DNA from: Phycisphaerae bacterium | Lineage (GTDB): Bacteria > Planctomycetota > Phycisphaerae > JAAYCJ01 | NCBI GenBank assembly: GCA_041658725.1 | Contig: JBAZZQ010000001.1 | Location: 96,938-160,937, forward strand | Direction: 5' to 3' | DNA: 64,000 nucleotides | In this document: positions 1 through 64,000 of the stretch, piece after piece | Layout: each line of letters opens with the position of its first letter | Position numbering within the stretch: the stretch's first letter is position 1 | Made by a program: the position numbers and the translations under genes | The notes under the pieces: model-generated | What the model was told of the DNA's origin: nothing | Databases searched by the model: none | What the model saw: only the letters and a program-made list of their open reading frames with translations

Positions 1-57
1 AGAGCAGGAACATCCCAACTTTTACTACAATTCCCAGATTATGTCGTTGTTTTTTCA

Positions 58-1080
58 TTAGTCGTTTCCAAAACGAACCACATTTTTATCCAAAAGGGTT
101 TCGTCAATGGGTTTTTCAATCATTTCCGCCGTCCGCAAGTTCACCGCTCGTTGGATCGAACCGGTGTATTGCAGACCGATGTTGTCCGTTTTTTTTCCTT
201 TGAGAAGTTCCTGAACTAATTCTCCGGTCTGCTTTCCCACCTCCGCGGTGTTACAATATTGTCCGGCGAAGCCCCCTGCCTTCACGACGCTTTCGGAAAA
301 GCCGAATACGACCTTTTTCTGTCGCATTCCCAGGAGCAATAGGGCGCGGACATTGGTGGAGTTGTAGATACCAACGTCGGGAAGCATCAAGACGGCGTCA
401 CAATCCTTTTGATCGAGTTCTTTAAAGGCGTCGGTAATTTTCTCCCGATCGGTCTGAATGGGTGTAACCTCAATGCCGGCTTTTCTCCCGGCATTTTGAA
501 TTGATTCGGAGGTTTTCCTTGTTCGCGGGCTGAAAAATACCCCGATATTTTTGATTTCAGGGGCTATTCTTTTAATCCACGCGATCTGTTCATCGGGATC
601 GATGTCGGTGGAAACCCCGGCGGGGGCGAATTGGTTTTTATTTTTTTCATCCCAGAAGGGAGCGTCCAGAACGTTGGGGATCATGCAAAAAACCATGGGG
701 ATTTTCGGATCGGATTGGCGGATGATGGCGACTGCCTGGGTCCCGACCCCAACGAACACTTGAGGTTTTATCCCACTCAGCCTGGCCAGTATCGTATTGT
801 CCTCCACGTTCTGGTCGGGTTTCGGTAATTCGACTAAAACGCACTTGCATTCCTGGGATTCCAGGAACTTTTGCATGGACAGGACGGCATCGCGATAACT
901 GGCCTGCGGTCCGTAGACAATTCCCACCGTGGGAGAGTTTTTGTCCTTAGCCCAGGAGAGTGCCGGGAAAAATATCAGGAGGGTAAGGCAGACGAAAACC
1001 AGTTTCCGAACTATCCGGTCTTTCGACCGGTCCCGGTTCCCCGAGGCGCCAAACCGAAATTTTCGCAGAACGCTCACCAT
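58..1080 (-). CDS. ABC transporter substrate-binding protein (COG2984/BMP-like periplasmic component), N-terminal signal/TM segment
   Basis: 340-aa ORF. Hydrophobic N-terminus (LVFVCLTLLIFFPALSWA), then a periplasmic-binding-protein-like alpha/beta fold resembling the 'ABC-type uncharacterized transport system, periplasmic component' family. Confidence 0.55.
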   Translation of the reverse strand: MVSVLRKFRFGASGNRDRSKDRIVRKLVFVCLTLLIFFPALSWAKDKNSPTVGIVYGPQASYRDAVLSMQKFLESQECKCVLVELPKPDQNVEDNTILARLSGIKPQVFVGVGTQAVAIIRQSDPKIPMVFCMIPNVLDAPFWDEKNKNQFAPAGVSTDIDPDEQIAWIKRIAPEIKNIGVFFSPRTRKTSESIQNAGRKAGIEVTPIQTDREKITDAFKELDQKDCDAVLMLPDVGIYNSTNVRALLLLGMRQKKVVFGFSESVVKAGGFAGQYCNTAEVGKQTGELVQELLKGKKTDNIGLQYTGSIQRAVNLRTAEMIEKPIDETLLDKNVVRFGND

Positions 1081-1281
1081 TTACGTTTTAAAACCACCCA
1101 TATAGGATATAGAAGATATGGTGAGTATCGGTTATAGATAAGCAAGGTCTTTATCTAATTTTCAAAAAAAGACTGCGGCAACACTACGAAATAATTTCAT
1201 TCTGTTCTGTTTTTCTTTCCGTTCTATTCAAGTGGAGCACAAAAGCTGTCTGTTCTGGAAATGCGCATGACTTTCAAATAA

Positions 1282-1722
1282 TTATTTCTCCACCGAGGCG
1301 AGAAGGCCTTCCTTTTTCAGAAACTCGGAAATCTTAATTTTCAGCATCGCGCGGACTTCGCGGAAGCCTGCGAGCTGGTCGTTGATTGAGCGTAGATTGT
1401 GCGGATCGGGAATGGACCAGTGGATTCGCGTTTTGGCGGGCAGGACGGGGCAGTTTCGGTCGGCGTGGTCGCAGAGGGTGATGGCGTAATCCAGGTCGCT
1501 GTCCAACTCATCCAAGCCTTTGCTCCATTGATCGGAAATGTCAATCCCGACTTCTGCCATAACCGCAATAGACTTTTTCGCCACGCCCATCGGGCTTAAT
1601 CCCGCGCTTTGCACGAGCAATTGATCACCGCCCAGTGCGCGGGCCAAGCCTTCCGCAATCTGGCTGCGAGCGGAATTACCGGAGCAAATAAAAGCCAACT
1701 TGATTTTTTTATGATCGGACAT
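1282..1722 (-). CDS. arsC: Arsenate reductase / low-molecular-weight protein-tyrosine phosphatase family (ArsC, thioredoxin-coupled type)
   Basis: 146 aa with N-terminal CX5R P-loop (LAFICSGNSARSQ) and a second Cys pair region (ITLCDHADRNCP), typical of LMW-PTP-type ArsC. Confidence 0.7.
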   Translation of the reverse strand: MSDHKKIKLAFICSGNSARSQIAEGLARALGGDQLLVQSAGLSPMGVAKKSIAVMAEVGIDISDQWSKGLDELDSDLDYAITLCDHADRNCPVLPAKTRIHWSIPDPHNLRSINDQLAGFREVRAMLKIKISEFLKKEGLLASVEK

Positions 1723-1744
1723 ATATTTCCTTGTAACAAATTTC

Positions 1745-1860
1745 TTTCTTTATAACCGTTCAGCCCTCCGCATTGTGCCACGGCTGGCTTGCCCAGCCGT
1801 GTCTTAAGAACACGGTCGAACAAGCCGACAGTGGCACAATGGAGGGGTCTGAACGATTAC
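1745..1860. repeat. Long imperfect palindromic intergenic element, copy A of a 3-member family (arms aaccgttcagcc...ggtctgaacgatt)
   Basis: Self-complementary ~50-nt arms seen directly. Shares the terminal motif ctgaacgRttac and the caagccg core with copies at 6650-6811 and 10110-10215. Confidence 0.6.
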
Positions 1861-1869
1861 TAATTTTTT

Positions 1870-3804
1870 CTATATCGTCTGCAATTTCGCCATTGTCTTG
1901 CTGAACAGTTCCTCCTGCATATTCGGCAAAAACAAAGCGAAGGTATATTCGTCCTGGAAGTTCGGATCGAGGTTCAGTTCGACGACCTTGGGTAAATCAA
2001 TTGTCTGGCGGAAGGTTTGCCAGACATTCCGGTCGATCATCGCCAAATACGCCCCTGCCAGCGAGCCGTTACCGATCACCACATATTTATGGAGGTCTAT
2101 TTCCGGCAGCAAGCCGATGGTAATCGCGTTTTCAATGTTGATATACTTGGCGAATCCCCCGGCCAGGTAAATATTTTCCAGGTCGTTAAACGTTTTGCCC
2201 GTCCGTTTGATTAAAAGGTTAAGGGCGGCGAAAATGGCGGCCTTGGCTTGCAAAAGAGTTTCAATATCTTTTTCGGTTACGGTAATTTCATGATCGGCGT
2301 CTTCGGTCTGGTCACGCTCCGCCACAACGTATTCGAGCATGAATTTGGCTCCCGATACCATCCGCAACCGTGGGCATTGATCTAGCATCTGCCTCTGGAA
2401 CCGACCGGAGTTGGTCACCAGACCCACACGGAATGCCTGGGCCAGAAAATCGATCAGACCGGACCCGCAAATCCCAACCGGCTTACCACCGCCGATAACT
2501 TTACAATGACATTTGTTACCTTTCTCGCCCAGAGTGATTTGTTCGATGGCTCCGACGCTGGCACGCATACCGTGAGAAATCCGTAACCCTTCAAAGGCCG
2601 GTCCCGCAGCACAGGCAGTAACCAAGACCTGTTTCCCATCGCTGACTGCGATTTCCCCGTTCGTTCCGATATCGATCATGAGGGCGAACTGATTCGTCTT
2701 CATCAGCCGCGAAGTTTCAATGTCGCTGACGATATCGCCTCCGACATAAGCGCTGATCGAGGGAACAATGTCCACCGGCGCATCGGGATAGATAGCAAGG
2801 TTCAAGTCCCTGGCACGATAAGTCCCAGGATCGCGGCACACAGGCTGAAATGGCACAACCCCGATTGGCGTCGGATCAATCGCCAAAAACAAATTCCACA
2901 TCACCGTATTTCCAGAAACGACCATTCGCATGATGTTATGACAATCAATATGGTGACGCTTGCACAACATTTGGATCAACGGGTTGATGGTCTGGTCGAT
3001 AATTAACCGCTGCATTTGGAGTAAACCCTCATCCGTTCCCGCGTAAACGATCCTGGCCGCCACGTCGTCCGCCTGCTGAATTTGCTGATTGTAGCAGGTA
3101 ACGGTATCGGTGATTTTTCCCTTGGCGATATCCACCAGAGAAACCGCCACCGTGGTGGTTCCGATATCGACAGCCAGACCGAAGCAATCCTTGTTCAATC
3201 CGTCTTTAATCGGCTCGACCGCCAATAATTCCCACCGATCATCAATCCACGCCAGGTAAATTTTTATATGATAATTCCCTTCCCTAACCGCCCAGGACAG
3301 CCGGCGAAAAGCGCTTAGACTCCCCCCGGACAATTCAATCTGGTGCTTTTCACGCAATTCCCGGCAGATATGTTCAAAATCGCCCCGGGCGTCTTCCAGA
3401 CTGGGTTTCGGGACGGTGAGTTTCATCTGACGGATCGCCGGATCAAAACCGGTGTATTCTTTAAGAATAAAATCAGCGACCACCCGTTCCCCGGTTTCCA
3501 CCAGCGATCGGCGGGGGATGGAAATTCGAAAAGGACCCTCCACAATTCGAGTCTTACAGCCATGAATCCGCGAAGGCTGACCGCCGCTAACGATAAAGTT
3601 TTGACCGTCATGCTGATAAACCCCTTCCAGCAGATCTACAGCGCAACCGCCGCATACCCCCTTCCCAGCACAACTGGTGTTTAAAATCAGACCGGCTTGC
3701 CGAACCACGTCGGTTACCAACGCACCTTCCGCCAGAGAAACTTTTATCTTTCCATGTCGATATTCAATTTCACCATTGATTTCCATTCGCACGTCCTTAA
3801 TCAC
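1870..3804 (-). CDS. ASKHA-domain (DUF4445) protein with N-terminal plant-type [2Fe-2S] ferredoxin domain (RACo-like reductive activator family)
   Basis: 644 aa. N-terminal Cys motif CAGKGVCGGCAV. A central/C-terminal sugar-kinase/Hsp70/actin-like fold (DIGTTTVAVSL, IDIGTNGEIAV) is characteristic of corrinoid-protein reductive activases. Confidence 0.65.
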   Translation of the reverse strand: MIKDVRMEINGEIEYRHGKIKVSLAEGALVTDVVRQAGLILNTSCAGKGVCGGCAVDLLEGVYQHDGQNFIVSGGQPSRIHGCKTRIVEGPFRISIPRRSLVETGERVVADFILKEYTGFDPAIRQMKLTVPKPSLEDARGDFEHICRELREKHQIELSGGSLSAFRRLSWAVREGNYHIKIYLAWIDDRWELLAVEPIKDGLNKDCFGLAVDIGTTTVAVSLVDIAKGKITDTVTCYNQQIQQADDVAARIVYAGTDEGLLQMQRLIIDQTINPLIQMLCKRHHIDCHNIMRMVVSGNTVMWNLFLAIDPTPIGVVPFQPVCRDPGTYRARDLNLAIYPDAPVDIVPSISAYVGGDIVSDIETSRLMKTNQFALMIDIGTNGEIAVSDGKQVLVTACAAGPAFEGLRISHGMRASVGAIEQITLGEKGNKCHCKVIGGGKPVGICGSGLIDFLAQAFRVGLVTNSGRFQRQMLDQCPRLRMVSGAKFMLEYVVAERDQTEDADHEITVTEKDIETLLQAKAAIFAALNLLIKRTGKTFNDLENIYLAGGFAKYINIENAITIGLLPEIDLHKYVVIGNGSLAGAYLAMIDRNVWQTFRQTIDLPKVVELNLDPNFQDEYTFALFLPNMQEELFSKTMAKLQTI

Positions 3805-4067
3805 TTAGAACGCAAGATTGTATCTTACTATAACGATTTCTTTCAATACTATATCTTTACAATACTGACACTATGACAGGTCCGCCACCAGAAAGGAGGG
3901 CAAAAATGACAATGTTTTTGTGTTCCTGGAATCAAATTGAAAATATCGCAGCTAACCTATTCCTGTGTAGTCACTTATGAAATGCCAAATTTAACTGAAA
4001 ACTGGTACATGATTTGCTCCAATACTCCTGCCAGGCCATTTTTTTTAGGAATACGGCAATGATGAAT

Positions 4068-4445
4068 ACTATGCCTATGGGAAGGGGCATAAAAATTTTG
4101 ATCGCCGACGACCCGGCCGACTGGATGCAAAGCTTCATCGAAGATTTGCACAAAAGCTCCGTCGATGCTTTTTTGGCCGCCAGTGAGCAGCAGGGTTTTG
4201 AGATCATCCGACGGGAACATGTAGACCTGGCGGTTATCGCGGGCGACAATCCCCGTGTCGGAGGTCTGGAGTTGGTCAGGCGAGTTCATTGGTACAGTGC
4301 GGAAGTGCCGGTTATTGTCCTCGGTGGCGAGATGAACTTACGCTGGCTTCAGGATGCCTTGAGGATCGGCGTCCGAACGATTTTGCCCAGACCGGTAAAT
4401 GCCGGCCGGCTTCTGGACACATGCGTGAAAATATTGGGTGTGTAA
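4068..4445 (+). CDS. Single-domain response regulator (CheY-like receiver)
   Basis: KILIADD...AVIAGDNPRVGGLELVRRV...VIVLGG pattern of a REC domain. The ORF begins at 4014 but a Met at 4068 better matches the receiver N-terminus. No output domain. Confidence 0.55.
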   Translation, partial: TMPMGRGIKILIADDPADWMQSFIEDLHKSSVDAFLAASEQQGFEIIRREHVDLAVIAGDNPRVGGLELVRRVHWYSAEVPVIVLGGEMNLRWLQDALRIGVRTILPRPVNAGRLLDTCVKILGV

Positions 4446-4526
4446 CTGACGAAATGGAAATTAGTCATTAGGAATTAGGATTTAGACATTTATTTTAAAG
4501 ATTTGTTTTGCATGAAAGGAGTACGT

Positions 4527-4814
4527 ATGAAAGTTAGACCTCTAGGCGAAAAAGTTTTGGTCAAACGGCTTGAAGCGGAAACAAAGACCAAAGGTGGAAT
4601 CGTGTTGCCGGATTCGGCCAAGGAAAAACCCAAACGCGGTAAAGTAGTGGCGGTGGGCGAAGGGAAGTTACTCGATGACGGCAAGCGATCTCAGCTTCAG
4701 GTGAAAAAAGGCGACGAAGTCATTTTCACCAGTTATGCCGGAACCGAAATCAAAATCGACGGCGACGAATTTATGATCATGGATGAAAACGACATCCTGG
4801 CCGTGGTTGAATAA
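4527..4814 (+). CDS. groES: Co-chaperonin GroES
   Basis: [44 protein letters not shown]... is canonical Cpn10. A GGAG RBS precedes the ATG. The ORF-track start at 4503 is probably too early. Confidence 0.9.
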
Positions 4815-4855
4815 CAAACAAGAACAAGCATTTATTTTTTTAGGAGATTGAAAAT

Positions 4856-6544
4856 ATGGCAGCGAAAAAGTTGGCATTTGATACCGAAGCACGAGACGCC
4901 ATCCGCCGGGGCATCAAACAGTTGGCCCGGGCGGTCAAGGTTACGCTCGGTCCGTGCGGACGTAATGTCGTGATAGAAAAATCCTACGGAGCGCCCACGG
5001 TAACCAAAGACGGAGTCACCGTCGCCAAGGAAGTGGAACTGGACGACGCCTACGAAAATATGGGCGCACAGATGGTCAAGGAAGTGGCCTCCAAAACCTC
5101 GAACATCGCCGGAGACGGCACGACGACCGCTACGATCCTCGCCGAAGCGATTTTCGATGAAGGTCTTAAAAACGTGGCCGCAGGGGCCAACGGTATGGAT
5201 ATCAAACGCGGCATCGACAAAGCCGTCGAAGCCGTAGTGGCCGAACTCAAGAAAATGTCGGTCAAGGTCGAATCCGAAAAGCAGATCGCACAGGTCGCGA
5301 CCTGCGCCGCCAACCAGGACCAGGAAATCGGCAACGAGATCGCCCAGGCTATGCAGAAGGTCGGAAAAGACGGAGTGATCACAGTCGAAGAAGGTAAGTC
5401 CCTGGACACCGTGGTGGACCTGGTGGAAGGAATGCAGTTCGACCGCGGATACATCAGCCCGCATTTCATCACCGACCCGGAAAATATGCAGGTCGTCATG
5501 GAAAAGGCTTTCATTTTGATCTACGAAAAGAAGCTCTCTTCCGCCAAGGATTTAATTCCAGTTCTGGAAAAGGTAGCCAAGGCCGGAAGACCCCTGCTCA
5601 TCATCGCCGAAGATATCGAAGGTGAAGCACTGGCCATGCTCGTCGTCAACCGCCTCCGCGGTATCCTCCAGTGCTGTGCGGTAAAAGCTCCCGGATTTGG
5701 CGATCGACGAAAATCCATGATGGATGACATCGCCGTCCTGACCAATGGCAAAGCGATTTTTGAAGATCTCGGGATCAAGCTCGAAAGTATCGAGCTGACG
5801 GACCTGGGAACCGCAAAGACGATCAAAATCGATAAGGAAAATACCACCCTCATCGAAGGCGGCGGAAAGCATGAAGCCATCAAAGGCCGCATCGAGCAAA
5901 TCAAAAACGAAATCGACAAGACCACCAGCGACTACGATCGTGAAAAACTCGAAGAGCGGCTGGCCAAGCTGGCCGGTGGTGTGGCTCAGGTGAAAGTCGG
6001 AGCCGCCACTGAAGTCGAAATGAAAGAGAAAAAGGCACGGGTCGAAGACGCCCTGCACGCGGCCCGCGCTGCCGTCGAAGAAGGCGTATTGCCCGGCGGC
6101 GGAGTGGCCATCCTGCGATGCCTGAAGGTCATCGACAAATTGAAACTCACCGGTGACCAGAAGACCGGTGCCGAGATCGTTAAACGGGCGATGACGGCCC
6201 CGATCAAGCAGATCGCCGAAAACGCCGGTCTGGATGGCTCCATCATTTGTCAAAAGGTCATGGAAAATACCGACAATCCGAATTTCGGTTACGACGCACT
6301 GGCTGGCAAGTATGGCGACATGATGGCCTTCGGCGTGATCGTTCCGACCAAGGTCGAGCGGATCGCCCTCCAGAACGCTGCCAGTATCGCCGGTTTACTG
6401 CTGACCACCAGTTGCGTGGTGGCGGAAATCCCCGAAGAAAAGAAAGCCCCGATGCCCGGTGGCGGCGGCCACGGCGGTGGAATGGGTGGCATGGGAGGTA
6501 TGGGCGGCATGGGTGGCATGGGCGGAATGCCTGGTATGATGTAA
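4856..6544 (+). CDS. groEL: Chaperonin GroEL
   Basis: 562 aa with canonical Cpn60 sequence throughout, including the C-terminal GGM repeat tail ([19 protein letters not shown]). Confidence 0.95.
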
Positions 6545-6600
6545 GATAAGAGACGATAAAAAGAGTTTTGTAAAAAATTCTCTTTGTATCTTTAATAAAC

Positions 6601-6650
6601 GGAGCAAACCTTTCGTTCTCCTTTTGGTTTGCTCCGTTTTCTTTTTTGCT
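6601..6650 (+). terminator. Rho-independent terminator downstream of groEL
   Basis: Stem ggagcaaacc/ggtttgctcc followed by gttttcttttttg. Confidence 0.7.
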
Positions 6651-6811
6651 GTAACCATTCAGGCCTAGGACCTCTCCCGTGATTATTGTCTCTCTTTTAT
6701 AATTGTCCGGTCAAGCCGGACAATCCAGTCCTTTTTTTCGTGTCCGGTAGAGCACCCCTGGATCGTCCGGTAAGCCGGATGATGACAATGAGGGTGGTCT
6801 GAACGGTTACT
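6650..6811. repeat. Palindromic intergenic element, copy B (arms gtaaccattcaggcc...ggtctgaacggttac) enclosing two caagccgga hairpins
   Basis: Outer arms are reverse complements. The internal hairpins ttgtccggtcaagccggacaa and tccggtaagccgga are related to the cores of copies A and C. Confidence 0.5.
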
Positions 6812-6879
6812 TTTTACGCAATTTCGAAATTGATATTCCAAAATCTTTGGTATAATTGGCGCAAAACGGGAGGTGAAAA

Positions 6880-7390
6880 TTGTTATCTGTACCAAAATAC
6901 GCGCTCGGAATGGTCGGCCTGGGAGTCATGGGTCGAAACTTATTATTGAATATGGCTGAGCACGGTTACTCGGTGGCGGGATATGACACGGACCTTGAGA
7001 AAGTTCAAGCTCTGAACACTGAAGGTCATGGCCGCGATGTTCAAGGGGTCAAAAGCATCGAGGAATTGGTGAAATTAAAGCGTTCCCCGACCCATCATCC
7101 TACTGGTCCCCGCCGGTGGACGCGGTCATCCGGGAATTTTGACAATATCTCCAGCCGGGTAACGTGATCATCGACGGCGGCAATTCGCACTTTGTCGATA
7201 CCGACCGACGGCAAAAAATGCTTTCTGAAAACCGAATCGATTTTCTCGGTGGGGGGATCTCCAGCGGTGAATACGGTGTCCGGCACGGCCCCAGCCTCAT
7301 GACCAGGGGAACTTGACAAGCTTACGAAAAAGATCAAACCCATCCTTGAAGCGGTCGCTACAAAAGTCGAGCTAGACAGGTTTGGCAAAA
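6880..7390 (+). pseudogene. gnd: Decayed 6-phosphogluconate dehydrogenase (gnd) N-terminal remnant with multiple frameshifts, truncated after ~170 codons
   Basis: MGLGVMGRNLLLNMAEHGY is the Gnd NAD(P)-binding N-terminus. Downstream Gnd-like segments (PRPIILLVPAGG, PVDAVIREF, GNVIIDGGNSHF, FLGGGISSGEYG, GPSLM) appear in three different frames with in-frame stops. The remaining ~300 codons are absent. Confidence 0.6.
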
Positions 7391-7402
7391 TTGAATGTTA
7401 AA

Positions 7403-7436
7403 TTCATTCTAACATTCTTGAGAATGATAGAATGAT
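7403..7436. repeat. 34-bp palindromic element (attcattctaacattcttgagaatgatagaatga), left copy flanking the ArsR-family gene
   Basis: Near-perfect dyad ttctaacattc-NN-gaatgttagaa. A second copy lies at 7831-7864. Confidence 0.7.
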
Positions 7437-7491
7437 GCTTCCTCCAAATTTACTTCTGAGGGTAGTTATTTTTATCTAATTTTGAAGGCCT

Positions 7492-7764
7492 CTATCGGAT
7501 TTTTTTTAAGAACATCAGAATATTACTCCCGCGATCGGTCAATTTGTGACGAATACTTTTTCCGTCGGAACGTTTCATCACCAGACCGGAAATAGCCAAA
7601 CGCTTTGTATGCGCGGATATTGTCTTAAAGTTGACTCTGAGGTTTTCCGCGATCTCATCCACAGAAAGTTCAGGATTATTTTCCAAAAGGTGCATAATCT
7701 GTATTCTCCGATGGTTGGCATATCCTTTAGTCACACCTTCAAGTCGTCGAAAATTTTCCATCAA
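7492..7764 (-). CDS. ArsR/SmtB-family winged-helix transcriptional regulator
   Basis: 90 aa. HRRIQIMHLLENNPELSVDEIAENLRVNFKTISAHTKRLAISGLV matches the ArsR HTH signature. Confidence 0.7.
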   Translation of the reverse strand: MMENFRRLEGVTKGYANHRRIQIMHLLENNPELSVDEIAENLRVNFKTISAHTKRLAISGLVMKRSDGKSIRHKLTDRGSNILMFLKKIR

Positions 7765-7830
7765 TTCAAAACCTCGTTAAAATATATTTTGCGTATTATT
7801 GACCCATAAATACGATGATTTGTCAAGGGT

Positions 7831-7864
7831 ATTCATTCTAACATTCTCAAGAATGTTAGAATGA
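7831..7864. promoter_or_regulatory. Second copy of the 34-bp palindrome, ~70 bp upstream of the ArsR-family gene start (candidate operator)
   Basis: attcattctaacattctcaagaatgttagaatga. It differs from the 7403 copy only at the dyad centre and one arm position. Confidence 0.5.
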
Positions 7865-8060
7865 CTTAACTGAATAAAAACGTTCTTCTGATCCCTTCGG
7901 TGCGATCATAGGCAGCGCCTACGAAATATCTTACCTACCCAACACAGTGCCGGATAACTTACTAACCTCTCTCCAGATCAGCATGAGACAAGAGAACTTC
8001 ACCCATAGATCGCTTTGGACTTAACGTGCAAGAATATGCACAAACGTTTTTGTCTGTCCA

Positions 8061-8471
8061 TTGAATATGAAACCGAATAAAATATCTTTTATAGATTACC
8101 GTGGAAAGGACGCCGATATGAAACTAACCGAAATCGCCCGGGAACTTGATCTTGAACCGCTAACGCCTGAAATTCTTTCCGATGCTTCACCGGATATTAC
8201 GGCTGGGTATGTGTCCGATCTATTAAGCGACGTTTTGGCTCATGCCCCCGCGCAGGGGGTTCTGGTCACGGTCCAGGTCCACATGAACGTGATCGCCGTG
8301 GCGGTGCATGCGAATTTGACGGCCGTGATCTTCGCCGCAGATCGCCGACCCGAACCACCGGTCATCGAAAAGGCGATGGCGGAAAAAATTACCCTCTTTG
8401 TTTCGAAAGATTCCTCGTTTGCAATCGTCGGTAAGTTGTATTCTATGGGATTGCGAGGACCTTGTGCGTGA
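8061..8471 (+). CDS. DRTGG domain-containing protein (hydrogenase-cluster accessory protein)
   Basis: 136 aa with the DRTGG-like core. Order is as in known hydABC-associated DRTGG/PHP/ATPase trios. Confidence 0.55.
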   Translation: MNMKPNKISFIDYRGKDADMKLTEIARELDLEPLTPEILSDASPDITAGYVSDLLSDVLAHAPAQGVLVTVQVHMNVIAVAVHANLTAVIFAADRRPEPPVIEKAMAEKITLFVSKDSSFAIVGKLYSMGLRGPCA

Positions 8472-9205
8472 AACGCTTCCTGGCCGATCTGCACATCCAT
8501 ACCGCTCTTTCACCTTGTGCATCAGAGGAAATGACTCCGCCTGCCATCGTAACAGAATCGATCGGCCTGGGTTTACACCTGATCGCCATTTGCGATCATA
8601 ATTCGACGGGTAATATTTCCGCTGTTCAAAAAGCCGCCGGGAATAAAATCGTCGTGCTGGCGGGAATTGAAATCACGACAGCGGAGGAGGTTCACATCCT
8701 CGGTATCTTTCCAGATCCGCTATCCGCCTCCGCCGTCGGCAAAAAAGTGCTTGCCACTCTTCCCGAATCGACCAATGCGTCGCGAGGGTTCGGAGAGCAA
8801 CTTTTAATGGACGAAACCGGCAAGGTCCTCGCCACGGAAAACAAGATTCTTTCTTTCGCGTCGTCTTTCACTTTATCCCAGACTGTAAAACTGATCAAAG
8901 ATTATAAGGGTCTTGTCATCGCCTCGCACATAGATCGGCCGTCCTACAGCGTGCTAAGCCAGCTCGGAATTTTTCCCAATAACGCCGGATTCGACGCGGT
9001 TGAAGTCTCACCCGCGGGTTTGGCGTCGTCGCGTGCCGCGATCTACTCCGCTCCGGGTCTGCCCATCGTTACCTCCTCCGACAGCCACGACCTGACGACC
9101 ATCGGCACCTGCTACTCCATGCTCGAAATGAAAAAACCGACCTTTGAAGAACTGGCCCTGACGCTTAAAGGCATCGGCGAGCGGAGGATTTACAACAGTG
9201 CGTGA
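8462..9205 (+). CDS. PHP-domain (polymerase/histidinol-phosphatase-like) metal-dependent phosphoesterase
   Basis: LADLHIHTALSPCASE...IAICDHNS...IASHIDRP motifs of the PHP fold. Overlaps the DRTGG gene by 10 nt, consistent with translational coupling. Confidence 0.65.
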   Translation: MCVKRFLADLHIHTALSPCASEEMTPPAIVTESIGLGLHLIAICDHNSTGNISAVQKAAGNKIVVLAGIEITTAEEVHILGIFPDPLSASAVGKKVLATLPESTNASRGFGEQLLMDETGKVLATENKILSFASSFTLSQTVKLIKDYKGLVIASHIDRPSYSVLSQLGIFPNNAGFDAVEVSPAGLASSRAAIYSAPGLPIVTSSDSHDLTTIGTCYSMLEMKKPTFEELALTLKGIGERRIYNSA

Positions 9206-9734
9206 CCTATCCCTTCACATCCTCGACTTGATCGAAAACTCCATCCGAGCCCAAGCCACCATCGTGGCCGTCACCGTCGAGCAAAACACCCAAAAAAATA
9301 TTTTACGAATCGTCATCGAAGACAACGGCCCAGGTTTAAGCATCACCCCCGAGCAGGCCACCGATCCCTTTTATACCACCAAAGAAGGCAAACGCACCGG
9401 CCTGGGTCTGAGCCTGTTTCGCACCACGGCAGAACTTGCCGGCGGAACGCTCACCCTCGCAAAATCAAATTTAGGCGGTTTGGCCGTCGAAACTGTCATG
9501 GAATTAAATCACATTGACCGCCGTCCCCTCGGCGATCTTTCCGCCACCTTCTTTACCATCGCCTGCACCAACCCCAAAATCGACCTCTGGTGCCGATTGA
9601 TTACCGACAATCAAAATCACCTCGTGAAACTTTCCGAGATCGCCGGCGAGCTTTTCCACGAAAAACAAAATTGCTTCGCCATTGCCCAAAAATTTTCTGA
9701 AAAAATCAAAAATAAGCTGTCAATTCTTGCTTGA
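9198..9734 (+). CDS. GHKL/HATPase_c-type ATP-binding protein (histidine-kinase-like ATPase, no sensor or DHp domain)
   Basis: HILDLIENSIRAQAT...IVIEDNGPGL...GLGLSL are the N, G1 and G2 boxes of a Bergerat fold. Overlaps the PHP gene by 8 nt. Confidence 0.6.
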   Translation: MRDLSLHILDLIENSIRAQATIVAVTVEQNTQKNILRIVIEDNGPGLSITPEQATDPFYTTKEGKRTGLGLSLFRTTAELAGGTLTLAKSNLGGLAVETVMELNHIDRRPLGDLSATFFTIACTNPKIDLWCRLITDNQNHLVKLSEIAGELFHEKQNCFAIAQKFSEKIKNKLSILA

Positions 9735-10109
9735 CTACAATGATTCCTTTCGTTATACTACCCTGCGCAACGCGGTTCGTGCAGACGTTTATTTTTTTGA
9801 ATCCAACCGTATTAGGATTGGCTCCCAAAAAGCTCTTTGAAAAGTAAATCTACGTCATAAGGCTGAAAATATCAATAGCTTTAAAGTTTAATAGTGCACT
9901 TCTGATAAAGTTCACAAACTCAATGAGGTAAAATAAAAAATCGTCACATTTTTCACAGTTTCTTTTTTTTATGCTTTAGATTGTTACTTTTTTCACAGTG
10001 CGTGTTTTTGTCGATTTAGGCTTGTGACCTGAAAGTGACAGGATTTCCAAAAATGACTCAGCTTTTGATCCTTCGAAATGCATAGGCACAATGTTGTATG
10101 CCCCTTCAT

Positions 10110-10215
10110 TTTGCAGAATCGATAACCGTTGTGCCACGGCCGGCTTGTCCAGCCGTATCTTTAAAGAGCACGGCCGGACAAGCCGACCGTGGCACAATAG
10201 GAGCTGAACGGTTAC
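10110..10215. repeat. Palindromic intergenic element, copy C, in the 520-bp gap upstream of the hydrogenase structural genes
   Basis: taaccgttgtgccacggccggcttgtccagccgt...acggccggacaagccgaccgtggcacaataggagctgaacggttac. Arms are reverse-complementary and closely related to copy A. Confidence 0.6.
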
Positions 10216-10255
10216 CGGAATAGATCATCATATTGATAACTTTTTTTCGAAAGAA

Positions 10256-10801
10256 ATGGAGATTAAGATGAGCGGTGAAAAATGCAAATGCGCGTGTAGC
10301 CAGGAAGTATCGGAAGAGCAGCTTCTGACCCGGCTTGACGAGGTGCTCACTGAGTATCACGACAAGCCTGGGGCGCTGATTCCCGTGCTGCAGATTGCCC
10401 AGGGCATTTTCGGGTATCTGCCCGAATCGGCCCTCAAGCGGATCAGCCTGGGATTGAACAAGTCGTACAGCGAAGTGGCAGGCGTGGTGGGATTTTATTC
10501 CTTTTTCTCGACCGTTCCCCGCGGTAAACACCTGATTCGTGTTTGCCTGGGAACCGCCTGTTATGTTCGCGGTGGAAAGCGCGTTTTGGATGTCCTTAAA
10601 CAAAAATTGGGAATCGACGTTGGTGGAACGACACCGGACCGGATATTTTCACTTGATGTCGCACGGTGTTTCGGTGCGTGCGGATTGGCTCCGGCGATCA
10701 GCATCGACGACGAAGTCCACCAGCGGGTCAAACCTACCAAAATTAACGAAATCCTCGATCAATACCGCGATAAAGACGCGGCAGATCAGAAGGGAGCATA
10801 A
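10256..10801 (+). CDS. hydC: NuoE-like thioredoxin-fold [2Fe-2S] subunit of NADH-dependent [FeFe] hydrogenase (HydC-type)
   Basis: CLGTACYVRGGKRVLD...ARCFGACGLAP. This has the Cys spacing and flanking sequence of NuoE/HoxE/HydC. Confidence 0.8.
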   Translation: MEIKMSGEKCKCACSQEVSEEQLLTRLDEVLTEYHDKPGALIPVLQIAQGIFGYLPESALKRISLGLNKSYSEVAGVVGFYSFFSTVPRGKHLIRVCLGTACYVRGGKRVLDVLKQKLGIDVGGTTPDRIFSLDVARCFGACGLAPAISIDDEVHQRVKPTKINEILDQYRDKDAADQKGA

Positions 10802-10803
10802 TC

Positions 10804-11169
10804 ATGGATAACAAAATCAAAAGTCCAGCCGATTTAAAAAATCTTAGAGACAAACTTAAAAGCACCACCGATCTTCGCCAGGGTCCCAAGGAGATTCAGA
10901 TTACCGTTCACATGGGCACGTGCGGGATCGCGGCTGGGGCGAGAGACGTCCTCCAGCAGTTGGCCTCGGAATTAGGCCAGGCCGGTTTGGATAATGTGAC
11001 ACTACGAAATTCCGGCTGCATCGGTCTGTGTGATCGTGAACCGATGATATCCATGATCGACAAGAACGGCGAACAATTCCGCTATGGCAAGCTAGATCGA
11101 AACAAGGTGCATGAAATCGTTCAGAAACATCTGATTAATAACGAACCTGTATTGCAATATACCGTTTAG
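10804..11169 (+). CDS. Small thioredoxin-like [2Fe-2S] ferredoxin (HydD/HndB-like)
   Basis: 121 aa. ITVHMGTCGIAAGARDV...NSGCIGLCDREPM. Confidence 0.7.
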   Translation: MDNKIKSPADLKNLRDKLKSTTDLRQGPKEIQITVHMGTCGIAAGARDVLQQLASELGQAGLDNVTLRNSGCIGLCDREPMISMIDKNGEQFRYGKLDRNKVHEIVQKHLINNEPVLQYTV

Positions 11170-11183
11170 GAGACGAAACAAAA

Positions 11184-14100
11184 ATGGACAACAATATAAG
11201 AACTCACATTCTCGTTTGTGCCGGGGCGGGGTGCGTGGCTTCGGGGTCGCTCGAAGTCAGTGCCGCCTTGCAGGAGTCCCTGGAACGTCAGGGTTTGTCG
11301 GGTGAAACCAAAGTGATCGAAACCGGCTGTCTGGGCCCCTGTGCCGTCGGACCTGTGGCTGTCGTGTATCCCGATGGAATCTTTTACCAGAACGTCAAAC
11401 CCGCCGACGCCGAGGAAATCGTCAAAGAACATATTTTAAAGGGCAGGGTCGTGGAACGGCTGGTTCGCAAGGACAACGACGGTTCAAAGGCCATCCCGGC
11501 GCTCAACCAGATCGACTTTTTCAACGGTCAGCAGCGAATCGTTTTACGCAATTGCGGATTGATCGATCCCTTGCGAATTGAGGAATACATTACCCGCGAC
11601 GGTTATCAGGCCTTGGCGAAGGTCCTGACGGAAATGACTCCGGAGCAGGTTACCGATGTGGTAAAAAAATCCGGCCTTCGCGGCAGAGGCGGGGCGGGTT
11701 TTTCCACGGGTCTCAAGTGGGAATTCACACGAAAGGCCAAAGGCGAACGAAAATTTGTTTTGTGTAACGCCGATGAAGGCGATCCCGGCGCGTTCATGGA
11801 CCGAAGCGTCCTGGAAGGTGATCCGCACAGCGTGATCGAAGCTATGGCCATCGCCGCTTTCGCAATCGGAGCTCATCAGGGGTTTGTGTATGTTCGAGCG
11901 GAATATCCGCTGGCGGTCAGACGACTCGGTGTCGCTCTGGAACAAGCGCGGGACTTTGGATTGCTCGGCAAAAATATCATGGGCACGGGATTTGATTTCG
12001 ATCTGGAAATCCGAATGGGTTCCGGAGCGTTTGTCTGCGGTGAGGAAACGGCTCTGATGACTTCGATTGAAGGTCATCGCGGTGAACCGCGTCCTCGTCC
12101 GCCGTTCCCGGCCAACAAGGGTCTCTGGGGTATGCCCAGTTTGCTTAATAACGTCGAAACTTATGCCAATATTCCCGTCATTATTCTTAAAGGCGCGGAA
12201 TGGTTCGCATCAATCGGGACCGCCAAGAGCAAGGGCACGAAAGTCTTCGCCCTCGCCGGTGCCGTCAATAATACCGGATTGGTCGAAGTTCCCATCGGAA
12301 TGCCGCTCGGTCAGATTATTTATGATATCGGCGGTGGAATCCCCAACGGTAAAAAATTCAAAGCCGCCCAGATCGGCGGACCCTCCGGCGGATGTATCCC
12401 GAAAGAATATTTGAACGTTCCGGTCGATTATGAATCGCTGAACGAACTCGGCGCGATCATGGGTTCAGGCGGATTGATCGTCATGGACGAAGACACCTGC
12501 ATGGTCGATATGGCTCGGTTCTTCCTCGATTTTGTCCAGGATGAATCGTGCGGAAAGTGTCCCCCCTGCCGCATCGGGACCAAACGCATGTTGGAAATCG
12601 TCAACCGCATCTGCGAAGGCCAGGGCGAGGAAGGCGATATCGAAAAATTGATTTCTCTGGGTAATCAGATCAAAGATACCGCTTTGTGCGGCTTGGGCCA
12701 GACGGCGCCAAATCCGGTGCTTTCGACCATTCGCCATTTCCGGCATGAATACGAGGCCCATATCCGTCAGAAGAAATGTCCCGCTGGAGTTTGCGCCGCG
12801 TTCGTCCGGGCTCCTTGCCAAAACGCCTGTCCGGCGGGTGTGGATATTCCCGGCTATGTTTCACTCATCGGCGAAGGACGATACACCGAAGCTTTGAAAT
12901 TACATCGCGAGCGAAATCCATTCGCCGCCGTCTGCTCGCGCGTTTGTTTCCATACCTGCGAAGACAAATGCCGAAGGTCCGCTGTGGACGAATCGGTTTC
13001 CATCCGCGGTCTGAAGCGTTTCATGGTCGAGCAGGAAGTCGATACCCAATTACCGGAAATTCTTCAAAACGACCAAAACGCGAAACGCAAGATTGCGATC
13101 ATCGGAGGAGGGCCTGCGGGTCTGACCTGTGCTTATTTCCTGGCTCGATTGGGCTATAAGCCGAAAGTTTTTGAATCCGAAAATCGGGCTGGCGGAATGC
13201 TGGTCCAGACTATTCCCGCTTATCGGCTGCCTCGTCAGGAACTCGACCGGGAAATCCGGATGATCGAGAAAATGGGAGTAACCATTCAGACCAACGCCCG
13301 GCTGGGAAAAGATTTTACCCTCAAGAGTTTGCGTGATGAAGGATACGAAGCCGTATTCCTCGCCTGCGGCGCGCCGAATGGAAGCCTGCTCGGTATTCCC
13401 GGAGAAAAAGCCACCGGCGTGATCGACGCCATCGGAATGCTCCGCGAATATAACTTGACGGGTAACACCAAAGTCGGACAAAACGTGGTTGTGGTCGGAG
13501 GCGGAAACGCCGCTATCGACGCCGCACGCTGTGCCGTTCGGTTGGGTGCCAAAAGCGTAACTGTCGTCTACCGGCGAACCCGGGCGGAAATGCCCGCCTA
13601 CGCAGAAGAAATCGACGAGGCCCAGCGGGAAGGGGTTCATCTGAACGTCCTGGTCGCTCCGGTGGAAGTCGTCAGCGAATACGGGCACGTAACAGGAATT
13701 AAGTGCCGACGAATGGCGCTGGGCGAATTTGATAAAACCGGTCGCCGAAGTCCGACGGCCAGCGGGCAGGAAGATTTTGTTATCCCCGCCGATCAAATCA
13801 TCGCCGCCATCGGGCAAAGCCTCGATCCGAAGGAATTCTGTGACGGCGTGGAAGTAAAGTTGAACAAACGCCAATATATCGACGTCAATCCGATCAACGG
13901 TCAAACGTCCGTCGAATGGATTTTCGCCGGTGGTGACGTCGCCAGCGGACCTTCCTCGGTCGCCGAGGCCGTCGGAGGTGGAGAACGAGCCGCCGTCGCG
14001 ATCGACCAGTTCCTGACCGGTCAAATCCACGCCTTCTGGCGAGCCGAAACGGCGGTCGATACCTTCTTTGATCCCGATGCCGACGCGGTCCAATATGCCC

Positions 14101-14234
14101 GAGCCAAGATGAGGCTTCTACCCGTCACCAAGCGAAAATGTAATTTCGCGGAAGTTGAATTGACGTGGGAAGAATCCACAGCAGTACGCGAGGCCAAGCG
14201 ATGCCTGCGTTGTGATTATAGAGAAAGTTCATAA
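11184..14234 (+). CDS. hydB: NuoF-like flavoprotein subunit of [FeFe] hydrogenase (HydB-type: N-terminal 2Fe-2S, FMN/NADH site, 4Fe-4S, 2x[4Fe-4S] ferredoxin) fused to a C-terminal GltD/NfnB-like FAD/NAD(P)H pyridine-nucleotide oxidoreductase domain
   Basis: 1016 aa, organised as:
- residues 1-90: thioredoxin-like 2Fe-2S (CAGAGC...CLGPCAVGP).
- NuoF core: GRGGAGFSTGLKWEF, CNADEGDPGAF, ESCGKCPPCRIG.
- ferredoxin cluster motifs: CPAGVCAAF...CQNACPAGVDIP.
- from ~residue 630: IAIIGGGPAGLTCAYFLARLGY...VVVGGGNAAIDAAR...AGGDV, typical of glutamate-synthase small-subunit-like proteins. Confidence 0.85.
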   Translation: MDNNIRTHILVCAGAGCVASGSLEVSAALQESLERQGLSGETKVIETGCLGPCAVGPVAVVYPDGIFYQNVKPADAEEIVKEHILKGRVVERLVRKDNDGSKAIPALNQIDFFNGQQRIVLRNCGLIDPLRIEEYITRDGYQALAKVLTEMTPEQVTDVVKKSGLRGRGGAGFSTGLKWEFTRKAKGERKFVLCNADEGDPGAFMDRSVLEGDPHSVIEAMAIAAFAIGAHQGFVYVRAEYPLAVRRLGVALEQARDFGLLGKNIMGTGFDFDLEIRMGSGAFVCGEETALMTSIEGHRGEPRPRPPFPANKGLWGMPSLLNNVETYANIPVIILKGAEWFASIGTAKSKGTKVFALAGAVNNTGLVEVPIGMPLGQIIYDIGGGIPNGKKFKAAQIGGPSGGCIPKEYLNVPVDYESLNELGAIMGSGGLIVMDEDTCMVDMARFFLDFVQDESCGKCPPCRIGTKRMLEIVNRICEGQGEEGDIEKLISLGNQIKDTALCGLGQTAPNPVLSTIRHFRHEYEAHIRQKKCPAGVCAAFVRAPCQNACPAGVDIPGYVSLIGEGRYTEALKLHRERNPFAAVCSRVCFHTCEDKCRRSAVDESVSIRGLKRFMVEQEVDTQLPEILQNDQNAKRKIAIIGGGPAGLTCAYFLARLGYKPKVFESENRAGGMLVQTIPAYRLPRQELDREIRMIEKMGVTIQTNARLGKDFTLKSLRDEGYEAVFLACGAPNGSLLGIPGEKATGVIDAIGMLREYNLTGNTKVGQNVVVVGGGNAAIDAARCAVRLGAKSVTVVYRRTRAEMPAYAEEIDEAQREGVHLNVLVAPVEVVSEYGHVTGIKCRRMALGEFDKTGRRSPTASGQEDFVIPADQIIAAIGQSLDPKEFCDGVEVKLNKRQYIDVNPINGQTSVEWIFAGGDVASGPSSVAEAVGGGERAAVAIDQFLTGQIHAFWRAETAVDTFFDPDADAVQYARAKMRLLPVTKRKCNFAEVELTWEESTAVREAKRCLRCDYRESS

Positions 14235-14350
14235 AAATGGTTTCGACTCGTCCCCTGTGGCAGCAGGGGGTTCCTGAAGAACCCCCGACTACCGTCGGGG
14301 GCTAGTTATGAGATTGTGAAACCGGAGTAAATAACAAGGAGTTATAAAAA

Positions 14351-16123
14351 ATGCCGAAATTAACTATTAACAATATCGAAGTCCAGGCTCCCGAAGGAGT
14401 CTCTATTCTTGAAGCCGCCAAACAAGCAGGCGTCAGGATTCCCACACTCTGCTACCTTGAAAAAGTCCAGGCTATCGGCGCCTGCCGAGTCTGCCTGGTG
14501 GAAGTCGAAGGCGCGAAAACTCTCGTCGCCTCCTGCGTCATGCCGGTCGCGGAAGGGATGAAAGTCCAAACCAACACCAAGCGTGTCCGCGACGCCCGGC
14601 GAACGGTGGTCGAACTGTTGCTGTCCGATCACGACGGCGAGTGCCAAACCTGCGACCGCAACGACGATTGCGAGCTCCAGGCCCTTGCCCGTGAATTGGG
14701 GATACGCGAAATCACTTATCCCGGAGAAAAGAGCAAAAGCGTCATTGATACCAGCACGCCTGCCCTCGTCCGCGATACGGGAAAATGCATCCTGTGCCGG
14801 CGATGCGTAACCGTTTGCGGGACCACACAGGGAGTAGCGGCACTATTCCCGCAAAACCGCGGTTTCAAAACGGTGGTCGGACCCGCATTCTGCTCCGAGC
14901 TTAAAGACGTCGTATGCGTTCAGTGCGGACAGTGCGGCGCTGTTTGCCCAGTCGGGTCCATCGGCGAAAATGATCAGATCGCGGAAGTCTGGGCGGCATT
15001 GGACGATCCGAGCAAGCATGTGGTCGTTCAAACCGCACCCGCCATTCGGGCTGCTTTGGGCGAATGCTTCGGCCTACCCGCAGGAACGCTGGTAACCGGA
15101 AAAATGGTTTCCGCCCTTCGACGGCTTGGATTTGACGCTGTGTTCGATACCAACTTCACAGCCGACCTGACGATCATGGAAGAAGGCACTGAACTGCTGA
15201 CGCGGCTTCAAAAAGCACTGGTCAAAAAGGAAGAAGTAGCCCTTCCCATGTTCACCAGTTGCTCGCCAGGATGGATCAAATTCATGGAACACTTTTACCC
15301 GGACATGCTGCCGAATCTCTCTACGTGTAAATCCCCGCAGCAGATGTTCGGCGCTGTTGCAAAGACCTATTACGCGAAAAAATTAAATAAACGCCCCGAG
15401 GATATTTTTGTCGTTTCGATCATGCCCTGCACCGCCAAGAAATTCGAGTGCCAGCGGCCGGAAATGAATGACAGCGGTGTCCGCGATGTCGATGTGGTTT
15501 TGACGACCCGCGAACTCGGACGGATGATTAAGCAGGCGGGAATTGATTTCGTGTCTCTGCCCGATGACAAGATGGACGCTCCTCTGGGCTTGTCGTCAGG
15601 GGCCGCCGATATTTTCGCCAACACGGGCGGCGTTATGGAAGCGGCATTGCGAACCGCGTATGAAATCATTACGGGTAGAACTTTGCCCTTCGATAACCTT
15701 CACGTCCAGCCCATCGCCGGTCTTGATGGTGTTAAAGAAGCAGCCCTTACGATTACAGGAACCAAACCCGAATGGTCCTTCCTCGAAGGGGCGATTGTGA
15801 AAATCGCCGTCGCGCATGGCCTGGGCAATGCCCGCAGTATCATCGAGCGAATTCGATCCGGCCAGGCGCAGTATCACTTTATCGAAGTGATGACCTGTCC
15901 GGGCGGATGCATCGGCGGCGGCGGTCAGCCGAGAGTAACCACCGACGAGGTCCGAAAGGCCAGGATCGCCGCGATCTACCGCGAGGATGAAGGCAAAAAA
16001 ATGCGAAAATCCCACGAGAACGCGGAAGTAAAACAGATTTATGAGGAATTCCTGGGTCGTCCCCTCGGTGAAAAATCGCATCACCTGCTGCACACCAAGT
16101 ACATCGTCCGTGAGCGGGTGTAA
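14351..16123 (+). CDS. hydA: [FeFe]-hydrogenase catalytic subunit HydA (M3, CpI-like architecture) with atypical L1 motif
   Basis: 590 aa. N-terminal 2Fe-2S (CYLEKVQAIGACRVC), accessory FeS motifs (CQTCDRNDDC, CILCRRCVTVC, CVQCGQCGAVCP). H-cluster motifs L2 (MPCTAKKFE) and L3 (EVMTCPGGCIGGGGQP) are canonical, but L1 reads TSCSPGW rather than TSCCPxW. Confidence 0.85.
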   Translation: MPKLTINNIEVQAPEGVSILEAAKQAGVRIPTLCYLEKVQAIGACRVCLVEVEGAKTLVASCVMPVAEGMKVQTNTKRVRDARRTVVELLLSDHDGECQTCDRNDDCELQALARELGIREITYPGEKSKSVIDTSTPALVRDTGKCILCRRCVTVCGTTQGVAALFPQNRGFKTVVGPAFCSELKDVVCVQCGQCGAVCPVGSIGENDQIAEVWAALDDPSKHVVVQTAPAIRAALGECFGLPAGTLVTGKMVSALRRLGFDAVFDTNFTADLTIMEEGTELLTRLQKALVKKEEVALPMFTSCSPGWIKFMEHFYPDMLPNLSTCKSPQQMFGAVAKTYYAKKLNKRPEDIFVVSIMPCTAKKFECQRPEMNDSGVRDVDVVLTTRELGRMIKQAGIDFVSLPDDKMDAPLGLSSGAADIFANTGGVMEAALRTAYEIITGRTLPFDNLHVQPIAGLDGVKEAALTITGTKPEWSFLEGAIVKIAVAHGLGNARSIIERIRSGQAQYHFIEVMTCPGGCIGGGGQPRVTTDEVRKARIAAIYREDEGKKMRKSHENAEVKQIYEEFLGRPLGEKSHHLLHTKYIVRERV

Positions 16124-16156
16124 AAATAGGCGGTAACTGGACAGAAGATTTTTTTA

Positions 16157-16232
16157 CCACGAATTGCATGGCCGGCACGAATAGACTATAATAAGTTCGT
16201 GCCAGGCTGTGTAATTCGTGGTTTCTTTTTGG
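16157..16232 (+). terminator. Rho-independent terminator after hydA (nested hairpin plus T-run)
   Basis: ccacgaattgc...ggcacgaatagactataataagttcgtgcc...gtaattcgtgg followed by tttcttttt. Confidence 0.65.
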
Positions 16233-16244
16233 ATTAAATGATCG

Positions 16245-16652
16245 ATGCAAAAAAAACTGCCCCTAATTCTTCTGATCGACGACGACCCGGACTTTACTGC
16301 GATGAACAAACTCATGCTTGAATCCAACGGGTATCGTATCCTTTGTACCCACGATTCGCGGGAGGCTTTAAAAAAGATGGCAGAGGATAAACCTTCACTG
16401 GTCATTACCGATTTAATGATGCAAAATCTGGATTCAGGGTTCGCTTTTTCCCGTCAGATGAAGCAGGACCCGCGATTCAAAGATATCCCGGTCATCATTC
16501 TGACCTCGGTCAGCAGTCAGCATGGATTTGATTTTCATCCGCGGAGCGGCGAGGAACTTTCCGCTATGAACGCCGACGCCTTTTTTGAAAAACCGATTTC
16601 CTCTAAAATCCTTCTCAAAAAAGTCGAGGAACTTATCAAACGAAATATTTAA
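16245..16652 (+). CDS. Single-domain response regulator (CheY-like receiver)
   Basis: LILLIDDDPDF...LVITDLMMQNLDSGFAF...IPVIILTS is a canonical REC domain with no output domain. Confidence 0.7.
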   Translation: MQKKLPLILLIDDDPDFTAMNKLMLESNGYRILCTHDSREALKKMAEDKPSLVITDLMMQNLDSGFAFSRQMKQDPRFKDIPVIILTSVSSQHGFDFHPRSGEELSAMNADAFFEKPISSKILLKKVEELIKRNI

Positions 16653-17412
16653 CCGCGTTTGTGAAAATTTTCATTCCACTGGATTTTTTTTGCTTTGCGT
16701 TTTTGTCAGGATTTTGTGTCGGGTCGATGTGTCGTTCCGGATGCGGCATGAGGCCGAAGATTTTTCCGCTGGGGTCGCAAATTCCGGCGATATCATCGAC
16801 CGATCCATTGGGGTTGATCGGAAAGGGGCCGGGTTGGCCGTGGTCGTCGACGTAACGAAAAACAATTTGATCTTTCTGTCGCAACTGATCGAGAATTTCA
16901 TTATCGCGGGGAATAAACTTTCCCTCGCCGTGCGCGACAGGCAGATAAATCATTTCTCCGGACTTGATGAACGCGCATTTTCGGCTGAAGGATTTTAGCC
17001 AGACCCAACGATCTTCATATTTTCCGCTGTCGTTATCGCTGAGGGTGAGTTTCTGTGAAAAGTCGCCTTTAAGTTCCGGCTGGGGAAGGAGGCCCGCTTT
17101 GACCAGGACTTGAAACCCATTGCAAATTCCGAGCACGAGTTTGTCGCCCTGCACAAATTCGGAAAGTTGCTCGCCAAGCTCATGGCGCAGCCGGACGGCA
17201 AAAATCTTACCTGCCGAGATATCATCCCCGTAACTGAATCCGCCGGGAATGACTAATATCTGGTAATTATCGAGTAGGCGTGGGGAATCGCCCAGACGAT
17301 TGATATGGACGGAATCGACACGGGCACCGGCCTGCTCGAAGGCGAAGACGGTTTCTTTATCGCAATTCGTTCCCGCCGCTCGCAGGACGATGACTCTTAC
17401 ATTTCCGTTGGT
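16636..17412 (-). CDS. purQ: Phosphoribosylformylglycinamidine synthase subunit PurQ (glutaminase)
   Basis: VRVIVLRAAGTNCDKET...VIPGGFSYGDD...LGICNGFQVL...HGEGKF is a class-I glutamine amidotransferase of the PurQ type. Probable start is MTNGNV at 17412 (ORF extends to 17436). Confidence 0.8.
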   Translation of the reverse strand, partial: TNGNVRVIVLRAAGTNCDKETVFAFEQAGARVDSVHINRLGDSPRLLDNYQILVIPGGFSYGDDISAGKIFAVRLRHELGEQLSEFVQGDKLVLGICNGFQVLVKAGLLPQPELKGDFSQKLTLSDNDSGKYEDRWVWLKSFSRKCAFIKSGEMIYLPVAHGEGKFIPRDNEILDQLRQKDQIVFRYVDDHGQPGPFPINPNGSVDDIAGICDPSGKIFGLMPHPERHIDPTQNPDKNAKQKKSSGMKIFTNAVKYFV

Positions 17413-17461
17413 CATAATTACTCCTAAAAAGGGCACACAAACCGGCCCCTACAATCAAAAA

Positions 17462-18073
17462 TTATATCTTTTTTACCGCTACGCGGTAGATGCTTCTTCC
17501 TTCTTTGACAAATTTTGCTTCGTAATTGCTTAAAACCTCATTGCCGGCTGGACTGTCGAATTCGCAGGGGACAAAATTCGGAATCGCGGAAAGATTTGTT
17601 TCGATCTGCTGGAAATATTCCTCGTGGTCGCTGGCGGCGTAAATTTTTCCGCCAGGCATCAAGACGCGGGAAAGGACTTGGCAAAAATCCGGTATAAAGA
17701 GTCTTCGTTTGTGATGCCGTTTTTTCGGCCAGGGGTCTGGAAAATACACGTGAAAGACCGATACGGATTGCGGGGGAAGTTGCCGCATGACAAATTCCCG
17801 GGCGTCTGTTCGGAGCATTTTTACATTGGTCAGGTTCCATCGTCGGATTCTGTCGACGGTATAGCGATAGAATTTGCTGGCCCATTCGATTCCGAGAAAA
17901 TTGTGATCGGGTTTGGTCTGTGCCAGATGCACCATCAGCGTGCCTCTGCCGCAGCCGATCTCGATTTCCACCGGACGGTCATTGCCGAAAATCGTTTTGA
18001 AATCCGCGACCTGGCCGATTTCGTCCGACGGCAAGACGAATTGTTCATCCATGAGCAGAGGAGGTTTTGTCAT
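17462..18073 (-). CDS. trmB: tRNA (guanine46-N7)-methyltransferase TrmB
   Basis: EIEIGCGRGTLMVHLA...FHVYFPDPWPKKRHHKRRL matches the TrmB SAM-MTase signature. Confidence 0.8.
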   Translation of the reverse strand: MTKPPLLMDEQFVLPSDEIGQVADFKTIFGNDRPVEIEIGCGRGTLMVHLAQTKPDHNFLGIEWASKFYRYTVDRIRRWNLTNVKMLRTDAREFVMRQLPPQSVSVFHVYFPDPWPKKRHHKRRLFIPDFCQVLSRVLMPGGKIYAASDHEEYFQQIETNLSAIPNFVPCEFDSPAGNEVLSNYEAKFVKEGRSIYRVAVKKI

Positions 18074-18684
18074 CGATACAATCCTTCCCGGCGGATGTAG
18101 TCTTCGACGGCTGGCGGGACGAGGTATCGGATGCTTTTGCCCGTTTTGACGCGGCTTCGGATATCGTGAGCGGAAATTTCGATCATGGGTGTTCGGATCA
18201 GATTTTTTTGAAGTTTATCAAATTGGGGTTTGTCCAGGTGGTCTTTTATGCCGGATAGGATATCGTTAATTTCAATTCCGCCGCGGTAGGCGGTTACGAT
18301 GTCCACCAGGTCGATGAGCCGCTTGAATTCATACCAGTTCGGCAAATCGCCAAGGTTGTCCGCGCCGATAAGCCAGTGGAGTTTGCTGCCTTCGTAAATT
18401 TTTTGAAAATGCGGCACGGAATTGACAGTATACGTCGGAGCGGTTTGCGATAATTCCCAATCGCTGATTTCGAATTGCGGATTATCCGCCAACGCCAGCC
18501 GGAGCATTTTCATCCGATGTTCACCGGAGGTGACAGGACGATTCTTTTTATGCGGCGGGTTGCCCGAAGGAATAAAAATAACCCGCGCGATCGCCAACTG
18601 CTCCGCCAGAGACTGGGCAATAATCAGGTGCCCCAGGTGTGGAGGATCAAACGTTCCGCCGAACAATCCGATTTTCTGAATCAC
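18070..18684 (-). CDS. nadD: Nicotinate-nucleotide adenylyltransferase NadD
   Basis: IGLFGGTFDPPHLGHL (HxGH nucleotidyltransferase motif) and a conserved NadD C-terminal region. Overlaps trmB by 4 nt. Confidence 0.85.
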   Translation of the reverse strand: MIQKIGLFGGTFDPPHLGHLIIAQSLAEQLAIARVIFIPSGNPPHKKNRPVTSGEHRMKMLRLALADNPQFEISDWELSQTAPTYTVNSVPHFQKIYEGSKLHWLIGADNLGDLPNWYEFKRLIDLVDIVTAYRGGIEINDILSGIKDHLDKPQFDKLQKNLIRTPMIEISAHDIRSRVKTGKSIRYLVPPAVEDYIRREGLYR

Positions 18685-18791
18685 AGGAACCTCACAAGGA
18701 TATTTTAGTTCCCTTTTCTATCATGGCAGGGGTTTAACTTCAAGGATAAGTCACAAAGTGGGAGCAACATGGTCACGAAACCATTTGTGCA

Positions 18792-19110
18792 TTGATTTAC
18801 AAATTGGTGCAAAAACATCGCGATTTTGGAGCAGTTTTTACGGGAAAGAAATCATTTTGTGCGATTTTTGAAGAATGCAAATTAACCATTCAGCCTTTTT
18901 TATCGCGGAACGGCGTCCGGGGCGACCATGTTGACCCGGACATCCAGAGGGGCAAATTCCAGGCTGGCCCGATCAGGGGTATCGCCCAAGGTGGCACAGA
19001 CGTTGGCGCGACATTCGACGATTGCGCTGACCTTGGCGGTACACTCACGTGTTGAACGAGGATCAGCTAACGGCCTTGAACCGATTGCCGGGATTGGCCA
19101 TTGGACTTGA
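18792..19110 (+). pseudogene. Degraded tyrosine-recombinase (phage-integrase family) C-terminal fragment
   Basis: Frame 18928-19110 reads ...LARSGVSPKVAQTLARHSTIALTLAVHS, which resembles the integrase C-terminal box ([28 protein letters not shown]) with the catalytic Tyr position substituted. The adjoining frame (18792-19055) carries no recognisable upstream part, and no N-terminal domain is present. Confidence 0.4.
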
Positions 19111-19358
19111 AAAAAAAGTCTTGCAAAGCACCGGAACAGATGGCCCGATGGGTCCGGAACACAATCCCAAAAGTGGTACACTCCCTGGTACACTTCCCGT
19201 AGGGCTTTCAAGGGTTTCTGCGTCCACCATTGACCATCAGGGTAAGGACAAGAGTATCGTGAATGCCGAAAGTGAAAACCCCCTTATAATGGCGAGAAAC
19301 GGCAATTCTGGCCACCAAAAAGAAACGGTGGCCACTTCTGGCCACCGCAATTCTTCAC

Positions 19359-19405
19359 TGAGGACGCTGGGGCTCGGACCCAGGACCTACGCATTAAAAG
19401 GACAA
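19359..19405 (-). other. Putative tRNA 3'-half remnant (variable loop, T-arm and acceptor 3' strand), candidate att-site relic
   Basis: Minus strand reads ...GCGTAGGTC CTGGG TCCGAGC CCCAG CGTCCTC A, i.e. an AGGTC variable loop, a 5-bp T-stem, a 7-nt T-loop and a 7-nt acceptor strand with discriminator. No matching 5' half lies within 80 nt. Confidence 0.3.
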
Positions 19406-19765
19406 GAATCCTACTGCAAGGGCCTGAAAATAAAGGGCTTAAATGGCGTTTTTGGCCTAAAAACGAGGTTTGCAAGTGGTTGACAAGTCACTGAGCACTC
19501 TATACACAAGATGTTACCCGGTTACGACTGACCCACTCAGTGACCCACTCACCATTGTGAAGGAAATGACTTTTCCTCGTTCCGGTTGAAAGCGATGGGC
19601 ATTCCAATAGCCACCAAGTTCGCCATCCCAGATCACGGGGAATGTCATTGTGTGCTGTCAGGCTGCACTCTGGCGTTTTCGAGGTTCGATTTAATCGACA
19701 TTGACGGCACTCCCATATCAGCATAAAATGATCCGCAAGAACTGGACAAAGGTTTATACTCGACG

Positions 19766-21114
19766 ATGGTATTACAAGAATCCGAAATTCTGGAACTCAA
19801 AAAGTCCACCGCGGAATTGAAGGAAGCGGTGATTTCTATCGGTGCGATCCTGAACAAGCATCAGGGCGGCTTGCTCTATTTCGGTGTGAAGAACGATGGG
19901 ACCCCGCGGTCGGTCAGGCGGTCGGTGATAAAACCGTCCGCGACATCTCGAAGGCCATTGCCGACCACCTTGAGCCGAAGATCTACCCGGAAATCAAACC
20001 GGTAACCTTCAGCGGAAAGTCATGCATTGAGGTCCGGTTTTCTGGAAAACAAGTTCCCTATTTTGCATTTGGCCGCGCGTACATCCGCGTGGGCGACGAG
20101 GACAGGCAACTGTCCGCCAAGGGAATTGAGTCGTTTATTCTCAAGAAAAATTTTGAGGCGGTTCGCTGGGAATCCCAAGTCTCAACCCAAAACGAAAACG
20201 ACCTGGATGTCGATCTGGTCAAGCGCTTTGTCCGCAAAGCCAACCAGGCGGGACGAATCAGGTTCAAGTTTCGTTCGGTTGGAGAAACCCTGAAAAAACT
20301 CGGCCTGCTTCAGGGTGGACATATTCTTCGGGCTGCCGAGGTGCTTTTCAGTTCCCATCCGCCCCTGAAGATTCAGGCGGCGGTCTTCACCGGGACCGAC
20401 AAACTGACATTTCTGGACATCCGACAATTCGAGGGCAATCTTTTTTTCCTGCTCTTGGTGGCCGAAGAATACCTGAAAGAAAAAATGAACTGGCGGGTGA
20501 AGTTCGGAAAACTTCAGCGAGAGGAAATACCCGAGATTCCGCTGGAGGCCTTGCGGGAGGCCCTGGTGAACTCCGTGTGCCACCGCGATTATTGCTCCCC
20601 GGAAAGCAATTACCTGGCCGTCTACAAGAACCGGATCGAGATTGAAAACCCCGGCGAGTTCCCAGAAGGGTTTGAGCCGGAGGATTTCATTTACAAGGGA
20701 GAACGTTCTGTTCTTCGTAACCCCCTGATTGCCGATGTGCTTTATCGCACACGGGACATCGAGAAATGGGGGTCCGGGCTCAAGCGGATTCACGACGAGT
20801 GCGCCGGGCACGACATCAAGGTGGAATTCCAGAAGATGAAGGCTGGTTTTAAGGTGGTCTTTTATCGAAGCGTTCCTACGGCACAGACGCCTCCGACACC
20901 TACCCCCCAAACTACCCCCCAAACTACCCTCAATATTCAAGCCACGATTTTGGCACTGATTCGGGAGATTCCGGCAATCACGAAGGAAGAACTTGCCCGA
21001 CGGTTGAACCTGACCATCGACGGGATCAAGTACCATATCCGCAAGCTTCGAAGACAAGGCGTACTGCTTTGGGAAGGCCCCAGCAAGGCCGGGCATTGGA
21101 AGATCAAGGCCTAA
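19766..21114 (+). pseudogene. AlbA_2 (Schlafen-like, divergent AAA) / HATPase_c_4 / C-terminal wHTH protein ('RecG C-terminal-like' putative regulator), interrupted by a frameshift near 19905
   Basis: The N-terminal AlbA_2 motif (ESEILELKKS...LLYFGVKNDGTPR) is in one frame (19766-20005). Continuation (GQAVGDKTVRDISKAIADHLEPKIYPEIKPVTFSGKS...MGDEDRQ...) is in the +1 frame up to 21114. The shift lies inside the tandem ggtcggtcaggcggtcggtg. Confidence 0.6.
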
Positions 21115-21396
21115 ACATGGAATTGCGCCGTCCGCGCAAAAAAGCCCGCGAATCTTAAAACAGCGAAAAGGGGACAAAGGGGTCATAATGGGGTCAAAAA
21201 AGGGACATGAAGCGGGGGTTATACCAAGAAAAAGAATTCCGGAAAGCGGGATATTTTCTTTCTTGCTGAAATGGGCTTTTTAAACCAAAATGACCGGTTG
21301 TTGTTCGATACGATAGTCAGGGTGTACGGCATGTCGTGTTGCTTCAATTGGCCAGCCACATTCCATCATAATCGTGGTTTCTCCGCAAACTTGGCG

Positions 21397-23160
21397 TCAT
21401 TGCAGCCGGTTCAAAAGCGCCAGGAAATTCCGTTTGCGTCCGTGAGCGGCCCGGAGAGTTTGTAGATACGAAGCAAATTCCGTTTCTTGATTTGCTGTTT
21501 TCAAGAGCGCCCGGATTTTCTTGATCCAGGTGACGGCGTCCTTGTAATTATCGTTTCCCCCGTGGCTGATCAGTTTCTCAACGTGCTTCCGATAAATGGG
21601 AATGGCATCGACGGGATGTTCCTTTTCCCGCAACCGAGCCAGTTCCATCCACAGGTCGTCGGAGCAACCTCCGGCCAGGGCCTCCGTCCATGCGGTCTCG
21701 GCATCCTTTTCCCACAGATAAATCCGGACAAGAAGCGAATGGTCTCTTGGGGTTGACCAATCATATCGACGAGCCTCTTTTTTTTCCTGGACGATCTTTT
21801 TTTGAATAAAGGCCAAAGCCTGCTCGCGCCATCGCGGCCAATCTTTAACACGTTCCGCATGCGTCTTGAGTTCCTGATACGAGTGCAAGTCGGGTCGGTC
21901 TTCCAGGTTGGCCCAGATCAATTTCATGGCCTCGTCGTGCCGTTTCTGCCTATGATACTCTTCGGCCAAGAAGGTGCGAAGTTGGGAGTCCGGTCGTTCG
22001 AGAAACGCCTTCAGACCGTCTTGGGCCCATTGGATTGCCCGGTCGTATTTCTTGTTCTCCCGGTAAAGCTGCGCGATCGCCAGGTAGTGATGGGCGGCGG
22101 ACAAGTCACGGCTCTTGACGGCCACCAGAGCCTCAATGTCCCCTTGTCTCTCGGCCAGGTTTTCCATAATCGATTTTAAACCGTAGCGTCGATGATCGTA
22201 AGAATCCTCCCGCTGTCCGGGTTTTAATGCAGGTAGCTTGTTCCACTCGGTCTCCACCAGTTTGCGGAACGCGGCCAGGCCTTTTTCCCCCAGGACATCC
22301 GAATAGGTTTCCACCGTATGGTTAAAAACATTACCGTAATCGTCCATCTCCCATTCAAACAATTGCCGGGCCAATCGTTCCGGATCGGGTTTGGCCGCCA
22401 CGCAGGCGTCGTGGTGCAGTTCCTGCAACTCCTCAAAAGTATCCCCGATCCAGCCGTCGGAATCATCCGCTACCCGCGAGATTTGTTCAAAGCGATCCAT
22501 CGCATATTCGACCAGTTCCAACACCTCTTTGATATGCCCCTCCTTCAGCAAGTCTCTGAAATTCTTGATGATCTCGTCTAAATTACGAGTGGCTTCATAC
22601 GGCGATTCGTAATCCGAATAGTCTCCCCCTCCGACCGCGTGATCGATGGCCTTGCGGATGGCGGCTGAATTTATCCCTTGTTGGCCGGTCCGCGACATTT
22701 TCATCATCAACCGGCCCAGAAGTTTTTCATCGTCCATAGCCTGACTCATGATGACTTCCACCAGGGCGGAAACTTCTTGAGTTTGAAGGAATTTGCGCAG
22801 GTCCTCCATCGACGGGGCTTTTTCCTTTTTTGAAGATTCGGTTCGACCGTGATCCGCCTTGCCCGGTTCCGCGCCTTTTTCCAGATATGCCAGCCCGGCC
22901 GCCACACAATGCTTGCAGAACTCCCCCTCCTGACCGAAAGGACAGTTACACTCGCCGTCCAGTTTGTCCTTGTGCATCCATAGCTTGACCTTGTACGTAT
23001 GGGTCCCCCGCACCTTGGCAACGATGACCCCATTATCCTCAACCAGAGAAATCACCGCCCCTTCATGAAAGTAATCCACCCCCCGCTGCCAGGACCCGGA
23101 GCCCGCTAATTGCTTCAATTTTGCCTTCGTGAATTCCATATTACCTAATTCATTACCCAT
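21397..23160 (-). CDS. SWIM zinc-finger domain protein with long helical/TPR-like C-terminal region
   Basis: GECNCPFGQEGEFCKHCVAAGLAY is a CxCxnCxH SWIM finger near the N-terminus. A start at 23160 (MGNELGNMEF) overlaps the upstream gene's stop in an ATGGGTAA arrangement; the ORF-track start at 23367 is probably too early. Confidence 0.55.
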   Translation of the reverse strand: MGNELGNMEFTKAKLKQLAGSGSWQRGVDYFHEGAVISLVEDNGVIVAKVRGTHTYKVKLWMHKDKLDGECNCPFGQEGEFCKHCVAAGLAYLEKGAEPGKADHGRTESSKKEKAPSMEDLRKFLQTQEVSALVEVIMSQAMDDEKLLGRLMMKMSRTGQQGINSAAIRKAIDHAVGGGDYSDYESPYEATRNLDEIIKNFRDLLKEGHIKEVLELVEYAMDRFEQISRVADDSDGWIGDTFEELQELHHDACVAAKPDPERLARQLFEWEMDDYGNVFNHTVETYSDVLGEKGLAAFRKLVETEWNKLPALKPGQREDSYDHRRYGLKSIMENLAERQGDIEALVAVKSRDLSAAHHYLAIAQLYRENKKYDRAIQWAQDGLKAFLERPDSQLRTFLAEEYHRQKRHDEAMKLIWANLEDRPDLHSYQELKTHAERVKDWPRWREQALAFIQKKIVQEKKEARRYDWSTPRDHSLLVRIYLWEKDAETAWTEALAGGCSDDLWMELARLREKEHPVDAIPIYRKHVEKLISHGGNDNYKDAVTWIKKIRALLKTANQETEFASYLQTLRAAHGRKRNFLALLNRLQ

Positions 23161-24100
23161 CGGATTGGTTCTTATCCTCTTTCCCCTCGTATAACACACG
23201 GTAGTGTTCAATCGTATCCCAATCCAAAGCAAAATTCGCATACTGCTTGAGCAGACGAAACTTTCCACAACCGGGAATCTGGCATTCGCTTTTATCTCGG
23301 GGGCAAGAATTAAAGGCGCACAATCGGCCAAGGTACCGATTCGTACCCGGTTCCAGAAGGAACACATCTATCTGATGGTGGGCGGGAGTGAGGCCCGTTT
23401 TCTCCCGGAGGGTGTTCAAAGCGGCATTCCGGGCTTTGAATAGTGCTTTTAAAGAATTCAAATCACTGACCCAGACGGCCAGATCCACGTCTTTGCACTC
23501 ATGCGGTAGTGCCACATTATACCGGCGGAATTCGGCAAATCGCGGGACTTCCCTTGTAAGAGGCTGAGCGACCGACCCGAACAGAACCACTTTTTCCACG
23601 AACGGCAATTTTGAAAAGGCCGCCGCCACAAATTCCACGGTAATCTGAAAGTCCCTCCACCGTTTCTGTAAGCATTGCTCTTGCTCGGCGATCGCCCGTT
23701 CCGACGGTCGATCGCAGGAATCCTCCCATTCATCGCCCTCCTCCCCATCAGGGAGATGGTTGCTCCCGGCGAGCGAATCCGCCTCATCAACGTGATCGGT
23801 CGAAGGGAAATTTCCAACATCAACGTCTCCTTGCCGTCCAATGGGAACAAGGTCCCGCTCAGACGGTTTTGCTTTTCGTGCCTTCTTTCGGGCCGCTTTT
23901 TCCTGTCGCTTCCCATACATCTCTCGAACCCAGTCCTCGACCAGCAATTTCCACCGCTGGGATGGCGAAGGGATGTTTTTTATCAGGCTTTTCGGATTCA
24001 GACCCATTTCCTGGGCCATCCGCAGAGCCTCGGCGCTCAGCCGGCATCTCTGTTTGGCTCTTTGCCATTCGTCCTGGATGTGACCGTGTTTTCCAGACAT
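23153..24100 (-). CDS. Minimal nucleotidyltransferase-fold protein (Pol-beta superfamily) with Cys-rich C-terminal tail
   Basis: VVLFGSVAQPL...ECKDVDLAVWV matches the hG[GS] / DxD NTase motif. C-terminal CAFNSCPRDKSECQIPGCGKF. The N-terminal ~120 aa are charged and uncharacterised. Confidence 0.45.
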   Translation of the reverse strand: MSGKHGHIQDEWQRAKQRCRLSAEALRMAQEMGLNPKSLIKNIPSPSQRWKLLVEDWVREMYGKRQEKAARKKARKAKPSERDLVPIGRQGDVDVGNFPSTDHVDEADSLAGSNHLPDGEEGDEWEDSCDRPSERAIAEQEQCLQKRWRDFQITVEFVAAAFSKLPFVEKVVLFGSVAQPLTREVPRFAEFRRYNVALPHECKDVDLAVWVSDLNSLKALFKARNAALNTLREKTGLTPAHHQIDVFLLEPGTNRYLGRLCAFNSCPRDKSECQIPGCGKFRLLKQYANFALDWDTIEHYRVLYEGKEDKNQSDG

Positions 24101-24145
24101 GGTGAAATTATCGCAGAGTCGCGAGGGGATGGCAAGGGCAGGATT

Positions 24146-25048
24146 TCATTGGTAACCATTGATGACATACGGCAAGGGGGTGGTAGGGATTTGTGGCGCC
24201 TTCGCATTCTTTTCGCCGATGGCGTCAAGGTCTTCAATCACATCCCGTGCCGTTCGACTGATCCGCTCAAAACTTTCCGCGACCTTTTTCCCGTCGCCGC
24301 CCCATTTCGTGATGTAGCGGCTGGCCCGCAGTTCGACGTCCAAACCAAAGTGACGACAGACCACGTACGCCACCGCTTCGGCTTCCAATTCGGCGGTTTG
24401 ACGACCGATGCTCTCATCGTTGATATGAAGCGATTCGTGACAAATCTCATGGGCTAAACTTTTCGCTTTTTGGCCGCTGGAGACGCTCTCGGCAAGCAGG
24501 ATTTGCCCACCGCGACTCTGGCCATACAGCCCTGGCCGCAGATCCCGATATTCCAGTCGAATGCCCCGCTGATTCGCCACTCGCTCCAGGCGTTCTAGCA
24601 GTTCGTCAGCCGTGATTTCGATTTCCGGTACGACAAACGTCGGAATATCCTTGCCCTCAGTCTGCGAGACATCAAACACGCATGCCGTTTTGAAAAAGAC
24701 CCGCTCAATCTCTTCCCCTGCCTCGTCCATAACTGGACACGGGGCGAAAATACGAATCGCCTTCTCGCCCGATCGAACGCACCGGTCGAACTTCTTCCAG
24801 GTCGTAAACCCAGCCACCTGGGTTGCCTCGGGGTTTTGGGCAAGAATCAGCAGGCAATTCTTCCAGGAATACCGGTGAAACCGAGCCAGTGTGTCCAGGT
24901 ATTGTCGGAATGTGTCCGACGCCCGCTGATCGTCTACCGCATGGGCCAACCGTTCCAGGCTTTCGTCGATCGATTTTCGAAGTTGAGTTGTATTGTTTTG
25001 GTTATCATATTTCATTTTGCCACCGCCGGGTGTGCTCTTTTTGGGCAC
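24146..25048 (-). CDS. ArdC-like protein: N-terminal ssDNA-binding ArdC-N (DUF1738) domain plus C-terminal HExxH zincin-like metallopeptidase domain
   Basis: FHRYSWKNCLLILAQ is the ArdC-N signature. SLAHEICHESLH is an HExxH motif, as in ArdC / MPTase-PolyVal proteins of conjugative elements and phages. Confidence 0.6.
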   Translation of the reverse strand: MPKKSTPGGGKMKYDNQNNTTQLRKSIDESLERLAHAVDDQRASDTFRQYLDTLARFHRYSWKNCLLILAQNPEATQVAGFTTWKKFDRCVRSGEKAIRIFAPCPVMDEAGEEIERVFFKTACVFDVSQTEGKDIPTFVVPEIEITADELLERLERVANQRGIRLEYRDLRPGLYGQSRGGQILLAESVSSGQKAKSLAHEICHESLHINDESIGRQTAELEAEAVAYVVCRHFGLDVELRASRYITKWGGDGKKVAESFERISRTARDVIEDLDAIGEKNAKAPQIPTTPLPYVINGYQ

Positions 25049-25217
25049 GTCCCCGATGGCCGGGACGTGCTCAACCTCATCAATGCTAAAATTTATGGGA
25101 AGAAATAACTTTTCTTCGACATTCGCCTTGACAAAATTTCAATCCTCGGCGACAACAATAATAATCCAAGGGCGCGTAGCCCTTGAAAACTTTTTCTATT
25201 AGGATAGGAGACCAATC

Positions 25218-25298
25218 ATGGCAAAAGCCGCTGCAAAGAAAAAAGCACCCGCGAAGAAACCAGTAGCCGCCAAGAAGAAATCCTGCGGCTGCAAGTAA
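25218..25298 (+). CDS. Putative 26-aa Lys/Ala-rich peptide (MAKAAAKKKAPAKKPVAAKKKSCGCK)
   Basis: GGAGA RBS 7 nt upstream of the ATG, and a strong bidirectional hairpin/T-run terminator 55 nt downstream. Composition resembles histone-H1-like tails. It falls below the 60-aa ORF-track cutoff. Confidence 0.3.
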   Translation: MAKAAAKKKAPAKKPVAAKKKSCGCK

Positions 25299-25352
25299 AA
25301 CGATTCGTTGAAACTCACTCAATGGGTCCGCCTTGAAAGGATTCAAGGTAAC

Positions 25353-25406
25353 AAAAAAAATGGAAGGCGCCCCGGCCACGGCGGTACCTTCCATCTTTGG
25401 TTTTTA
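25353..25406. terminator. Bidirectional rho-independent terminator between the small peptide gene (+) and the HU gene (-)
   Basis: aaaaaaaa-ggaaggcgccccggccacggcggtaccttcc-atctttggttttt. The GC-rich hairpin has A-run and T-run flanks on both sides. Confidence 0.65.
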
Positions 25407-25422
25407 CCGGTTGTTAAACCGA

Positions 25423-25734
25423 CTACGTCGCCATATCCTTCAATGCCTTCAGCGGGCGTACCTTAATGACCTTGCGGGCAGGCTTGGCCTTGAACATCTG
25501 CTCCTGCTTCGTGAAGGGATTGATCCCCTTGTGAGCCTTGGTGGCGGGTTTCTGGACCACTATGATCTTCATTAGTCCCGGCACGACGAACATGCCTGGT
25601 CCCTTCTTGCCGACATTCGTTTTGATAAGCCCGTAAAGGGCATCAAGAACGGAAGCGACTTGTTTGCGGGACAGTTCGGTGGTTTCGGAGATGCTGGCGA
25701 GGATTTCGCTTTTGTTGAGCAGTTTTGCAGCCAT
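25423..25734 (-). CDS. hup: HU/IHF-family nucleoid-associated DNA-binding protein
   Basis: MAAKLLNKSEILASISETTELSRKQVASVLDALYGLIKTNV...GINPFTKQEQMFKAKPARKV is a canonical HU fold sequence. Confidence 0.85.
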   Translation of the reverse strand: MAAKLLNKSEILASISETTELSRKQVASVLDALYGLIKTNVGKKGPGMFVVPGLMKIIVVQKPATKAHKGINPFTKQEQMFKAKPARKVIKVRPLKALKDMAT

Positions 25735-26057
25735 GTGATTCCTTTCACAAAAAAAGTTTTCCCTCTCAACGTTTTAACCGGCCCTCGGGCGAGGGAATTT
25801 TCCCGAAACCGAAGTAATAGGCAGTATTTTAAGCATGAATAAAGTCGTTTATCTACAGAAAACTATGCAATTCACCTGAATAACGAGGAAAAACCCGCAG
25901 ATTCCCACCTTGAAGAGCCACGGATTCAAAATGATCTGTCGTCGTCTCATCATGTTCAAGTATGTATGGATGCTGGATAACCCTATTAAAATGCCAGGGA
26001 ATCGTTATCACCCGGTTTTTCTTACGCTCCGCTTACGCCATCGTCGCCCTTGCCTCG

Positions 26058-26540
26058 TTATCGCTTGAAGTTCACGTACACCTCGGAGTCCATACGGCTG
26101 TTGCGTCGATAGGAGAGATTGCCAATCAGGCTGATCAGTAGCTGACGACGTTGCCACACGTTGCGCCAGACCCGACGGGCAATGCGGGACAGGGAATAGA
26201 AGACTCGGTTGCAGGTAATCATTTCCTGAATGACTTCGTCCAGGGAAAAATGTTTATATTGGGCGACCGGGAATGTCAGCGTGTAGTAGTCCCAGTCCTC
26301 TGGGAACTTATCGAGAGCAATTCGGTTCTCCAATCTCATCTGGTCCCACAGTCGTGTGCCGGGCAAGGGGGTCAGAAAAAGCACGTTAAGATTGTCCACT
26401 CCGTACTGACCGGCCACTTGGGCGATCCGTTTGCCGATGCGTTCTTATCCGATACGCCAGCCGCCAGGTTCAGGACAAAATCGCCCTTATGAACCTGCGA
26501 CGGAAGTTCCAACAGTTCTCGGATGTATTTGGCCATTACG
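26058..26540 (-). pseudogene. C-terminal fragment of a B12-binding radical-SAM protein (DUF4070 region), frameshifted and N-terminally truncated
   Basis: The 119-aa ORF (VLFLTPLPGTRLWDQM...FPEDWDYYT...) matches the DUF4070 C-terminal extension of B12-rSAM enzymes. The upstream 45 codons are in another frame, and the radical-SAM core (CxxxCxxC) is absent. Confidence 0.4.
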
Positions 26541-26738
26541 GTCGTTCCTTTTTGATATTAGGGACGGAGATTCGACGCAACCCGTTTCGGCGTCGATTGC
26601 GACCCGCACGGACCAGTGCCGCAATCAGAAGCGACACCAAGATCGGTCGCAACTCCTGAATATAAATAATGTTAGAGAGATACTCCGTGCCGATACCTAC
26701 AGCTGGATTGGAGAATAATGGGAGAATAATTGGAGGTT

Positions 26739-28376
26739 TCATTGTAAATTCTCCAATTCAACTCCATGCCACCGCGATCCTCGACCATACCCACGCATCT
26801 GCACCTTGCCTTCGGCTTTCAGCCCCTGAAGCAAGTACTTCACCTGGGTCTCAGACAGGAAACTGAGCACTTGGTGCAGGTCATGCAGTGGCGCGCCTTC
26901 CGATCCGCTGTCATGGATGTGTTTGAGGAGTAACTGACGGTTTGTCTCGCGATCCAACCCCTTCTTGCGGGTGTAAACCCCCGCCTTGCCCACTGCCTGA
27001 TGATATCGACGCGACAGCAGGTAGCGAACACCTCGTCCACGGCCGAGACTTTCAATAATCCCCTCATCGACCAGCGATTGAAGTACCGGTCGTAACTCAC
27101 CCTGGACCGCCTGCTCCCGTCGCAACGTATCCAGGACCAGCAGTTCGTGGGTGGTGAATACCGCCGCACGTTCAGGCCCGATCTTTTCCAGAAATCGCAA
27201 AAACCCGGGATCCTGCAACTGTCCGTGGAGCGTCAGCGAAACCTGATAGGCATCTGTTTGCGCGAAGTCCGGCAGTGGCTTGCTCTGGCGAATCGTCTCT
27301 TCAAATATGCGGTTCAGCCCCTGCCCCGCCCGCTCAACCAAACCGCAACGGGCAAAGCTGTCTACCAGCCGGCGATTCCGTGGCGACTGCCTATCAATAA
27401 TGTTCTCCACCGAGATGCCCGGCGGAAAGCCACCGGGACTGACAATCTCCAACCGGCGCGGATACTGGCGGATGAACACTGACCCCTGGTTGCGGTAGTC
27501 GCGATGGCCGACGGCATTGAGAATAGCTTCACGGGTGGCCGCCTCGCTAAATGTCGGCACATCCAGCATGAACAGGCCATCCTGAAAATGCTGCAGGTCA
27601 TTGCGGAGATTGATCGTTTCCCAGAGCTTGTCGTACCACGCAAGAAAGCCCCAGCGAAACTCCACACGTTGGCTGGCCGGGCCCGAGGCCTGCGTCGAAC
27701 GGTACTCAAAGATCACCTCCGCATTGGCAAGGTATCGGCCTATTGCCGGGTGCGTTCCCAGCAGAATCAACGCCGCATACGTGATTCTATCTTTGTCCGT
27801 CAGTTCAGCATCGGCCAGAAGCTGTCGGATCGGCAGGTTGACCAGGACCTGATTGCCGGATTTCCGCAGCCACCGCTGGCGAAACTCTTCAATGGCGACC
27901 GGGTCCAGATCATCCAGAACCGCCCCCGGGCATAGCTCCGCCGAAAAATCCGGACCGGATTCATCGAAAATCCGTTTGATCTGATCGGGCGTCATCGCCA
28001 CCAGATCTTGCCCACCACGCATCCAGTAGGCGCCCTCAATAGCAATCGGCATCCCGATCGGGCGCGACGGCACCCGAAAGACCAATACCCGTCCGTGGGG
28101 ATGCCGCACTTCATCCACCTCCACCCGCAGCCGCAACCGCTCAATCAGCCCCGCCCGCGTACGTTCGAGCGGGTCAAAGGCCATGCTCCCGACAACGCGG
28201 CGCGGTGGCCGGTCGCTTACCCCCAGGATCATCAGGCCACCGCCCTCATTCGCAAGGGCGGCGCAGTACGTGACCAGCTTCTCAAAATGGAAGTTGTGCT
28301 TTGCCTCCTTGAATTCCAGATGCTCCCCCTCCGGAGCATTCATCCAGTTCTGAAGTTGTGCCAGTGATGTCGGCAT
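26739..28376 (-). CDS. AlbA_2 (Schlafen-like divergent AAA) / HATPase_c_4 / C-terminal wHTH protein ('RecG C-terminal-like' putative transcriptional regulator)
   Basis: 545 aa. N-terminal EGEHLEFKEAKHNF...GGGLMILGVSD (AlbA_2), central AILNAVGHRDY (HATPase_c_4), C-terminal winged helix. It is an intact paralogue of the frameshifted gene at 19766-21114. Confidence 0.7.
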   Translation of the reverse strand: MPTSLAQLQNWMNAPEGEHLEFKEAKHNFHFEKLVTYCAALANEGGGLMILGVSDRPPRRVVGSMAFDPLERTRAGLIERLRLRVEVDEVRHPHGRVLVFRVPSRPIGMPIAIEGAYWMRGGQDLVAMTPDQIKRIFDESGPDFSAELCPGAVLDDLDPVAIEEFRQRWLRKSGNQVLVNLPIRQLLADAELTDKDRITYAALILLGTHPAIGRYLANAEVIFEYRSTQASGPASQRVEFRWGFLAWYDKLWETINLRNDLQHFQDGLFMLDVPTFSEAATREAILNAVGHRDYRNQGSVFIRQYPRRLEIVSPGGFPPGISVENIIDRQSPRNRRLVDSFARCGLVERAGQGLNRIFEETIRQSKPLPDFAQTDAYQVSLTLHGQLQDPGFLRFLEKIGPERAAVFTTHELLVLDTLRREQAVQGELRPVLQSLVDEGIIESLGRGRGVRYLLSRRYHQAVGKAGVYTRKKGLDRETNRQLLLKHIHDSGSEGAPLHDLHQVLSFLSETQVKYLLQGLKAEGKVQMRGYGRGSRWHGVELENLQ

Positions 28377-28835
28377 GGATTACTTTATCTCCACTTTCTT
28401 CTTCCGATCCGCCTTCTCCGGCTGCGGCCAGGCCATGACTTCAGCCACGTTTTTGCCAAGAGCTTTGGCCTCTTCGGTCAGATAACTCTCAAAATAATTA
28501 CCTATACACGTACCGTACGTCGGATCATCGCTTGATACAGCATACTTTCAGATTATATTCGTATCTGCTGCAAATCAAGGAAATTTAGCCATTTCTGGTC
28601 AATTCGCACGAACTTACGAAAGTTTCCACAAAGGATATTTGCGAATTCGTAAATGCCAGTCTGACATCACATCAAAGGTTATCCGCAAACCCCATCATAA
28701 TATTGGATATTAATGATGGAGTGAATCAAGTTGCAGAATAGAGATCATGCTAACTCATGAAGAAAAGCTCTCAGACAGAAGGTCGGCAGTGGATGAAAAG
28801 AAAAAAGAATCAAAGTAATGATCTGAGGGTTAATT

Positions 28836-28883
28836 CACTGGTTAGTAAATTGAATTGGATGTCCGGATCAATCGGCAGAGGGT
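28836..28883. repeat. 48-bp direct repeat, copy 1 (intergenic), ~92% identical to the 3' end of the E1-like gene at 30259-30306
   Basis: aattcactggttagtaaattgaattggatgtccggatcaatcggcaga vs aattcactggtcagcaaattgaattgaatgtccgaatcaatcggcaga. 44 of 48 positions match. Confidence 0.7.
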
Positions 28884-28951
28884 TCCCTTGCAGAGAAGCC
28901 AGCTAAGAGGAAAACGCAGCCATCTGAGCGGCTGCGGGCAAAAGAAAATCC

Positions 28952-29173
28952 TCACATCTCCCACTTAATATTCGGACAATCGAACACAATCCGTAAAACC
29001 GCCTGCCGAACCTCCCGATCCGTCCGTAACAGTTTGATCAGCCGCTCAGCCAGGCTGTCGTCAAACAACGGTGTATTAACCGCCGACCCCTCAAGGTTTC
29101 GCGGCACATTCCCCAGATCGGCGACCAAGGCCTGAATACCGATGTCCGTTTGAATCGTCTTTTGTTCTTCCAT
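28952..29173 (-). CDS. Hypothetical 73-aa protein
   Basis: ORF only; no recognisable motif. Confidence 0.25.
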   Translation of the reverse strand: MEEQKTIQTDIGIQALVADLGNVPRNLEGSAVNTPLFDDSLAERLIKLLRTDREVRQAVLRIVFDCPNIKWEM

Positions 29174-29379
29174 TTTTTCCTCCAGCCATACTCACTTTTG
29201 GAGCCTGGCTCATGTTTTTGGCCAGGCTCAAGAATAAATCGGATACTGAAGCCGGTCTTCCCGATGTTCGATTCAAATTTGATACGTTCTTTACTGTGAC
29301 GTTCCAGCGTCCCCTCGAACCTCGGACGCCGAAAAAAGGCTTCAGCGTAAACTTCAGAGAAAACTTCAGTACAAACTTC

Positions 29380-29607
29380 ATGGTAAAAGGTCGGCAACTT
29401 GAGCGAATGCTGGCGGCGATTGAAATCGTGGCGGGCGGAAAGATCCTCAACGTTGCGGATTTGGCCCGCGTCTTTCAGGTCTCGCCGCGGACGGTATTCG
29501 AAGACTTGCGGCGGCTTCAGAAATGGGAAATTCTTGCGTTTGAAGGTCCCCCCAAAACCGGACGGTATGCACTGACTGAAACCGGCAGAAAAATGATTAC
29601 CCGGTGA
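29380..29607 (+). CDS. Small HTH (DeoR/HTH_11-like) DNA-binding protein
   Basis: ILNVADLARVFQVSPRTVFEDLRRLQ is a helix-turn-helix of the DeoR-N/HTH_11 type. The ORF track begins at 29212, but the conserved part begins at the Met at 29380. Confidence 0.45.
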   Translation: MVKGRQLERMLAAIEIVAGGKILNVADLARVFQVSPRTVFEDLRRLQKWEILAFEGPPKTGRYALTETGRKMITR

Positions 29608-29759
29608 TTGGTGGGGTCAGTTTACCGATGGTTCTACAGCTCACGTCCGTAAACTGAACATCATAGCTCTCGCTACGCCGGATGAAAATCGCGGCCAGAT
29701 GGCCGCGAAAAAAAGAAGGGAAAGAAGGCAGGAATCAGAGGAGGGGAATTTGAGGGACA

Positions 29760-30149
29760 TCACGATATTGGTTCAAGCAATGGTTTCACAGGCAGCACAA
29801 ACAGCTCGTTTGGCATCTCTCGCAGGTGCCGAATCGCCTGTCGATGCCAGAGGATTTCGTGTTTCAATTCCCCAATGGCTTCGGTGTGGCGATGTCGGTG
29901 ATACGGGGCGGCGGCTCGGGAAGCGGCGGGCGGCTTGGTGTAGGCTGGCGGGTGGGCAGGTCGGGTCTGGATGAATCCGTCGTACACCAGCCAGAACATC
30001 TGGAGGCATGCCGGGCAGAGCAGCGCATAAGCGTTTTGAGTGCCTTGTATGTCCGTCAGCACCAATTGCCGATAGCCGATGCCGGGATCGGTCTGTCCGC
30101 ACTTGGCACATTGGATACGGTAACGGGTGGATTTGGTTTTCTTGGTCAT
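29760..30149 (-). CDS. Zinc-ribbon protein (CAKCG...CPAC), last gene of the Ubl-system operon
   Basis: Two CxxC pairs spaced ~27 aa apart, then a Pro/Ala-rich segment and a C-terminal helix. Function unknown. Confidence 0.35.
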   Translation of the reverse strand: MTKKTKSTRYRIQCAKCGQTDPGIGYRQLVLTDIQGTQNAYALLCPACLQMFWLVYDGFIQTRPAHPPAYTKPPAASRAAAPYHRHRHTEAIGELKHEILWHRQAIRHLREMPNELFVLPVKPLLEPIS

Positions 30150-30239
30150 GGTTTTGTCCTTTATAAATACGGGTTCATGGATTCGATCACGAAAATACCC
30201 GCAACCGGGTGAGCGGCTGCGGATAATAACGCGAAATAA

Positions 30240-30911
30240 TTAATGGGATTCGGCAACCGTCAATTCACTGGTCAGCAAATTGAATTGAATGTCCGAATCA
30301 ATCGGCAGATTTCTCAACCACTTGGCAAACTGGGCGATCATCAGGCCGGCAGCGATATTCGCACAGTAGATGGTCGTCTTGGCCGTGCAGGCGCCTTGAT
30401 GGGCTTCCTCAGCGGCAAAAAGCGTGGTTGGGTAGTGCTTTCGGGAAACCGGGTCGCAGGCAGTCAGAACTCGAAGGACTTCGGCGGACATTCTTCCGTC
30501 GCACCAGAATTCTACCTGGTCCTTCACCGAGTCCCAAAGGAGTTTTCGGGTCTCGATTTTGTCAACACAGATAAAAATAACATTGCCGACCTTGGTGCTT
30601 CGTTTGAATCGCTCGGGAACCCGGACGATATCAACTTGGCCGTTGATTCGCCAGCAGTCCTGGGCGGTGGCATTGACTTTCAGGGCCGAAAGCGATTCCT
30701 CCAGGTAGCCTTGGCTGGCCAAGTTATGGATTTCGACCGTATCAAAATCCAAGAGTTGCAAACACGAGACTCCCATCGCCGCCAGTTGCAGGGCGACTTG
30801 CCTGCCAATGGCTCCGACGCCGATCACCGTCACTTTGCATCGGGCCAGTTTTTCCGGCGGGATTATGTCCTTTTGCCGGATAAAGCGTTCATTATCAGTT
30901 TGTGCATCCAT
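30240..30911 (-). CDS. E1-like ubiquitin-activating enzyme homologue (ThiF/MoeB/HesA family, short form)
   Basis: KVTVIGVGAIGRQVALQLAAMGV is a Rossmann nucleotide loop; FDTVEIHNL; CTAKTTIYCANIAAGLMIAQ. 223 aa, the size typical of phage-defence-associated or Ubl-operon E1s rather than MoeB. Confidence 0.7.
   Translation of the reverse strand: MDAQTDNERFIRQKDIIPPEKLARCKVTVIGVGAIGRQVALQLAAMGVSCLQLLDFDTVEIHNLASQGYLEESLSALKVNATAQDCWRINGQVDIVRVPERFKRSTKVGNVIFICVDKIETRKLLWDSVKDQVEFWCDGRMSAEVLRVLTACDPVSRKHYPTTLFAAEEAHQGACTAKTTIYCANIAAGLMIAQFAKWLRNLPIDSDIQFNLLTSELTVAESH
30259..30306. repeat. 48-bp direct repeat, copy 2 (inside the 3' end of the E1-like CDS)
   Basis: See copy 1 at 28836-28883. Confidence 0.7.
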
Positions 30912-30963
30912 AAAAAGTTCCTTTCCGTCGCGTTCCGCGACTTAAATGATATTACGGGTCTTC

Positions 30964-31284
30964 TCATTCCAGGCCGCCGAACTCTTCGGCTTTTTCCCAG
31001 AGGTATTCGGTGCATAACCAGCGGGTCCGAACCTGGCAAGCAGGATTAATCTTGCGGAAGGCTTCGGTGAACCGCTCATGGGCTTCCGCTTCGGTTTCAC
31101 CACCACACAGCGATCCCGACCCACCCCAATGGACATACGGCTCATTGTGCTTGTCGGTTTGAATCTCACAAAAGCCCTGGTCCCAGCCGGACTCGCTCAT
31201 CACCCGGCAGACCTGTTCCATACTCAAGTCCTTGACTTCCACTCTCACTTCATAGCAGCGACTCATAAAAAAAACTCCTTTCAA
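30964..31284 (-). CDS. Hypothetical small protein within the Ubl operon
   Basis: 106-aa ORF (probable start MSRCYEV) ending ...EEFGGLE. No recognised domain. Confidence 0.3.
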   Translation of the reverse strand: MKGVFFMSRCYEVRVEVKDLSMEQVCRVMSESGWDQGFCEIQTDKHNEPYVHWGGSGSLCGGETEAEAHERFTEAFRKINPACQVRTRWLCTEYLWEKAEEFGGLE

Positions 31285-31293
31285 AAGTTGCGG

Positions 31294-31998
31294 TTAGTAG
31301 TTCCACCACCAGGGGTTGTCGGGGTCTTCGAAGCCCCATGCTCTTTCGTCGAATTCCTCAATCTCTTCTTCCGGCCAGCCGGTTGCGAGTTCGGCCCGTT
31401 CTTCCGGGGTCATTGACTGCTCTTGAATTCCTCGCCATTCCTCGGGATGGATATTGGCTTTGTATTCCTCGATCCAGGCCGGTTGATCCGCGGCGAGGAA
31501 GGGTTTGTCATAATCCACTTCGACTGGGATCAGAACCTGTCCACCGGGACCGACGTTAAAACTGATCCGGGCGTAGGTTTTTCCTTCCTGAGCCACGATA
31601 AACATAATGCTCCATTGACACTTCCCGAAAACTCGCCGGAATGTCTCTTCATCGGTTCCGCTTGGATTTGGACAGTTGCCGGGGTGAGTATGGACCCAGA
31701 TTCTTGCGAATTGTTCGGGTTTTCGGCCCTGGTCCACCCGTGTTTCAAAGAAATCGGCAACGGCGTTATCATCGAACGATACGCTGACGCAGGTGACCTG
31801 CTGTTTCACCGTTTGAAAATCGTGGATGTAGAGCAAGTCATCCGGTGGGGTGATGCCGAAGCCGCCGATCTCGGTTTCACCGGCATCGCGAAAGAAGAGC
31901 AGTTTAGCCCAGGCGGTTGGGCTGAAGCGAAGGGACAGCGTTTTTCCGGTAAACGTTTCTTCTTCATCAAACCGCGGTCGCAGTATCCGCACTTTCAC
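31294..31998 (-). CDS. JAB/JAMM-family metallopeptidase (deubiquitinase-like)
   Basis: E(TEIGGFG)...[17 protein letters not shown] gives the E-x(n)-H-x-H-x7-S-x2-D JAMM zinc motif. The ORF track extends to 32133 and overlaps the upstream gene by 167 nt. A GTG start at 31998 or 31992 is more plausible, so the start is uncertain. Confidence 0.65.
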
Positions 31999-33088
31999 AT
32001 TCGTCTTGGCATTCGGTTCCGGTGTCTTCTCCGGTTTCGGATCTGGAGACACTTCCGACTTTGGTTCCTTCGGTTCGGGTTTCGGACTCACGTTCGTTGT
32101 TTCCACTGGATTCAACATTTTCATTTTCCTCACTTTCGGTTTTACAATTGGGACAAATTAATTCATTATCATCCATACACGAAGTACAACATTTCTGACC
32201 ACACTCTTTGCAGGTCTTGAGACAATCCTTACAGACTCTTTCTTCGCATTCGGGGCAACGATCCAGACAACTCAGACATACGGTGGTGTCGCACGAATGG
32301 CAGTAGCTGGAACATTCCTCGCAGAATTCCCGCGAACAAAACTGGCAAAAATAGACATAGTCTTCTGACATCTCACTTCCACACTCATAACACGACCGGC
32401 CATTCCAATCCTCGATCGTTACATACGCAGAGGCAGCGTTATACGTGTTCAGAATGTTTGAGACCAGAGTGAAAAAGTCATAGATGCGGCCTTCGTGTAA
32501 TGCCATGTTGATGGCCGCTGATCCATCGCCTTCGCACAATCGATCACTGCTGACGTGCGGGTGAGTGACCTCATCGTTCGAACTCGCTGTGTGCGGGTCG
32601 CAGGCAAAAACGTAGTAGCTTGCCTGGTCATAGTGCCGCCAGAGATTTTTCACTTCCAGTTGAATCTGAAAGGATCCCAGGTACAGGTCATCGAGTTCGA
32701 TCGGCTGGGTATCCACAGACAGATGGTTTTCCTCAAAGTCGTAGGAAAATTCCTCGAATTCATCCTGGACCTGTAAAAGTTCTTCGTAGATGGTTCGCAC
32801 GGCAGGTAAAGTGAATTTAGGGGCCTGGGAAAGCTGCTGAAGATCGCCGACGGCATGAGACACGAAGTACAAATCGCGGTTCATCCGATCGCGGCAACGT
32901 TCCGCCGCGGCTGACCATGTGCGATTAATCGATTGTGCCAATTGCTTACTCGTTTGAGTAATGTCGGACAGTTGGCTGGAGACGTTGCTCATCCGCTGCA
33001 ATAGTTCTTTGTAGCGATGCTGATGGAGTTTTACCAATTCATCGAGTATGCGATCTGCGATTCGAAACAGTTCTTTAGGGGTGTACAT
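31967..33088 (-). CDS. E2-like (UBC-fold) protein fused to a C-terminal Cys-rich multi-CxxC zinc-finger array
   Basis: [15 protein letters not shown] resembles the UBC HPN-x(6-8)-C active-site region. The C-terminal 100 aa carry about ten CxxC pairs (CYECG, CQFCS, CEEC, CHSCD, CLSC, CPEC, CKDC, CKEC, CTSC, CPNC), then an acidic tail. Confidence 0.5.
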
Positions 33089-33176
33089 AAAATTACCTCA
33101 TACAAAAATAATGTGGGGCATCCGCCCGTCTTTACGCAAAACAGACGAATGCCCCGATTGGTCATTTGGACACGTT

Positions 33177-33407
33177 TTACGAAGAGATTCGCGCGCCCTC
33201 AATTTTCGTTGGAGTGCAGGTAACGCGGTCGCCATCCTGCAACACGTAGTTTTGGGGCACGGGTTGACGGTTCACGCGAATAAGATACTCCGTGGGTTCA
33301 CGATCCTGCATCTGAGTTTTGAAAAACTGATGCATCGTGGTTCCTTCGTTGATGGTGACATAATTCGCGTAGCCGCCTCCGTCATTATTGATCCATAATA
33401 TTCTCAT
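33177..33407 (-). CDS. Ubiquitin-like beta-grasp protein (ThiS/MoaD-like Ubl) with a short C-terminal extension after the conserved Gly
   Basis: 76 aa. ...YVLQDGDRVTCTPTKIEGARISS matches the ThiS/MoaD pattern L-DGD-V-h-P-h-GG, but continues 5 residues past the Gly. Confidence 0.55.
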   Translation of the reverse strand: MRILWINNDGGGYANYVTINEGTTMHQFFKTQMQDREPTEYLIRVNRQPVPQNYVLQDGDRVTCTPTKIEGARISS

Positions 33408-33600
33408 GATTTGATCCTTTCGAATAAAAGATATTTTTAAAAATACGAATACAAACTCGGAAAATCAAAGTTGATTTTGTCATAGCAATCCGCCTTACAC
33501 AGGCGGACCGCGCGCAAAGAGATTCTGTAGTTTTCTCATAAATTTCCTTTCAGGGTAAAAATGGTTTATTGAGGTTTGAAATTACGGTAGGTTTTGATGG

Positions 33601-34086
33601 TCAGGCGAGATGGTTTTCGTTGGGTTTAAATCGTTGCTGGATTTCTAGCAGGACTTTTTTAGGCAGGTGCATGGTTTCGACCCGGTCGTTGGTGTGTTTA
33701 ACATACGCTGTCCACCAAACCTCCAGATTTGAAATCTGAATCGTCTGGCATTCGACCCTTGTGAAAACGGTCTCGACAAATTCCGGATCGGCTGTTAGGA
33801 GTATCGGTTCACCGCCGGGAACGTCACAAGGGTGGTTCCCCCGGATGTCCTGGACCGTTTCCATCTTGTCGTTGTAGCATAGATATCGGGCATGGCAATC
33901 CCATTGTTCGATGTTGTAGATGCTATCGTCTTTCTTGTACATTCGGGCTACGATGTCCATGTACCGGAGGATGTCCCTCACATATTCCAGTGTCATTGGG
34001 ATCAGGCAGTAATCAACGTTGCTTTCCAGATACTCATTGGTGCAGGAAGTATCCAACATGATGTGAGTGATTGGTGGCTTATTCAT
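33601..34086 (-). CDS. Hypothetical 161-aa protein (Ubl operon)
   Basis: No recognisable domain. Its start overlaps the upstream gene's stop (ATGA). Confidence 0.3.
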   Translation of the reverse strand: MNKPPITHIMLDTSCTNEYLESNVDYCLIPMTLEYVRDILRYMDIVARMYKKDDSIYNIEQWDCHARYLCYNDKMETVQDIRGNHPCDVPGGEPILLTADPEFVETVFTRVECQTIQISNLEVWWTAYVKHTNDRVETMHLPKKVLLEIQQRFKPNENHLA

Positions 34087-34742
34087 CGGCCACCTCCCGG
34101 ATCACGGCGGATCATTTCGTTGCTTTTTCCCTTGGCCCAATCCTTCAATTGATAATTCAATGCTTCCAGGGAATCAGCAATCGTGTCGCCCACGCCGAAA
34201 CAATTCGGAAACGCCTTCGAAAAATCCAGCGGTCCTTCATACGCCCAGGCCTCAAATGGTCCATGGGTGCTGGGATCGTGATGGTTTTTGACCAGCAGGA
34301 TAAACCGATCTTTTACCAAAAACCGATCCGACCGGGTCTGTGTCATCCGACTATGGATTGGTTGTGTGTTTGAAATACCCTTTTGACAGTTTACTTCCAC
34401 GCTGAGTCGTTCATCGTGTTCATCGAGCCATTTTGCAACGGCATCCTGGGAACAGGAACCTCGGTAGCCTTCGTTGTTCCGCAGATAACCGGCCACCGTC
34501 TTCCAGGCCGATGTTTCGTCTAAAAGTACCCGGACATAGGCCACAATCCCGCGATCCGCAATCGCCACGATCCAAAATTCCATTTCCTGAATTCGCATTC
34601 CACCGTGCTGGCAGCCGATGGTATAGGCTTCATGACACGGGATACAAAATGTTCGCTTCTGGTCCGAAGGTTTGCGTACCGACACCGGTACTTCCTTGGC
34701 ACCCGGACTCTCACAGTATTGAATTTCGCAAAATTCATTCAT
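34083..34742 (-). CDS. Zinc-ribbon protein with C-terminal HicB-like (UPF0150) domain
   Basis: N-terminal CEIQYC...CIPCHEAYTIGC. The C-terminal AWAYEGPLDFSKAFPNCFGVGDTIADSLEALNYQLKDW resembles the HicB/UPF0150 core (PGC...G-T-EEAL). Confidence 0.35.
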   Translation of the reverse strand: MNEFCEIQYCESPGAKEVPVSVRKPSDQKRTFCIPCHEAYTIGCQHGGMRIQEMEFWIVAIADRGIVAYVRVLLDETSAWKTVAGYLRNNEGYRGSCSQDAVAKWLDEHDERLSVEVNCQKGISNTQPIHSRMTQTRSDRFLVKDRFILLVKNHHDPSTHGPFEAWAYEGPLDFSKAFPNCFGVGDTIADSLEALNYQLKDWAKGKSNEMIRRDPGGGR

Positions 34743-34825
34743 GGTTCATCACCATCCTTTCTTCTTTTAAAAAGTTGATCTTCTGTAAAAGAACATGTGC
34801 GAATTGCCCGTCTGTCTTGGCTTTG

Positions 34826-36844
34826 TTAGCGATAAGAGGAAATAGTTTCTTCCGCGGTCGGGAAATCTCCATGGCCGGGATGATAGTGATCAATTATCCG
34901 TTCAATCAAGTCGTCCGGCAGTAAAACCCGTCCTTCCCAAATCGCGAGATACTTTTTAAAAATGGATTTGGGCAGGTGGATTTCATTCTGCCAATTTGAT
35001 CCGAAAAGGTCGGTGGCTAGTGTTTCGGCCATGAATTCCTCGGGTTCGATATCGGGTTCCGCTCGGGTGAGCCAGGCTCGGATCTTTGGCTCCAGGTCGG
35101 GGTAAACGATGCGACCGATGTCGCGGAGCAGGTGAGCGACTTCTTCCTGGAGCGACCGGCCGTCCAGACAATTGGCGGTGTCATAGACATGAAGCATGAT
35201 CCGACCGGTCTTGTAGTCCACCTCGTATTTTCCAAAGATGCCGTAGGGGACGTTGTTCTGATATGCACCGCAAAACCGCTGCTGAAGTTGAAGCGTGGTC
35301 GGCTCCGGCACGGCGTCGTGATACAGGACCTGAACACCCCGGGCCAAGGACGGCTGGGATTGCAGCCAGTCCAGGATGGGCCGATGGGACTGGGGCGGTT
35401 GTCGGTCGGCAGGAAATCCGCCGGGCTTAAATTCCAAGTCGGTAAAGATGACCGGTAGGGTCGGCGTGAGGGGATTCTTGACCATTTGCTGGACCTTTTC
35501 GTCCCAGGTTGGCCAGGATTGGAGTCGAGGAATGCCTCGTGGCCGGTTCTCAAGGCCCTCGGCCACCAACTCGTTTTCTTTTTCCACCCGGCGGCGCTCC
35601 AGCTCTTTTCGCGAGAGGAGGCCCTTGGTTCCCACAAACTGTCTCCGGAAACCGTCCCCGGTGTTCCAGGCCAGGTAGTAGTGCTTTCCGCTGTACATGC
35701 AAACCCCCACCTTCGGTCGAAGCATCGTGTGCCATTGATCCGGGGGGATCTCCAGAGAGCGTCGGATCCGCTGGAGCATTTTTTGCCGCTTGGAGTAGCC
35801 GACCTTTCCCAACCGTTGGCGGTGGATGATTCGCGCATCGCTGCGAGCGTGCCAAATGGCATACCAGTCTTGGCCAATTCGTTCTTCCCAGACCGGAGGA
35901 CGGCGGTAGACTTCGTCAGCTCGCTGGTGAGCAATCTGCCGGGCATTTTCCCAGGCGGCCTTCATCGCTTGCCGATGCTCGGCCTCGCCATGTTTCCAGA
36001 GGTACGACCAAGTATTGACGTTCAAGGTGTTGGCGGTCTCGATAAATTCGTCCAACGTGCGGGTCGCCTCATCACGGAGGTTAGAGACATTCGGATTGTG
36101 CAGTTGCCAGGTTGCAAGGTCCTCCAGGACCCGTTCCATTCGCGAGGTTCGGATGTTGCCGGTAATCATCACGTTTGGTTTGCCTTCATAGGCCAGTTCT
36201 CGGTCCCAGGACTCGCCGCGAAGGCGCCGCATGGTCGGTTCATAGGTCGAGTCTCCATCATGGTGACTGAATTCCGTCAGATCGTGGGAAACGATGTTTC
36301 CCGTCCGTTTGAGGTATTCGCGAATCTTCTCGATGGTGTGGTCACCGGGGAGTTTGGCCCCGCGTCCGCGTTCAGAGAGGGAAAACGAAAAGATCGCTTC
36401 GTGGATCCCCGAGCGGATGCCGCTTTTGCCGTCTTTGGGTATCCGGCCTGCCAGCATGACGTGACCGAGGGATTTATCCACGGCCTTCGCTTTTTTTTTA
36501 AAGCAGGCGATGTAGTCGCCAGCCCCCGGCCGCGTCAGATTGTGGCGGACGATCAGGTAGCCCTGGTGGACCAGTTCATTGGCGTACTGGAGGACCCACT
36601 GATTAATAACCGAATCGGGGAACTTAAAAAAATATTTTTGAAACAAGAGGCGAATCACCCAGAGCACGTTCTCCCAGGGCGAGTCTTGGGGGTACTCGTA
36701 TGGCCAGTTTTCCGGTTTGGTCTGGAGAAAGTCATCCAATGCCTGCTGGGCCTGGATTACATCCAGCGAAATGGTTGTCGGTTGTGACGGACGGTCTGTT
36801 TGCAGAGGTTGGATGAAATAATATTCAGATCGTAAATGGTGCAT
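34826..36844 (-). CDS. Large uncharacterised protein (~672 aa), first gene of the Ubl operon
   Basis: Long ORF with a good AAAGGG RBS before the Met at 36844 (ORF track begins at 36958). No motif I can assign. The antisense 433-aa ORF is rejected. Confidence 0.4.
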   Translation of the reverse strand: MHHLRSEYYFIQPLQTDRPSQPTTISLDVIQAQQALDDFLQTKPENWPYEYPQDSPWENVLWVIRLLFQKYFFKFPDSVINQWVLQYANELVHQGYLIVRHNLTRPGAGDYIACFKKKAKAVDKSLGHVMLAGRIPKDGKSGIRSGIHEAIFSFSLSERGRGAKLPGDHTIEKIREYLKRTGNIVSHDLTEFSHHDGDSTYEPTMRRLRGESWDRELAYEGKPNVMITGNIRTSRMERVLEDLATWQLHNPNVSNLRDEATRTLDEFIETANTLNVNTWSYLWKHGEAEHRQAMKAAWENARQIAHQRADEVYRRPPVWEERIGQDWYAIWHARSDARIIHRQRLGKVGYSKRQKMLQRIRRSLEIPPDQWHTMLRPKVGVCMYSGKHYYLAWNTGDGFRRQFVGTKGLLSRKELERRRVEKENELVAEGLENRPRGIPRLQSWPTWDEKVQQMVKNPLTPTLPVIFTDLEFKPGGFPADRQPPQSHRPILDWLQSQPSLARGVQVLYHDAVPEPTTLQLQQRFCGAYQNNVPYGIFGKYEVDYKTGRIMLHVYDTANCLDGRSLQEEVAHLLRDIGRIVYPDLEPKIRAWLTRAEPDIEPEEFMAETLATDLFGSNWQNEIHLPKSIFKKYLAIWEGRVLLPDDLIERIIDHYHPGHGDFPTAEETISSYR

Positions 36845-36988
36845 AGTTTTGCCCTTTCTGTAAAATGTAAAAAAGAAAAAAGCCCCGCACATGGGCTGCG
36901 GGGCTTGGTTGGGGCGCATAAAAAAGACGCCGACGCGGCGTTTTGGCCCCAGATACAAAGTGGAATCTGTCAGATTGCTCGATGCCGT

Positions 36989-37846
36989 TTATTCATCCCG
37001 GAACATCTCCGGCTCGATTTTTTCCAAGGCAGTCGGCTTGAACCATAGATCGCGTTCGATCGGCAATCCCATCGGTCCGGTCGTGGTTTCCAATTCGGAG
37101 AGTGAAAAGTACCCAAGCTCTTTCTCCATGCCGAGGACCAATCCGAAAAACATGTCCTCACCGTCATACTCAGTCGCGAGCCAAGTAAAATTACTTGATG
37201 GAGTGAAGAATTTACAATACGCGATGGCTTTTCCACCCTTGCCGTCCTGGCTGTAGAGGGCGGGGATCTGCTTTCGCAGTTCCTCCGTCATCAGTTTGTG
37301 GCCACGTTTGGTCTCGTTGCCGCGGATTTGAACCGTTACACCATTGGTGGATACAGCGTTTTCCACCGGAATGCCAACGGCACTTGCCATTTCACCCAGG
37401 AATGCGGCCATGTTCTGCCGCTGTTCGGTTCGTGAGATTGGGTCCGATTCAATATAAGGAATCGGCGTGCCAATGATTTCGATCCGATTGGGTTCCGGCT
37501 CGATCACTACCCGGCCGTTTTCTGTACTGAACCATTCTAGATATACATCTTTGCCATAGTCGAATGGTGGGCCGCCGGATGTGATGTCTCCGACCTTTCC
37601 CGTTTGGGTCAGGGAAAAGCCTTCCAGATAGCTTGCCGCTTCTGGATCGTCCGCTTTGCCTTCTCCGGTAAAGCGAATCTTCGCTCCGCGAATATCGCGG
37701 TGGAAGTTGCCTTCCAGATCAAATGTTACGTTCTCGTTCAATCCGGCAAATTTGATATATCCGGTTACTCTATTTGGTACCGAATTATCAAGCTCGCCCT
37801 CGATAACCTGTTCTGTCGGTCGCCATGCCATAATAGTTTTCTCCAT
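36989..37846 (-). CDS. DUF2958-domain protein
   Basis: The C-terminal CKFFTPSSNFTWLATEYDGEDMFFGLVLGMEKELGYFSLSEL...GLPIERDLWFKP matches the conserved DUF2958 block found on plasmids and conjugative elements. Confidence 0.5.
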   Translation of the reverse strand: MEKTIMAWRPTEQVIEGELDNSVPNRVTGYIKFAGLNENVTFDLEGNFHRDIRGAKIRFTGEGKADDPEAASYLEGFSLTQTGKVGDITSGGPPFDYGKDVYLEWFSTENGRVVIEPEPNRIEIIGTPIPYIESDPISRTEQRQNMAAFLGEMASAVGIPVENAVSTNGVTVQIRGNETKRGHKLMTEELRKQIPALYSQDGKGGKAIAYCKFFTPSSNFTWLATEYDGEDMFFGLVLGMEKELGYFSLSELETTTGPMGLPIERDLWFKPTALEKIEPEMFRDE

Positions 37847-37932
37847 CTGGCCGTGTCATTCTTAATAATCACGCAGCCCAGACACGGACCGTAAATGGGC
37901 TGCGTAAAGCTTTTTCCAAAAAGCCGTAAAAG

Positions 37933-38229
37933 TTAGAAATCCCGCCGATTCCGCCGGTGGTGAGGGTGGAATTCGTGACTACTGCCATGCCCGCTTCCAT
38001 TCCCGTTGTTCTTGAGCAGAAAAATTAAGGCTGCCAGAATCGCCAACGTCGTACCGGTAATGTAAACCCCTTCAAATTCCCGGGCGTTATAAATCAAGTC
38101 ATAACGCTCCAGCCATCTCGCCACATCGTAAATCCTCGACGTCAACAGAATCGCCACCACGATGCCGACCACGATCCATTTTCTTGTAATGGTTCGCATA
38201 GAAACACTCCTTCCGCTGTTCAACAGCAA
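37933..38229 (-). CDS. Small two-TM membrane protein
   Basis: Two hydrophobic helices (WIVVGIVVAILL; TTLAILAALIFLL) and a basic His-rich tail. Confidence 0.3.
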   Translation of the reverse strand: MLLNSGRSVSMRTITRKWIVVGIVVAILLTSRIYDVARWLERYDLIYNAREFEGVYITGTTLAILAALIFLLKNNGNGSGHGSSHEFHPHHRRNRRDF

Positions 38230-38649
38230 TTTAGAGATACAACTACAGAAAACCCATCAGGGCCACCCACACTGGGCTGATTTGATAACCCTGTTACAAA
38301 CGATTAAATACTTCAAAACATGCGTCTCGTCGTACGCTTCGCTCTTGGGCAAACGTTCGCCGTTTACCGCACTTTGACATTCACTGTTTGCTTTCAGGTC
38401 GAATGACCCAATAAAAACTACTTCACGAATTGACCGCAACTTCCCGGCCTGTTTGATGGACGCGCTGCGTCGCTTTCAAACCGCACTTGGGTGTGACTGG
38501 TCGATTTAATGATGTTCCGAAAGGGAACAGAGGGAGGGAGTTTTGATGGAATATATAAATCTTACGTTTTGGATCCCACACGGTTTTTGTTTTCTACAGC
38601 GGGCGGAATGGTTTGTGCCCTCCTCCAGATAAAGGCCCGGAGTGAACCG

Positions 38650-39510
38650 TCACCGACTTGTGGTTCTGAGCGTCTGTACGCCATGTTTCCGAATATATCG
38701 ATGCCCCTCCCGCTCGATCGCGGCCTTTAGTCGCTCCAAGACGTCATTGGTTTCCCCTTGCCTTCGGGCTGCCAGGGCTCGCCGGACTTCAATCATCCGG
38801 TCGTCCCCACAATCTATCCGGTAGTGCAGGTCGTGACAGCCTGCCGGCCGATATTCAAATCCGACCACCTCGCCGCCGAAGTTTACCAGCACGTTGTCAT
38901 TGTCCATGAAGGAGAGAATGCGCTCATGCCAAGGATCCCAGTGAGCCGGATTCACCGCCGCTAGGCGGCATCCCAACTCGGGATAGACCGTAGCATGGGG
39001 GTCCACGAAAGGAATGCTCGGCAAATCTCGGCCGTCCAGCGACACCCGCATTCCGGAAAAGACGGCATTGATCTCCACCAGGTCGATGGTCCACGGGTCA
39101 TCCGGGAATTCCAACTCCGTCCCCTCCCTTATTCCCGGATCGGCTCGCACCGCCAGAGGCTGCCCGGTCCATTCGTTGGGGCCAATCCGCACCCGCTTGC
39201 CTCGGGAGCGGACGATCAGTTCCCGCGGGGCCAGGCAAAGCAGACCCACCCCAGGCGGGTACTCGTACGCTTCCCGGTTCTCCTCTCCGCCGAAGTTACG
39301 GCGGTCCAGGATCGTGGAGAAGTCGGCGATCCCCCGGCCGTTATCTCGAACGATGATCCGGTCGTTTCGGTTAATGATCGCCACCTTTGTGGCCCCCGCC
39401 CGGCAGGCGGTTTGCAGGATCTCAATCACCCGCCCTTCCCGCGATCCGGTGAAGAACCGATCGTGTTTTTGTACAAGCCGCGACCTTGCCGCGGCGTCCA
39501 TGGTTTCCAT
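38650..39510 (-). CDS. GHKL-superfamily ATPase-like protein (HATPase_c fold N-terminus) with uncharacterised C-terminal region
   Basis: VIEILQTACRAGATKVAI...IIVRDNGRGI matches the N-box/G1-box of Bergerat ATPases. Confidence 0.4.
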   Translation of the reverse strand: METMDAAARSRLVQKHDRFFTGSREGRVIEILQTACRAGATKVAIINRNDRIIVRDNGRGIADFSTILDRRNFGGEENREAYEYPPGVGLLCLAPRELIVRSRGKRVRIGPNEWTGQPLAVRADPGIREGTELEFPDDPWTIDLVEINAVFSGMRVSLDGRDLPSIPFVDPHATVYPELGCRLAAVNPAHWDPWHERILSFMDNDNVLVNFGGEVVGFEYRPAGCHDLHYRIDCGDDRMIEVRRALAARRQGETNDVLERLKAAIEREGHRYIRKHGVQTLRTTSR

Positions 39511-39818
39511 GCTGCTACCTCCGGCAGGGTCGTCGTAGGCGACACCATGCCGAAAGGGACATGGGGTTGCAGGGAAATTCTATCATCGAGAGGGGCAAAA
39601 AAAGACTTTCCGGGAAAGTTTTTACTATCGGAAGAGAGATGTCAGATGCGTCAATCAGTCTTAACGGATGCGGAAGCGATGGCGTTGGTTTGCCGGGTGC
39701 CCGGACCGGTTTGCCTGCTGTGTGCGGAGAAAGATTCCGCGCAGTGCACCGCAGGCTCATCGCCGATTACTTGGCCCGTCAGGGGTTCCCGGTCGAACAT
39801 CTGGAATAACCTCCGGTA

Positions 39819-40190
39819 TCACTCGTTTCTCGTATGCCACAGGATATACTTTTCCACCCAATACTCGGTCTGGCGTTGAATTTCGTTGTCGATGCTCGTG
39901 GCGTTGTTGGGATCGACCCGGAGGGCGGTTCGATTTAAGACATCCAGAAGCTCCTGGGCACAGACCGGCTCTTCAATCAGAAACTGTATGGGAATTCCAT
40001 CGCAGGTGGATGCATTCTGAACCAGCGTCTCATTTCTCGAATTTGCTTTTCCATAAAGATCCAGCGTCACCGCCAGATTGAATACCCCCATGATCAAAAT
40101 CACTACGATTACCGCTTTCCACCAATTATCCTTCGTTCCATTCATCCTCGTTCCCTCCGTGCTTTTGCTTGACCGCCACCCGCTGGGCAT
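39819..40190 (-). CDS. Small membrane-anchored protein (single N-terminal TM)
   Basis: WWKAVIVVILIMGVFNLAV TM segment, then a ~80-aa extracytoplasmic region. Confidence 0.3.
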   Translation of the reverse strand: MPSGWRSSKSTEGTRMNGTKDNWWKAVIVVILIMGVFNLAVTLDLYGKANSRNETLVQNASTCDGIPIQFLIEEPVCAQELLDVLNRTALRVDPNNATSIDNEIQRQTEYWVEKYILWHTRNE

Positions 40191-40607
40191 CGGCCAGTTG
40201 GATCAGCAGTTCATCTTTCTCCCGTGATCCCATGTCTGTGTTCTTTAAATTTTCGATTTTTCCCGCCAGCTGCCGTAGTCCATTCTCAAATCGTCCCGAC
40301 AGCACCCACCCATCCTGGTAGTTGTTTCGGCTGCTGAACCTCGAGACCCGTTCGATGATCCCCAATCGCTTCATCTTCGCCCGTGTCCGTTCTAGCGTCC
40401 GTCGGGATACGGCATTCCGCTCCGCCACGTCCGCTAAATCAGATATCACCTTCTCCTTCGCCCACTTCAGTGTCACCCAAATCACCTGGAATGCGTGCTG
40501 CTGATTGCGATTTCCCGGAAATAGCATTTCCGCTAGATCCGATACATCCGATAGCTGACTGATCCGCCTGTAGCGGAATTCTATTTTTGTTGATTCGTTC
40601 ATTTTCC
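40126..40607 (-). CDS. Putative HTH DNA-binding protein (regulator or replication-initiator-like)
   Basis: AVSRRTLERTRAKMKRLGIIERV is HTH-like. Probable start MNESTKIEF at 40607 (ORF track to 40749). Confidence 0.3.
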
Positions 40608-41458
40608 ATATCACCCGTGGATAAATTCGCTTGGCCGTAAAGATGAGGCCAAGCGAAGGGAAGGACTGAGGGGAAGAGAAGTGAATATAAAGATGATGGT
40701 GTATCAAGAATCTTGAAGAAGAATGTCGGATTAGAAAGCCCTCATTCAAGGCTCAAAGGAGATAACTTTGTTCGCCATTCTCGGAGTGTTGGTCTAAAAA
40801 GCATTCGCTCTTTGCCTCAAGGCGATTGATTTTGCTGCCCACCAAATTTGGGAATGTGGGTTTGGAAAATATCTGCTCGCACGTTAGCAAGGTTGATTTT
40901 TTATACTCCAGCCGTTATTTCTACTTAAGATATCCGATGAAAGTGAATTCTCATTAATCATTTGGCGGATGAGAGTATGGGATTTTCATTAGGGATAACG
41001 AGCATCACCATCATCGAGTCTCCTTCATGGTATGGAATCACGAGTTGCCGGAAAAAGGCCATCTTCCGGCAGTCCCACCTGCCCGTGGCCGGTGCTCTCA
41101 TCATGCCAATGGCCCCCCGATGTGCCGTGCTCGGTGGACGCGTTTTGTAGCCGGGGTAAACGACCTCGGGACGCGCCGCCTCCGTGCGGGCAATGAGCGA
41201 GGGAATTTGTCCCAACATTGTCCCAAAATAAGTTGTTCATTCAAGCCTTGAACAATCAAAACCTACGATACCCCCGTAGGAAATTTGGGATGGTTTTGTC
41301 GCCGGATGAAATATTCGGTAGGGACAGCGGTCCACAACATCCAAGCCCAGACACCCATCGAAAACATTCTGGTCATGTACGAAACGGTGCAACAATACGG
41401 CAGAAGAACAATTTGATCGCTTGGTTGGACCTGCTTTTGGTTGCCAAGACCGGCGCAT

Positions 41459-43633
41459 TTAAAATTGTTTTTTGGCAGCCCTATATATCAAATTGTTAAT
41501 TGATTCCAAATCAGGTAGTGCAGCCGTCTCAAGCTTCCGTGAGACGGGATTGGGAATATCTTGGCCGGCCAAAGTCACAATGGGGCAATCTAAATAATCA
41601 AAGAAACGGTTTTCGCACTCGTGAGCAATTCGGTCACCGAGGGAGTTGCTTTTGGCGGCCTGTTCGAGGATAACCATTACGCAGGTTTTTTTCAACGAGG
41701 TGCCGATGGTTTCATAATCGACATCAGCAATATTCAGGGTTCTCAGGTCAATCACTTCCGCCCGGATTCCCTGCTTTTCCAGTTCCTCGGCCGCCTGGAG
41801 TGCCAGGCTAACCATGGAGGAATAGCAAAGCACCGTAACATTCCCACCTTGTTTGACGACTTTAGCGTTTCCGAACGGGATAAAGTAGTCAAGATTACTT
41901 TTGGGAACGAGAAACTTGTCGGAATAAAGAGAGTGATGTTCAATGATCAGGACGGGGTCCCCGCTTTTCATGGCAGTATTAAAAAGGCCGATGTAATCGA
42001 AGGCATTCGATGGAGCCAAAATTCTCCAGCCGCTGAATAAAGCAAAAAGCCCCGTTGGGTCCATCGAATGCTGGCCACCGTAGCCACATCCGATGGCGAT
42101 TCTTGTCCGTACCACCAGAGGCATATCGGTTGAGTTTCCATAAATATAACGGAGCTTGCCGATCTGATTAAAAAGTTGATCGGCGGCAACCAAGGCAAAA
42201 TCAGGAAACATGATCTCGACGATAGGTTTTAATCCCGACATAGCCATTCCGCCGGCCAGACCGGTAAATCCGCATTCGGAAATGGGAGTATTAAAAACCC
42301 GGTCAGGAAATTTCACCGGCAACCCTTTGGTCGCCCCATACGCGCCGCCACCGAAATTGGCCACCTCCTCACCAAAGATCAAGACGGTTTTATCTCGTTC
42401 CAGGTGCCGACCGATGACCGCAGAGATAGCCTGAACGTACGTCATCTCCTCAAAGTCGGAAAAATCCTCAATTTCCTTGAATAGCAGACCGGCAAATTCG
42501 CAGCCGTCGCTTTTTAGGCCGAGCTTCAGGGTTTTAGGGCTGGGCCAAAGTTCCTCCCTAGCACAACGCTTTCCTTTTTGAAAATGAGTGCAATATTCAA
42601 CCGCCCCGCTGACGGTTTGGACTGCTTTGGCCTGGATGCGATCTATTTGCTGGTTATTGAAAATATTATGATTAATCAAGTTTTGGGAAAAAACGCTGTA
42701 GGGGTCTTTATCTCGCCATTCTTTTTCTTCGGTTTTTGTTCGATAGCTGAAGGAACTGCCCTCTAAAGATCCGGCATGGTGTAGAAACCGATAACACTTG
42801 GCTTCAATTACGGTAGGGCCTTTTCCTTCGAGTGCATATTTTTTAGCCTCCCGCACAGTCAGCATGACCGCCAAGGGATCCATTCCATCAACCACCCGGG
42901 CACGAATTCCATAGGCCAATGCTTTTACGGCAAGGTCAGGAATGGCGGTGGAATTTTTCACGGCAGTGGCCACGGCGTAGGCATTGTTTTCGATAAAGTA
43001 AATAATCGGAATTTTCCACAAACCCGCGAGATTCAGGGCTTCGTGGAACGCTCCCTGATTGACGGCGCCATCTCCAAAGAAAGAGACAACGATAGTTGGG
43101 GTTTTAGTATATTTCATCACATAGGCTGTCCCTGTGGCCAAGGGTATTCCTCCGGCAACGATGGCATTGGTGCCGATGACTCCGATTTTTTTATTTCGAA
43201 GATGCATGGAACCGCCCCGCCCACCGCAGCAGCCGATCGAAAGTCCCATGACTTCCCCAAGCAGGCATGTGACCTCACGGTCAAGACCCTCGGGTAGATC
43301 ATCGCTGCGAGGATCAAACCCTTGAGCCATATAACAGCTGATCGCCTTGGCCAGATAGTGATGATGGGCCCGATGCGTGGAGGCGATCTGGTCTTGAGGT
43401 TCCAGAACCGCCATCGTCCCGGCGGCGCAGGCTTCCTGACCGATGCTGGTATGAACCGGACCATGCACACAACCATCGGCAGACAGTTTTAAGAGGGACT
43501 GTTCAAATTCACGGATCAGATGAATTTGATATACCATTCCGGCCAAACACCGCGGATCGATTTTATCGTAATCCCGATCCTGAACTTCGATGGTTTTGAA
43601 ATCAAAGGAAATGTCAATTTCGGAAACTTTCAT
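41459..43633 (-). CDS. Fused alpha/beta E1 component of a 2-oxoacid (pyruvate/acetoin/branched-chain) dehydrogenase, thiamine-diphosphate dependent
   Basis: The N-terminal half has the E1-alpha TPP-binding region (GQEACAAGTMAVL...HRAHHHYLAKA...GDGAVNQGAFHEALNLA). The C-terminal half is E1-beta-like (VLIFGEEVANFGGGAYGATKGL...NTPISECGFTGLAGGMAMSG). Confidence 0.8.
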   Translation of the reverse strand: MKVSEIDISFDFKTIEVQDRDYDKIDPRCLAGMVYQIHLIREFEQSLLKLSADGCVHGPVHTSIGQEACAAGTMAVLEPQDQIASTHRAHHHYLAKAISCYMAQGFDPRSDDLPEGLDREVTCLLGEVMGLSIGCCGGRGGSMHLRNKKIGVIGTNAIVAGGIPLATGTAYVMKYTKTPTIVVSFFGDGAVNQGAFHEALNLAGLWKIPIIYFIENNAYAVATAVKNSTAIPDLAVKALAYGIRARVVDGMDPLAVMLTVREAKKYALEGKGPTVIEAKCYRFLHHAGSLEGSSFSYRTKTEEKEWRDKDPYSVFSQNLINHNIFNNQQIDRIQAKAVQTVSGAVEYCTHFQKGKRCAREELWPSPKTLKLGLKSDGCEFAGLLFKEIEDFSDFEEMTYVQAISAVIGRHLERDKTVLIFGEEVANFGGGAYGATKGLPVKFPDRVFNTPISECGFTGLAGGMAMSGLKPIVEIMFPDFALVAADQLFNQIGKLRYIYGNSTDMPLVVRTRIAIGCGYGGQHSMDPTGLFALFSGWRILAPSNAFDYIGLFNTAMKSGDPVLIIEHHSLYSDKFLVPKSNLDYFIPFGNAKVVKQGGNVTVLCYSSMVSLALQAAEELEKQGIRAEVIDLRTLNIADVDYETIGTSLKKTCVMVILEQAAKSNSLGDRIAHECENRFFDYLDCPIVTLAGQDIPNPVSRKLETAALPDLESINNLIYRAAKKQF

Positions 43634-43638
43634 TTTGG

Positions 43639-45102
43639 CTACTTTCCCGGACGGTATTTAATGTATACAACCTTATGCTCGGTAAAGAACTCGATTCCCG
43701 TGCGCCCCGCTTCCGGCAGACCATGACCTGAACGTTTAATTCCACCGAAACTGAGCTGGGGCTCTTTAAATGCGGTGTGTATATTGACATGTGTTAATCC
43801 GACATCCGTTCGCTCGACAAACGTCATTGCCTTTTGCAAATTATTGGTGTAGATGGACGAGGACAAACCAAAACGAACGGCGTTGGCCATCTCGATTGTT
43901 TGTTCGAAATCATCCGCCGTCATAATGGAAAGCACGGGACCAAAGATTTCCTCCTGGGCAAGAAACATTTCTTTGCTGACACCGAAGAAAATGGCAGGCG
44001 AAATAAAACAGCCTTTGATGAGATCACCCTCGATAAGGCGAGTACCGCCGAAAAGCAATTGGGCCCCCTCGGCTTTGCCTCGTTCTATTCCGGCCAAAAT
44101 GTTTTTGAGTTGATTTTCCCCGCAGACGGGTCCCATCGTGGTTTTCGCGTCGGCTCCTTTACCGACGACGATTTTCTTAACGCGCCGCAGCAAGAGATCG
44201 CAAAAATCATCCACGACCGACTTTTCCACAATGACCCGACTGGTTGAGGTACACCACTGCCCCGCACATGCGTAGGCGGCCAAAACCGCGGCATCCGCCG
44301 CTTCCTCCAGATTCGCGTCCGCGAGAACCACAAGTGGATTTTTGCCTCCCATCTCCAACTGTGTTCGGATAAGGTTATCGGCGGCCTTTTTGTGAATGGC
44401 CATCCCTACTTCCGTCGATCCTGTAAAGCTCACGGCCTTGATCGCGGGATGCGAAACCAATTCGTTTCCGATTACGGAACCCGGTCCCGTGACAAAATTT
44501 AAGACACCGGCGGGTAGTTCCGCTTCTTCATACAATTTAACAAACTCGGCCCCCACCCCCGGTGTCAAATTCGAAGGCTTAAAAACGCATGTGTTTCCCG
44601 CTATCAGGGCGGGAGTAATTTTCCGGCAAGGAACGTTGAAGGGAAAATTCCAGGGGGCAATCACCGCCACCACTCCCAGCGGTCTGCGAATGTGGTATTC
44701 AATAACGCCGTCGCGTTCCGAGGGCATGACTTGTCCGGCGGACCTTAAACCCTCGTTAATTTGAAAATCCATCTCCTTGATGGCGGAGATGATCTCACTT
44801 TTGGATTCCGATAATGTTTTACCGTTTTCCGTGGTAATTACACAGGCGATTTGGTCCACACGCTGTTGCATTAACATCAGCGATTTTTTCAGGTATTCCG
44901 CTCGTTTGTAAATTGTCAAAGATCGCCACGCTTCAAAGGCTCTTTCCGCAACGTCTATCGCCTTCCTAACATCCTCGACGGTGGATTTTGGCCACAGTCC
45001 CGTAACCTGCGTTAAGTCAGCAGGGTCCTTCTGCGGATACGTCTCACCGCTACCGGAAGGACCCCATTTACCATCGACAAAATTATCATATATCTCAATC
45101 AT
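43639..45102 (-). CDS. NAD(P)-dependent aldehyde dehydrogenase
   Basis: FTGSTEVG, LEMGGKNP and GQWCTSTSR (catalytic Cys) are ALDH family motifs. Confidence 0.85.
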   Translation of the reverse strand: MIEIYDNFVDGKWGPSGSGETYPQKDPADLTQVTGLWPKSTVEDVRKAIDVAERAFEAWRSLTIYKRAEYLKKSLMLMQQRVDQIACVITTENGKTLSESKSEIISAIKEMDFQINEGLRSAGQVMPSERDGVIEYHIRRPLGVVAVIAPWNFPFNVPCRKITPALIAGNTCVFKPSNLTPGVGAEFVKLYEEAELPAGVLNFVTGPGSVIGNELVSHPAIKAVSFTGSTEVGMAIHKKAADNLIRTQLEMGGKNPLVVLADANLEEAADAAVLAAYACAGQWCTSTSRVIVEKSVVDDFCDLLLRRVKKIVVGKGADAKTTMGPVCGENQLKNILAGIERGKAEGAQLLFGGTRLIEGDLIKGCFISPAIFFGVSKEMFLAQEEIFGPVLSIMTADDFEQTIEMANAVRFGLSSSIYTNNLQKAMTFVERTDVGLTHVNIHTAFKEPQLSFGGIKRSGHGLPEAGRTGIEFFTEHKVVYIKYRPGK

Positions 45103-45131
45103 TCCATGCTCTCCACAGAACCAACTATTAC

Positions 45132-45878
45132 TTAATCCATAACGAGTCCACCGTTCACATCCAGAATCTCACCCGTTATATATTTGGCTCGATCCGACGC
45201 CAGAAACAAAATCGCTTCCGCTATATCGATTGGTTCCGCATATTCTTTAAAAGGAATTATGGCGGCGAAGTCTTTATTTGTTTTTTCTCCCCAGGCCTCG
45301 GTCATTTCACTTTTAGTCGGACCTGGGCAAACCGCATTGACGTTAATTTTGTAGGGCGCGGCCTGAAGGGCCAAACTTTTCGTAAAACAAATGACGCCCG
45401 CCTTACTGGCCGAATAATGAGCCCCGGCCGCAAGTCCTCCGATCTTGCCCGCAGCCGAGGCAATGTTAATTATCTTACCATAACCTCTGCTTTTCATGTG
45501 CGGGAACACTTCCCTGCAAAAAAGAAAAACGCTTCTCAGATTCACGGCCATCATATGATCCCACTCTTCAACCTGGATATCGGCGATAGGAATCATCCGG
45601 CAAATTCCCGCGCCATTGACCACAATATCGATTTTACCAAAAGTTTTCAGCGTCGTTTGAATGACGCTCTTCACCTGCGGCTCACTGGAAACATCCACGG
45701 AAAAATTGAGGACCTTGCCTCCTGCCTTTTGAATTTTGTCGGCGAGTACCTTTAATAGATTTTCATCAATATCCACGATCGATAGAATTGCCCCCTGGGA
45801 TACAAATAAATCGACCGCCGCCCTGCCAATAGACCCCGCCGCTCCAGTAATAATCACCACTTTATCTTTTAATTTCAT
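45132..45878 (-). CDS. SDR-family oxidoreductase
   Basis: VIITGAAGSIGRA; NGAG; YSASKAG catalytic YxxxK. Confidence 0.8.
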   Translation of the reverse strand: MKLKDKVVIITGAAGSIGRAAVDLFVSQGAILSIVDIDENLLKVLADKIQKAGGKVLNFSVDVSSEPQVKSVIQTTLKTFGKIDIVVNGAGICRMIPIADIQVEEWDHMMAVNLRSVFLFCREVFPHMKSRGYGKIINIASAAGKIGGLAAGAHYSASKAGVICFTKSLALQAAPYKINVNAVCPGPTKSEMTEAWGEKTNKDFAAIIPFKEYAEPIDIAEAILFLASDRAKYITGEILDVNGGLVMD

Positions 45879-45880
45879 TT

Positions 45881-47170
45881 TCAGTTTCCCGCTTTCTCTT
45901 TGATAATGGGCAGCATTTCCGCGGCGCCATGTAAAACGGTTATTTTGGCCTCTTGTCCAAGTTGGGCCAAGGCCTTTTCCAAAGCCACTTGAGGTTGTTC
46001 CGCGTAATCCAAATTTACTCTTTTGATTTTCTCGGGTTCGATACCATCAGTGACCAGGATACATTTAATGCTTCTATCGATGGTTGCCTCAGCCACCTGA
46101 ATCATGTGGACGGCTACTACCAAATGTCTGATCTTGCCTTCTGCGACCAATTGTTTTACCTCGCGGGAAGAACGGTACCCAAATTGCATAATTTCCCTTT
46201 CGTGAGTTTTTGACAGTCCTTCATAACAAGGCGAGACCATAATGATGACGCCGCCATCTCTTATTACGGCGGATGCGTTATCCAGTGCCTTGTTAACCTG
46301 CCAGAATTCGATATCGAAAGGATAACCATTGGCAATCACAATATCGGACTTATAAGGGATTTCAACCTTGTGAGCTTTAATGGCATGCTCAGCTCCAACC
46401 CGGTGCGCCTGTATCGTGTGCCCAAAAACGGCATGTGCAATTTTGCCCTCACCGTCCATAATCACGTTAAATATAGCATCAAGACCCGCCGCCAGGGCGC
46501 AATTATCGATGACGTGGCGAATGGGATTATCCCGCCGACCGATTATTTCTTCCCGCGGCAAGTGGGCGCGAACCCAGTGAAAGTCTCCATTGGTTTTTTC
46601 TCCGCATATACCGGGAACTATAATTTTCCCACCGCCGGTAAATCCACAGACATCAATGGGCATGATCCTTCCCAGCCCCAGGACGAAATCAAACTCCTTT
46701 ATTTTACGATTGACCCAGACATCAATGCCCGGATCCACGCGACCGGCAAAATAAAGTTGATCGGGATTTTTCCAGTCATGGTTCCATACGCAATAATTGT
46801 CGATTACTTTGTCCCCCAATTTTGCTCTGAGTTCTTTCGGCGTCATGGGGCGATGTGAACCCAAGGCCATCATGATCTCTATCTGATCATTCTTAAAACC
46901 GGCGTGATGTAACTCCTCCAGAATAACGGGCAGGATTCGGTTGATCGGTGTGGGGCGGTGATGATCGTCCGAGACAATCAGGATTTTTTTCAAGCCCCTT
47001 GTCATTTCCGTAAGGGTTCCCGACCCAGTCGGGTGAGCCATCGCCTCACGAAGTATAACGCCTTCTGGTTTTTCTATAAACGGTTTTGGAAGAGAAAAAA
47101 CTCCGACAAGATTATTGTCCGGAACTTCCAAAAACGGAAAATGATCGTAAGGAAAATCTATTCTAACCAT
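45881..47170 (-). CDS. LarA-like (nickel-pincer lactate-racemase family, DUF2088) protein
   Basis: 429 aa with the LarA family N-terminal DUF2088 region (ILIVSDDHHRPTP...MALGSHRPM) and C-terminal domain. Confidence 0.6.
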   Translation of the reverse strand: MVRIDFPYDHFPFLEVPDNNLVGVFSLPKPFIEKPEGVILREAMAHPTGSGTLTEMTRGLKKILIVSDDHHRPTPINRILPVILEELHHAGFKNDQIEIMMALGSHRPMTPKELRAKLGDKVIDNYCVWNHDWKNPDQLYFAGRVDPGIDVWVNRKIKEFDFVLGLGRIMPIDVCGFTGGGKIIVPGICGEKTNGDFHWVRAHLPREEIIGRRDNPIRHVIDNCALAAGLDAIFNVIMDGEGKIAHAVFGHTIQAHRVGAEHAIKAHKVEIPYKSDIVIANGYPFDIEFWQVNKALDNASAVIRDGGVIIMVSPCYEGLSKTHEREIMQFGYRSSREVKQLVAEGKIRHLVVAVHMIQVAEATIDRSIKCILVTDGIEPEKIKRVNLDYAEQPQVALEKALAQLGQEAKITVLHGAAEMLPIIKEKAGN

Positions 47171-47229
47171 CCGAACCTATATTGAAAAAAGATATTGACA
47201 AAATTCAACTCATATTATAATATCATGTT

Positions 47230-47931
47230 ATGATCAGCGATGCAACCCAATATTTAAATCCCATTCAAAATACAGACAAGGTCGAGCAGGCGGTTAAGGT
47301 TTTGCAGGAATTTATTATCAACGGTAATCTTAAACCTGGAACTGACTTACCCGCCGAAAGTGAAATGGCCAGTAACATCGGGGTAAGCAAATTCAGTATG
47401 CGCGAGGCACTTCGCGTGCTTGAATCACAGGGGTTGATTGATATTACTCAAGGGCGTCGCACGAAGGTGGCAGAGTTTTCCATCACCCCCATTTCCGAGA
47501 TGATGGTCCTTGCGCTTCGCCGGTCAAAATCCGTATTGGCGGACTTAATGGAAGCCCGACAATGTTTGGAATGCGATATTGCGCGTTTTGCGGCGGTCAG
47601 GGCTAAACCGCCTCACATTGATGCCCTGATCCAAACCATTCGGGAACTGGAAGAAAATAGAACCGACCTGGATATTTGCGTGGAAAAAGATCTTGAGTTT
47701 CATAATATCCTGATCAATGCCACCGGAAATAAAGTTTTTGAAATCATGCTTTCACCGCTGACGGAACTCCTGCGAAAATCCCGTCTGAAAACGATGAAAC
47801 GAGACGGAATAGAACATGCCATACGTGGCCATAAGTCTATTCTTGCCGCCGTCCAGAAAAAAGACCCGGCGAAGGCAGCCTTGGCGATGCGCGACCATCT
47901 CCAAATGGCGGAAAAAGATTTAAAAAGATAA
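47230..47931 (+). CDS. GntR/FadR-family transcriptional regulator (HTH plus FCD domain)
   Basis: LPAESEMASNIGVSKFSMREALRVLESQGLIDITQGRRTKV is the GntR HTH, followed by an all-helical FCD domain. Confidence 0.8.
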   Translation: MISDATQYLNPIQNTDKVEQAVKVLQEFIINGNLKPGTDLPAESEMASNIGVSKFSMREALRVLESQGLIDITQGRRTKVAEFSITPISEMMVLALRRSKSVLADLMEARQCLECDIARFAAVRAKPPHIDALIQTIRELEENRTDLDICVEKDLEFHNILINATGNKVFEIMLSPLTELLRKSRLKTMKRDGIEHAIRGHKSILAAVQKKDPAKAALAMRDHLQMAEKDLKR

Positions 47932-47943
47932 AGGAACTCTAAA

Positions 47944-48585
47944 ATGAGTAGGATTATTGATCTTTCGCTGCCGATCTATCATGGTGCTCCAACAATGCCT
48001 TTGGATCCCAAATGTGCCGTAATAGTGCACCACACAATCGATTCCATGAAATATAACATTACACAATTGATCATCAGCACGCATCATGGAACACACCTTG
48101 ACGCCCCCTTTCATTTTTACGATGATGGTAAAACAGTTGATAAACTCGATTTATCCAAATGCGTCGGACTGGCGGAAGTACTCGATTTTACTCATCTTAA
48201 GCCGAAATATAACCTGGTTCCCGATGATTTCAAAGCATATCAGCCCCGAATAACGTCTGGATCCCGTATTATTCTGCGTACCGACTGGTGGATGAAATTT
48301 CCCCGGAAGGAATATTTTTTCAACGGACCCATGATCAGTCCCGAATTGGCCAAATGGTTCGCTCAAAAAAAGATCGCCATGCTTGGTTTGGAGACGCCAG
48401 GCGTCCATCCTATCGAATGGGAAAAAGTCCATAAGATACTTCTTAAAGCCCAGATTGTCATCGTCGAGGGCTTGGCGAATCTTAACAAACTCAAAAGTGA
48501 TAAAGTTTTCTTTGTGGCTGCTCCGCTGAAAATAAAGGATAGAGACGGCTCTCCGGTCCGTGCCTTGGCGATTGAAAATTTATGA
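47944..48585 (+). CDS. Cyclase-family protein (kynurenine/aryl-formamidase-like metal hydrolase)
   Basis: HHGTHLDAPFHF matches the cyclase-family HxGTHxDxPxH motif. Confidence 0.7.
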   Translation: MSRIIDLSLPIYHGAPTMPLDPKCAVIVHHTIDSMKYNITQLIISTHHGTHLDAPFHFYDDGKTVDKLDLSKCVGLAEVLDFTHLKPKYNLVPDDFKAYQPRITSGSRIILRTDWWMKFPRKEYFFNGPMISPELAKWFAQKKIAMLGLETPGVHPIEWEKVHKILLKAQIVIVEGLANLNKLKSDKVFFVAAPLKIKDRDGSPVRALAIENL

Positions 48586-48624
48586 GGATAAAGAGTAAAT
48601 CTTTCGTTTACGAAGGAGGTAATC

Positions 48625-49452
48625 ATGCGACAGCGAACCCCGGTTAAAGATCGTTTCAAAGACAAAGTTGTCATCATAACAGGCGGGTCGTCGGGTATTG
48701 GCCGAGCGGTTATGGAGGAGTTATGCAGAGAGGGTGCGTCAGTCGTTTTTTCCGGAATAAGCGAAATTGGCAACGCCACGGCCAAAGAACTGGCCGAATG
48801 TGGATATCATGTGCTTTTTTGCCGAGGCGATATGGCGGATGAAAAGTTCTGTAAAAGCATCGTCGGTGAAACGATGTCCCGATATGGCAGGGTAAATTAT
48901 CTTTTTAACAACGTTTTTTCGTTTACCGCCAAAGGACTGGACGCGACCACAGAAGACTGGGAGCGTGTTTTTATGGTTGGTCCTATTGCCTACGCCCGAA
49001 TGATTCAACAGGTTATTGAGCCGATGAGAAAGCAAGGCGGAGGAGCGATTGTGAACATGTCCAGCATCTCGGCTTTTGCGGCCCAAGTCAACCGCTGGAC
49101 CTACAATGCCGCCAAAGGCGCCGTACACACTTTGACCCGATGCATGGCACTGGATCTTGCCAAATACAACATTCGAGTTAACAGCGTCAGCCCCGGATGG
49201 ATCTGGACTCGTGAGGTTTACAAGGCGGCGGAGCTGGCAGGTGGTGGACGAGAAAAATGGGATTCCATTTGGGGCCAATATCATATGCTTGAACGATGCG
49301 GGGAACCCATCGAATGCGCTGGACCTGTATTATTCTTGTTAAGTGATGATGCCTCGTTTGTAACGGCCGTCGATCTTCCCATCGACGGTGGCTATCAGGG
49401 CATGGGTCCGGAAGGATTGGGTAAGACCGCAGTTTTTGCCGGCTCGGTATAA
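48625..49452 (+). CDS. SDR-family oxidoreductase
   Basis: VVIITGGSSGIGRAV; NNV; YNAAKGA. Confidence 0.8.
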   Translation: MRQRTPVKDRFKDKVVIITGGSSGIGRAVMEELCREGASVVFSGISEIGNATAKELAECGYHVLFCRGDMADEKFCKSIVGETMSRYGRVNYLFNNVFSFTAKGLDATTEDWERVFMVGPIAYARMIQQVIEPMRKQGGGAIVNMSSISAFAAQVNRWTYNAAKGAVHTLTRCMALDLAKYNIRVNSVSPGWIWTREVYKAAELAGGGREKWDSIWGQYHMLERCGEPIECAGPVLFLLSDDASFVTAVDLPIDGGYQGMGPEGLGKTAVFAGSV

Positions 49453-49492
49453 AACTGAAAGGATAAATCAGGTCTCCAGCAGAATCTGTGGA

Positions 49493-52400
49493 TTAAACTA
49501 ACAGACGGAATGTTTTTATCGAAAAAGGTTTCAGTATTACATCAAATTTGCCATTATCGGATATGACCTTTCCTTTATCTTCCTCGACCAGGTTGCACTC
49601 GATCACCTGCTTAATCGGAAGCTCCGTTTTGATCGTAGCGGTTCCTCGGCTGCCGTGCGGTTCATATATCCGCAGGATATATCCACGGCCATCCTCGGCA
49701 ACCTTGAAGGTCTCGACAACTGCCGGCAGACCCATCAGGGTTATAAAACTCTTCTTCGGCAAGCCAGTCGGGGCCATCTTTTTCACCTGGGACCGTACAG
49801 GGACGTTCAGTTCCAAGGCGGATCGAACTGTTTGACCCTGCCACCAATCTCCCCGGTGGGGCAAAAGGCTGTAGGTAAATTCATGTTGACCCTCATCGGC
49901 CTTCGGGTCAGGGTAGATTGTGCTTCGAAGAAGTGTTAATCGCAGGATGTTATCGTACACATCGTAGCCATACTTACAGTCGTTGAGCAGACTCACACCG
50001 TAGCCAGCTTCGGAAATGTCCGCCCACCGCTGGCCGCAAACCTCGAATTTTGATCGGTCCCACGAAGTGTTACGGTGCGTCGGCCGTTCAAGGGCGCCGA
50101 ACTGCACTTCAAAGGTAGCCCGCATAGTTCGGATTTCCAGCGGGAACGCCACTTTCAGCATAGTGCTTTTTTCATGCCAATCGACGTGAGTTACAAAATC
50201 GATTCGCGGGGAATGGGTGTAAACAATTATGTCCTGTACAAAAGTTGAACCGCGGTGCGTTCGATTGATCCGCACCACACCACGAACGGACCCTTCTTCC
50301 ATCACCTTAAGAGTGGTTTTGCCCTCAAACGCATAACGCCGCTTGTCCAGAGTCGGAAAGATGTTCCACGCGTCTTCCAGCTCCGGGCCATCCTGCAGCA
50401 ACTGCAGGTCGTTGGCCACCACCCCCTGGGAAACGAGTTCCCGCTGGTTTTGTTTATCCAGCAAACGAGAGATCGCTCCCTGACGGGTGAGCTCCAGGCA
50501 ATAATAAGGGCTTTGTATCCGTGATGAGGAAACCTTTAGCTGTGAATTTTCCCTGTTTCGTTGATTGACTAGGCTGTATACGGCATATCCCATCGGTGGG
50601 ATTTGATCTGGCACAAAAGCTATGGTCGTCTTGCCTTTGGCTCGTTTAAGGATCTGCGTTGGGTAAGACTCCCCTTCCGTGGAACAGACACAAACATCGT
50701 CGCCGTAATCGGGAACCGTAGCCACAACTGCGTCATTTCTTGCCCAAGAGAGCGAGTTGAAAACAACGATTCTTTCCTCGCCCTTTTTCATTTTTTCCGG
50801 CATGAGGATCGATAAACTTTCTTCGATCACATCTTCCGCAATCTCTTTCACTTTTACCAGCTCACCTAGCGTTTCCTTATACACCTGACCGATGGAACTT
50901 CCGGGCAAGATGTCATGGAATTGATGCAGCAAGGTCGTTTCCCAAGCCGACCGGAGGGTTTCGGCATTGAACTTGCCACCTTGGGTTTGAGCGAAAGAGC
51001 CGAATATTTCTGCTTCACGCAGCAAAAGTTCCGTTTTTCGGTTGGTCCTCTTGATGATCCCCTGCGTGGTGTACGTGCCCTGGTGGGTTTCCAAGTATAG
51101 TTCTCCGTCCCAGACGGGCAAATCGGGATTTTGCTTTACCAGATCATCAAAATATTGCTGCGACAACCCGTTCCGAAGGGTGGGAAGGCCCGGAAACTTT
51201 TTGCCCCGGGCGATTACTTCGAGCATGCCGGTCGTCGGTCCGCCGCCGCCGTCGCCGTGTCCATAGGGAAAGAGAACTTCCGGATACTCAGTTTTTTGAA
51301 GGTAATTATCCCAAGAAGTAGAAAATTGTTCAGGTGAGGGTAACCCCAGGTAATAATTGGGCAGTTTTGGGATGTGGGCAATCACTTCGCTGCCGTCCAA
51401 TCCTCGCCATCGAAACAGGTGGTACGGAAACGGGTTCTGGCTCTGCCAATGTAATTTATTGGTGTAGAAATAATCCACACCGCAGCCTTTGAGGATTTCC
51501 GGCAATGTGGCCGGATAACCGAACACGTCCGGCAACCAGCAGGTCCGGGGCCGTGTGCCGAATTCTCTGCGATAAAAGTCCAATCCGTAAAGGATTTGCC
51601 GGATCAATGATTCTCCGGAAGTGACATTGCAATCCGCCTCCACCCACATGGCGCCCGTGGTTTCCCATCGGCCTTTCTTTACCCATTTTTTGATTTGGCG
51701 ATAAACGTCGGGATAGTATTTTTGGGTATATTTGTAGAGCTGTGCCTGGCTGCAGGAAAAGTAAAAGTCCGGGTACTGCTCCATCAAGCGGCACGAAGTG
51801 GAAAACGTCCTGCCGCACTTTCGAACTGTCTCGCGGATCGGCCAGAGCCAAGCGGTATCGATGTGAGTGTGACCGGCGAGAAAAAGCCTGCCTGCTTCCG
51901 GGTCGGAAGCAATCTGCCCGATATTTTCCTTCAAAATTTTCCGGCTAGCTTGCACTTCAATGATCAGCCGGTCCCTTGGCAGGGTCAAGTCAATAGCCAA
52001 AATAGACTTCTCCACCGCTTCCTCCAAAAGACGCTTCCGCCGTTGGTCCTTGACGACCTGTGAGGCCTCCCAGGCAAACTTGATGTCGTAATAAGCGCCT
52101 TCGATCACCGGATCGATAATAGTGATAAATACCCCATATAGCGTTCCTTTCGTGTCCTTTAACTGCGGTTGATGATAAATATCGGGAACCGACATAAACT
52201 CGAGGGAAAGATCAAATTGCGTTGTTCGCGGTATTTTTACCCGATCATGAAACTTATCGATACCACAATAGGGTTGCCCGTCGATGGACATCAAGCCTTC
52301 AAGCATTTCATATTTAAAACTCCAATAAACATCGCCTTTAGGTAGCCTTTCGGGCACGCGGACCTTACATCGTAGAAAAACGGTCTTTCCCGCCGCCCAC

Positions 52401-52561
52401 GCAGAAGGCAGCGACACGTCTTTCCAGTCGCCATCAAACTTGTACCGTTCGGGTCCCAGGAACTCGGCAGTCCGAACCTGCCAGGATTCCAGGGGAAACA
52501 AAAATAGGGTTGAATGTTCCTCCAAAGTCTGTAATTTCTTTTGAATGACTCGATTATCCAT
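49493..52561 (-). CDS. GH38 alpha-mannosidase
   Basis: 1022 aa. LAGHTHIDTAWLWP is the GH38 N-terminal catalytic region. Central and C-terminal regions are typical of bacterial MngB-like mannosidases. Confidence 0.75.
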   Translation of the reverse strand: MDNRVIQKKLQTLEEHSTLFLFPLESWQVRTAEFLGPERYKFDGDWKDVSLPSAWAAGKTVFLRCKVRVPERLPKGDVYWSFKYEMLEGLMSIDGQPYCGIDKFHDRVKIPRTTQFDLSLEFMSVPDIYHQPQLKDTKGTLYGVFITIIDPVIEGAYYDIKFAWEASQVVKDQRRKRLLEEAVEKSILAIDLTLPRDRLIIEVQASRKILKENIGQIASDPEAGRLFLAGHTHIDTAWLWPIRETVRKCGRTFSTSCRLMEQYPDFYFSCSQAQLYKYTQKYYPDVYRQIKKWVKKGRWETTGAMWVEADCNVTSGESLIRQILYGLDFYRREFGTRPRTCWLPDVFGYPATLPEILKGCGVDYFYTNKLHWQSQNPFPYHLFRWRGLDGSEVIAHIPKLPNYYLGLPSPEQFSTSWDNYLQKTEYPEVLFPYGHGDGGGGPTTGMLEVIARGKKFPGLPTLRNGLSQQYFDDLVKQNPDLPVWDGELYLETHQGTYTTQGIIKRTNRKTELLLREAEIFGSFAQTQGGKFNAETLRSAWETTLLHQFHDILPGSSIGQVYKETLGELVKVKEIAEDVIEESLSILMPEKMKKGEERIVVFNSLSWARNDAVVATVPDYGDDVCVCSTEGESYPTQILKRAKGKTTIAFVPDQIPPMGYAVYSLVNQRNRENSQLKVSSSRIQSPYYCLELTRQGAISRLLDKQNQRELVSQGVVANDLQLLQDGPELEDAWNIFPTLDKRRYAFEGKTTLKVMEEGSVRGVVRINRTHRGSTFVQDIIVYTHSPRIDFVTHVDWHEKSTMLKVAFPLEIRTMRATFEVQFGALERPTHRNTSWDRSKFEVCGQRWADISEAGYGVSLLNDCKYGYDVYDNILRLTLLRSTIYPDPKADEGQHEFTYSLLPHRGDWWQGQTVRSALELNVPVRSQVKKMAPTGLPKKSFITLMGLPAVVETFKVAEDGRGYILRIYEPHGSRGTATIKTELPIKQVIECNLVEEDKGKVISDNGKFDVILKPFSIKTFRLLV

Positions 52562-54470
52562 TGCGTGTTTCCTTTTGATGAAAAAGCAATGACAGAAGCG
52601 TTTCCCGCTGCGAATAATCGGAAATAAGGATATCAGCTCCGGCCTTGATCAGCCGGGTACGCTTGGCGGAATTCAGACCATAGCGTCGGATCTCGTCGCT
52701 GGCCACCCCTACGGCCAGACCACCTACCTTCTTGCACAATCGCAATTCCACGGGACCATCTCCGACGCATAAAAGCTGCGACCCGGAAAGTTTATTTTCG
52801 TGAAGGATCTGCTCAATGACCATCTTTTTGGCCGATCCATTTCCCTGACCGGTCCAACCGTATATCCGATCTTCGAACAAATCCGCGTAGCCGAGGATAT
52901 TCGCCTCGCGAACGACATCGGCGTGGTCCGTCCCGCTGGCCAAATATAACTTCACTCCGCACTCATACAAGGCCTGTAAAAATTCGGGGGCGCCTTTGAT
53001 GGTATTATCACCAGGGTCCAGTTCCCCTCGCTGGAGTTTGCCAGTGCGTATCCGCACCATTTCCATCAAGGCCTGATTATAAATCTGTTTGTACCCGGCT
53101 GGGTCGAGAATATCTCTTGTCTCGACCAGGCAGAACTGCCGGACCATTTTTTCCAGAGTCTGCATCTGTACGATTGTTTCAATGCCAGTGGATTGATCGA
53201 TATATTCCCGCACCCGCCGCAAGACCTGCTGGTATAGCTCTTCCGGGGCGTCGAGATAATGGCGACCGAGGATGGATTTGACCATCACCGGTTCCATGAT
53301 CTGCTCCCACCCTTGCCGCAGTGTGGAAATTGTTCCATCGTGATCGAAAATCACATGCTTGATCTGCTCGAAAGAGAGGTCACGATTGACAATTTCAATT
53401 TCCGAATCGCGCCAAAACTTGCGTTTGCGGATATCATCGGCTATTTCCGGACAATAGACGTAATCACAGTCAGCGGCGAGTGTCAGAATTTCCTGCGTGC
53501 CGGCGGTACCTGTCTGACGTATTTTCTGGACCACAATGGCCGCCGTATAATTTCCGATTTCAATCGCCTCCGGAAGTTTCATCCCGGCCGATAGTGCCGC
53601 GGTAATCACCGAGGCCGTTGCATCACCCGCTCCCACCGGGTCGATATCCCCCATAATCAGCACTCCAGGCACATGGTAAACCTTGTTTCCATCAAAGGCC
53701 ATAATTCCTCGGTCCGAACGCGTAATCACCACCGGTCGACCCGTGCCGCCATAAATCTTGCGGGCATAATCGATCAGTTCTTCGGCCGCAATGGCCTGAC
53801 CGACTTCTCGTTTTTGACCACAAATTCTCGCCGCCTCGTTGGCGTTTAGTTTGCAGATGACGTTGCGGTAGCGGTCGGAAATGTCCCGCGAATCGAGCAA
53901 AATCACCCTGTTCGGATGCTGATCAATCAGTTTTTGCAAGCCGGTGATTAAATATTCGCTATGCACGCCCTGATGAAGCTGTTGGTTGACAATCAGACCA
54001 TCTAAATTTTCAATCGCCTGCTCAAGGGCGTCTAGCAGCCTGTCCACCGTCGCATCAGAAATAAAGTTGAACCGTCCGAAATCGATTCGCTCTTTTTCCT
54101 CCAGGTCCACATACGGTTTGGCATAGACGCTGGTGGCCCAGTTTTCTTTTTGGACAATCATGCCGGTTGCGTCAACGTTCCGGCGGTGCAAAAGATCAAG
54201 CATCTCCCGGCCAAAGACGTCATCGCCGATAACGCCGAATGCTTTTACATCGACCACACTTAAAGCGACAAGATTGCTGACCACGTTACCCGCCCCGCCG
54301 AGGCTGTAATTTTGACGGCACACCGCATGTGTGGGCTTGCGGGTCTCGACGGAGTACTCGATCTTTGTCTCATCCAAAAGCCAATAGGCGTCGACGCAAA
54401 AATCGCCCAATACGCCGATGTGCAGATCGGCAAAGGTATCAAGATACCTTTTAACCTGGTCCAATTTCAT
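52554..54470 (-). CDS. Bifunctional-looking PfkB-family sugar kinase (N-terminal) fused to HAD-superfamily hydrolase (C-terminal)
   Basis: N-terminal ribokinase-like GGAGNV...DPVGAGDA. C-terminal HAD motif I VIFDHDGTIS and later VGDG. Confidence 0.6.
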   Translation of the reverse strand: MKLDQVKRYLDTFADLHIGVLGDFCVDAYWLLDETKIEYSVETRKPTHAVCRQNYSLGGAGNVVSNLVALSVVDVKAFGVIGDDVFGREMLDLLHRRNVDATGMIVQKENWATSVYAKPYVDLEEKERIDFGRFNFISDATVDRLLDALEQAIENLDGLIVNQQLHQGVHSEYLITGLQKLIDQHPNRVILLDSRDISDRYRNVICKLNANEAARICGQKREVGQAIAAEELIDYARKIYGGTGRPVVITRSDRGIMAFDGNKVYHVPGVLIMGDIDPVGAGDATASVITAALSAGMKLPEAIEIGNYTAAIVVQKIRQTGTAGTQEILTLAADCDYVYCPEIADDIRKRKFWRDSEIEIVNRDLSFEQIKHVIFDHDGTISTLRQGWEQIMEPVMVKSILGRHYLDAPEELYQQVLRRVREYIDQSTGIETIVQMQTLEKMVRQFCLVETRDILDPAGYKQIYNQALMEMVRIRTGKLQRGELDPGDNTIKGAPEFLQALYECGVKLYLASGTDHADVVREANILGYADLFEDRIYGWTGQGNGSAKKMVIEQILHENKLSGSQLLCVGDGPVELRLCKKVGGLAVGVASDEIRRYGLNSAKRTRLIKAGADILISDYSQRETLLSLLFHQKETRNG

Positions 54471-54489
54471 TTTTGTTTATTTCTCCATT

Positions 54490-55533
54490 TCACAACAGTT
54501 TAATGATTTCCTGGTACAATTTTGGTATGGTTATCTTCTGATCGCCTTGTATGTAGTGGCCCTTGCCGCCGAATGCCTCCGGAACTCGCGTCACGACGCT
54601 TTTGTGGTGTCGAAAATAATAGTAGCAGCTGTTTTCGTCTTTCATCGCTTCGGGGTGGTATGGTTTGAGGTCGAAATCGGCGGTGATGATCCCGCGGGGC
54701 GGTTTGCCGATATTTCCTGCCATTGAGACGGCCTTTAAAAGCACTTCGGGACCCGTGACGGCCGAGCCGATGTTTAAGACCACCCCGCCTTGTGTCATCT
54801 TCGTCACCAATTGGGTATAAATGAGAAAATCTCTTCCCGAACATCCGCCCTTGGCGGCGCCATCAAAGTTCGGGTGCTGGTCGATCACATCAGTGCCGAT
54901 TCCGACGTGGACAGTCAACGGCACGTGGTGCCGGTAACACATCGCAATAACGGAAACGTCAGGATATAGAAATTCGATGGGCCGAGAAACCCCGAGCCGC
55001 CTTTCCACGTCTGACCGGAACTTTCCATCACAGATCAAGGCCCCTAGGGCCTCACCGTAGCCGATTTGCCGCTCATGGCCCTCTGCCAGAGCTGCGTTGA
55101 TATACCCGAGTTCCGTTGCCCTTCCGAACTTTCCCTCGGGCAGGGCATTGGGAACGTATTCACTCGTTTGGCCGATCATGGCCAGCTCAAAATCGTGGAT
55201 GATGCCCGCCCCGTTGGTTGCCACAAGCGAAATCACCTTCCTAAGCAACAGGTCAACAACGATCGGTCCCAGGCCGTTTTTAACCAGATGGGCCCCCGTA
55301 AACCAGATCACCGGCTTATTGGATTGAGATGTATTTACCATGTTTTCAGCCAATTCTGTAATAGCCGCTTTCCGCTCTCCCACATCATATTTCACAGCCG
55401 ATGTTTCTTTAGGATTAATAAGGTTTTCCAGTTTGACCTTGTTGATTCGCTTTGTAACGGAATCGGTATGGATATGGCTAGAATCGAAAATTTCGTATTT
55501 ACCACGATATTGCATTTTATCTCTCCAAAACAC
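54490..55533 (-). CDS. Deoxyhypusine-synthase-like (DHS-like NAD/FAD-binding fold) protein
   Basis: VISLVATNGAGIIHDFELAMIG resembles the DHS ...VTTAGGVEEDLIKCL... block. Weak call. Confidence 0.35.
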   Translation of the reverse strand: MFWRDKMQYRGKYEIFDSSHIHTDSVTKRINKVKLENLINPKETSAVKYDVGERKAAITELAENMVNTSQSNKPVIWFTGAHLVKNGLGPIVVDLLLRKVISLVATNGAGIIHDFELAMIGQTSEYVPNALPEGKFGRATELGYINAALAEGHERQIGYGEALGALICDGKFRSDVERRLGVSRPIEFLYPDVSVIAMCYRHHVPLTVHVGIGTDVIDQHPNFDGAAKGGCSGRDFLIYTQLVTKMTQGGVVLNIGSAVTGPEVLLKAVSMAGNIGKPPRGIITADFDLKPYHPEAMKDENSCYYYFRHHKSVVTRVPEAFGGKGHYIQGDQKITIPKLYQEIIKLL

Positions 55534-57535
55534 TCTTGATGGTCAACAAAATTCTCCCTTCTGCCTTCGGTAGAACTATTTCGTAATGGTCCGAAATACT
55601 TCTTATCTCCAAAAACTCTTCGTAGCCGTAAACTCCAACCGAGCTAGGACGCATATCGGTTCGTATCTCATATCGCAACCCACCCAAGCCAGACCGCTCA
55701 TCGACAACATCGATGCTGGTGCATTTACGGATTGGGATGTAGTGAAGCAACGTAATCAACGCATCTTTCCCCCGGTGGCGAACAGTTTGCAGCACGGTTC
55801 TCGGAAGCGAGTATCCGAAGGGTGTTTGACCGATAAGTTTTTCGAGTGCCTTCTGGACCAGCAGACGATAAATCTCGCTTCCATGTTTTCGATAGGCGTG
55901 GAAGATAGGATCGGCGAAGGCAACGATCCGGTTGTCGGAAATGGCTGCTGGAAAACGAGAAAGTTTTTCCGGCGGCGAGTGAGAGTGCGAGCAGAAATGG
56001 TTGGCAGTGCGGTTGAAATAAGGCACGACTCTTTTTACCCACACCGCCATTGATTGATCTTGCCGCAAACGAGTTCCCTGCTCGTACATCACCTCATCCA
56101 TCGGGATCCGATCGGCAAAAAGGCCGGACGAATACCGCAGGAAGGTCGGATACAGCGGCTCTGTTCCTACACATTGATAGGGCAGGAAATCCAACATCCA
56201 TTGGCCATCGGCACTTTGTCCGCTTTTGCCGGAAAGCATAAGTTTACCGTTTTTCCGGTAATAGGTTTTGATTTTGGCGGCCATGGCCTCATCGACCGCC
56301 ACCGTATCAGGCAATACAATTATTTCGTATTGCTCCAGCGGTGTTTTGTCATCGATAAGCTGACATTCGTAATGAAGTTCCTCCATCATCAAAATAGTTC
56401 CCTCGATGGAAGTCGTGTATTCATTGCGGGAAAGACCGGCATGACCGGGGGAAATAATTCCCACCTGCGGAACAGGCTGTGAACCGGCATAAAAGGCTTC
56501 CGCATTTTCAGTCTGCCGGTAGACTTGGCCGATAAGCTGATAAGTGCTCCGGCATATCTTGCCGGAGGGATGCAGTTGATCACCGACACTGTTGCCGAAC
56601 CCCAAAGCCTGGCTGCGAAAGCATTCATATTCCAGGGCGGGCAGGGGTTTTCGGCCACCGAAGTCGCCCCACATTTTTTGAAACTTACCCGTCATGCCAA
56701 TCCCGGTCACCGGCAGTGTCTGCATCATGCGCGCCAACATGGGAAAATGGTAGTAACCCCAGAATCCGCTTGGCAGGGACTCCATTTCGAGGTGCGTTTG
56801 ATATTTCAGTTCATCACGCAAGCTCAACGCGGAAGAAAGATTTAACTGGTGGTGGGTATTATAGAAAATCGTACAATTTTTGTTTATTTTACGGATCAGT
56901 TTGTTCATGCGGAGGGCAAACTCCCGGCGCAGATACACGTCGATCATAACCGCGTTTGCATCCGTTGGTTCCTCCCATCCAAATTTGTTTCGAATCGCGG
57001 CGGACACATCATCATAAGGTCCACCGTTGTGCAGGGGAGAAAAAACAATATCAAAGAACAACCCATCCACATCGTAATTCTTTAAAATCTCTTGCGTGGT
57101 GGCCTGTAAGAGCTGTTCATACTGCGTGTTGAAAAACTGCAGGTAGGCATAAAAGCCCGCGCCACTGTCCTGGTAATCACAGCCATTCTTATCAACCATT
57201 TTCCATTCCGGACGCAAATTGGCCTGTTTGTAATTCCATGCGACGGTAATGTAAATCGGACAGCGAATGTCCTGCTTGTGCAGGGCTTCGATCTGCCGGC
57301 CCAGGAGATCGCAGGATAAACCCGGATGCTGGTTTTGAACCTTCGAGGGATAGTAGGCCAAACCGTGGTGGCAGACGGCAAAGACGGTGACCGAATCGAT
57401 ATGGGCGGACTTGATGGTCCGGGCAAACTCATCAGGGTCAAATTCGTGACCCACTTGAGGTATTAACGCCGACGTGTGAAAATCCAAATGCACCTGCCGT
57501 TGACAAATGCCTTTATTTAACGCGTATTTTGACAT
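55517..57535 (-). CDS. Putative glycoside hydrolase (TIM-barrel, GH-like uncharacterised family)
   Basis: 672 aa. HLDFHTS...DSVTVF...GLFFDIVF pattern of glycosidase-like TIM barrels. Its context among sugar genes supports the call. Family not assigned. Confidence 0.4.
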   Translation of the reverse strand: MSKYALNKGICQRQVHLDFHTSALIPQVGHEFDPDEFARTIKSAHIDSVTVFAVCHHGLAYYPSKVQNQHPGLSCDLLGRQIEALHKQDIRCPIYITVAWNYKQANLRPEWKMVDKNGCDYQDSGAGFYAYLQFFNTQYEQLLQATTQEILKNYDVDGLFFDIVFSPLHNGGPYDDVSAAIRNKFGWEEPTDANAVMIDVYLRREFALRMNKLIRKINKNCTIFYNTHHQLNLSSALSLRDELKYQTHLEMESLPSGFWGYYHFPMLARMMQTLPVTGIGMTGKFQKMWGDFGGRKPLPALEYECFRSQALGFGNSVGDQLHPSGKICRSTYQLIGQVYRQTENAEAFYAGSQPVPQVGIISPGHAGLSRNEYTTSIEGTILMMEELHYECQLIDDKTPLEQYEIIVLPDTVAVDEAMAAKIKTYYRKNGKLMLSGKSGQSADGQWMLDFLPYQCVGTEPLYPTFLRYSSGLFADRIPMDEVMYEQGTRLRQDQSMAVWVKRVVPYFNRTANHFCSHSHSPPEKLSRFPAAISDNRIVAFADPIFHAYRKHGSEIYRLLVQKALEKLIGQTPFGYSLPRTVLQTVRHRGKDALITLLHYIPIRKCTSIDVVDERSGLGGLRYEIRTDMRPSSVGVYGYEEFLEIRSISDHYEIVLPKAEGRILLTIKSVLER

Positions 57536-57580
57536 TCCTGATCCTTTACCTGTCTGACATAAGTGTACTTTGTACCGTAA

Positions 57581-58879
57581 TTACTGTGTTTTCGCAAATT
57601 CAGGATTGAGGCTAGCCAATTCAGTCTCCGCCGATTTATTTCGCAAGTAACCGACGATGATAAGCATAATGATGCCACCTCCGCCGAGAATAGCGCCAAA
57701 GGGGAAGGCGAGTGAATAATTACCACCGGAATAATCGATCAAACATCCGCAGACCAGTTGCATCGTAGCGGCGAAAAAGGCACAAAACATCCCGTTACAA
57801 GCGCTAAAAGAAGCTATGATCGCACGAGGAATTCCGTGCACCAAAAAAACGAGGGTGGCATTGTAAGTCAGGATTCCCCCACTGACCAACAAAACCATCG
57901 CTATGCTTAGCTGGAAAGACGTATGGGCGTTATAGCCAAAGAAACTGGCTGCGACGATCATACTGAATCCAATAATCGTGGTGCGAATTGCCCCCAGTTT
58001 GTCTGTCAGTAATCCGGCGGGAAAGGTCATCAACATGGCTGCAATGGCCGCCCAGGACATCGCCATACCGATTTGGGCTTCGTTCAGCATGATGTTTTTC
58101 TTGGCCTGCAAAACAGCAAACTGCATGGTGGGCATCGTGGCCACCCCGCAAAACCCAAATCCGATAAAGAGCAGCCAATTCCGCTTGTCGCTGAAACCGA
58201 TTCTAAGCTGATTGGAAATTTTAAACGGTGGAGGGTTTTTAACGCGGATCGGAGGCTCTTTCAAAAACAGAACCGTCGTCAAGGTCAATAAACACAACAT
58301 CGCGGCAGCCAGATAAAATACATTGGCCTCGCCCCATCTACTCACCAATCGCATCAGACCCACATTTGCCAGCCAAGCCCCGAACATCCCACCCGCCATC
58401 TGCAATGCCCAGCTGCGGCCCCAGTATTCCTTCCTTGCGATATCATAAGAAAGAAAAGGATATGTTTGTTCCTTGAAGTTTATAAAAAACCGATAAATCG
58501 CAAAGACCAGTACGCAGGTCAGAATGGTTTTCGTATGAGGGAACAAAACCAGCGACAAACACACCGGCAGAATCGACAAGAGGAGAAAAGGAAGCCGCCG
58601 TCCCCATCGAATTTGGCAATTATCGCTGCGGTATGAAATATAAATCATCAAAAAAGCAATGAGCCAGCCATTGATGGAAAAACCCAGTGAAATCTGAGTG
58701 GCATTCATTCCCACACGGTCCATGTGCAAGGGGATCAACATGCAAACTCCAAGCCCCAATCCCATCGCGAAGTTTCCGAAGAGCAGCCAGAAGGCATTGC
58801 GGTGAAATAATTTCTTGTCGTCATAATAGGCTTGAACTTCAGGAGTGAGCAATTGACTTTGATCGTTTTCTTGATTCAT
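57581..58879 (-). CDS. MFS-family transporter (likely sugar/glycoside:cation symporter)
   Basis: 432 aa with ~12 predicted TM helices and typical MFS loop motifs. Confidence 0.7.
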   Translation of the reverse strand: MNQENDQSQLLTPEVQAYYDDKKLFHRNAFWLLFGNFAMGLGLGVCMLIPLHMDRVGMNATQISLGFSINGWLIAFLMIYISYRSDNCQIRWGRRLPFLLLSILPVCLSLVLFPHTKTILTCVLVFAIYRFFINFKEQTYPFLSYDIARKEYWGRSWALQMAGGMFGAWLANVGLMRLVSRWGEANVFYLAAAMLCLLTLTTVLFLKEPPIRVKNPPPFKISNQLRIGFSDKRNWLLFIGFGFCGVATMPTMQFAVLQAKKNIMLNEAQIGMAMSWAAIAAMLMTFPAGLLTDKLGAIRTTIIGFSMIVAASFFGYNAHTSFQLSIAMVLLVSGGILTYNATLVFLVHGIPRAIIASFSACNGMFCAFFAATMQLVCGCLIDYSGGNYSLAFPFGAILGGGGIIMLIIVGYLRNKSAETELASLNPEFAKTQ

Positions 58880-58889
58880 AAATCTTTCT

Positions 58890-60791
58890 TTATCTAAAAC
58901 AGTGAGTTAAATAAATTTGAATTTCCCAAACCACAGCTTCTGTAAGCTTCAAAAGCAGATAATTCGATTTTTCAATCTGCTCGATTTCGAAAGTTGCGGG
59001 GATATTGTTTATAATCGCATTTTCAACAGAAAGGTCAGTGGGGACAAGTATACGCAGGTTGATCTGCTTCATCGAGCCAGTGACGCGGATTACCATCCGG
59101 CCGCGATCGACATAATAATCATAAGCCACGTACCGATCCACGGATGAGAAATGAACCACCACATGTGCTTCATGAATTCCCGCCGCCACCCACCGTGGGG
59201 AGATTTCCACTGCGTTGAGCTTGGGTTCCAAAATCCGAAGTCCGGTCACTCCTTCGACCAGGGCATCCACCCAATGTCCCATTCCCCAGCCGTCATGCCC
59301 GGTGGTGTTGTTGGTGGTGGTTCGAAATCCCGGCTGCATGTTCGGCCAATACCAGGTATAAATTTGCCCGCCTTGCTCCTCGATAAATTTGGCATAATCC
59401 GATAGAAGCCGTGCTCCAAGATCTTCCCGGCCATGTTGAAAAGCCGCCAGAGACAAGGTTGCACCGACAAAGGGCATCATTCCACCGTTGCAATACCCTC
59501 CGGGCTGAAGATAGTCGGCGTATTTTTTCAATACCTGACCCTGATCGATCGGATACCCGGGTTCCAGGCTCCACCACGGGAACCGATGACCGGTTTTCTT
59601 CCATCGTTCCTCATAGGTTCGTAAAATCATCAGGCACTGAGAATGACTCGCTAAACCACGTATCATCGCCCAGCCATTTCCCATGGCCAATTGCCGACCT
59701 TCATCAAAACCATCATGGTCTATTGATGTCAAATGCACATGATGCCGAAACTTTTCACCATCCCATAAAATATTCTCGCATCGCTGACGTAATTCGTCAG
59801 CAAGCCTCCTGTATTCGATAGACTGGGTTTCATCATCAAGGTAAGCATAGATCGTAGACATAGCCAGATACGCCGCATACAGTCCCGTCTGGTCACAAAT
59901 AGCGGCTACGGCTCGAGTTTCAGAATGATATTGATCCGTCTCAATATCAAAATCCCACGTATCGCAAGTATGCCCCCGCTTGATCATTCCAAGTTTTTCA
60001 TCCCAGCGGATAGGATTACTGGTTAAGTACCTTAACCCATGCTCCACAACCGGCAAGTATTTTTCAAGCCAAGCCTTGTCCCCGGTGACCATCCATGTTC
60101 GATACAGGGCAAGTACGGCAATATATTCAACGTCCGATTCGCTGGGCATCCGATCAGACTGGCCCTCGTCATCTACCCAGTCAGGAAAATGTCCGTCCGA
60201 TCTTTGTCGGCTCCAATTCGCTTCAAGGCCGCTTGTGACATCATGCTCCCAAAGCAGATAACCCCCGGAATTGTAAAACATGTCGCGAAGCCAGAAATCC
60301 ATCCCGTTTCCTGAATCGGCCGTCGTATATCCGATCACCTCCCCTTCCGGAAGCGTGTAACGGCGGCGATTTAAACGTATCGCCTGCTTTGAAATCTCAT
60401 ACATCTCGGAAATTGCTTTATCATCACAGGTCATCTGTGTCTGGGCTTCAAGATAGAAGTTGACCAGACGATCGTGCGGATCGCCTTCACTGACCGGATC
60501 AAAGCAGACCTTGATAAACTGCATCCCAGGAAATCCGCCGGCGTTAAAATTAACCACCGCGGAATTATTCTGTAATTCTCTAAAAATATGCCCATACCGG
60601 CGGCCTAATCCATCGTACCATTCGACGCGAAATGTTCTCGCGCACTGGGCGGGTCCGCGAATCGAAATGGATACTTGTTCTAATGGTTTGTAGAGGGTCT
60701 TATCGGTAGAAACGTACCCCCATCCGGCCTCTGTGGCAGTTAAAGGTCTATCCTTATCGCCTAATTTATCTGTAAAATCAGGCTGAGTCAT
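58890..60791 (-). CDS. Putative six-hairpin (alpha/alpha)6 glycoside hydrolase
   Basis: 633 aa. Trp/Asp-rich segments (DFWLRDMFYNSGGY, DTWDFD, GNGWAM) resemble GH63/GH15-like six-hairpin glycosidases. Confidence 0.45.
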   Translation of the reverse strand: MTQPDFTDKLGDKDRPLTATEAGWGYVSTDKTLYKPLEQVSISIRGPAQCARTFRVEWYDGLGRRYGHIFRELQNNSAVVNFNAGGFPGMQFIKVCFDPVSEGDPHDRLVNFYLEAQTQMTCDDKAISEMYEISKQAIRLNRRRYTLPEGEVIGYTTADSGNGMDFWLRDMFYNSGGYLLWEHDVTSGLEANWSRQRSDGHFPDWVDDEGQSDRMPSESDVEYIAVLALYRTWMVTGDKAWLEKYLPVVEHGLRYLTSNPIRWDEKLGMIKRGHTCDTWDFDIETDQYHSETRAVAAICDQTGLYAAYLAMSTIYAYLDDETQSIEYRRLADELRQRCENILWDGEKFRHHVHLTSIDHDGFDEGRQLAMGNGWAMIRGLASHSQCLMILRTYEERWKKTGHRFPWWSLEPGYPIDQGQVLKKYADYLQPGGYCNGGMMPFVGATLSLAAFQHGREDLGARLLSDYAKFIEEQGGQIYTWYWPNMQPGFRTTTNNTTGHDGWGMGHWVDALVEGVTGLRILEPKLNAVEISPRWVAAGIHEAHVVVHFSSVDRYVAYDYYVDRGRMVIRVTGSMKQINLRILVPTDLSVENAIINNIPATFEIEQIEKSNYLLLKLTEAVVWEIQIYLTHCFR

Positions 60792-60857
60792 GAAAAGTTC
60801 ATTCCTGTCATAAATTTAATTAATCCGTTGTGGAAGTTCTGTTTTCAAAAGTGCCCT

Positions 60858-63800
60858 TTATTGATCGCCTGCTATATCCATGTTCGCCAGCACAATACTT
60901 AAATCGGTTGAGGTGATCTCTCCGTCGCCGTCCAAATCCGCCTTTTCGTCCCAACCTAGTCCACCAGTTCCGGTGTCCATGGTTGCTAGAATGAACGAAA
61001 GATCCGTCGGAGTTACATCGTTATCCCCGTTACAGTCTCCATTGATCAAACTAAAGTCAACCGTAGCGTTGTGGAGGTTAATACCCGTCTTCTTCTGCTT
61101 CAACCAATGTGAAGCCTTCGCCGTCAAATCATAGCTGCCCGAAAGGTTGGTATAAAACGTGAAATGGCCCGTGCCATCCAGAGTTACGTTATCCGTTTCC
61201 ACAGGGGTCAATTCACCAGGGTTTCTAATCTCAATGGACACTTGTTTTCCCGCTATCGCGGATGGAAAGTCTTGCAACTCCACCGAACCTTGAACTAAGT
61301 TCATCGACGTAGCAAAAATTTTTACCTCATCCAAATAAGCATAATTTGTAGATCCATTCAAACTTGTCCGAAATCGAAGCTTAAAATTTGGATTATTATT
61401 AGCCCCTGATGGTAAATGAAAGCTCTTGGCGGTCCAGGCACTATTGCCTGTCAAATCCTCAAGAGTAAACCAGGTTGTACCGTCATACCATTCCACAATA
61501 AAATGATGATTTGTCTGACAATTACGGGTTAAACGTGCATATCTTACCTCAATGCTCTTTTTTCCTGTTGTATCTAAAGCCTTGGTCAAATTATCGCTAT
61601 AGTTAAAGATGGAGGCATATGTTCCAGCATATTGATAAGTCGATTGAAGACTGCAGGTATGTATTATCCAATCTCCAGCAGTAAAATCGTTACTTTCAAA
61701 TCCATCATAGAATACCAATGCTCTTTCGCTCATTAGTTGTATGAGAAAAACCTGCTCATCGTTAACCTGGGGAAACGAAAGCGTTGTCTGCCCACCGGTA
61801 ACTGTTCGATTTGACTCCAACGTCAGCGAACTCAACATGCCCTCTGTGAGCAAATCCTTTGACGCCGGTAAGCTGACGGTTTGAACGATCATGGGACCAT
61901 CTGGAACCGAAGTCACGTTTACAGTGATATCTATCGGTAAGCCAGTTACCGCCTTTTTTAACGGTACCGAATCGGAGGTATATTCTTTATATTTTCTCTC
62001 TCTAGCCACTATCAACCGCGTGATCGAAGAATCTGTCTTATCGGTGCCTGCCAGAGCCACTGTATTGGGATAGTCGGTAGTGGATAAATAGGTAACAGGG
62101 CCCATATTGGCATAAAACTCCCAGGCCCAGTAGGGAACTGCGGGGTTGCCATTATCCATAATTAGATCATCTAGCGGTTCGTATCCCCAGATACTTTTTG
62201 ATGCGATATCTACGCCAGCTTTGCCCATATAATAGAAAAAGTTCATCTGGGCCCCCGGCAGTATGCTTGGCCAGCCCCATTCGTTGATGTGTATTTCGGT
62301 AACTCCCAGATTGGGATATTTGTTCAGAATTGCGGTCATATTATCGACCTGTGCCTGCAATTCCTGAGGTTGGACGTCAATAACATGCCAGGAAACAGCA
62401 TCGAGGCGTACACCATCCAAACTGCAGCGTCTTAGAAAATCATCCATCAGATCGGGCCAATAATGACAGGAGCTTGGAGCCACGATTTTAGCATCCGGCT
62501 GTAATTGGCGAATAGTATCGTAGAATACCTTGAATGCATAGTATTCTCTTTCCATTTTATCAACGGTTTCACCACGCGACATGGGATCCCAGACATATAT
62601 CCCTTCCCCTTCGCTCCAAAACTCCCAGTACTTCACAGTGTAACCTATGGCAGAGGCGTTATCCGCGGCCTGGTGATAATGATTGGTAACATAAGTAACA
62701 TATTGAGCACGATTGGTTGAATCCACCGGTACTTGCTGTCCATTCACTAAATAACTAAACTCGGCACTCGTATCGATACCTACATTTTTTAAGGTCTGGT
62801 AATTAGCGGTCGGATAGCTTCTCCAGTACTTTGGAGCTACCGCGCGGATTTGATCTTCCGTTGCCACATAAACACCATGCAAGAAACCGGCTAGGGAAAC
62901 CCAATTATACGTCGAACTCAAGTTTACATCAATAGTGGAACTTGCCGGTTCAACAACCGGGGTCGAAAGAAGTGTGATCCTGCGAATATCCAGACCAACT
63001 GTTTCGTCTCGAACCTGGATAAGGTAAGGCGTATCCGGAACACCGGATGTTGCGGAATAAAGCGAGGTCCACGACGACGCACCCGCTGTTTTCTCGAAAA
63101 ACTCTACCCTAACCCCCGGTGTCCACACAATCCGAAAATCATACAAGGTTCCCACCGTCATCAAAAAACCTGTGGTATAGGAGGTTGATCCCACCACTAC
63201 CCGAATAGCTTGAGAGGAGCCATTATTTCCAAATTTAATCCCTGACGACAGGGAGGTCCACAGACCCCACCAGTTGTCGTTGGAACTGGAAGACGTCCTC
63301 TCTTTGACACCGAGAAAATCCAGAGTGAGTTCGCCATTATTAAGACCGCCGAAAATACAGGTTGATTGAAATCCACCTTGGCTACCTCCCCATGAGCCAC
63401 TGACCTCATGGGTCGCTTTACCATTCTGATAGTAGGACCCGAACGTTTTAGTCCAATATGCGGTATCCAAATCCACCAGTGAAGAATTAAATTCATCTGC
63501 CTGCAGGATTTCCGGCGAACCACCCTGTACCCAGTTTATATCGACGGCAGAACCGCCGTAGTGGGTTTTAAACTCAAAATGCATTGTCATGTCTTGCGGT
63601 AGACGCGCAAGTGTATTGGTATAAACCGTCTTTCCATTCCAGAGCACTGTCAATCCATTAGTATTGTCAACTTTGACAACCCAGATTCCCGCGATTTGGG
63701 TGACATTAAGAGTAGCATTCGGCGAAGTGTAAGGAAGTTCCAGGCTTGCGCCATAGTCGTCATAGACTTTATACCAAATCTTGACGTTTGCCCCCTGGTC

Positions 63801-63962
63801 AAAGAGAAATTGTACAAACCTAGTTCCATCTGAATTGAAAATACCCACACCCTGGTAATTTCCCATAGTGTTAGGACTGTTGATCGACCAGGACCAGACA
63901 GCTGGAGTTGCGGTACGGTCCAAGCCGCCGGCGATATTTCCGCCATTTGAAATCCTTGCCAT
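60858..63962 (-). CDS. Large secreted glycoside-hydrolase-like protein with C-terminal dockerin-type Ca-binding repeats
   Basis: 1034 aa. Central TIM-barrel GH-like region (EIHINEWGWP). C-terminal DCNGDNDVTPTDLS...DLDGDGEITSTDLS is a duplicated dockerin-like EF-hand repeat. The start codon lies 38 nt from the window edge. Confidence 0.5.
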   Translation of the reverse strand: MARISNGGNIAGGLDRTATPAVWSWSINSPNTMGNYQGVGIFNSDGTRFVQFLFDQGANVKIWYKVYDDYGASLELPYTSPNATLNVTQIAGIWVVKVDNTNGLTVLWNGKTVYTNTLARLPQDMTMHFEFKTHYGGSAVDINWVQGGSPEILQADEFNSSLVDLDTAYWTKTFGSYYQNGKATHEVSGSWGGSQGGFQSTCIFGGLNNGELTLDFLGVKERTSSSSNDNWWGLWTSLSSGIKFGNNGSSQAIRVVVGSTSYTTGFLMTVGTLYDFRIVWTPGVRVEFFEKTAGASSWTSLYSATSGVPDTPYLIQVRDETVGLDIRRITLLSTPVVEPASSTIDVNLSSTYNWVSLAGFLHGVYVATEDQIRAVAPKYWRSYPTANYQTLKNVGIDTSAEFSYLVNGQQVPVDSTNRAQYVTYVTNHYHQAADNASAIGYTVKYWEFWSEGEGIYVWDPMSRGETVDKMEREYYAFKVFYDTIRQLQPDAKIVAPSSCHYWPDLMDDFLRRCSLDGVRLDAVSWHVIDVQPQELQAQVDNMTAILNKYPNLGVTEIHINEWGWPSILPGAQMNFFYYMGKAGVDIASKSIWGYEPLDDLIMDNGNPAVPYWAWEFYANMGPVTYLSTTDYPNTVALAGTDKTDSSITRLIVARERKYKEYTSDSVPLKKAVTGLPIDITVNVTSVPDGPMIVQTVSLPASKDLLTEGMLSSLTLESNRTVTGGQTTLSFPQVNDEQVFLIQLMSERALVFYDGFESNDFTAGDWIIHTCSLQSTYQYAGTYASIFNYSDNLTKALDTTGKKSIEVRYARLTRNCQTNHHFIVEWYDGTTWFTLEDLTGNSAWTAKSFHLPSGANNNPNFKLRFRTSLNGSTNYAYLDEVKIFATSMNLVQGSVELQDFPSAIAGKQVSIEIRNPGELTPVETDNVTLDGTGHFTFYTNLSGSYDLTAKASHWLKQKKTGINLHNATVDFSLINGDCNGDNDVTPTDLSFILATMDTGTGGLGWDEKADLDGDGEITSTDLSIVLANMDIAGDQ

Positions 63963-64000
63963 TTGCCCATCCCCCTGGATCGGATCTAATATGAGCTCGT

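Follow-up and report, generated by a model that had tools for sequence, protein, structure and literature searches.

A HydB-type flavoprotein fused to a GltD-like oxidoreductase module in a putative Bfu-type [FeFe]-hydrogenase of a Phycisphaerae bacterium

A hydrogenase operon in a 64,000-nucleotide stretch of a Phycisphaerae contig (hereafter the window) encodes a protein in which a NuoF-like flavoprotein continues into a GltD-like oxidoreductase. The window is part of the metagenome-assembled genome of an uncultured bacterium. Such a locus raises several questions. Is the fused gene real? Where does the hydrogenase subunit end and the second module begin? To which of the known NADPH/FAD modules is the latter most closely related? 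With which partners might the enzyme exchange the electrons of H2?

The fused gene is a single ATG-to-stop frame without a break, and in the Pfam domain map one chain begins as a NuoF/HydB flavoprotein and continues as a GltD/NfnB-like FAD-NADPH oxidoreductase (Table 1), as a sequence-only reading of this DNA had proposed. The concern that a frameshift might disguise two genes, and with it an assembly artefact, was ruled out by a database search for the same fusion. Nearly all of the 120 best protein clusters are approximately 1010-1045 residues long and share 72-83% identity over 99-100% coverage, with one entry of 879 residues, and in 80 of the 80 best genomic loci, independent of one another and drawn from more than ten phyla, the fusion is unbroken in frame and has hydC before it and hydA after it. 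The gene order in all 80 is hydC-(hndB)-fusion-hydA. The cofactor ligands of both halves, including Lys611, Cys1007, Cys1010 and Tyr796-Arg797-Arg798, are invariant in 70 of 70 full-length homologues. In the C-terminal half, identity to the Hydrogenedentota loci (L014, L023, L024 and L042) amounts to 67-69%; L023 is the metagenome-assembled genome CSSed162cmA_463, which serves as exemplar in a 2024 study of Hydrogenedentota (PMC11406978).

Table 1. Positions in the window of the fused gene, its segments and its neighbours.
Feature	Position	Strand	Evidence and remarks
PHP-domain protein (8462-9205) and stand-alone GHKL ATPase (9198-9734)	8462..9734	+	Pfam; upstream
hydC/bfuC, NuoE-like, 181 aa, C1 [2Fe-2S] Cys97/102/138/142	10256..10801	+	Pfam 2Fe-2S_thioredx, E 9e-47
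hndB/bfuD-like small thioredoxin-like protein, 121 aa, just three Cys (40, 72, 76)	10804..11169	+	Pfam 2Fe-2S_thioredx, E 1e-6
hydB::gltD-like fused gene	11184..14234	+	1016 aa; same protein as NCBI MFA5863143.1
N-terminal thioredoxin-like [2Fe-2S] domain, B5 site, Cys12/17/49/53	11199..11429	+	Pfam thioredoxin-like 2Fe-2S, aa 6-82; all four Cys invariant (70/70)
NuoF core: FMN/NADH domain, SLBB, four-helix bundle with B1 [4Fe-4S] Cys456/459/462/502	11661..12761	+	Pfam Complex1_51K (FMN; aa 160-331, E 6e-43), SLBB (aa 355-403), NADH_4Fe-4S (aa 442-526, E 4e-35); alignment to 7t2r_B, 7q4v_B, 8a6t_B, 8oh5_B
H526-x5-C532-x4-C537 Zn ('B2') site motif, HIRQKKCPAGVC	12759..12794	+	Last HydB-homologous segment; invariant (70/70)
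DPD-II/GltD-type domain, two [4Fe-4S] clusters	12804..13043	+	Pfam Fer4_20 (DPD domain II, GltD-type 2x[4Fe-4S]; aa 532-620, E 2e-21); alignment to 9bov_A/8oh5_C
FAD- and NADPH-binding Rossmann domains: GGGPAG 641, R681, GGGNAA 772, YRR 796-798, GGD 916-918	13089..14018	+	Pfam Pyr_redox_2 (aa 636-933, E 3e-34); alignment to StnC, NfnA, NfnB; invariant (70/70)
Circularly permuted element, aa 980-1010, ...KCNFAEVELTWEESTAVREAKRCLRC	14121..14213	+	Gives the CxxC of the distal cluster; Cys1007/Cys1010 invariant
hydA/bfuA, [FeFe]-hydrogenase catalytic subunit, 590 aa, H-cluster motifs intact	14351..16123	+	NCBIfam FeFe_hydrog_A6
Receiver-only response regulator	16245..16652	+	Pfam Response_reg, E 1e-17; directly 3' of hydA

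The operon order, hydC-hndB-hydB::gltD-hydA, is of the four-gene Hnd/BfuABDC type and not of the trimeric type. The hydA product scores 908 bits with its NCBIfam model against a cut-off of 765, has N-terminal FeS domains and the H-cluster motifs TSCSPGW, MPCTAKK and EVMTCPGGCIGGGGQ, and finds its best solved matches in the bifurcating HydA1 chains 7q4v_A (2e-191) and 8a6t_A (3e-188). The hydC product likewise matches BfuC/HydC of bifurcating enzymes best (7t2r_C, 3e-41; 8a6t_C, 5e-40). The small hndB-like protein is similar to the N-terminal domain of BfuB chains (9n5u_B, 2e-14), and its gene is found in only a subset of the related loci among the 80 best.

Solved HydB/StnB chains from experimentally bifurcating enzymes match the fusion over residues 6 to approximately 542 only (4e-246 to 6e-191). 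The last part of this segment holds an H/C/C Zn-site motif common to bifurcating HydB and StnB; Zn has been reported at the B2 site (PMC11829005). Residues A203, M205, F283 and the GGPSG sequence at 398-402 are present and invariant among the homologues, and the GGPSG loop with the Ala, Met and Phe around FMN have been reported as signatures specific for bifurcating BfuB (PMC12018979). After Cys537, neither Pfam (Fer4) nor direct motif reading finds a ferredoxin-like CxxCxxCxxxCP motif, and the [4Fe-4S] cysteines at 545-596 are of GltD/DPD-II type. The junction of the two halves is placed near residue 540 (approximately 538-545). The first 620 or so residues are thus not a standard HydB, as had been assumed: the two [4Fe-4S] clusters counted there belong to the GltD module and the B3/B4 pair of HydB is absent. 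In solved Bfu enzymes B3/B4 form the ferredoxin-reducing end of the low-potential branch. The GltD module has replaced the ferredoxin-like B3/B4 domain and not extended it; a view of the module as an addition to an otherwise complete, standard HydB finds no support. This changes the mechanistic reading, since an NADP(H) site would then occupy the position at which ferredoxin is usually reduced, with no extra branch.

Among solved structures the C-terminal half is most similar to the NADPH modules of Stn and Nfn-Bfu enzymes, namely 9bov_A (Csac NfnA, 9e-122), 9n5u_A (Tsi NfnA, 1e-105) and 8oh5_C (Sov StnC, 2e-105), in keeping with the Stn/Nfn-type resemblance noted earlier. Matches to NfnB (4ylf_B, 3e-85), NfnL (3e-77) and GltD (2vdc_G, 3e-53) are weaker, DPD also falls behind StnC/NfnA, and scores against the NCBIfam GltD models lie under their cut-offs. 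The A7 cluster of Csac NfnA is held by C108/C147/C151/K170 (PMC11829005). By homology to that protein, Cys549, Cys588, Cys592 and Lys611 are the predicted ligands of the proximal cluster and Cys545, Cys596 and the tail residues Cys1007 and Cys1010 those of the distal cluster. Lys611 aligns with the StnC/Csac NfnA lysine (K170; Tsi K165) in a column where NfnB/NfnL has Glu. Cys584 is an additional invariant cysteine of the DPD-II domain. The final 35 residues are no spare tail; they are a permuted part of the GltD module with an invariant CxxC. Its counterpart in NfnB and NfnL is at the N-terminus (residues 14-43 in 4ylf_B, 16-46 in 5jca_L), but in StnC/NfnA it corresponds to approximately residues 530-569 (approximately 540-569 of StnC for residues 980-1010). 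As in StnC/NfnA, the ...EA.RCLxC element follows the Rossmann domains.

Two GxGxxG motifs had been claimed for this half. The first, GGGPAG at 641, stands but the second is GGGNAA at 772, a GxGxxA motif. The AGGDV signature of FAD binding is present, as FAGGDV at 914-919, and the FAD- and NAD(P)-binding residues align with those of StnC, NfnA and NfnB. GGGNAA, together with VYRRTRAEMPA at 795-805, aligns with 8oh5_C, 9bov_A, 9n5u_A, 4ylf_B and 5jca_L and is invariant. Judged from the motif alone, the combination of GxGxxA with the 2′-phosphate motif YRR(T/S)xxEMPA suggests that the FAD-side site is of NADPH type. At this level the expectation of a second, NADPH-type dinucleotide site with FAD in the polypeptide that holds the FMN/NADH site is upheld. 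Arg681 is conserved and equivalent to NfnL R201, which is hydrogen-bonded to FAD N5, but R239 of StnC is conserved as well and makes no N5 contact. The closest relative of the added module, on these comparisons, is the NADPH-input module of StnC/NfnA (Nfn-Bfu), which does not bifurcate. The AlphaFold2 model of the fusion, with a mean pLDDT of 72, a pTM of 0.46 and a tail below 50, is too poor for locating the GltD module relative to the C1 cluster of HydC.

The fusion architecture is real and widespread and is already known from genome studies. The enlarged HydB of Vallitalea guaymasensis L81 is the same fusion (Microorganisms 2018, PMC6163223). Besides this strain, Syntrophus gentianae DSM 8423 and Desulfotignum balticum DSM 7044 are cultured carriers. 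In the Hydrogenedentota 'sub-type I' BfuABDC the B3/B4 part of BfuB is replaced by DPD_II and an FAD/NAD(P) domain, and the same paper lists homologues in Planctomycetota (mSystems 2024, PMC11406978). The present operon shows all the defining features of sub-type I, with the same architecture, C-D-B-A order and an M3a-type HydA, and in both, position 5 of the P1 motif is a Ser. No architectural difference separates the protein from sub-type I BfuB or the Vallitalea HydB, and it is best regarded as their Phycisphaerae member. Neither paper remarked on the Lys ligand, on the circular permutation or on the module being nearer to StnC/NfnA than to NfnB. Our results speak against their proposal of a second bifurcating FAD. 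A literature search found no biochemical paper on any member of the family.

Over their whole length, HydA, HydC and the segment 6-542 of the fusion can be aligned with the HydABC/HndABCD and NiFe-HydABCSL enzymes (7q4v, 8a6t, 7p5h, 7t2r), and B5, FMN, B1, the Zn site, the C1 ligands and the Bfu signatures are all present; their C-terminal B3/B4 domain is absent, and approximately 475 residues of NADPH/FAD module are found instead. With StnABC/NfnABC (8oh5, 9bov, 9n5u) the fusion shares the Lys-ligated proximal [4Fe-4S], the CxxC after the Rossmann domains and the NADPH motif YRRTxxEMPA, and in both a BfuBC core and the module are parts of one complex. In those enzymes, however, the module is inserted in a NuoG-like A subunit without an H-cluster and feeds the mid-potential input branch, whereas here it sits on the NuoF-like B subunit right after the Zn-site motif, in the low-potential output position, and its partner A subunit is a genuine hydrogenase. 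StnC/NfnA has no counterpart of Cys584. NfnAB/NfnSL (4ylf, 5jca) and GltD (2vdc, 6s6s) share the fold family of the module, with its pair of [4Fe-4S] clusters, its sites for FAD and NADPH and a conserved Arg by the flavin, but the Glu ligand, N-terminal CxxC and NfnA/S partner of NfnB/NfnL have no counterpart in the fusion, nor does the GltB with which GltD works. The HydDB [FeFe]-hydrogenases of group A2, termed 'glutamate synthase-linked' (PMC5037454), also pair a GltD-like protein with an [FeFe]-hydrogenase. The rule for that group is a GltD-like gene without NuoF adjoining hydA (PMC5037454); since the hydA neighbour here contains NuoF, the rule files the operon as A3 (bifurcating) and the GltD part is overlooked.

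What reaction might such an enzyme catalyse? The reading we favour, and rate a little short of an even chance, is that the fusion serves as the flavoprotein (BfuB/HydB) of a multimeric [FeFe]-hydrogenase of Bfu type, in which H2 would be coupled to NAD(H) through FMN and to NADP(H) through FAD, the latter in ferredoxin's low-potential branch. Electrons from the H-cluster would pass through the HydA clusters to B1 and FMN, where NAD(H) would react. The usual branch from C1 through B3/B4 to ferredoxin would be replaced by one running from C1, on the mobile HydC domain, to the distal [4Fe-4S], the Lys-ligated proximal [4Fe-4S], FAD and NADP(H). The role of FAD would be only that of a two-electron/one-electron converter, and bifurcation or confurcation, if any, would take place at the B1-FMN-C1 site. 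The overall reaction would be 2 H2 + NAD+ + NADP+ <-> NADH + NADPH, with NADP(H), at about -380 mV in vivo, as the low-potential partner instead of ferredoxin. A thermodynamic calculation with the physiological potentials of the Bfu literature places the estimated equilibrium near 1.4e-3 bar H2, which fits fermenters living at low H2. The NAD and NADP couples span 100 mV, small for a bifurcating machine, so that coupling may not be obligatory. Against the proposed wiring, ferredoxin could still dock on the surface cluster of the module, as it does on NfnL.

In a different account, which we regard as rather unlikely, the two GltD-type clusters take over the function of B3/B4, reduction or oxidation of ferredoxin included, and the FAD/NADPH site adds a further way into or out of this low-potential branch. 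The enzyme would have four substrates, and to its HydABC activity (H2 <-> NADH + ferredoxin) would be added that of a ferredoxin:NADP+ reductase or of an Nfn-like transhydrogenase within the same complex. In NfnSL the homologous subunit does pass electrons to ferredoxin by way of its two [4Fe-4S] clusters, surface access to the distal cluster is needed for the HydC mobile domain anyway, and Tsi NfnABC binds ferredoxin between the C-terminal domain of its C subunit and the cluster domain of its B subunit. The host is seemingly a sugar fermenter and a likely maker of reduced ferredoxin. However, the fusion lacks the ferredoxin-fold domain that in solved Bfu enzymes forms the tripod for docking, NADP+ on the same branch would drain low-potential electrons and short-circuit ferredoxin reduction, and neither the operon nor the scanned ORFs of the window include a ferredoxin gene.

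A less probable reading is that of an enzyme which, lacking B3/B4, is non-bifurcating like Syntrophomonas wolfei HydABC and exchanges electrons with NADH at FMN and, independently, with NADPH at FAD; both sites would feed the H-cluster with no coupling of energy. HydB proteins lacking B3/B4 have been reported as non-bifurcating, the FAD module is of a simple electron-input type to judge by Lys611, and a thermodynamic estimate makes NAD(P)H-driven H2 formation feasible without ferredoxin at environmental H2 pressures. We consider this unlikely, as the N-terminal [2Fe-2S], the H/C/C Zn-site motif, GGPSG and A203/M205/F283, features of bifurcating BfuB that are absent from non-bifurcating relatives, are invariant, and HydC keeps its C1 cluster.

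The 2024 Hydrogenedentota paper postulated two bifurcation centres, an NfnB-like bifurcating FAD in addition to the B1-FMN-C1 site, an idea close to the NfnB analogy drawn in the sequence-only reading. Homology of the module to NfnB and NfnL and the conserved Arg681 speak for this published hypothesis, but we hold it to be improbable: the proximal cluster has a Lys ligand, like that of non-bifurcating StnC/NfnA, and not the Glu of NfnB/NfnL, the same Arg is also conserved in StnC, where it does not touch N5, and the domain map shows FAD as the terminus of just one chain of two clusters. A PyrK-like NfnA/S-type partner with [2Fe-2S] and FAD was found neither in the operon, nor among the 38 scanned ORFs of the window, nor in the hydC-hydA interval of the 80 loci, so a second exit path from FAD is missing, an argument previously applied to Csac NfnA.

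An artefact, for which the metagenomic origin of the window might speak, or a GltD domain that acts for glutamate synthase, in line with the link to glutamate metabolism speculated for Vallitalea (PMC6163223), is most improbable of all given the recurrence of the in-frame fusion, the lack of a GltB-type gene in the operon, the other 34 scanned window ORFs or the hydC-hydA interval of related loci, and the place of true GltD as the weakest of the relatives in similarity.

Genes for possible regulators flank the operon. The upstream PHP-domain protein and GHKL ATPase are co-located only in the closest Phycisphaerae/Planctomycetota loci, and a regulatory role for them is suggested tentatively. 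The response regulator downstream of hydA, which occupies the same position in several related loci, may likewise regulate the operon.

The gene lying between hydC and hydA is a single ORF in which Pfam and NCBIfam place NuoF domains and a GltD-like module in one frame, so that the fusion in one polypeptide claimed by the sequence-only reading is real. The two databases are in accord, with the NCBIfam model nuoF_fam covering aa 129-527 and the GltD/NfnB-like models PRK12771, PRK12814 and gltA about aa 496-1012.

Features of the fusion protein, its operon and the remainder of the window
Feature	Position	Strand	Remark
Fusion gene	11184-14234	+	one ORF, ATG to stop, 1016 codons
Thioredoxin-like [2Fe-2S] domain	fusion aa 6-82		Pfam
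NuoF FMN domain	fusion aa 160-331		Pfam, E 6e-43
SLBB	fusion aa 355-403		Pfam
NuoF [4Fe-4S] four-helix bundle	fusion aa 442-526		Pfam, E 4e-35
Fer4_20, DPD-domain-II / GltD-type 2x[4Fe-4S]	fusion aa 532-620		Pfam, E 2e-21
Pyr_redox_2	fusion aa 636-933		Pfam, E 3e-34
PHP-domain protein overlapping stand-alone GHKL (HATPase_c) protein	8462-9734	+	upstream of operon
hydC	10256-10801	+	NuoE-like, four Cys for C1 cluster
HndB/BfuD-like thioredoxin-fold protein, 121 aa	10804-11169	+	between hydC and fusion
hydA	14351-16123	+	above NCBIfam "group A6 NADH-dependent [FeFe] hydrogenase" cut-off
Receiver-only response regulator	16245-16652	+	downstream of hydA
RACo-type corrinoid reductive activator	1870-3804	-
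HATPase_c_4/HTH protein	20089-21114	+	window 20000-40000
DUF6880	21397-23367	-	window 20000-40000
ArdC-N protein	24146-25048	-	window 20000-40000
Schlafen AlbA_2 + HATPase_c_4 protein	26739-28376	-	window 20000-40000
DUF2958	36989-37846	-	window 20000-40000
Single-polypeptide E1 dehydrogenase, alpha+beta fused	41459-43633
LarA-like protein	45881-47170
PfkB kinase-HAD phosphatase fusion	52554-54470

Could two genes have been joined artificially by a frameshift? This is ruled out by the single ORF and by the homologues, which are full-length. An identical protein is held at NCBI (MFA5863143.1, 189-kb contig), and the best 120 database clusters are nearly all of 1010-1045 aa (72-83% identity, 99-100% coverage), with one shorter at 879 aa. 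A locus scan with one genome per species, using the C-terminal 517 residues of the fusion as query, showed that at least 583 of the 599 stretches matched in species-representative genomes encode a relative. The best 80 loci of the scan are 62-79% identical; each of them has its NuoF and GltD halves in one stop-free frame, hydC preceding and hydA following the fusion wherever the contig reaches that far. They represent more than ten phyla, including Planctomycetota, Hydrogenedentota, Kiritimatiellota, Verrucomicrobiota, Lentisphaerota, Spirochaetota, Bacteroidota, Omnitrophota and Acidobacteriota, together with MAGs labelled Accumulibacter, Nitrospiraceae, Chitinivibrionales and Kapaibacterium. 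Cultured carriers of the fusion include Vallitalea guaymasensis L81, Syntrophus gentianae DSM 8423, Desulfotignum balticum DSM 7044 and Marispirochaeta associata JC231, the last being locus L030. The nearest genomic relative (locus L001, about 5312-8551, 79% identical) has a stop-free frame of only 822 aa for the fusion, which begins within the NuoF part, the N-terminal ~190 residues lying in another frame or beyond a stop; this MAG is likely to contain a frameshift or an assembly error there.

The boundary between the halves lies elsewhere than was thought. A standard HydB of ~620 residues, including 2x[4Fe-4S], had been described, but alignments with HydB stop at ~540-545 and both clusters belong to the GltD module. 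Seven solved HydB/StnB chains from enzymes with demonstrated bifurcation (7t2r_B, 7q4v_B, 8a6t_B, 8oh5_B, 9bov_B, 9n5u_B and 7p5h_B) match the fusion from residue 6 onwards but stop at about 540-545, with E-values of 4e-246 to 6e-191. The final element common to the fusion and all seven chains is HIRQKKCPAGVC, carrying His526, Cys532 and Cys537, and probably represents the B2 site, which PMC11829005 now assigns to Zn. Beyond Cys537 Pfam and motif reading detect no ferredoxin-type CxxCxxCxxxCP, and a GltD-type PCxxxCP starts at Cys545/Cys549, eight residues on. Judged from the sequence, the ferredoxin-reducing B3/B4 domain of HydB is therefore substituted by the GltD module and not retained beside it.

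What type of module is this? The alignments against HydB, NfnB and GltD that had been proposed place the N-terminal half with HydB/StnB and rank the relatives of the C-terminal half as StnC/NfnA, then NfnB, then GltD. With aa 521-1016 as query against solved structures the top matches are Csac NfnA (9bov_A, 9e-122), Tsi NfnA (9n5u_A, 1e-105) and Sporomusa StnC (8oh5_C, 2e-105), all NADPH-input modules of Bfu-type transhydrogenases. These outscore NfnB (4ylf_B, 3e-85) and NfnL (5jca_L, 3e-77), the weakest matches being GltD (2vdc_G, 3e-53) and DPD (5e-52). Lys611 of the fusion falls in the same column as Lys170 of StnC and Csac NfnA, a ligand of the FAD-adjacent [4Fe-4S] cluster (PMC11829005; PMC12018979); NfnB and NfnL have Glu there. 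The last 35 residues (…KCNFAEVELTWEESTAVREAKRCLRC) match the N-terminus of NfnB/NfnL, residues 14-46, but residues ~530-569 of StnC/NfnA, so by alignment the fusion and StnC/NfnA have the same circular permutation, and this explains how the protein can end right after the CxxC without truncation. The VYRRTRAEMPA motif is that of all the NADPH-dependent relatives aligned. Lys611, the permuted tail and this motif together assign the module, on sequence grounds, to the Stn/NfnA type. The suggestion of a second NAD(P)H site resembling Stn/Nfn thus holds as regards an NADPH-type site of that kinship, but its NfnB-like character does not, and the site replaces the ferredoxin domain. A link to glutamate synthase was set aside, no GltB-type gene being present among the 38 window ORFs scanned or between hydC and hydA in the related loci.

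The A7 cluster of Csac NfnA is bound by Cys108, Cys147, Cys151 and Lys170 (PMC11829005), and transfer of these ligands predicts a proximal cluster at Cys549/Cys588/Cys592/Lys611; the distal cluster is predicted at Cys545/Cys596/Cys1007/Cys1010. The fusion carries an extra cysteine, Cys584 (AVC584SRVC, window 12933-12935), invariant in 70/70 fused proteins. T. maritima NfnB has an equivalent; StnC, both NfnA structures and P. furiosus NfnL have none. By analogy with the discussion of StnC Cys114, the proximal cluster might use it as an alternative ligand.

Conservation was assessed over 70 full-length fused proteins, the fusion and 69 from related loci, with identities of 62-80% in the N-terminal and 60-72% in the C-terminal half. 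Invariant in all 70 are Cys12/17/49/53, Cys456/459/462/502, His526/Cys532/Cys537, Cys545/549/584/588/592/596, Lys611, Cys1007/1010, Gly641/643/646, Arg681, Gly772/Gly774/Ala777, Tyr796-Arg797-Arg798 and Gly916-Gly917-Asp918. The motifs for FAD and NAD(P) binding, whose loss would have spoken against the sequence-only reading, are thus present throughout. Two GxGxxG motifs and an AGGDV signature had been noted; GGGPAG at 641 and FAGGDV at 914 are there, along with YRR at 796-798, but the second dinucleotide motif reads GGGNAA, of GxGxxA type. Reported signatures of bifurcating BfuB (PMC12018979), namely the GGPSG loop and the Ala/Met/Phe near the FMN, are also found and invariant. PRK12771 aligns over profile positions 4-511 of 566 only, the protein stopping six residues beyond the CxxC; C-terminal truncation is ruled out, as the 70 homologues terminate no more than a few residues from that CxxC and the tail corresponds, in permuted position, to the N-terminal element of NfnB. 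Arg201 of NfnL proved uninformative as a marker of a bifurcating FAD because the arginine is also kept in the non-bifurcating StnC. An AlphaFold2 model (44-sequence alignment) had a pTM of 0.46 and a mean pLDDT of 72, local values falling below 50 in the FeS loops and over residues 962-1016, and was set aside as an unreliable guide to domain placement.

The architecture itself has been published. Schouw et al. (2018, PMC6163223) described the fusion as an enlarged HydB in a genome analysis of Vallitalea guaymasensis L81, and a study of Hydrogenedentota in 2024 (PMC11406978) introduced the "sub-type I" BfuABDC hydrogenases, naming as phyla with relatives Spirochaetota, Pseudomonadota, Planctomycetota, Verrucomicrobiota, Kiritimatiellota and Thermodesulfobacteriota. 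The 2024 study also put forward the hypothesis of a second bifurcation centre, based on FAD. Its exemplar MAG is among our related loci (L023). Literature searches for biochemistry or structure of such an enzyme gave only these two genomic descriptions, and no solved chain spans both halves. The fusion is a Phycisphaerae representative of a known architecture and would not surprise a specialist familiar with PMC11406978. What is new is a refinement, namely a module of Stn/NfnA type, predicted to be non-bifurcating, against the published two-centre hypothesis.

In solved Bfu enzymes electrons of the third substrate pass through the A subunit to B1/FMN, NAD(H) reacts at the FMN, and a mobile C-subunit domain collects low-potential electrons at the B1-FMN-C1 site and delivers them to B3/B4, the site of ferredoxin reduction (PMC12018979). 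The fusion differs in that the place of B3/B4 in the polypeptide is held by two [4Fe-4S] clusters leading to an FAD and NADPH site, and the A subunit is a true hydrogenase. The most economical reading of sequence order and homology would be a reversible wiring in two branches, one from H2 through the HydA clusters and B1/FMN to NAD(H), the other from FMN/C1 through the distal and the proximal (Lys) cluster to FAD and NADP(H). The FAD would be a plain two-electron/one-electron converter, given its Stn/NfnA-type lysine setting, its position in the domain map as terminus of a single chain of two clusters and the lack of an NfnA/S-type gene among the 38 window ORFs scanned. The same argument has been made for StnC and Csac NfnA, and it contradicts the two-centre idea of PMC11406978.

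A bolder reading, judged less likely than not, is a ferredoxin-independent bifurcating/confurcating hydrogenase in which B1-FMN-C1 would divide the electrons of H2, one share going to NAD+ as the high-potential acceptor and the other, via the fused FAD module, to NADP+ as the low-potential one. We know of no Bfu enzyme for which an H2:NAD+/NADP+ reaction has so far been demonstrated. At the in-vivo potentials used in the Bfu literature, about -280 mV for NAD and about -380 mV for NADP, the mean of the couples (-330 mV) equals by our computation that of H+/H2 at 1.4e-3 bar; the computed equilibrium is 0.15 bar for NADH plus ferredoxin and 3e-5 bar for NADH alone. On these figures the enzyme would be set to release NADH plus NADPH as H2 where H2 pressure is low, as in syntrophic habitats, and above 1.4e-3 bar would make both from H2 with NADP(H) as the low-potential partner. 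A four-substrate enzyme, with ferredoxin docking on the clusters of the module as before, is possible though doubtful, and NAD and NADP sites operating uncoupled seem unlikely. Bifurcation at the FAD itself is the least likely and very improbable, given the lysine in the 611 column as in StnC/NfnA and no NfnA/S-type partner encoded nearby.

Bfu-type enzymes occupy a central position in anaerobic H2 metabolism, and their bifurcation mechanism is still debated. The variant described here is natural and widespread, relatives of its C-terminal half being encoded in at least 583 matched stretches, and has an NADPH/FAD module in place of the ferredoxin-reducing domain; the family is a useful test case for the Bfu mechanism, the prediction being a non-bifurcating Stn-type module in the low-potential branch and possibly ferredoxin-independent H2:NAD+/NADP+ coupling. 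If NADP(H) replaces ferredoxin, modelling of H2 in anoxic sediments, digesters and guts misassigns a sizeable group wherever all NuoF-linked [FeFe]-hydrogenases are scored as 'NADH+Fd bifurcating', and annotation as 'NuoF' by pipelines conceals a second substrate site. The low-potential branch would end in a soluble nucleotide that can be followed by spectrophotometry. Were the H2:NAD+/NADP+ reading true, fermenters at about 1e-3 bar H2 or below could vent both nucleotide pools as H2, or alternatively obtain NADPH from scarce H2.

A family search on 50%-identity representatives separated the ~1000-aa NuoF+GltD fusions into at least 13 distinct clusters, with identities as low as 34%. Among the clusters compared, an intact FMN motif, Lys611 and an end at the CxxC occur together only in the lineage of the fusion and in P0121. 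The distant ~1000-aa fusions listed are P0122, P0129, P0130, P0134, P0135, P0137, P0153, P0174, P0176 and P0248. In some distant lineages the Lys611 position is Glu (NfnB-like) or His and the FMN motif GRGGAG is degenerate; others carry a ~135-aa Cys-rich ferredoxin-like C-terminal extension and no N-terminal [2Fe-2S] domain. Three proteins of ~650 aa (P0210, P0222 and P0238), matching PRK12771-type 'NAD(P)-binding protein', consist solely of the NuoF four-helix bundle with its [4Fe-4S] and the permuted GltD module, part of the H/C junction motif being kept in P0210 and P0222 only. Geobacter SfrB may belong here. These may be the evolutionary source of the C-terminal half or a truncation product of the fusion. 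The variety of lineages, with the ~650-aa proteins, indicates that the joining of NuoF and GltD arose, or diversified, several times.

In the hydA product the H-cluster motifs P1-P3 are intact, and its nearest relatives are HydA1 subunits of bifurcating HydABC. The HndB/BfuD-like gene occurs in a minority of related loci only. Its product has three cysteines (40, 72 and 76), and a Cx4C...Cx3C [2Fe-2S] site requires four; it may be without a cluster or use a non-Cys ligand. The PHP, GHKL and response regulator genes recur in the closest Phycisphaerae/Planctomycetota loci (L001, L004-L008, L016, L017, L022 and L027) and not in other phyla, and may be a lineage-specific regulatory set. A non-coding leader of 520 nt (9735-10255) precedes hydC. 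The best sigma-70-like match in this region is TTGACT-17-TATACT (9731-9759); a 40-nt tandem direct repeat (9940-10019, copies 73% identical) has TTTTTCACAGT in both copies, and a 28-nt inverted repeat (10129-10156 / 10170-10197, 93% complementary, 13-nt loop) lies ~60 nt upstream of the hydC ATG. An Rfam scan of the whole window, leader included, matched no family. The elements are possibly an operator or attenuator of the hydrogenase operon.

Across the 38 window ORFs no Fer4-type ferredoxin domain was detected outside the expected dicluster domain of HydA. The region 20000-40000 looks like a mobile or defence island, in which several large ORFs, for example 34826-36958, have no Pfam match. 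A sugar-acid/sugar catabolic cluster occupies 41459-54470; the window also encodes GH38, GHL6, sugar kinase, MFS and dockerin proteins, a gene content that points to a saccharolytic anaerobe as host.

Follow-up and report, generated by a model that had tools for sequence, protein, structure and literature searches.

The window analysed here, a 64-kb stretch of a Phycisphaerae (Planctomycetota) MAG, carries a four-gene [FeFe] hydrogenase operon in the order C, D, B, A. The operon is preceded by three conserved genes and followed by a response-regulator gene. The following genes were assigned:

8061..9734, + strand: three conserved genes upstream of the operon; the same three occur in the orthologous loci L001-L003
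8061-8471, + strand: 136-aa protein without a family match, upstream of the operon
8462-9205, + strand: PHP-domain protein, upstream of the operon
9198-9734, + strand: small HATPase_c protein, upstream of the operon
10256..10801, + strand: BfuC/HydC/HndA-like NuoE-type [2Fe-2S] subunit (2Fe-2S_thioredx, 9.4e-47; NCBIfam HoxE/NuoE-like)
10804..11169, + strand: BfuD/HndB-like small thioredoxin-like [2Fe-2S] subunit (Pfam 2Fe-2S_thioredx, 1.3e-6)
11184..14234, + strand: BfuB/HydB/HndC-like NuoF-type FMN subunit fused to a GltD/NfnA/StnA-like module (Pfam and PDB matches)
14351..16123, + strand: HydA/BfuA/HndD, the [FeFe] hydrogenase catalytic subunit, 590 aa (Pfam, NCBIfam and PDB matches)
16245..16652, + strand: stand-alone response-regulator receiver protein, directly 3' of hydA (Pfam Response_reg, 1.3e-17)

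An operon of the sub-type I BfuABCD type

HydA shares its operon with a NuoF-like FMN subunit (BfuB) and a NuoE-like subunit (BfuC), the combination that characterizes group A3/BfuABC hydrogenases. This arrangement of hydrogenase subunits is kept in L001-L003, where a BfuD-like gene is present as well. The ferredoxin-interacting B3/B4 region of the group was absent from BfuB: a GltD-like module occupies the C terminus, where a ferredoxin-like B3/B4 [4Fe-4S] domain is usual. BfuB consists of a NuoF-type FMN half (residues 6-540; E 9e-245 against PDB 7q4v_B) and a GltD-like half (residues 541-1011; PDB matches 9bov_A, 8oh5_C, and 9n5u_A), the latter made up of a 2x[4Fe-4S] DPD_II domain and of sites for FAD and NAD(P)H. 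Its Pfam matches were Complex1_51K, NADH_4Fe-4S, Fer4_20 (532-620), and Pyr_redox_2 (636-933).

The same four-gene order, with NuoE-like, small 2Fe-2S, NuoF-like, and HydA subunits, is that of the NADP-reducing/bifurcating HndABCD of Desulfovibrio fructosovorans. Its HndC is not known to carry a GltD-like extension. JGI names several of the HydA homologues "HndD".

With Fer4_20 and Pyr_redox_2 in BfuB, a BfuD gene, and a serine at HydA residue 305 (see below), the operon matches sub-type I BfuABCD, in whose BfuB a GltD-like FAD/NAD(P) module stands where the ferredoxin-like domain would be (Zheng & Huang 2024, PMC11406978). The likeness extends to the gene set and its order, the M3a domain architecture of BfuA, the serine at the fifth P1 position, and a BfuB in which DPD_II (Fer4_20) and a C-terminal FAD/NAD(P) domain stand in for B3/B4. 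Sub-type I BfuABC(D) is known from Hydrogenedentota and other phyla, whereas the window derives from Planctomycetota; Hydrogenedentota MAG proteins are among the close homologues of its HydA. In contrast to the sub-type I description, the upstream flank of the operon lacks a HydS-like (BfuT) sensor gene, and none was found elsewhere in the window. Genes for the maturases HydE, HydF, and HydG were also not found within the 64 kb. In orthologous loci, HydS-like genes adjoin the operon as separate sensor genes (comparison of L001-L003), and the downstream side of L003 likewise carries response regulators and kinases.

The BfuB-GltD fusion was present as a single open reading frame in 69 of 83 related loci, 65 of them with a HydA bearing serine at the L1 ligand position (Ser-type) and 4 with a HydA bearing cysteine there (Cys-type). 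Strict coupling between the serine and the fusion was rejected, since the fusion occurs with both states and Acetobacterium woodii has the serine without it. A literature search on fused HydB-GltD proteins returned nothing relevant, and with the terms used no mention of the BfuB-GltD fusion turned up in the Bfu classification paper. Coexisting FAD and FMN-FeS centers in one hydrogenase have, biochemically, "never been reported" (PMC11406978). We regard the GltD-like NADP(H)/FAD module on BfuB, widespread and described only bioinformatically, as the more consequential question at this locus.

HydA and its H-cluster motifs

The domain order of HydA is that of M3a hydrogenases: a 2Fe-2S domain, a His-ligated 4Fe-4S domain, a 2x4Fe-4S domain, the H-domain, and a fused small-subunit domain. 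Pfam matched Fe_hyd_lg_C (1.7e-100) and Fe_hyd_SSU (5.8e-25), as well as Fer2_4 and NADH-G_4Fe-4S_3; only Fe-S and H-domain families were recovered, and no PAS or other sensory domain was detected by Pfam. HydA scored 908.2 bits (cutoff, 765; residues 3-586) against NCBIfam NF040763 ("NADH-dependent [FeFe] hydrogenase, group A6"), under which NCBI also names the identical protein. Against TIGR02512 ("group A") it scored 532 bits (cutoff, 406), in keeping with a group A H-domain and small-subunit domain, while its score against TIGR04105 (group B1) was far below the cutoff. By its sequence, HydA is thus a bona fide hydrogenase of the group A3/"A6" bifurcating type.

The best PDB matches were the HydA1 proteins of A. 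woodii and Thermoanaerobacter kivui. A. woodii HydA1, from the HydABC(D) complex (PDB 7Q4V/7Q4W/8A5E), was the best full-length match (E 2.4e-191, ∼51% identity), and T. kivui HydA1 (PDB 8A6T), a Cys-type protein, was the best match to the H-domain sequence (447 bits). An AF2 model of HydA, cofactor-free and built on a shallow alignment (79-88% identity), reached a pLDDT of 63.8 with disordered Fe-S regions and therefore served fold-level matching only, not ligand geometry. With this model, Foldseek returned T. kivui HydA1 on top, with A. woodii HydA1 also among the top matches. T. kivui HydA1 and Clostridium pasteurianum CpI share with HydA the fold, the H-domain, L2, L3, and the proton pathway, but both have the canonical TSCCP and an all-Cys [4Fe-4S]H; CpI differs further from the window complex in being monomeric and ferredoxin dependent. 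A. woodii HydA1 has the same L1 core (TSCSPGW), with its Ser301 opposite Ser305, and the same M3a domain order. Its complex also has NuoE- and NuoF-like partners and a small HydD/BfuD subunit. In contrast to the window BfuB with its GltD-like FAD/NAD(P) module, A. woodii HydB retains a normal C-terminal ferredoxin-like B3/B4 domain, and A. woodii belongs to a different phylum, Bacillota.

Within hydA, the following motifs were located:

15176..15208, + strand: MEEGTELLTRL, residues 276-286, with the equivalents of CpI E279, E282, and R286 (alignments)
15251..15274, + strand: L1/P1 motif FTSCSPGW, residues 301-308 (translation and alignments)
15314..15337, + strand: NLSTCKSP, with the equivalent of CpI S319 (alignments)
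15422..15448, + strand: L2/P2 motif MPCTAKKFE, residues 358-366, with cluster ligand Cys360 (translation; invariant in homologues)
15884..15931, + strand: L3/P3 motif EVMTCPGGCIGGGGQP, residues 512-527, with cluster ligands Cys516 and Cys520 (translation)

The first-pass annotation had read L1 as TSCSP, with L2 and L3 intact, and had taken the first Cys of L1 as the proton relay and the second as a [4Fe-4S]H ligand. All of this was borne out. In the HydA frame, the codons acc agt tgc tcg cca at 15254-15268 encode T-S-C-S-P, and L2 and L3 read exactly as claimed. Cys304 (TGC, 15260-15262) occupies the proton-relay position (CpI C299), and Ser305 (TCG, 15263-15265) occupies the [4Fe-4S]H ligand position (CpI C300, A. 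woodii Ser301, T. kivui Cys299, and Chlamydomonas reinhardtii HydA1 [CrHydA1] C170). HydA hence departs from the canonical TSCCPxW at the second Cys, while the first is kept. It aligned without gaps to L1 of A. woodii (TSCSPGW), T. kivui (TSCCPSW), and DdH (TSCCPGW), and no indel was seen in or beside the motif in alignments to these three proteins and CpI. The remaining two motifs follow the consensus forms of L2 (MPCxxKxxE) and L3 (ExMxCxxGCxxGxGxP) with their three Cys ligands. Cys304, Cys360, Cys516, and Cys520 were invariant in the homologue alignment, the two Cys columns of L3 at 100%. Equivalents of the proton-pathway residues were present, as judged from alignments read against the established CpI pathway (E279/E282/R286/S319).

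The second Cys of L1 is not strictly defining for group A, since A. woodii HydA1 shows the identical deviation and the published definition of the BfuA P1 motif, xTSCxPxWx, permits serine (Zheng & Huang 2024, PMC11406978). According to the same study, four of the five BfuA sub-types of Hydrogenedentota commonly have serine at the fifth P1 position.

Conservation and origin of the serine

Chance is not a consideration in the reading of a codon, and the significance of Ser305 was judged through its conservation. The first-pass annotation would have been refuted had TSCCP been universal among close orthologues; the opposite was found, with serine at the L1 ligand position in 108 of the 120 closest homologues. 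C-S-P was present in 73 of 79 GTDB species loci, spread over some ten phyla (Planctomycetota, Hydrogenedentota, Fibrobacterota, Verrucomicrobiota/Kiritimatiellia/Lentisphaerae, Bacteroidota, Spirochaetota, Myxococcota, Desulfobacterota, and others). Among the best 150 representatives of 50%-identity clusters, ∼30, or roughly a fifth, had serine. All six Ser codons are in use at the site (TCG, 48; TCT, 17; TCC, 8; TCA, 5; AGC, 1; AGT, 1), which indicates purifying selection for serine. Retention was strict although TCT and TCC codons could revert in one step, and neither Ala, Gly, nor Thr occurred at the position among members of the Ser clade. In addition, the identical HydA protein was found on three separately recorded contigs (NCBI, JGI, Logan, and ENA records); the source assembly is ENA ERZ27247322 (contig k141_272996). 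TSCSP is real and conserved, and it has already been published as a feature shared by a large family of bifurcating-type [FeFe] hydrogenases.

All Cys columns of Ser-type sequences were shared with Cys-type sequences; a compensating Cys was not found, which argues against a substitute thiol ligand. Two positions, 307 (G/A) and 335 (A/P), tracked the Ser/Cys state perfectly in the set of 120 close homologues. In a broader, weighted set only Gly307 stayed notable (94% of Ser-type versus 37%), and the other top covarying columns look phylogenetic.

On a neighbor-joining tree of the H-domain, whose deep nodes are unreliable at 312 columns and 40 to 50% identity, Fitch reconstruction gave at least 15 Cys/Ser changes and A. 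woodii HydA1 fell outside the main Ser clade of the window protein. These two results speak against a single origin of the Ser clade, and serine at the L1 ligand position probably arose more than once. Since A. woodii lies outside the clade and the nearest H-domain structure is Cys-type, the serine of the window HydA may be independent of, and convergent with, that of A. woodii, and its local environment may differ.

Probable role of Ser305 in the H-cluster

In the A. woodii bifurcating HydA1 (PDB 7Q4V), L1 reads TSCSPGW and Ser301 replaces the Cys ligand of [4Fe-4S]H, a ligand assignment that, at the moderate resolution of the cryo-EM maps, is a modelling statement; FTIR signatures and activity of this enzyme were normal (Katsyv et al. 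2023, PMC10021017). Ser305 aligns to this residue, to T. kivui Cys299, and to CpI C300 without an indel, and no Cys column is specific to the Ser-type sequences, as expected of a Ser-ligated H-cluster. We consider it highly probable that the exchange of the second L1 Cys for Ser305 is real and kept by selection in a catalytically competent A3 ("A6") BfuA and that Ser305 provides an oxygen ligand to [4Fe-4S]H, with normal turnover expected. If the direct homology with A. woodii HydA1 holds for ligation, the fourth ligand, next to Cys360, Cys516, and Cys520, would be the side-chain oxygen of Ser305 in place of a Cys thiolate, and Cys304 would retain the proton relay toward the adt amine. The enzyme would then turn over H2 normally within an NAD(P)-linked BfuABCD/HndABCD-type complex encoded at 10256-16123. 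The sequence, conservation, alignment register, family membership, and operon context of HydA were read directly. Ser ligation and near-normal FTIR signatures and activity are taken from the literature on its relatives, from which we infer that the window HydA behaves likewise.

The first-pass annotation had also considered a single-base error (tcg for tgc) and a shift in the register of the motif, and it had linked the change to putatively sensory or slow hydrogenases; none of the three stood up. That the true codon is TGC, and the enzyme a canonical TSCCP one, is a negligible prospect. The a priori rarity of non-Cys ligands is the sole argument for it, whereas TCG and TGC differ by two base changes, the serine recurs in close homologues and species loci from independent projects, six codons and three contigs speak for it, and the neighboring Gly307 covaries with it. 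Substitutions in L1 mark sensory [FeFe] hydrogenase groups, and a response regulator and a HATPase_c protein adjoin the operon, with HydS-like genes in orthologous loci. One could thus suppose that Cys304 ligates the cluster, that the proton relay is lost, and that HydA is slow or sensory like the group C/D HydS proteins, whose L1 also departs from TSCCP and which adjoin A3 operons in orthologous loci. We hold this to be very unlikely. Its shift of register finds no indel to accommodate it, and in sensory groups it is the first, proton-relay Cys that is changed, alongside PAS, kinase, or other signalling domains; that Cys does not vary among the HydA homologues, and Pfam detected no signalling domain in HydA. 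HydA also exceeds the curated cutoff of a catalytic group A6 model, its NuoE/NuoF-like partners are co-encoded as with catalytic HydABC, the sensor of orthologous loci is a separate gene, and the A. woodii enzyme, which bears the serine, is fully active in bifurcation (PMC10021017).

The other part of the first-pass proposal, that the serine changes cluster ligation, agrees with the solved structure of A. woodii HydA1, in which Ser301 stands in for the Cys ligand (PMC10021017). Improbable, though less so than a sensory role, is a three-Cys [4Fe-4S]H whose fourth iron binds water, hydroxide, or nothing, with Ser305 as a space-filling or hydrogen-bonding residue. Besides the limited certainty of ligation in the A. 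woodii maps, such a cluster finds a parallel in CrHydA1 C170A, which bound ∼60% of the [4Fe-4S] cluster, solvent coordination being considered possible (PMC5855289). However, the [2Fe] subsite was accepted by C170S and C170D but not by C170A (PMC5855289), so that an oxygen ligand seems to matter. The serine is moreover strictly kept in its clade, and Ser301 was modelled as a ligand by those who deposited the A. woodii structure (PMC10021017). The C170S variant has the same Cys-to-Ser exchange at the same ligand position; it retained the [4Fe-4S] cluster, accepted [2Fe], and was the most active of the ligand variants, with measurable H2 evolution and uptake and an unchanged FTIR signature (Kertess et al. 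2017, PMC5855289). It differs from the window HydA in being an artificial mutant in a Cys-adapted scaffold. Its maturation was slow, and evolution ran at ∼9-32% of the wild-type rate, the enzyme being biased toward H2 evolution (PMC5855289). Neutrality of the serine is therefore not guaranteed. The natural Ser clade had time to coadapt, for example through Gly307.

Beyond ligation as such, the exchange might be non-neutral: an adaptive, repeatedly evolved tuning of [4Fe-4S]H (its potential, H2-evolution bias, maturation, or oxidative robustness) that is specific to the bifurcating type, held in place by coadapted residues like Gly307, and acts together with the BfuB-GltD fusion. Strict retention of serine, the changes counted on the neighbor-joining tree, the evolution bias of C170S, and the unreported pairing of FAD with FMN-FeS centers point in this direction, while the lack of any spectroscopic or activity difference in A. 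woodii HydA1 (PMC10021017) speaks against it, and we regard such tuning as possible but doubtful. If true, the complex would be NADP(H)-linked, have two flavin sites, and couple its reactions by a mechanism undemonstrated in any hydrogenase.

Ser305 as an oxygen ligand to a competent H-cluster remains our preferred reading. The Ser variant of L1 has been described before; it is not an error, and it does not define a new type of enzyme. In annotation, TSCSP is no reason to mark a gene as erroneous, as a pseudogene, or as a sensory hydrogenase. Its spread over clusters and phyla, with probably several origins, indicates that a scaffold adapted to it tolerates an oxygen ligand at the L1 ligand position; the engineered C170S protein, by contrast, is impaired. 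The natural abundance of serine at a cluster-ligand position may be of some use to hydrogenase engineers.

Serine at the second position of motif L1

HydA, the catalytic subunit of the [FeFe] hydrogenase, is encoded by the final gene of a hydrogenase cluster, which together with the gene 3' of it comprises:

8061-8471, + strand, 136-aa protein with no family match, first gene of the cluster
8462-9205, + strand, PHP-domain protein
9198-9734, + strand, small HATPase_c protein
10256-10801, + strand, NuoE-like subunit
10804-11169, + strand, small thioredoxin-like [2Fe-2S] subunit
11184-14234, + strand, NuoF-like subunit (BfuB/HydB), 1016 aa
14351-16123, + strand, HydA, 590-aa ORF
16245-16652, + strand, stand-alone response-regulator receiver, 3' of hydA

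The bases at 15254-15268 (acc agt tgc tcg cca) lie in frame within the hydA ORF, and its translation reads FTSCSPGW at residues 301-308, MPCTAKKFE at 358-366 and EVMTCPGGCIGGGGQP at 512-527, exactly as the first-pass annotation had described motifs L1, L2 and L3. A single-base error had been offered there as an alternative origin of the serine, but two bases separate TCG (Ser) from TGC (Cys), and an error would therefore need a double change. Nor did the close orthologues all carry TSCCP: among the 120 best database matches (79 to 100% identity; mostly Planctomycetota, Phycisphaerae and Hydrogenedentota MAGs), 108 had (F/S)(T/S)SCSPGW and 12 had TSCCPAW, with L2 and L3 unbroken in all 120. At the species level, we collected 80 loci from GTDB species-representative genomes (62 to 83% identity), and C-S-P was present in 73 of the 79 in which the motif was readable. 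These belonged to Planctomycetota, Hydrogenedentota, Fibrobacterota, Kiritimatiellia, Verrucomicrobiota, Lentisphaerae, Spirochaetota, Myxococcota, Desulfobacterales, Bacteroidota (Kapaibacteria, Paludibacteraceae, Prolixibacteraceae) and others. Since all six serine codons were used at this site (TCG 48, TCT 17, TCC 8, TCA 5, AGC 1, AGT 1) while the amino acid stayed constant, purifying selection rather than a base-calling artefact accounts for it. The identical 590-aa protein also occurred on three contigs in NCBI, JGI, Logan and ENA records. The serine variant is thus real. In a library of 1.84 billion proteins clustered at 50% identity, the 150 best representatives included 27 with TSCSP, 3 with SSCSP and 90 with TSCCP, and the variant therefore marks a large, diverse set of enzymes.

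HydA has the M3a layout (Fer2_4, NADH-G_4Fe-4S_3, a 2x[4Fe-4S] region, Fe_hyd_lg_C at 1.7e-100 and Fe_hyd_SSU) and, at 908 bits, exceeded the cutoff of 765 set for NCBIfam NF040763 ("NADH-dependent [FeFe] hydrogenase, group A6"). It agreed with group A3/"A6" BfuA, sub-type I, in every respect tested; the sole "defining" feature that it lacks is the textbook TSCCP motif, a requirement already relaxed in the literature for the BfuA family. The earlier association of L1 substitutions with sensory or slow groups does not extend to HydA, which failed to show the features of a sensory hydrogenase and was rejected as one.

Some unusually long sequences were also encountered. The top match of the representative search (P0121) is a predicted 4122-aa protein with seven separate H-domain-like stretches (1999 bits, 44% identity), in which a regular-expression scan did not detect the canonical L1 motif; a giant fusion of several hydrogenases is one reading of it, an artefact of assembly or gene calling the other. 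Stop-to-stop ORFs holding the HydA motifs in two related loci, L064 (1656 aa) and L018 (958 aa), may represent HydB-HydA read-through or fusion, or a stop missing in MAG contigs.

Cluster ligation and evolution of the serine

The best full-length solved structure for HydA was 7q4v_A, the Acetobacterium woodii HydA1 of the electron-bifurcating HydABC complex (E 2.4e-191), whose MITSCSPGWIKF aligned without gaps to MFTSCSPGWIKF in the window. At this site, Thermoanaerobacter kivui HydA1 (8a6t_A) has FTSCCPSW. By residue count in the alignments, Ser305 corresponds to Ser301 in A. woodii, Cys299 in T. kivui and the second L1 position (CpI C300). For the A. woodii enzyme, Katsyv et al. (2023, PMC10021017) report that Ser301 stands in for a Cys ligand of the [4Fe-4S]H subcluster, and that FTIR signatures and activity are normal. 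Two comparative-genomics papers also touch on the variant: TSCSPGW has been noted in Melainabacteria hydrogenases (Di Rienzi et al. 2013, PMC3787301), and Zheng and Huang (2024, PMC11406978) describe Ser as common at this P1 position in four of the five Hydrogenedentota BfuA sub-types. When C170, the corresponding residue in Chlamydomonas HydA1, was mutated, the C170S variant retained its [4Fe-4S] cluster, accepted the [2Fe] subsite, though slowly, and had unchanged FTIR bands, the highest activity among all ligand variants and an H2-evolution bias; maturation of C170A was not possible (PMC5855289). As this ligand exchange is on record from structure and spectroscopy (2023), mutagenesis (2017) and comparative genomics (2013, 2024), we rate the finding as already known.

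Two consequences of the serine had been envisaged, a change in cluster ligation and a shift in the register of the motif. A register shift was excluded, since alignments to the A. woodii, T. kivui, D. desulfuricans and CpI enzymes revealed no indel at or beside L1. An alignment of the 120 homologues contained no Cys column peculiar to Ser-type sequences, which argues that no alternative thiol has been recruited. Cys304 (the proton relay), Cys360, Cys516 and Cys520 were invariant across these homologues, and HydA contains MEEGTELLTRL and NLSTCKSP, the equivalents of the CpI proton pathway. Taken together, these four observations best support changed ligation: the [4Fe-4S]H subcluster would be Cys3Ser-ligated, with the rest of the H-cluster standard and catalytically competent. 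Sequence, register and conservation were observed directly; serine ligation and normal activity come from work on the A. woodii and Chlamydomonas enzymes and would carry over to window HydA. A template-free AF2 model from a shallow alignment reached a moderate mean pLDDT of 63.8; its Foldseek ranking (T. kivui HydA1, A. woodii HydA1, CpI, best first) agrees with the sequence analysis, although the model is no guide to metal geometry.

A neighbor-joining tree was built from 210 H-domains over 312 columns, with the D. desulfuricans enzyme as root. Its inferred root state was Cys, and Fitch parsimony required at least 15 Cys/Ser changes. Window HydA fell in a large, mainly Ser clade of 105 Ser and 19 Cys sequences, the Cys forms being nested inside, and A. 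woodii HydA1 was placed elsewhere, in a small Ser group amid Cys-type enzymes. The number of changes and this separate placement suggest that serine was probably gained, and reverted, more than once, a neighbor-joining tree at such divergence being indicative only. Consistent with A. woodii lying outside the window clade, the H-domain alone matched the Cys-type T. kivui HydA1 better (447 bits) than A. woodii HydA1 (400 bits). Two positions tracked the Ser/Cys state:

15269-15271, + strand, residue 307 of HydA
15353-15355, + strand, residue 335 of HydA, among close homologues only

In a broader, redundancy-weighted comparison, residue 307 was the only neighbouring position to follow the state, with Gly in 94% of Ser-type sequences and Ala (52%), Gly (37%) or Ser (11%) in Cys-type sequences. 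The 120 close homologues divided absolutely (SPGW with A335 versus CPAW with P335). Putatively, a shorter Fe-O bond draws the loop inward, which would favour Gly307.

A GltD-like module fused to BfuB

BfuB residues 6-540 match A. woodii HydB (E 9e-245), and residues 541-1011 match GltD-like NADPH/FAD modules (StnA, 8oh5_C; NfnA, 9n5u_A; 9bov_A). Whereas HydB usually ends in a ferredoxin-like B3/B4 domain, window BfuB carries there a GltD/NfnA/StnA-like module with 2x[4Fe-4S], FAD and NAD(P)H sites. Its fingerprints are GGGPAG for FAD (around residue 641) and GGGNAA...VYRR for NAD(P)H (around residue 772). The Arg pair of VYRR, after the second Rossmann fingerprint, is presumably the NADPH sign of GltD-type enzymes, which suggests that the module is NADPH-linked. 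Window BfuB corresponds exactly to sub-type I BfuB as defined by Zheng and Huang (2024, PMC11406978), a form described bioinformatically only; FAD and FMN-FeS centres together in one hydrogenase are, according to these authors, biochemically unstudied.

The fusion was present as a single ORF in 69 of 83 related loci from many phyla, 65 of them beside a Ser-type and 4 beside a Cys-type HydA, and occurred alike in L001 (Ser) and L003 (Cys). A. woodii has serine although its HydB is unfused, and so there is no mechanistic tie between these two features. It is possible, though less likely than not, that the natural serine tunes potential, bias or maturation and works together with the GltD-fused BfuB.

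The 116-nt spacer that separates the stop of BfuB from the start of HydA contains two G+C-rich inverted repeats (∼14250-14305; CCCCTG..CAGGGG and CCCCCGAC..GTCGGGGG), followed by a good AAGGAG Shine-Dalgarno sequence. The repeats could be a stem-loop in the mRNA or an element for processing or attenuation.

Neighbouring genes

Related loci L001 (782-1990), L002 (332-1951) and L003 (1531-3099) have a HydS-like sensory hydrogenase gene upstream of the operon, with weak Fe_hyd_lg_C, PF04060 and sometimes HATPase_c_2. Compared with these, no HydS-like gene was found upstream of the window operon (6544-8061). This region instead holds an N-terminal fragment resembling 6-phosphogluconate dehydrogenase, split over two frames (6880-7167, 7164-7316) and likely a pseudogene remnant, and a further gene. 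Another gene lies near the hydrogenase cluster:

7492-7764, - strand, small ArsR-like HTH gene, in place of the HydS-like gene
1870-3804, - strand, RACo-type reductive activator of corrinoid Fe-S proteins (RACo_C_ter 2.6e-82)

The RACo-type gene is a hint that this Phycisphaerae MAG has corrinoid-dependent methyl transfer or a metabolism related to the Wood-Ljungdahl pathway. Maturase genes were absent from the 64-kb window; in the TSCCPAW-type locus L003, radical SAM hydG and hydE and a hydF fused to an acetyltransferase domain follow directly downstream (13490-17773), accompanied by several kinase and response-regulator genes.

A long glycan-utilisation cluster (49493-63962, - strand) encodes a GH38 alpha-mannosidase, a PfkB kinase-HAD fusion, GHL6/fucosidase-like and GH116/MGH1-like proteins, an MFS transporter and a 1034-aa protein with a C-terminal dockerin as its only Pfam match. 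Two HATPase_c_4 ("RecG C-terminal"-like) proteins (20089-21114, +; 26739-28376, -), one with AlbA_2/Schlafen and one with HTH_24, flank a DUF6880 protein (21397-23367) in what resembles a mobile or defence-type island.

Follow-up and report, generated by a model that had tools for sequence, protein, structure and literature searches.

A four-gene ubiquitin-like conjugation cassette, most likely a backbone module of Planctomycetota integrative elements

Introduction

Nine open reading frames (ORFs) on the minus strand (29760-36844) of a planctomycetal mobile-element-like island raise the question of which of them form a functional unit and whom this unit serves. They lie in a window, the whole 64,000-nucleotide stretch of DNA that was analysed, for which a first-pass annotation had proposed a nine-gene operon with a complete toolkit of a ubiquitin-like protein (Ubl), E1, E2 and JAB peptidase. 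Each of the nine ORFs was found where claimed, and the presence of a complete toolkit in a mobile-element-like island was supported. The real unit is a four-gene cassette in the order Ubl, E2-zinc-finger protein, JAB, E1; the other five ORFs lie outside it.

Results and discussion

The four proteins of the cassette and their genes

The features of the cassette are as follows.

33177..33407 (-), Ubl precursor, 76 aa, ThiS-like beta-grasp
33192-33197 (-), Ubl G71-A72, within the C-terminus ...TPTKIEG71-A72 that precedes a 4-residue tail, RISS
33115..33155 (-), stem-loop between Ubl stop and E2 start, 18-bp stem and T-rich tail
31967..33088 (-), E2-zinc-finger protein, 373 aa
32828-33079 (-), E2 N-terminal helical hairpin, residues 4-87 (~90 aa)
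32414-32800 (-), E2 UBC domain, residues 97-225
32534-32563 (-), E2 HPH-x6-C185 motif (H176, P177, H178, C185)
32144-32392 (-), E2 ten CxxC pairs, residues 233-315, followed by a disordered acidic tail at the C-terminal end
31294..31998 (-), JAB/JAMM metallopeptidase, 234 aa, start GTG at 31998
31870-31872 (-), JAB predicted active site, E43
31651-31692 (-), JAB predicted active site, H103 to D116
30240..30911 (-), minimal E1-like adenylating enzyme of 223 aa with one ThiF domain
30804-30821 (-), E1 GxGxxG
30387-30389 (-), E1 invariant Cys175
30196..30225 (-), terminator-like hairpin directly after the E1 stop, 12-bp stem and T run

Among genome loci anchored on the E2, 56 of 57 have the Ubl gene upstream, 42 of 42 have JAB downstream and 39 of 42 have E1 downstream. 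Since genomes were scanned with one peptide pattern, both the number of cassette loci and their taxonomic range are lower bounds.

Pfam ThiS was matched by 35 of 36 members of the Ubl family (best 8e-7), with TGS and Ub-Mut7C as further matches, and this family evidence agrees with the earlier description of the 76-aa protein as beta-grasp-like. G71 and A72 are invariant in the family. The tails that follow GA are variable and range from 0 to 51 residues among 61 homologues, 50 of which carry 1-51 variable residues beyond the invariant pair. Such a precursor tail parallels type II BilA, which is cut at G97|A (PMC10557695), and the pro-ubiquitin of Caldiarchaeum, which is cut by Rpn11 (PMC5654768). 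A hairpin of -20 kcal/mol or stronger was obtained for the Ubl-E2 gap in 53 of 60 related loci (median z -5.5) and covaries, as RNAalifold gave 14 pairs, 6 of them with compensatory changes. The conserved stem-loop is a putative attenuator or terminator.

For the 373-aa protein a UBC fold had been proposed, in line with the predicted model, whose best structural matches are eukaryotic E2s. The HPH...C motif read in the first pass was likewise recovered, with a spacing of x6 instead of the x7 given there. The zinc array is RING/B-box-like; its matches (E 5e-4 to 1e-5) are partly compositional, since they fall in cysteine-rich sequence. The JAB gene overlaps the 3' end of the E2 gene by 32 nt and encodes the complete JAMM motif noted before (E43...H103xH105x7S113xxD116), which is invariant across 61 homologues. 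Pfam Prok-JAB was matched by all 31 members tested, and the best PDB matches of the JAB profile were the Rpn11-like protein of Caldiarchaeum (2e-5) and RPN11 (1e-4), followed by CSN5.

The assignment of the 223-aa protein as a ThiF-like E1 rests on a Pfam ThiF match above the curated cut-off (2.2e-21) and on residues invariant in 53 homologues (GxGxxG, D55, D57, K78, D117 and R122). Its best PDB matches are MoeB, ThiF and UBA5, and its 223 residues contain no CxxC zinc site, rhodanese domain or ubiquitin-fold domain (UFD). The 100 nt after E1 outfold all 60 shuffles in 39 of 52 related loci, and the hairpin located there likely marks the end of the cassette transcript.

The cassette occupies a fixed place in most related elements

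The island extends over ~20.0-41.4 kb of the window and is bordered by housekeeping genes. The ArdC-N, AlbA_2 and DUF2958 neighbours reported earlier were all confirmed, DUF2958 being the marker of the element backbone.

36989..37846 (-), DUF2958 protein, element backbone marker (Pfam 1.3e-15)

Of 75 E2-anchored loci, 30 have DUF2958 on the upstream side of the cassette, and the cassette was located downstream of DUF2958 in 20 of 23 metagenome loci anchored on DUF2958, with a variable stretch of 0.4-8 kb between them in related elements. This fixed place beside a variable stretch is the behaviour of a backbone module and not that of swappable defence cargo. In Planctomycetia the same cassette is found in a second backbone (AAA ATPase c33, c40, c34), and tyrosine integrases, a Cdc6-like ATPase and a HerA/TraG-like ATPase lie near the cassette in related elements. 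Several genomes carry 2-3 copies, and the source MAG has a second one (P0005). An integrase was not found with the window copy of the element and its X286 gene is about half-length, so this copy may be decaying. Taken together, a family of Planctomycetota integrative elements with DUF2958 and ArdC-like genes most likely carries the cassette as a near-constant module of its backbone. Because of this near-constancy, the most probable role of the cassette is to serve the element in genetic conflict, and a Ubl-conjugating module that does so by protein tagging is the reading that we consider probable, if by no means secure.

A defence system is the other of two live readings. The cassette would then be element cargo that benefits the host by anti-phage defence of the Bil kind, and during infection the Ubl would be conjugated to a structural protein of the phage. 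It matches the BilA-B-C-D parts and their order and follows the same precursor-tail logic (PMC10557695), and a defensive role is the general prediction for such operons (PMC10557695, PMC11601596). The window island further encodes a homologue of the PADLOC candidate PDC-S62 (2e-57) and AlbA_2/HATPase_c_4 proteins, and the constancy of the cassette in related elements is compatible with a defence role. However, the PADLOC models of BilA, BilB and BilC found no match in the cassette, BilD reached only 20.5 bits, and its IAD and CYS domains are missing from the cassette E1. The fixed place described above is unlike that of hot-spot cargo, the cassette adjoins anti-restriction-type (ArdC-like) genes, and it is present in multiple copies in several genomes. 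Defence on behalf of the host is thus rather unlikely, though it deserves consideration.

The neighbouring ORFs are variable or orphan

The remaining ORFs had been regarded as partners of the Ubl machinery.

36880-36906, terminator-like hairpin between DUF2958 and A672
34826..36844 (-), A672, 672-aa protein, variable neighbour
34083-34742 (-), B219, 219-aa protein, lineage-specific, in the variable stretch from DUF2958 to Ubl
33601-34086 (-), C161, 161-aa protein, lineage-specific, in the same variable stretch
30964..31284 (-), G106, small ORF (100-106 aa) between JAB and E1, not a conserved part of the cassette
29760..30149 (-), I129, CxxC...CxxC protein of 129 aa, downstream of the E1 terminator

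If all nine genes formed a single operon and a novel system, A672, B219, C161 and the two small ORFs would act as effectors or sensors. The nine genes share a strand with short gaps or overlaps, and B219 (70% identity), C161 (79% identity) and I129 are retained in the closest relative, L076. Yet related loci keep only Ubl-E2-JAB-E1, no part of the element varies more than the region upstream of the Ubl gene, and terminator-like hairpins follow DUF2958, the Ubl gene and E1. A672 and G106 are near-orphans that are missing from every related locus. For A672 no homologue other than itself and no match in Pfam, PHROG or PADLOC was found; it is weakly similar (~21% identity) to a family at other positions in related elements. 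G106 is absent from 78 of 78 related loci, in which either JAB directly adjoins E1 or other DNA intervenes, and had only one homologue among 5.8e9 proteins. B219, C161 and I129 are lineage-specific. Relatives of B219, whose "HicB-like" label is backed by no HMM, often stand directly after DUF2958 in related elements, while C161 and I129 occur in only a few loci: relatives of C161 in a few related elements, and I129, which gave only weak zinc-ribbon matches and is not conserved with the cassette, in L076 alone. The nine-gene operon is already largely refuted by these comparative data, and a nine-gene system is very improbable.

Instead of conjugation, the Ubl and E1 could act in cofactor or thionucleoside synthesis as a sulfur-carrier pair of the ThiS/MoaD and ThiF/MoeB type, a reading that can practically be dismissed. 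In its favour, the only HMM matches of the Ubl are ThiS-type and the best named matches of the E1 are ThiF and MoeB. Against it, the E1 reaches only 68 bits for NCBIfam ThiF (cut-off 159) and 57 for MoeB (cut-off 266), the Ubl has GA and a tail at its C-terminus in place of GG, both are in every case linked to a UBC-fold E2 with a Cys and to a predicted-active JAB, the cassette resides in a mobile element, and ThiG, ThiH, MoaE or rhodanese genes were found neither in the window island nor in related loci.

Proposed mechanism

The preferred reading is a conjugating backbone module in the service of the element. The analysis established the folds and families, invariant catalytic residues, conserved gene order, precursor tails, hairpins and element context; each chemical step, the target and the function of the zinc array as an E3 we infer. 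The 76-aa Ubl would be made as a precursor, from which JAB would remove the variable tail after Gly71-Ala72. The E1, a bare ThiF-type domain and presumably a homodimer like MoeB, ThiF or UBA5, would then adenylate the new Ubl C-terminus; its invariant Cys175, for which a catalytic role is a guess, may hold the Ubl. Subsequently, the Ubl would be handed to Cys185 of the UBC-fold E2, whose RING/B-box-like array of ten CxxC pairs and N-terminal helical hairpin would replace an E3 in target selection and/or in stimulated discharge onto lysine. JAB could also reverse the mark, and the conserved hairpin that follows the Ubl gene would maintain a surplus of Ubl relative to the enzymes. The tagged proteins may belong to the host, to rival elements or to phages.

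Comparison with known systems

BilABCD are bacterial ISG15-like anti-phage systems of Type I/II, type II corresponding to Iyer class 6c. As in the cassette, Ubl, E2, JAB deubiquitinase and E1 each have a gene of their own, in this order, the Ubl is made with a short variable tail past a conserved Gly (G97|A in E. aridi BilA, the invariant G71-A72 here), and an E1-to-E2 thioester relay is predicted (PMC10557695). The earlier view that the set is not the described Bil set held, as PADLOC gave only generic JAB and E1 matches. The E1 of the cassette is a 223-aa single adenylation domain instead of IAD+AAD+CYS with a zinc site, its E2 has, besides a classical-type HPx...C motif, a helical hairpin of ~90 aa and a zinc array of ten CxxC pairs, its Ubl is a single ThiS-like domain, and it is located in Planctomycetota element backbones.

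The 'eukaryote-like' operon of the Caldiarchaeum/Asgard type comprises ubiquitin, E1, E2, a small RING finger protein and an Rpn11-like JAMM, and related operons are reported from Planctomycetes, Actinobacteria and Acidobacteria (PMC4197634, citing Burroughs et al. 2011). Shared with the cassette are a modifier made as a precursor, whose trimming by a JAMM is predicted for the cassette, an E2 Cys preceded by a His-Pro-x motif and a RING-clan zinc module paired with the E2; moreover, the best solved match of the cassette JAB profile is the Rpn11-like protein of Caldiarchaeum, and the E2 model matches eukaryotic E2s best. In contrast, the modifier of the cassette is ThiS-like, has no ubiquitin-family match and ends in GA rather than GG, its zinc module, instead of being a small RING on its own, is joined to the E2 as a long array of multiple knuckles, and its E1 is devoid of a ubiquitin-fold domain at its C-terminus.

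The PRTRC cassette (ParB-related, ThiF-related) of proteobacterial ICEs and plasmids probably corresponds to Iyer class 6d. It resembles the present cassette in its Ubl/E1/E2/JAB-type set and as a standing part of integrative/conjugative elements. NCBIfam PRTRC A-F had no matches in the cassette (PRTRC_ThiF 21.8 bits, cut-off 144.75), which lacks a ParB gene, and its E2 has the His upstream of Cys that class 6d E2s lack (PMC1779556). It is not the set of CBASS either (NCBIfam Cap3 18.6 bits, cut-off 200): compared with type II Cap2/Cap3 it has no CD-NTase, and E1 and E2 are unfused. Bub (class 6e) uses Ser/His oxyesters and a JAB-E1 fusion (PMC11601596), whereas the cassette E2 keeps a predicted catalytic Cys; the cassette has no poly-Ubl. 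Distinct from Bil, CBASS, PRTRC and Bub by HMM or architecture, the cassette is most likely a Bil-like conjugation cascade.

A conserved four-gene cassette in the window

The first-pass annotation had proposed a nine-gene operon for ubiquitin-like conjugation, probably a defence or conflict system, and an ORF listing confirmed the nine ORFs on the minus strand at 29760-36958. Four of them (Ubl, E2, JAB and E1) are referred to here as the cassette, and the other five are named by their length in aa.

Features of the cassette and its surroundings in the window
34826-36844, minus, A672, 672 aa
34083-34742, minus, B219, 219 aa
33601-34086, minus, C161, 161 aa
33177-33407, minus, Ubl, 76 aa
33115-33155, minus, hairpin with an 18-bp stem and a T-rich tail, between the Ubl and E2 genes
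31967-33088, minus, E2, 373 aa
31294-31998, minus, JAB, 234 aa, GTG start, 32-nt overlap with E2
30964-31284, minus, G106, 106 aa
30240-30911, minus, E1, 223 aa
30196-30225, terminator-like site with a 12-bp stem, after E1
29760-30149, minus, I129, 129 aa
21397-23367, minus, DUF6880/SWIM protein, about 7 kb from the cassette

The E2 of the window is WC975_00605, encoded on a 189-kb contig of a Phycisphaerae MAG (100% identity), and a second, partial E2 copy (P0005, WC975_16800; 88% identical) lies on a 2.7-kb contig of the same MAG. At 31967-32133 the long GTG-started JAB frame overlaps the disordered acidic tail of E2 in a different frame, an overlap that can be aligned in close relatives too. 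The GTG at 31998 is most likely the true JAB start, and about 140 nt of the overlap may be dual coding. Convergent to the end of the cassette lies a gene for a small winged-helix protein (29212-29607, plus strand) with weak MarR/GntR/WYL-type HTH matches, which is a possible local regulator.

To follow the genes across relatives, one genome per species was scanned, giving 75 loci that were nearly all labelled Planctomycetota (Phycisphaerae, Sedimentisphaerales, Pirellulales, Planctomycetaceae and Thermoguttaceae). Where the flanking DNA sufficed, Ubl was directly upstream of E2 in 56 of 57 loci, JAB was downstream of E2 in 42 of 42 and E1 in 39 of 42; the order and strand of Ubl-E2-JAB-E1 were constant wherever the genes were present. 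Several genomes contained two to three cassette copies. Since two cultured strains, Rhodopirellula sp. SM50 and Maioricimonas sp. JC845, are among the carriers, the cassette is open to experimental test.

The remaining five ORFs behaved differently. None of the 75 loci contained C161, G106 or I129; B219 occurred in five and A672, weakly, in three. The closest relative (E2 72% identical) retains B219, C161 and I129 and is without A672 and G106. Among 5.8 billion protein clusters A672 found only itself and G106 a single homologue. Pfam, NCBIfam, PADLOC and PHROGs gave no usable function for A672, C161, G106 and I129, nor for B219, be it the HicB-like one of its earlier label or any other. The toolkit is complete, and the operon consists of four genes: the Ubl-E2-JAB-E1 part of the proposal stands, while A672, B219, C161, G106 and I129, being poorly conserved, are dropped as members.

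E1, JAB and Ubl

The E1 matched Pfam ThiF with 76.6 bits (cut-off 28.1) as one domain spanning residues 20-202, after which the protein ends directly, without a CxxC zinc site or an extra domain. Its Gly loop and Asp/Lys/Arg ATP-binding residues place it in the ThiF/MoeB adenylating superfamily, and G31xG33xxG36R37, D55, D57, N63, Q67, K78, D117, R122 and Cys175 were invariant in 53 homologues. The nearest solved sequences were MoeB, ThiF and UBA5. Against the NCBIfam equivalogs the scores were 68 for ThiF (cut-off 159) and 57 for MoeB (cut-off 266).

The JAB of the window alone gave weak matches (Prok-JAB 9e-4, PADLOC JAB 5e-5), and Prok-JAB was matched by all 31 family members tested. E43...H103xH105x7S113xxD116 was invariant across 61 homologues, which assigns the protein to the JAMM/MPN+ metallopeptidases with their E...HxHx7Sx2D zinc site. 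The best solved matches of the family profile were the Rpn11-like protein of Caldiarchaeum (2e-5), yeast and human RPN11 (1e-4) and CSN5.

For the Ubl, a putative beta-grasp protein of ThiS/MoaD type, the Pfam ThiS match (E 0.003, 18.6 bits) lay below the curated cut-off of 22.5. ThiS was matched by 35 of 36 family members (best 8e-7), most of them below that cut-off, and all other matches of the family were to beta-grasp families. The C-terminal ...TPTKIEG71-A72 was invariant. Among 61 homologues, 11 end at the GA, 35 continue for 1-2 and 15 for 3-51 residues, all of them variable, which is a classic precursor pattern.

An E2 domain fused to a predicted zinc array

By sequence, the E2 fold found no match in Pfam (28 members searched), NCBIfam, PADLOC or PDB sequence profiles. 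In an alignment of 40 sequences H176-P177-H178-x6-C185 was invariant, and ten CxxC pairs were located at residues 233-315. In the AlphaFold model of the full-length protein (pLDDT 87), residues 4-87 fold into a long helical hairpin; beyond it come an alpha/beta domain and beta-hairpin knuckles in a row. With its alpha/beta fold and a catalytic Cys after His-Pro-x the protein belongs to the UBC/E2 fold superfamily, so that the UBC fold, on which the earlier reading of this 373-aa protein hung, is supported.

The zinc region matched the C-terminal RING-like finger of TFIIH p44 (1.4e-5 from the single sequence, 5e-4 from a profile), and further matches were obtained to the MID1 B-box and to FYVE/PHD-type folds. 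The spacings of the first three knuckles (x11, x4) equal what we take to be those of p44. These matches predict that the region is a RING-clan-like multi-zinc array, which might confer E3 activity.

Searching 1.84 billion proteins with a profile of the E2 domain yielded 2,290 cluster representatives (50% identity), 788 of them at E<=1e-30, and nearly all of the best 150 of the 2,290 had the architecture of about 350 aa. Rare variants deviate from it: one has ankyrin repeats after a shortened zinc region (P0216), one is duplicated in tandem over its whole length (P0108) and one has a trypsin-like protease domain at the N-terminus (P0160). These variants fit a role of the C-terminal part in target recognition.

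Hairpin and putative terminator signals

In 53 of 60 related loci, the spacer of about 85 nt between the Ubl and E2 genes folded into a hairpin with an energy of -20 kcal/mol or lower (median z -5.5). RNAalifold on 22 spacers returned 14 pairs, of which six showed compensatory changes, such as GC/AU at 11:9 and AU/CG at 13:9. The stem sequences vary from clade to clade (L001-L073). The 100 nt past E1 folded better than all shuffles in 39 of 52 related loci, and further terminator-like sites of the window follow DUF2958 and I129. Taken together, the hairpin and terminator data indicate that the conserved unit is Ubl, hairpin, E2-JAB-E1 and terminator. The hairpin may set the ratio of Ubl to enzyme as an attenuator or terminator, or it may be an inverted-repeat protein-binding site.

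The cassette in a probable integrative element

In the window, the cassette lies in an island of about 20.0-41.4 kb that is flanked by housekeeping genes and further encodes DUF2958, an ArdC-N/M78 protein, two AlbA_2/HATPase_c_4 proteins and the DUF6880/SWIM protein, which matches the PADLOC candidate PDC-S62 (2e-57). One HATPase_c_4 protein (26739-28376, minus strand) combines this 'RecG C-terminal' domain with an AlbA_2/Schlafen domain, the other (20089-21114, plus strand) with a winged HTH, and a region common to both proteins matches PADLOC models associated with Argonaute (E 1e-10 to 1e-17). A 286-aa ORF (X286; 38650-39510, minus strand) is about half as long as its homologues, proteins of about 545 aa encoded ahead of DUF2958 in related elements. 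The window contained neither an integrase gene nor a backbone gene of Cdc6-like or HerA-like type; this copy of the element looks degraded, with the cassette intact.

A layout that recurs in related loci begins with a small integrase, the long form of X286 and DUF2958, followed by a variable array, Ubl-E2-JAB-E1, small unknown genes, a Cdc6-like ATPase and a HerA/TraG-like ATPase. The variable array contains tandem paralogues of the neighbour-gene family c7, ArdC-like, DUF6745 and B219-like proteins and, in some cases, a group II intron. The DUF2958-to-Ubl stretch varies in length from 0.4 to 8 kb and looks like an array of accessory or anti-defence genes. The c7 proteins, of about 100-200 aa and unknown function, contribute as many as seven paralogues in tandem to this stretch (examples are L016:7000-9600, L018:5500-9400 and L087:4100-8400), and in two related loci a c7 gene lies between JAB and E1. 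G106 was considered as a diverged c7 member and rejected, as the profiles of c7 and 13 other neighbour families do not match it. A reverse transcriptase of group II intron type (RVT_1, RVT_N, GIIM) is encoded immediately ahead of the Ubl gene in L014 and L060 (about 7900-9630). In Planctomycetia the cassette follows other genes, for an AAA ATPase and two unknown proteins, and tyrosine integrases lie close by.

As an independent check, metagenomes were searched with the DUF2958 protein instead of E2 as seed. The cassette followed DUF2958 at a distance of 0.4-8 kb in 20 of the 23 loci whose downstream DNA extended over at least 7 kb. Carriage by plasmids or phages was rejected: E2 was absent from 72,556 plasmids (PLSDB) and 50,697 phage records (INPHARED), and was found on one of 2.9 million IMG/VR viral contigs.

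Proposed cascade and role

Stepwise Ubl cascades were demonstrated in type II Bil (PMC10557695) and in Caldiarchaeum (PMC5654768). By analogy with these, and judging from folds, invariant residues and gene order, JAB would cut the Ubl tail at or beside G71-A72, the minimal E1 would adenylate the Ubl, and the Ubl would be handed on to Cys185 of E2. Targets may be selected by the zinc array and helical hairpin of E2, and JAB could remove the mark. With the hairpin behind its gene, the Ubl would be made in excess of the enzymes.

On balance we consider it probable that such a cascade serves the mobile element, as the cassette is a constant of the element among variable neighbours and adjoins genes of anti-restriction type. 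That the cassette is instead host-defence cargo resembling Bil, with which it shares its gene order, is an unlikely though serious alternative, set against this same constancy. A system of all nine genes, some of whose extra members the closest relative retains, is unlikely in view of their poor conservation elsewhere. A sulfur carrier of the ThiS-ThiF or MoaD-MoeB kind, to which the ThiS-like Ubl would point, is likewise unlikely and was rejected, because the E1 falls far below the ThiF and MoeB cut-offs and no sulfur-transfer pathway genes were found in the window or related loci.

A broader version of the element-serving reading, which we put forward tentatively and hold to be possible rather than probable as a whole, is that the Ubl cascade is a core life-cycle module of an undescribed, abundant family of Planctomycetota integrative elements, with an E2-E3 hybrid as E2. 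In the hybrid, a UBC domain of the classical HPx...Cys type would be fused to a series of zinc knuckles resembling RING and B-box fingers, and the element would use the cascade for tagging host defence proteins or rival invaders, or for controlling its own proteins. If this is true, the cascade would be a 'ubiquitin weapon' of mobile elements instead of a form of host immunity, and its eukaryote-like E2 and Rpn11-like enzymes would represent a bacterial lineage that bears on the origin of E2-RING cooperation.

Bacterial Ubl conjugation is a young field in which, to our knowledge, CBASS-Cap2, Bil and Bub alone have been worked out, all read as anti-phage immunity. Every part of the cassette is a different version: a bare 223-aa E1, an Rpn11-like JAB, a ThiS-like Gly-Ala tag and an E2 of classical appearance that is fused to a zinc-finger array of its own. 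Large as this E2 family is, neither Pfam nor NCBIfam nor PADLOC has a model for it. The fusion would be a minimal model of E2/E3 cooperation. The cassette behaves as a fixed part of the integrative-element backbone and not as swappable cargo; its use for establishment of the element or for counter-defence would be a new use of prokaryotic Ubl tagging.

Comparison with known systems

With Bil the cassette shares the Ubl-E2-JAB-E1 gene order and a Ubl precursor tail after a conserved Gly. As the first-pass annotation had supposed, the gene set does not match the described Bil set: BilD alone was matched in PADLOC (E 3.8e-5, 20.5 bits), and the BilA, BilB and BilC profiles gave no match at E<=0.1. 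In about 450 aa, BilD combines two adenylation domains, one inactive and one active, with a mobile Cys domain (PMC10557695), whereas the cassette E1 is a single ThiF domain of 223 aa. In contrast to type II CBASS, the island is without a CD-NTase and E1 and E2 are separate genes, not fused; JAB scored 18.6 against the NCBIfam Cap3 cut-off of 200. The E1 reached 21.8 against the cut-off of 144.75 for PRTRC_ThiF, the other PRTRC A-F models gave no match, and the ParB homologue of PRTRC is absent. The literature on DUF2958, PRTRC and leading-region links to ThiF yielded nothing decisive. The poly-Ubl, the JAB-E1 or E2-E1 fusion and the Cys-less E2-like protein of Bub/class 6e are not features of the cassette.

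Compared with the Caldiarchaeum-type operon, the cassette Ubl matches ThiS-type families alone and ends in GA, not GG, the zinc module is fused to E2 instead of forming a separate small RING protein, and the E1 lacks a C-terminal Ubl/UFD domain. Operons related to that of Caldiarchaeum occur in Planctomycetes, according to the statement in PMC4197634 that cites Burroughs et al. 2011, and the planctomycete cassette family may perhaps already be mentioned there. The cassette would therefore work like Bil and the archaeal Ub/E1/E2/RING/Rpn11 operon, yet belongs to neither.
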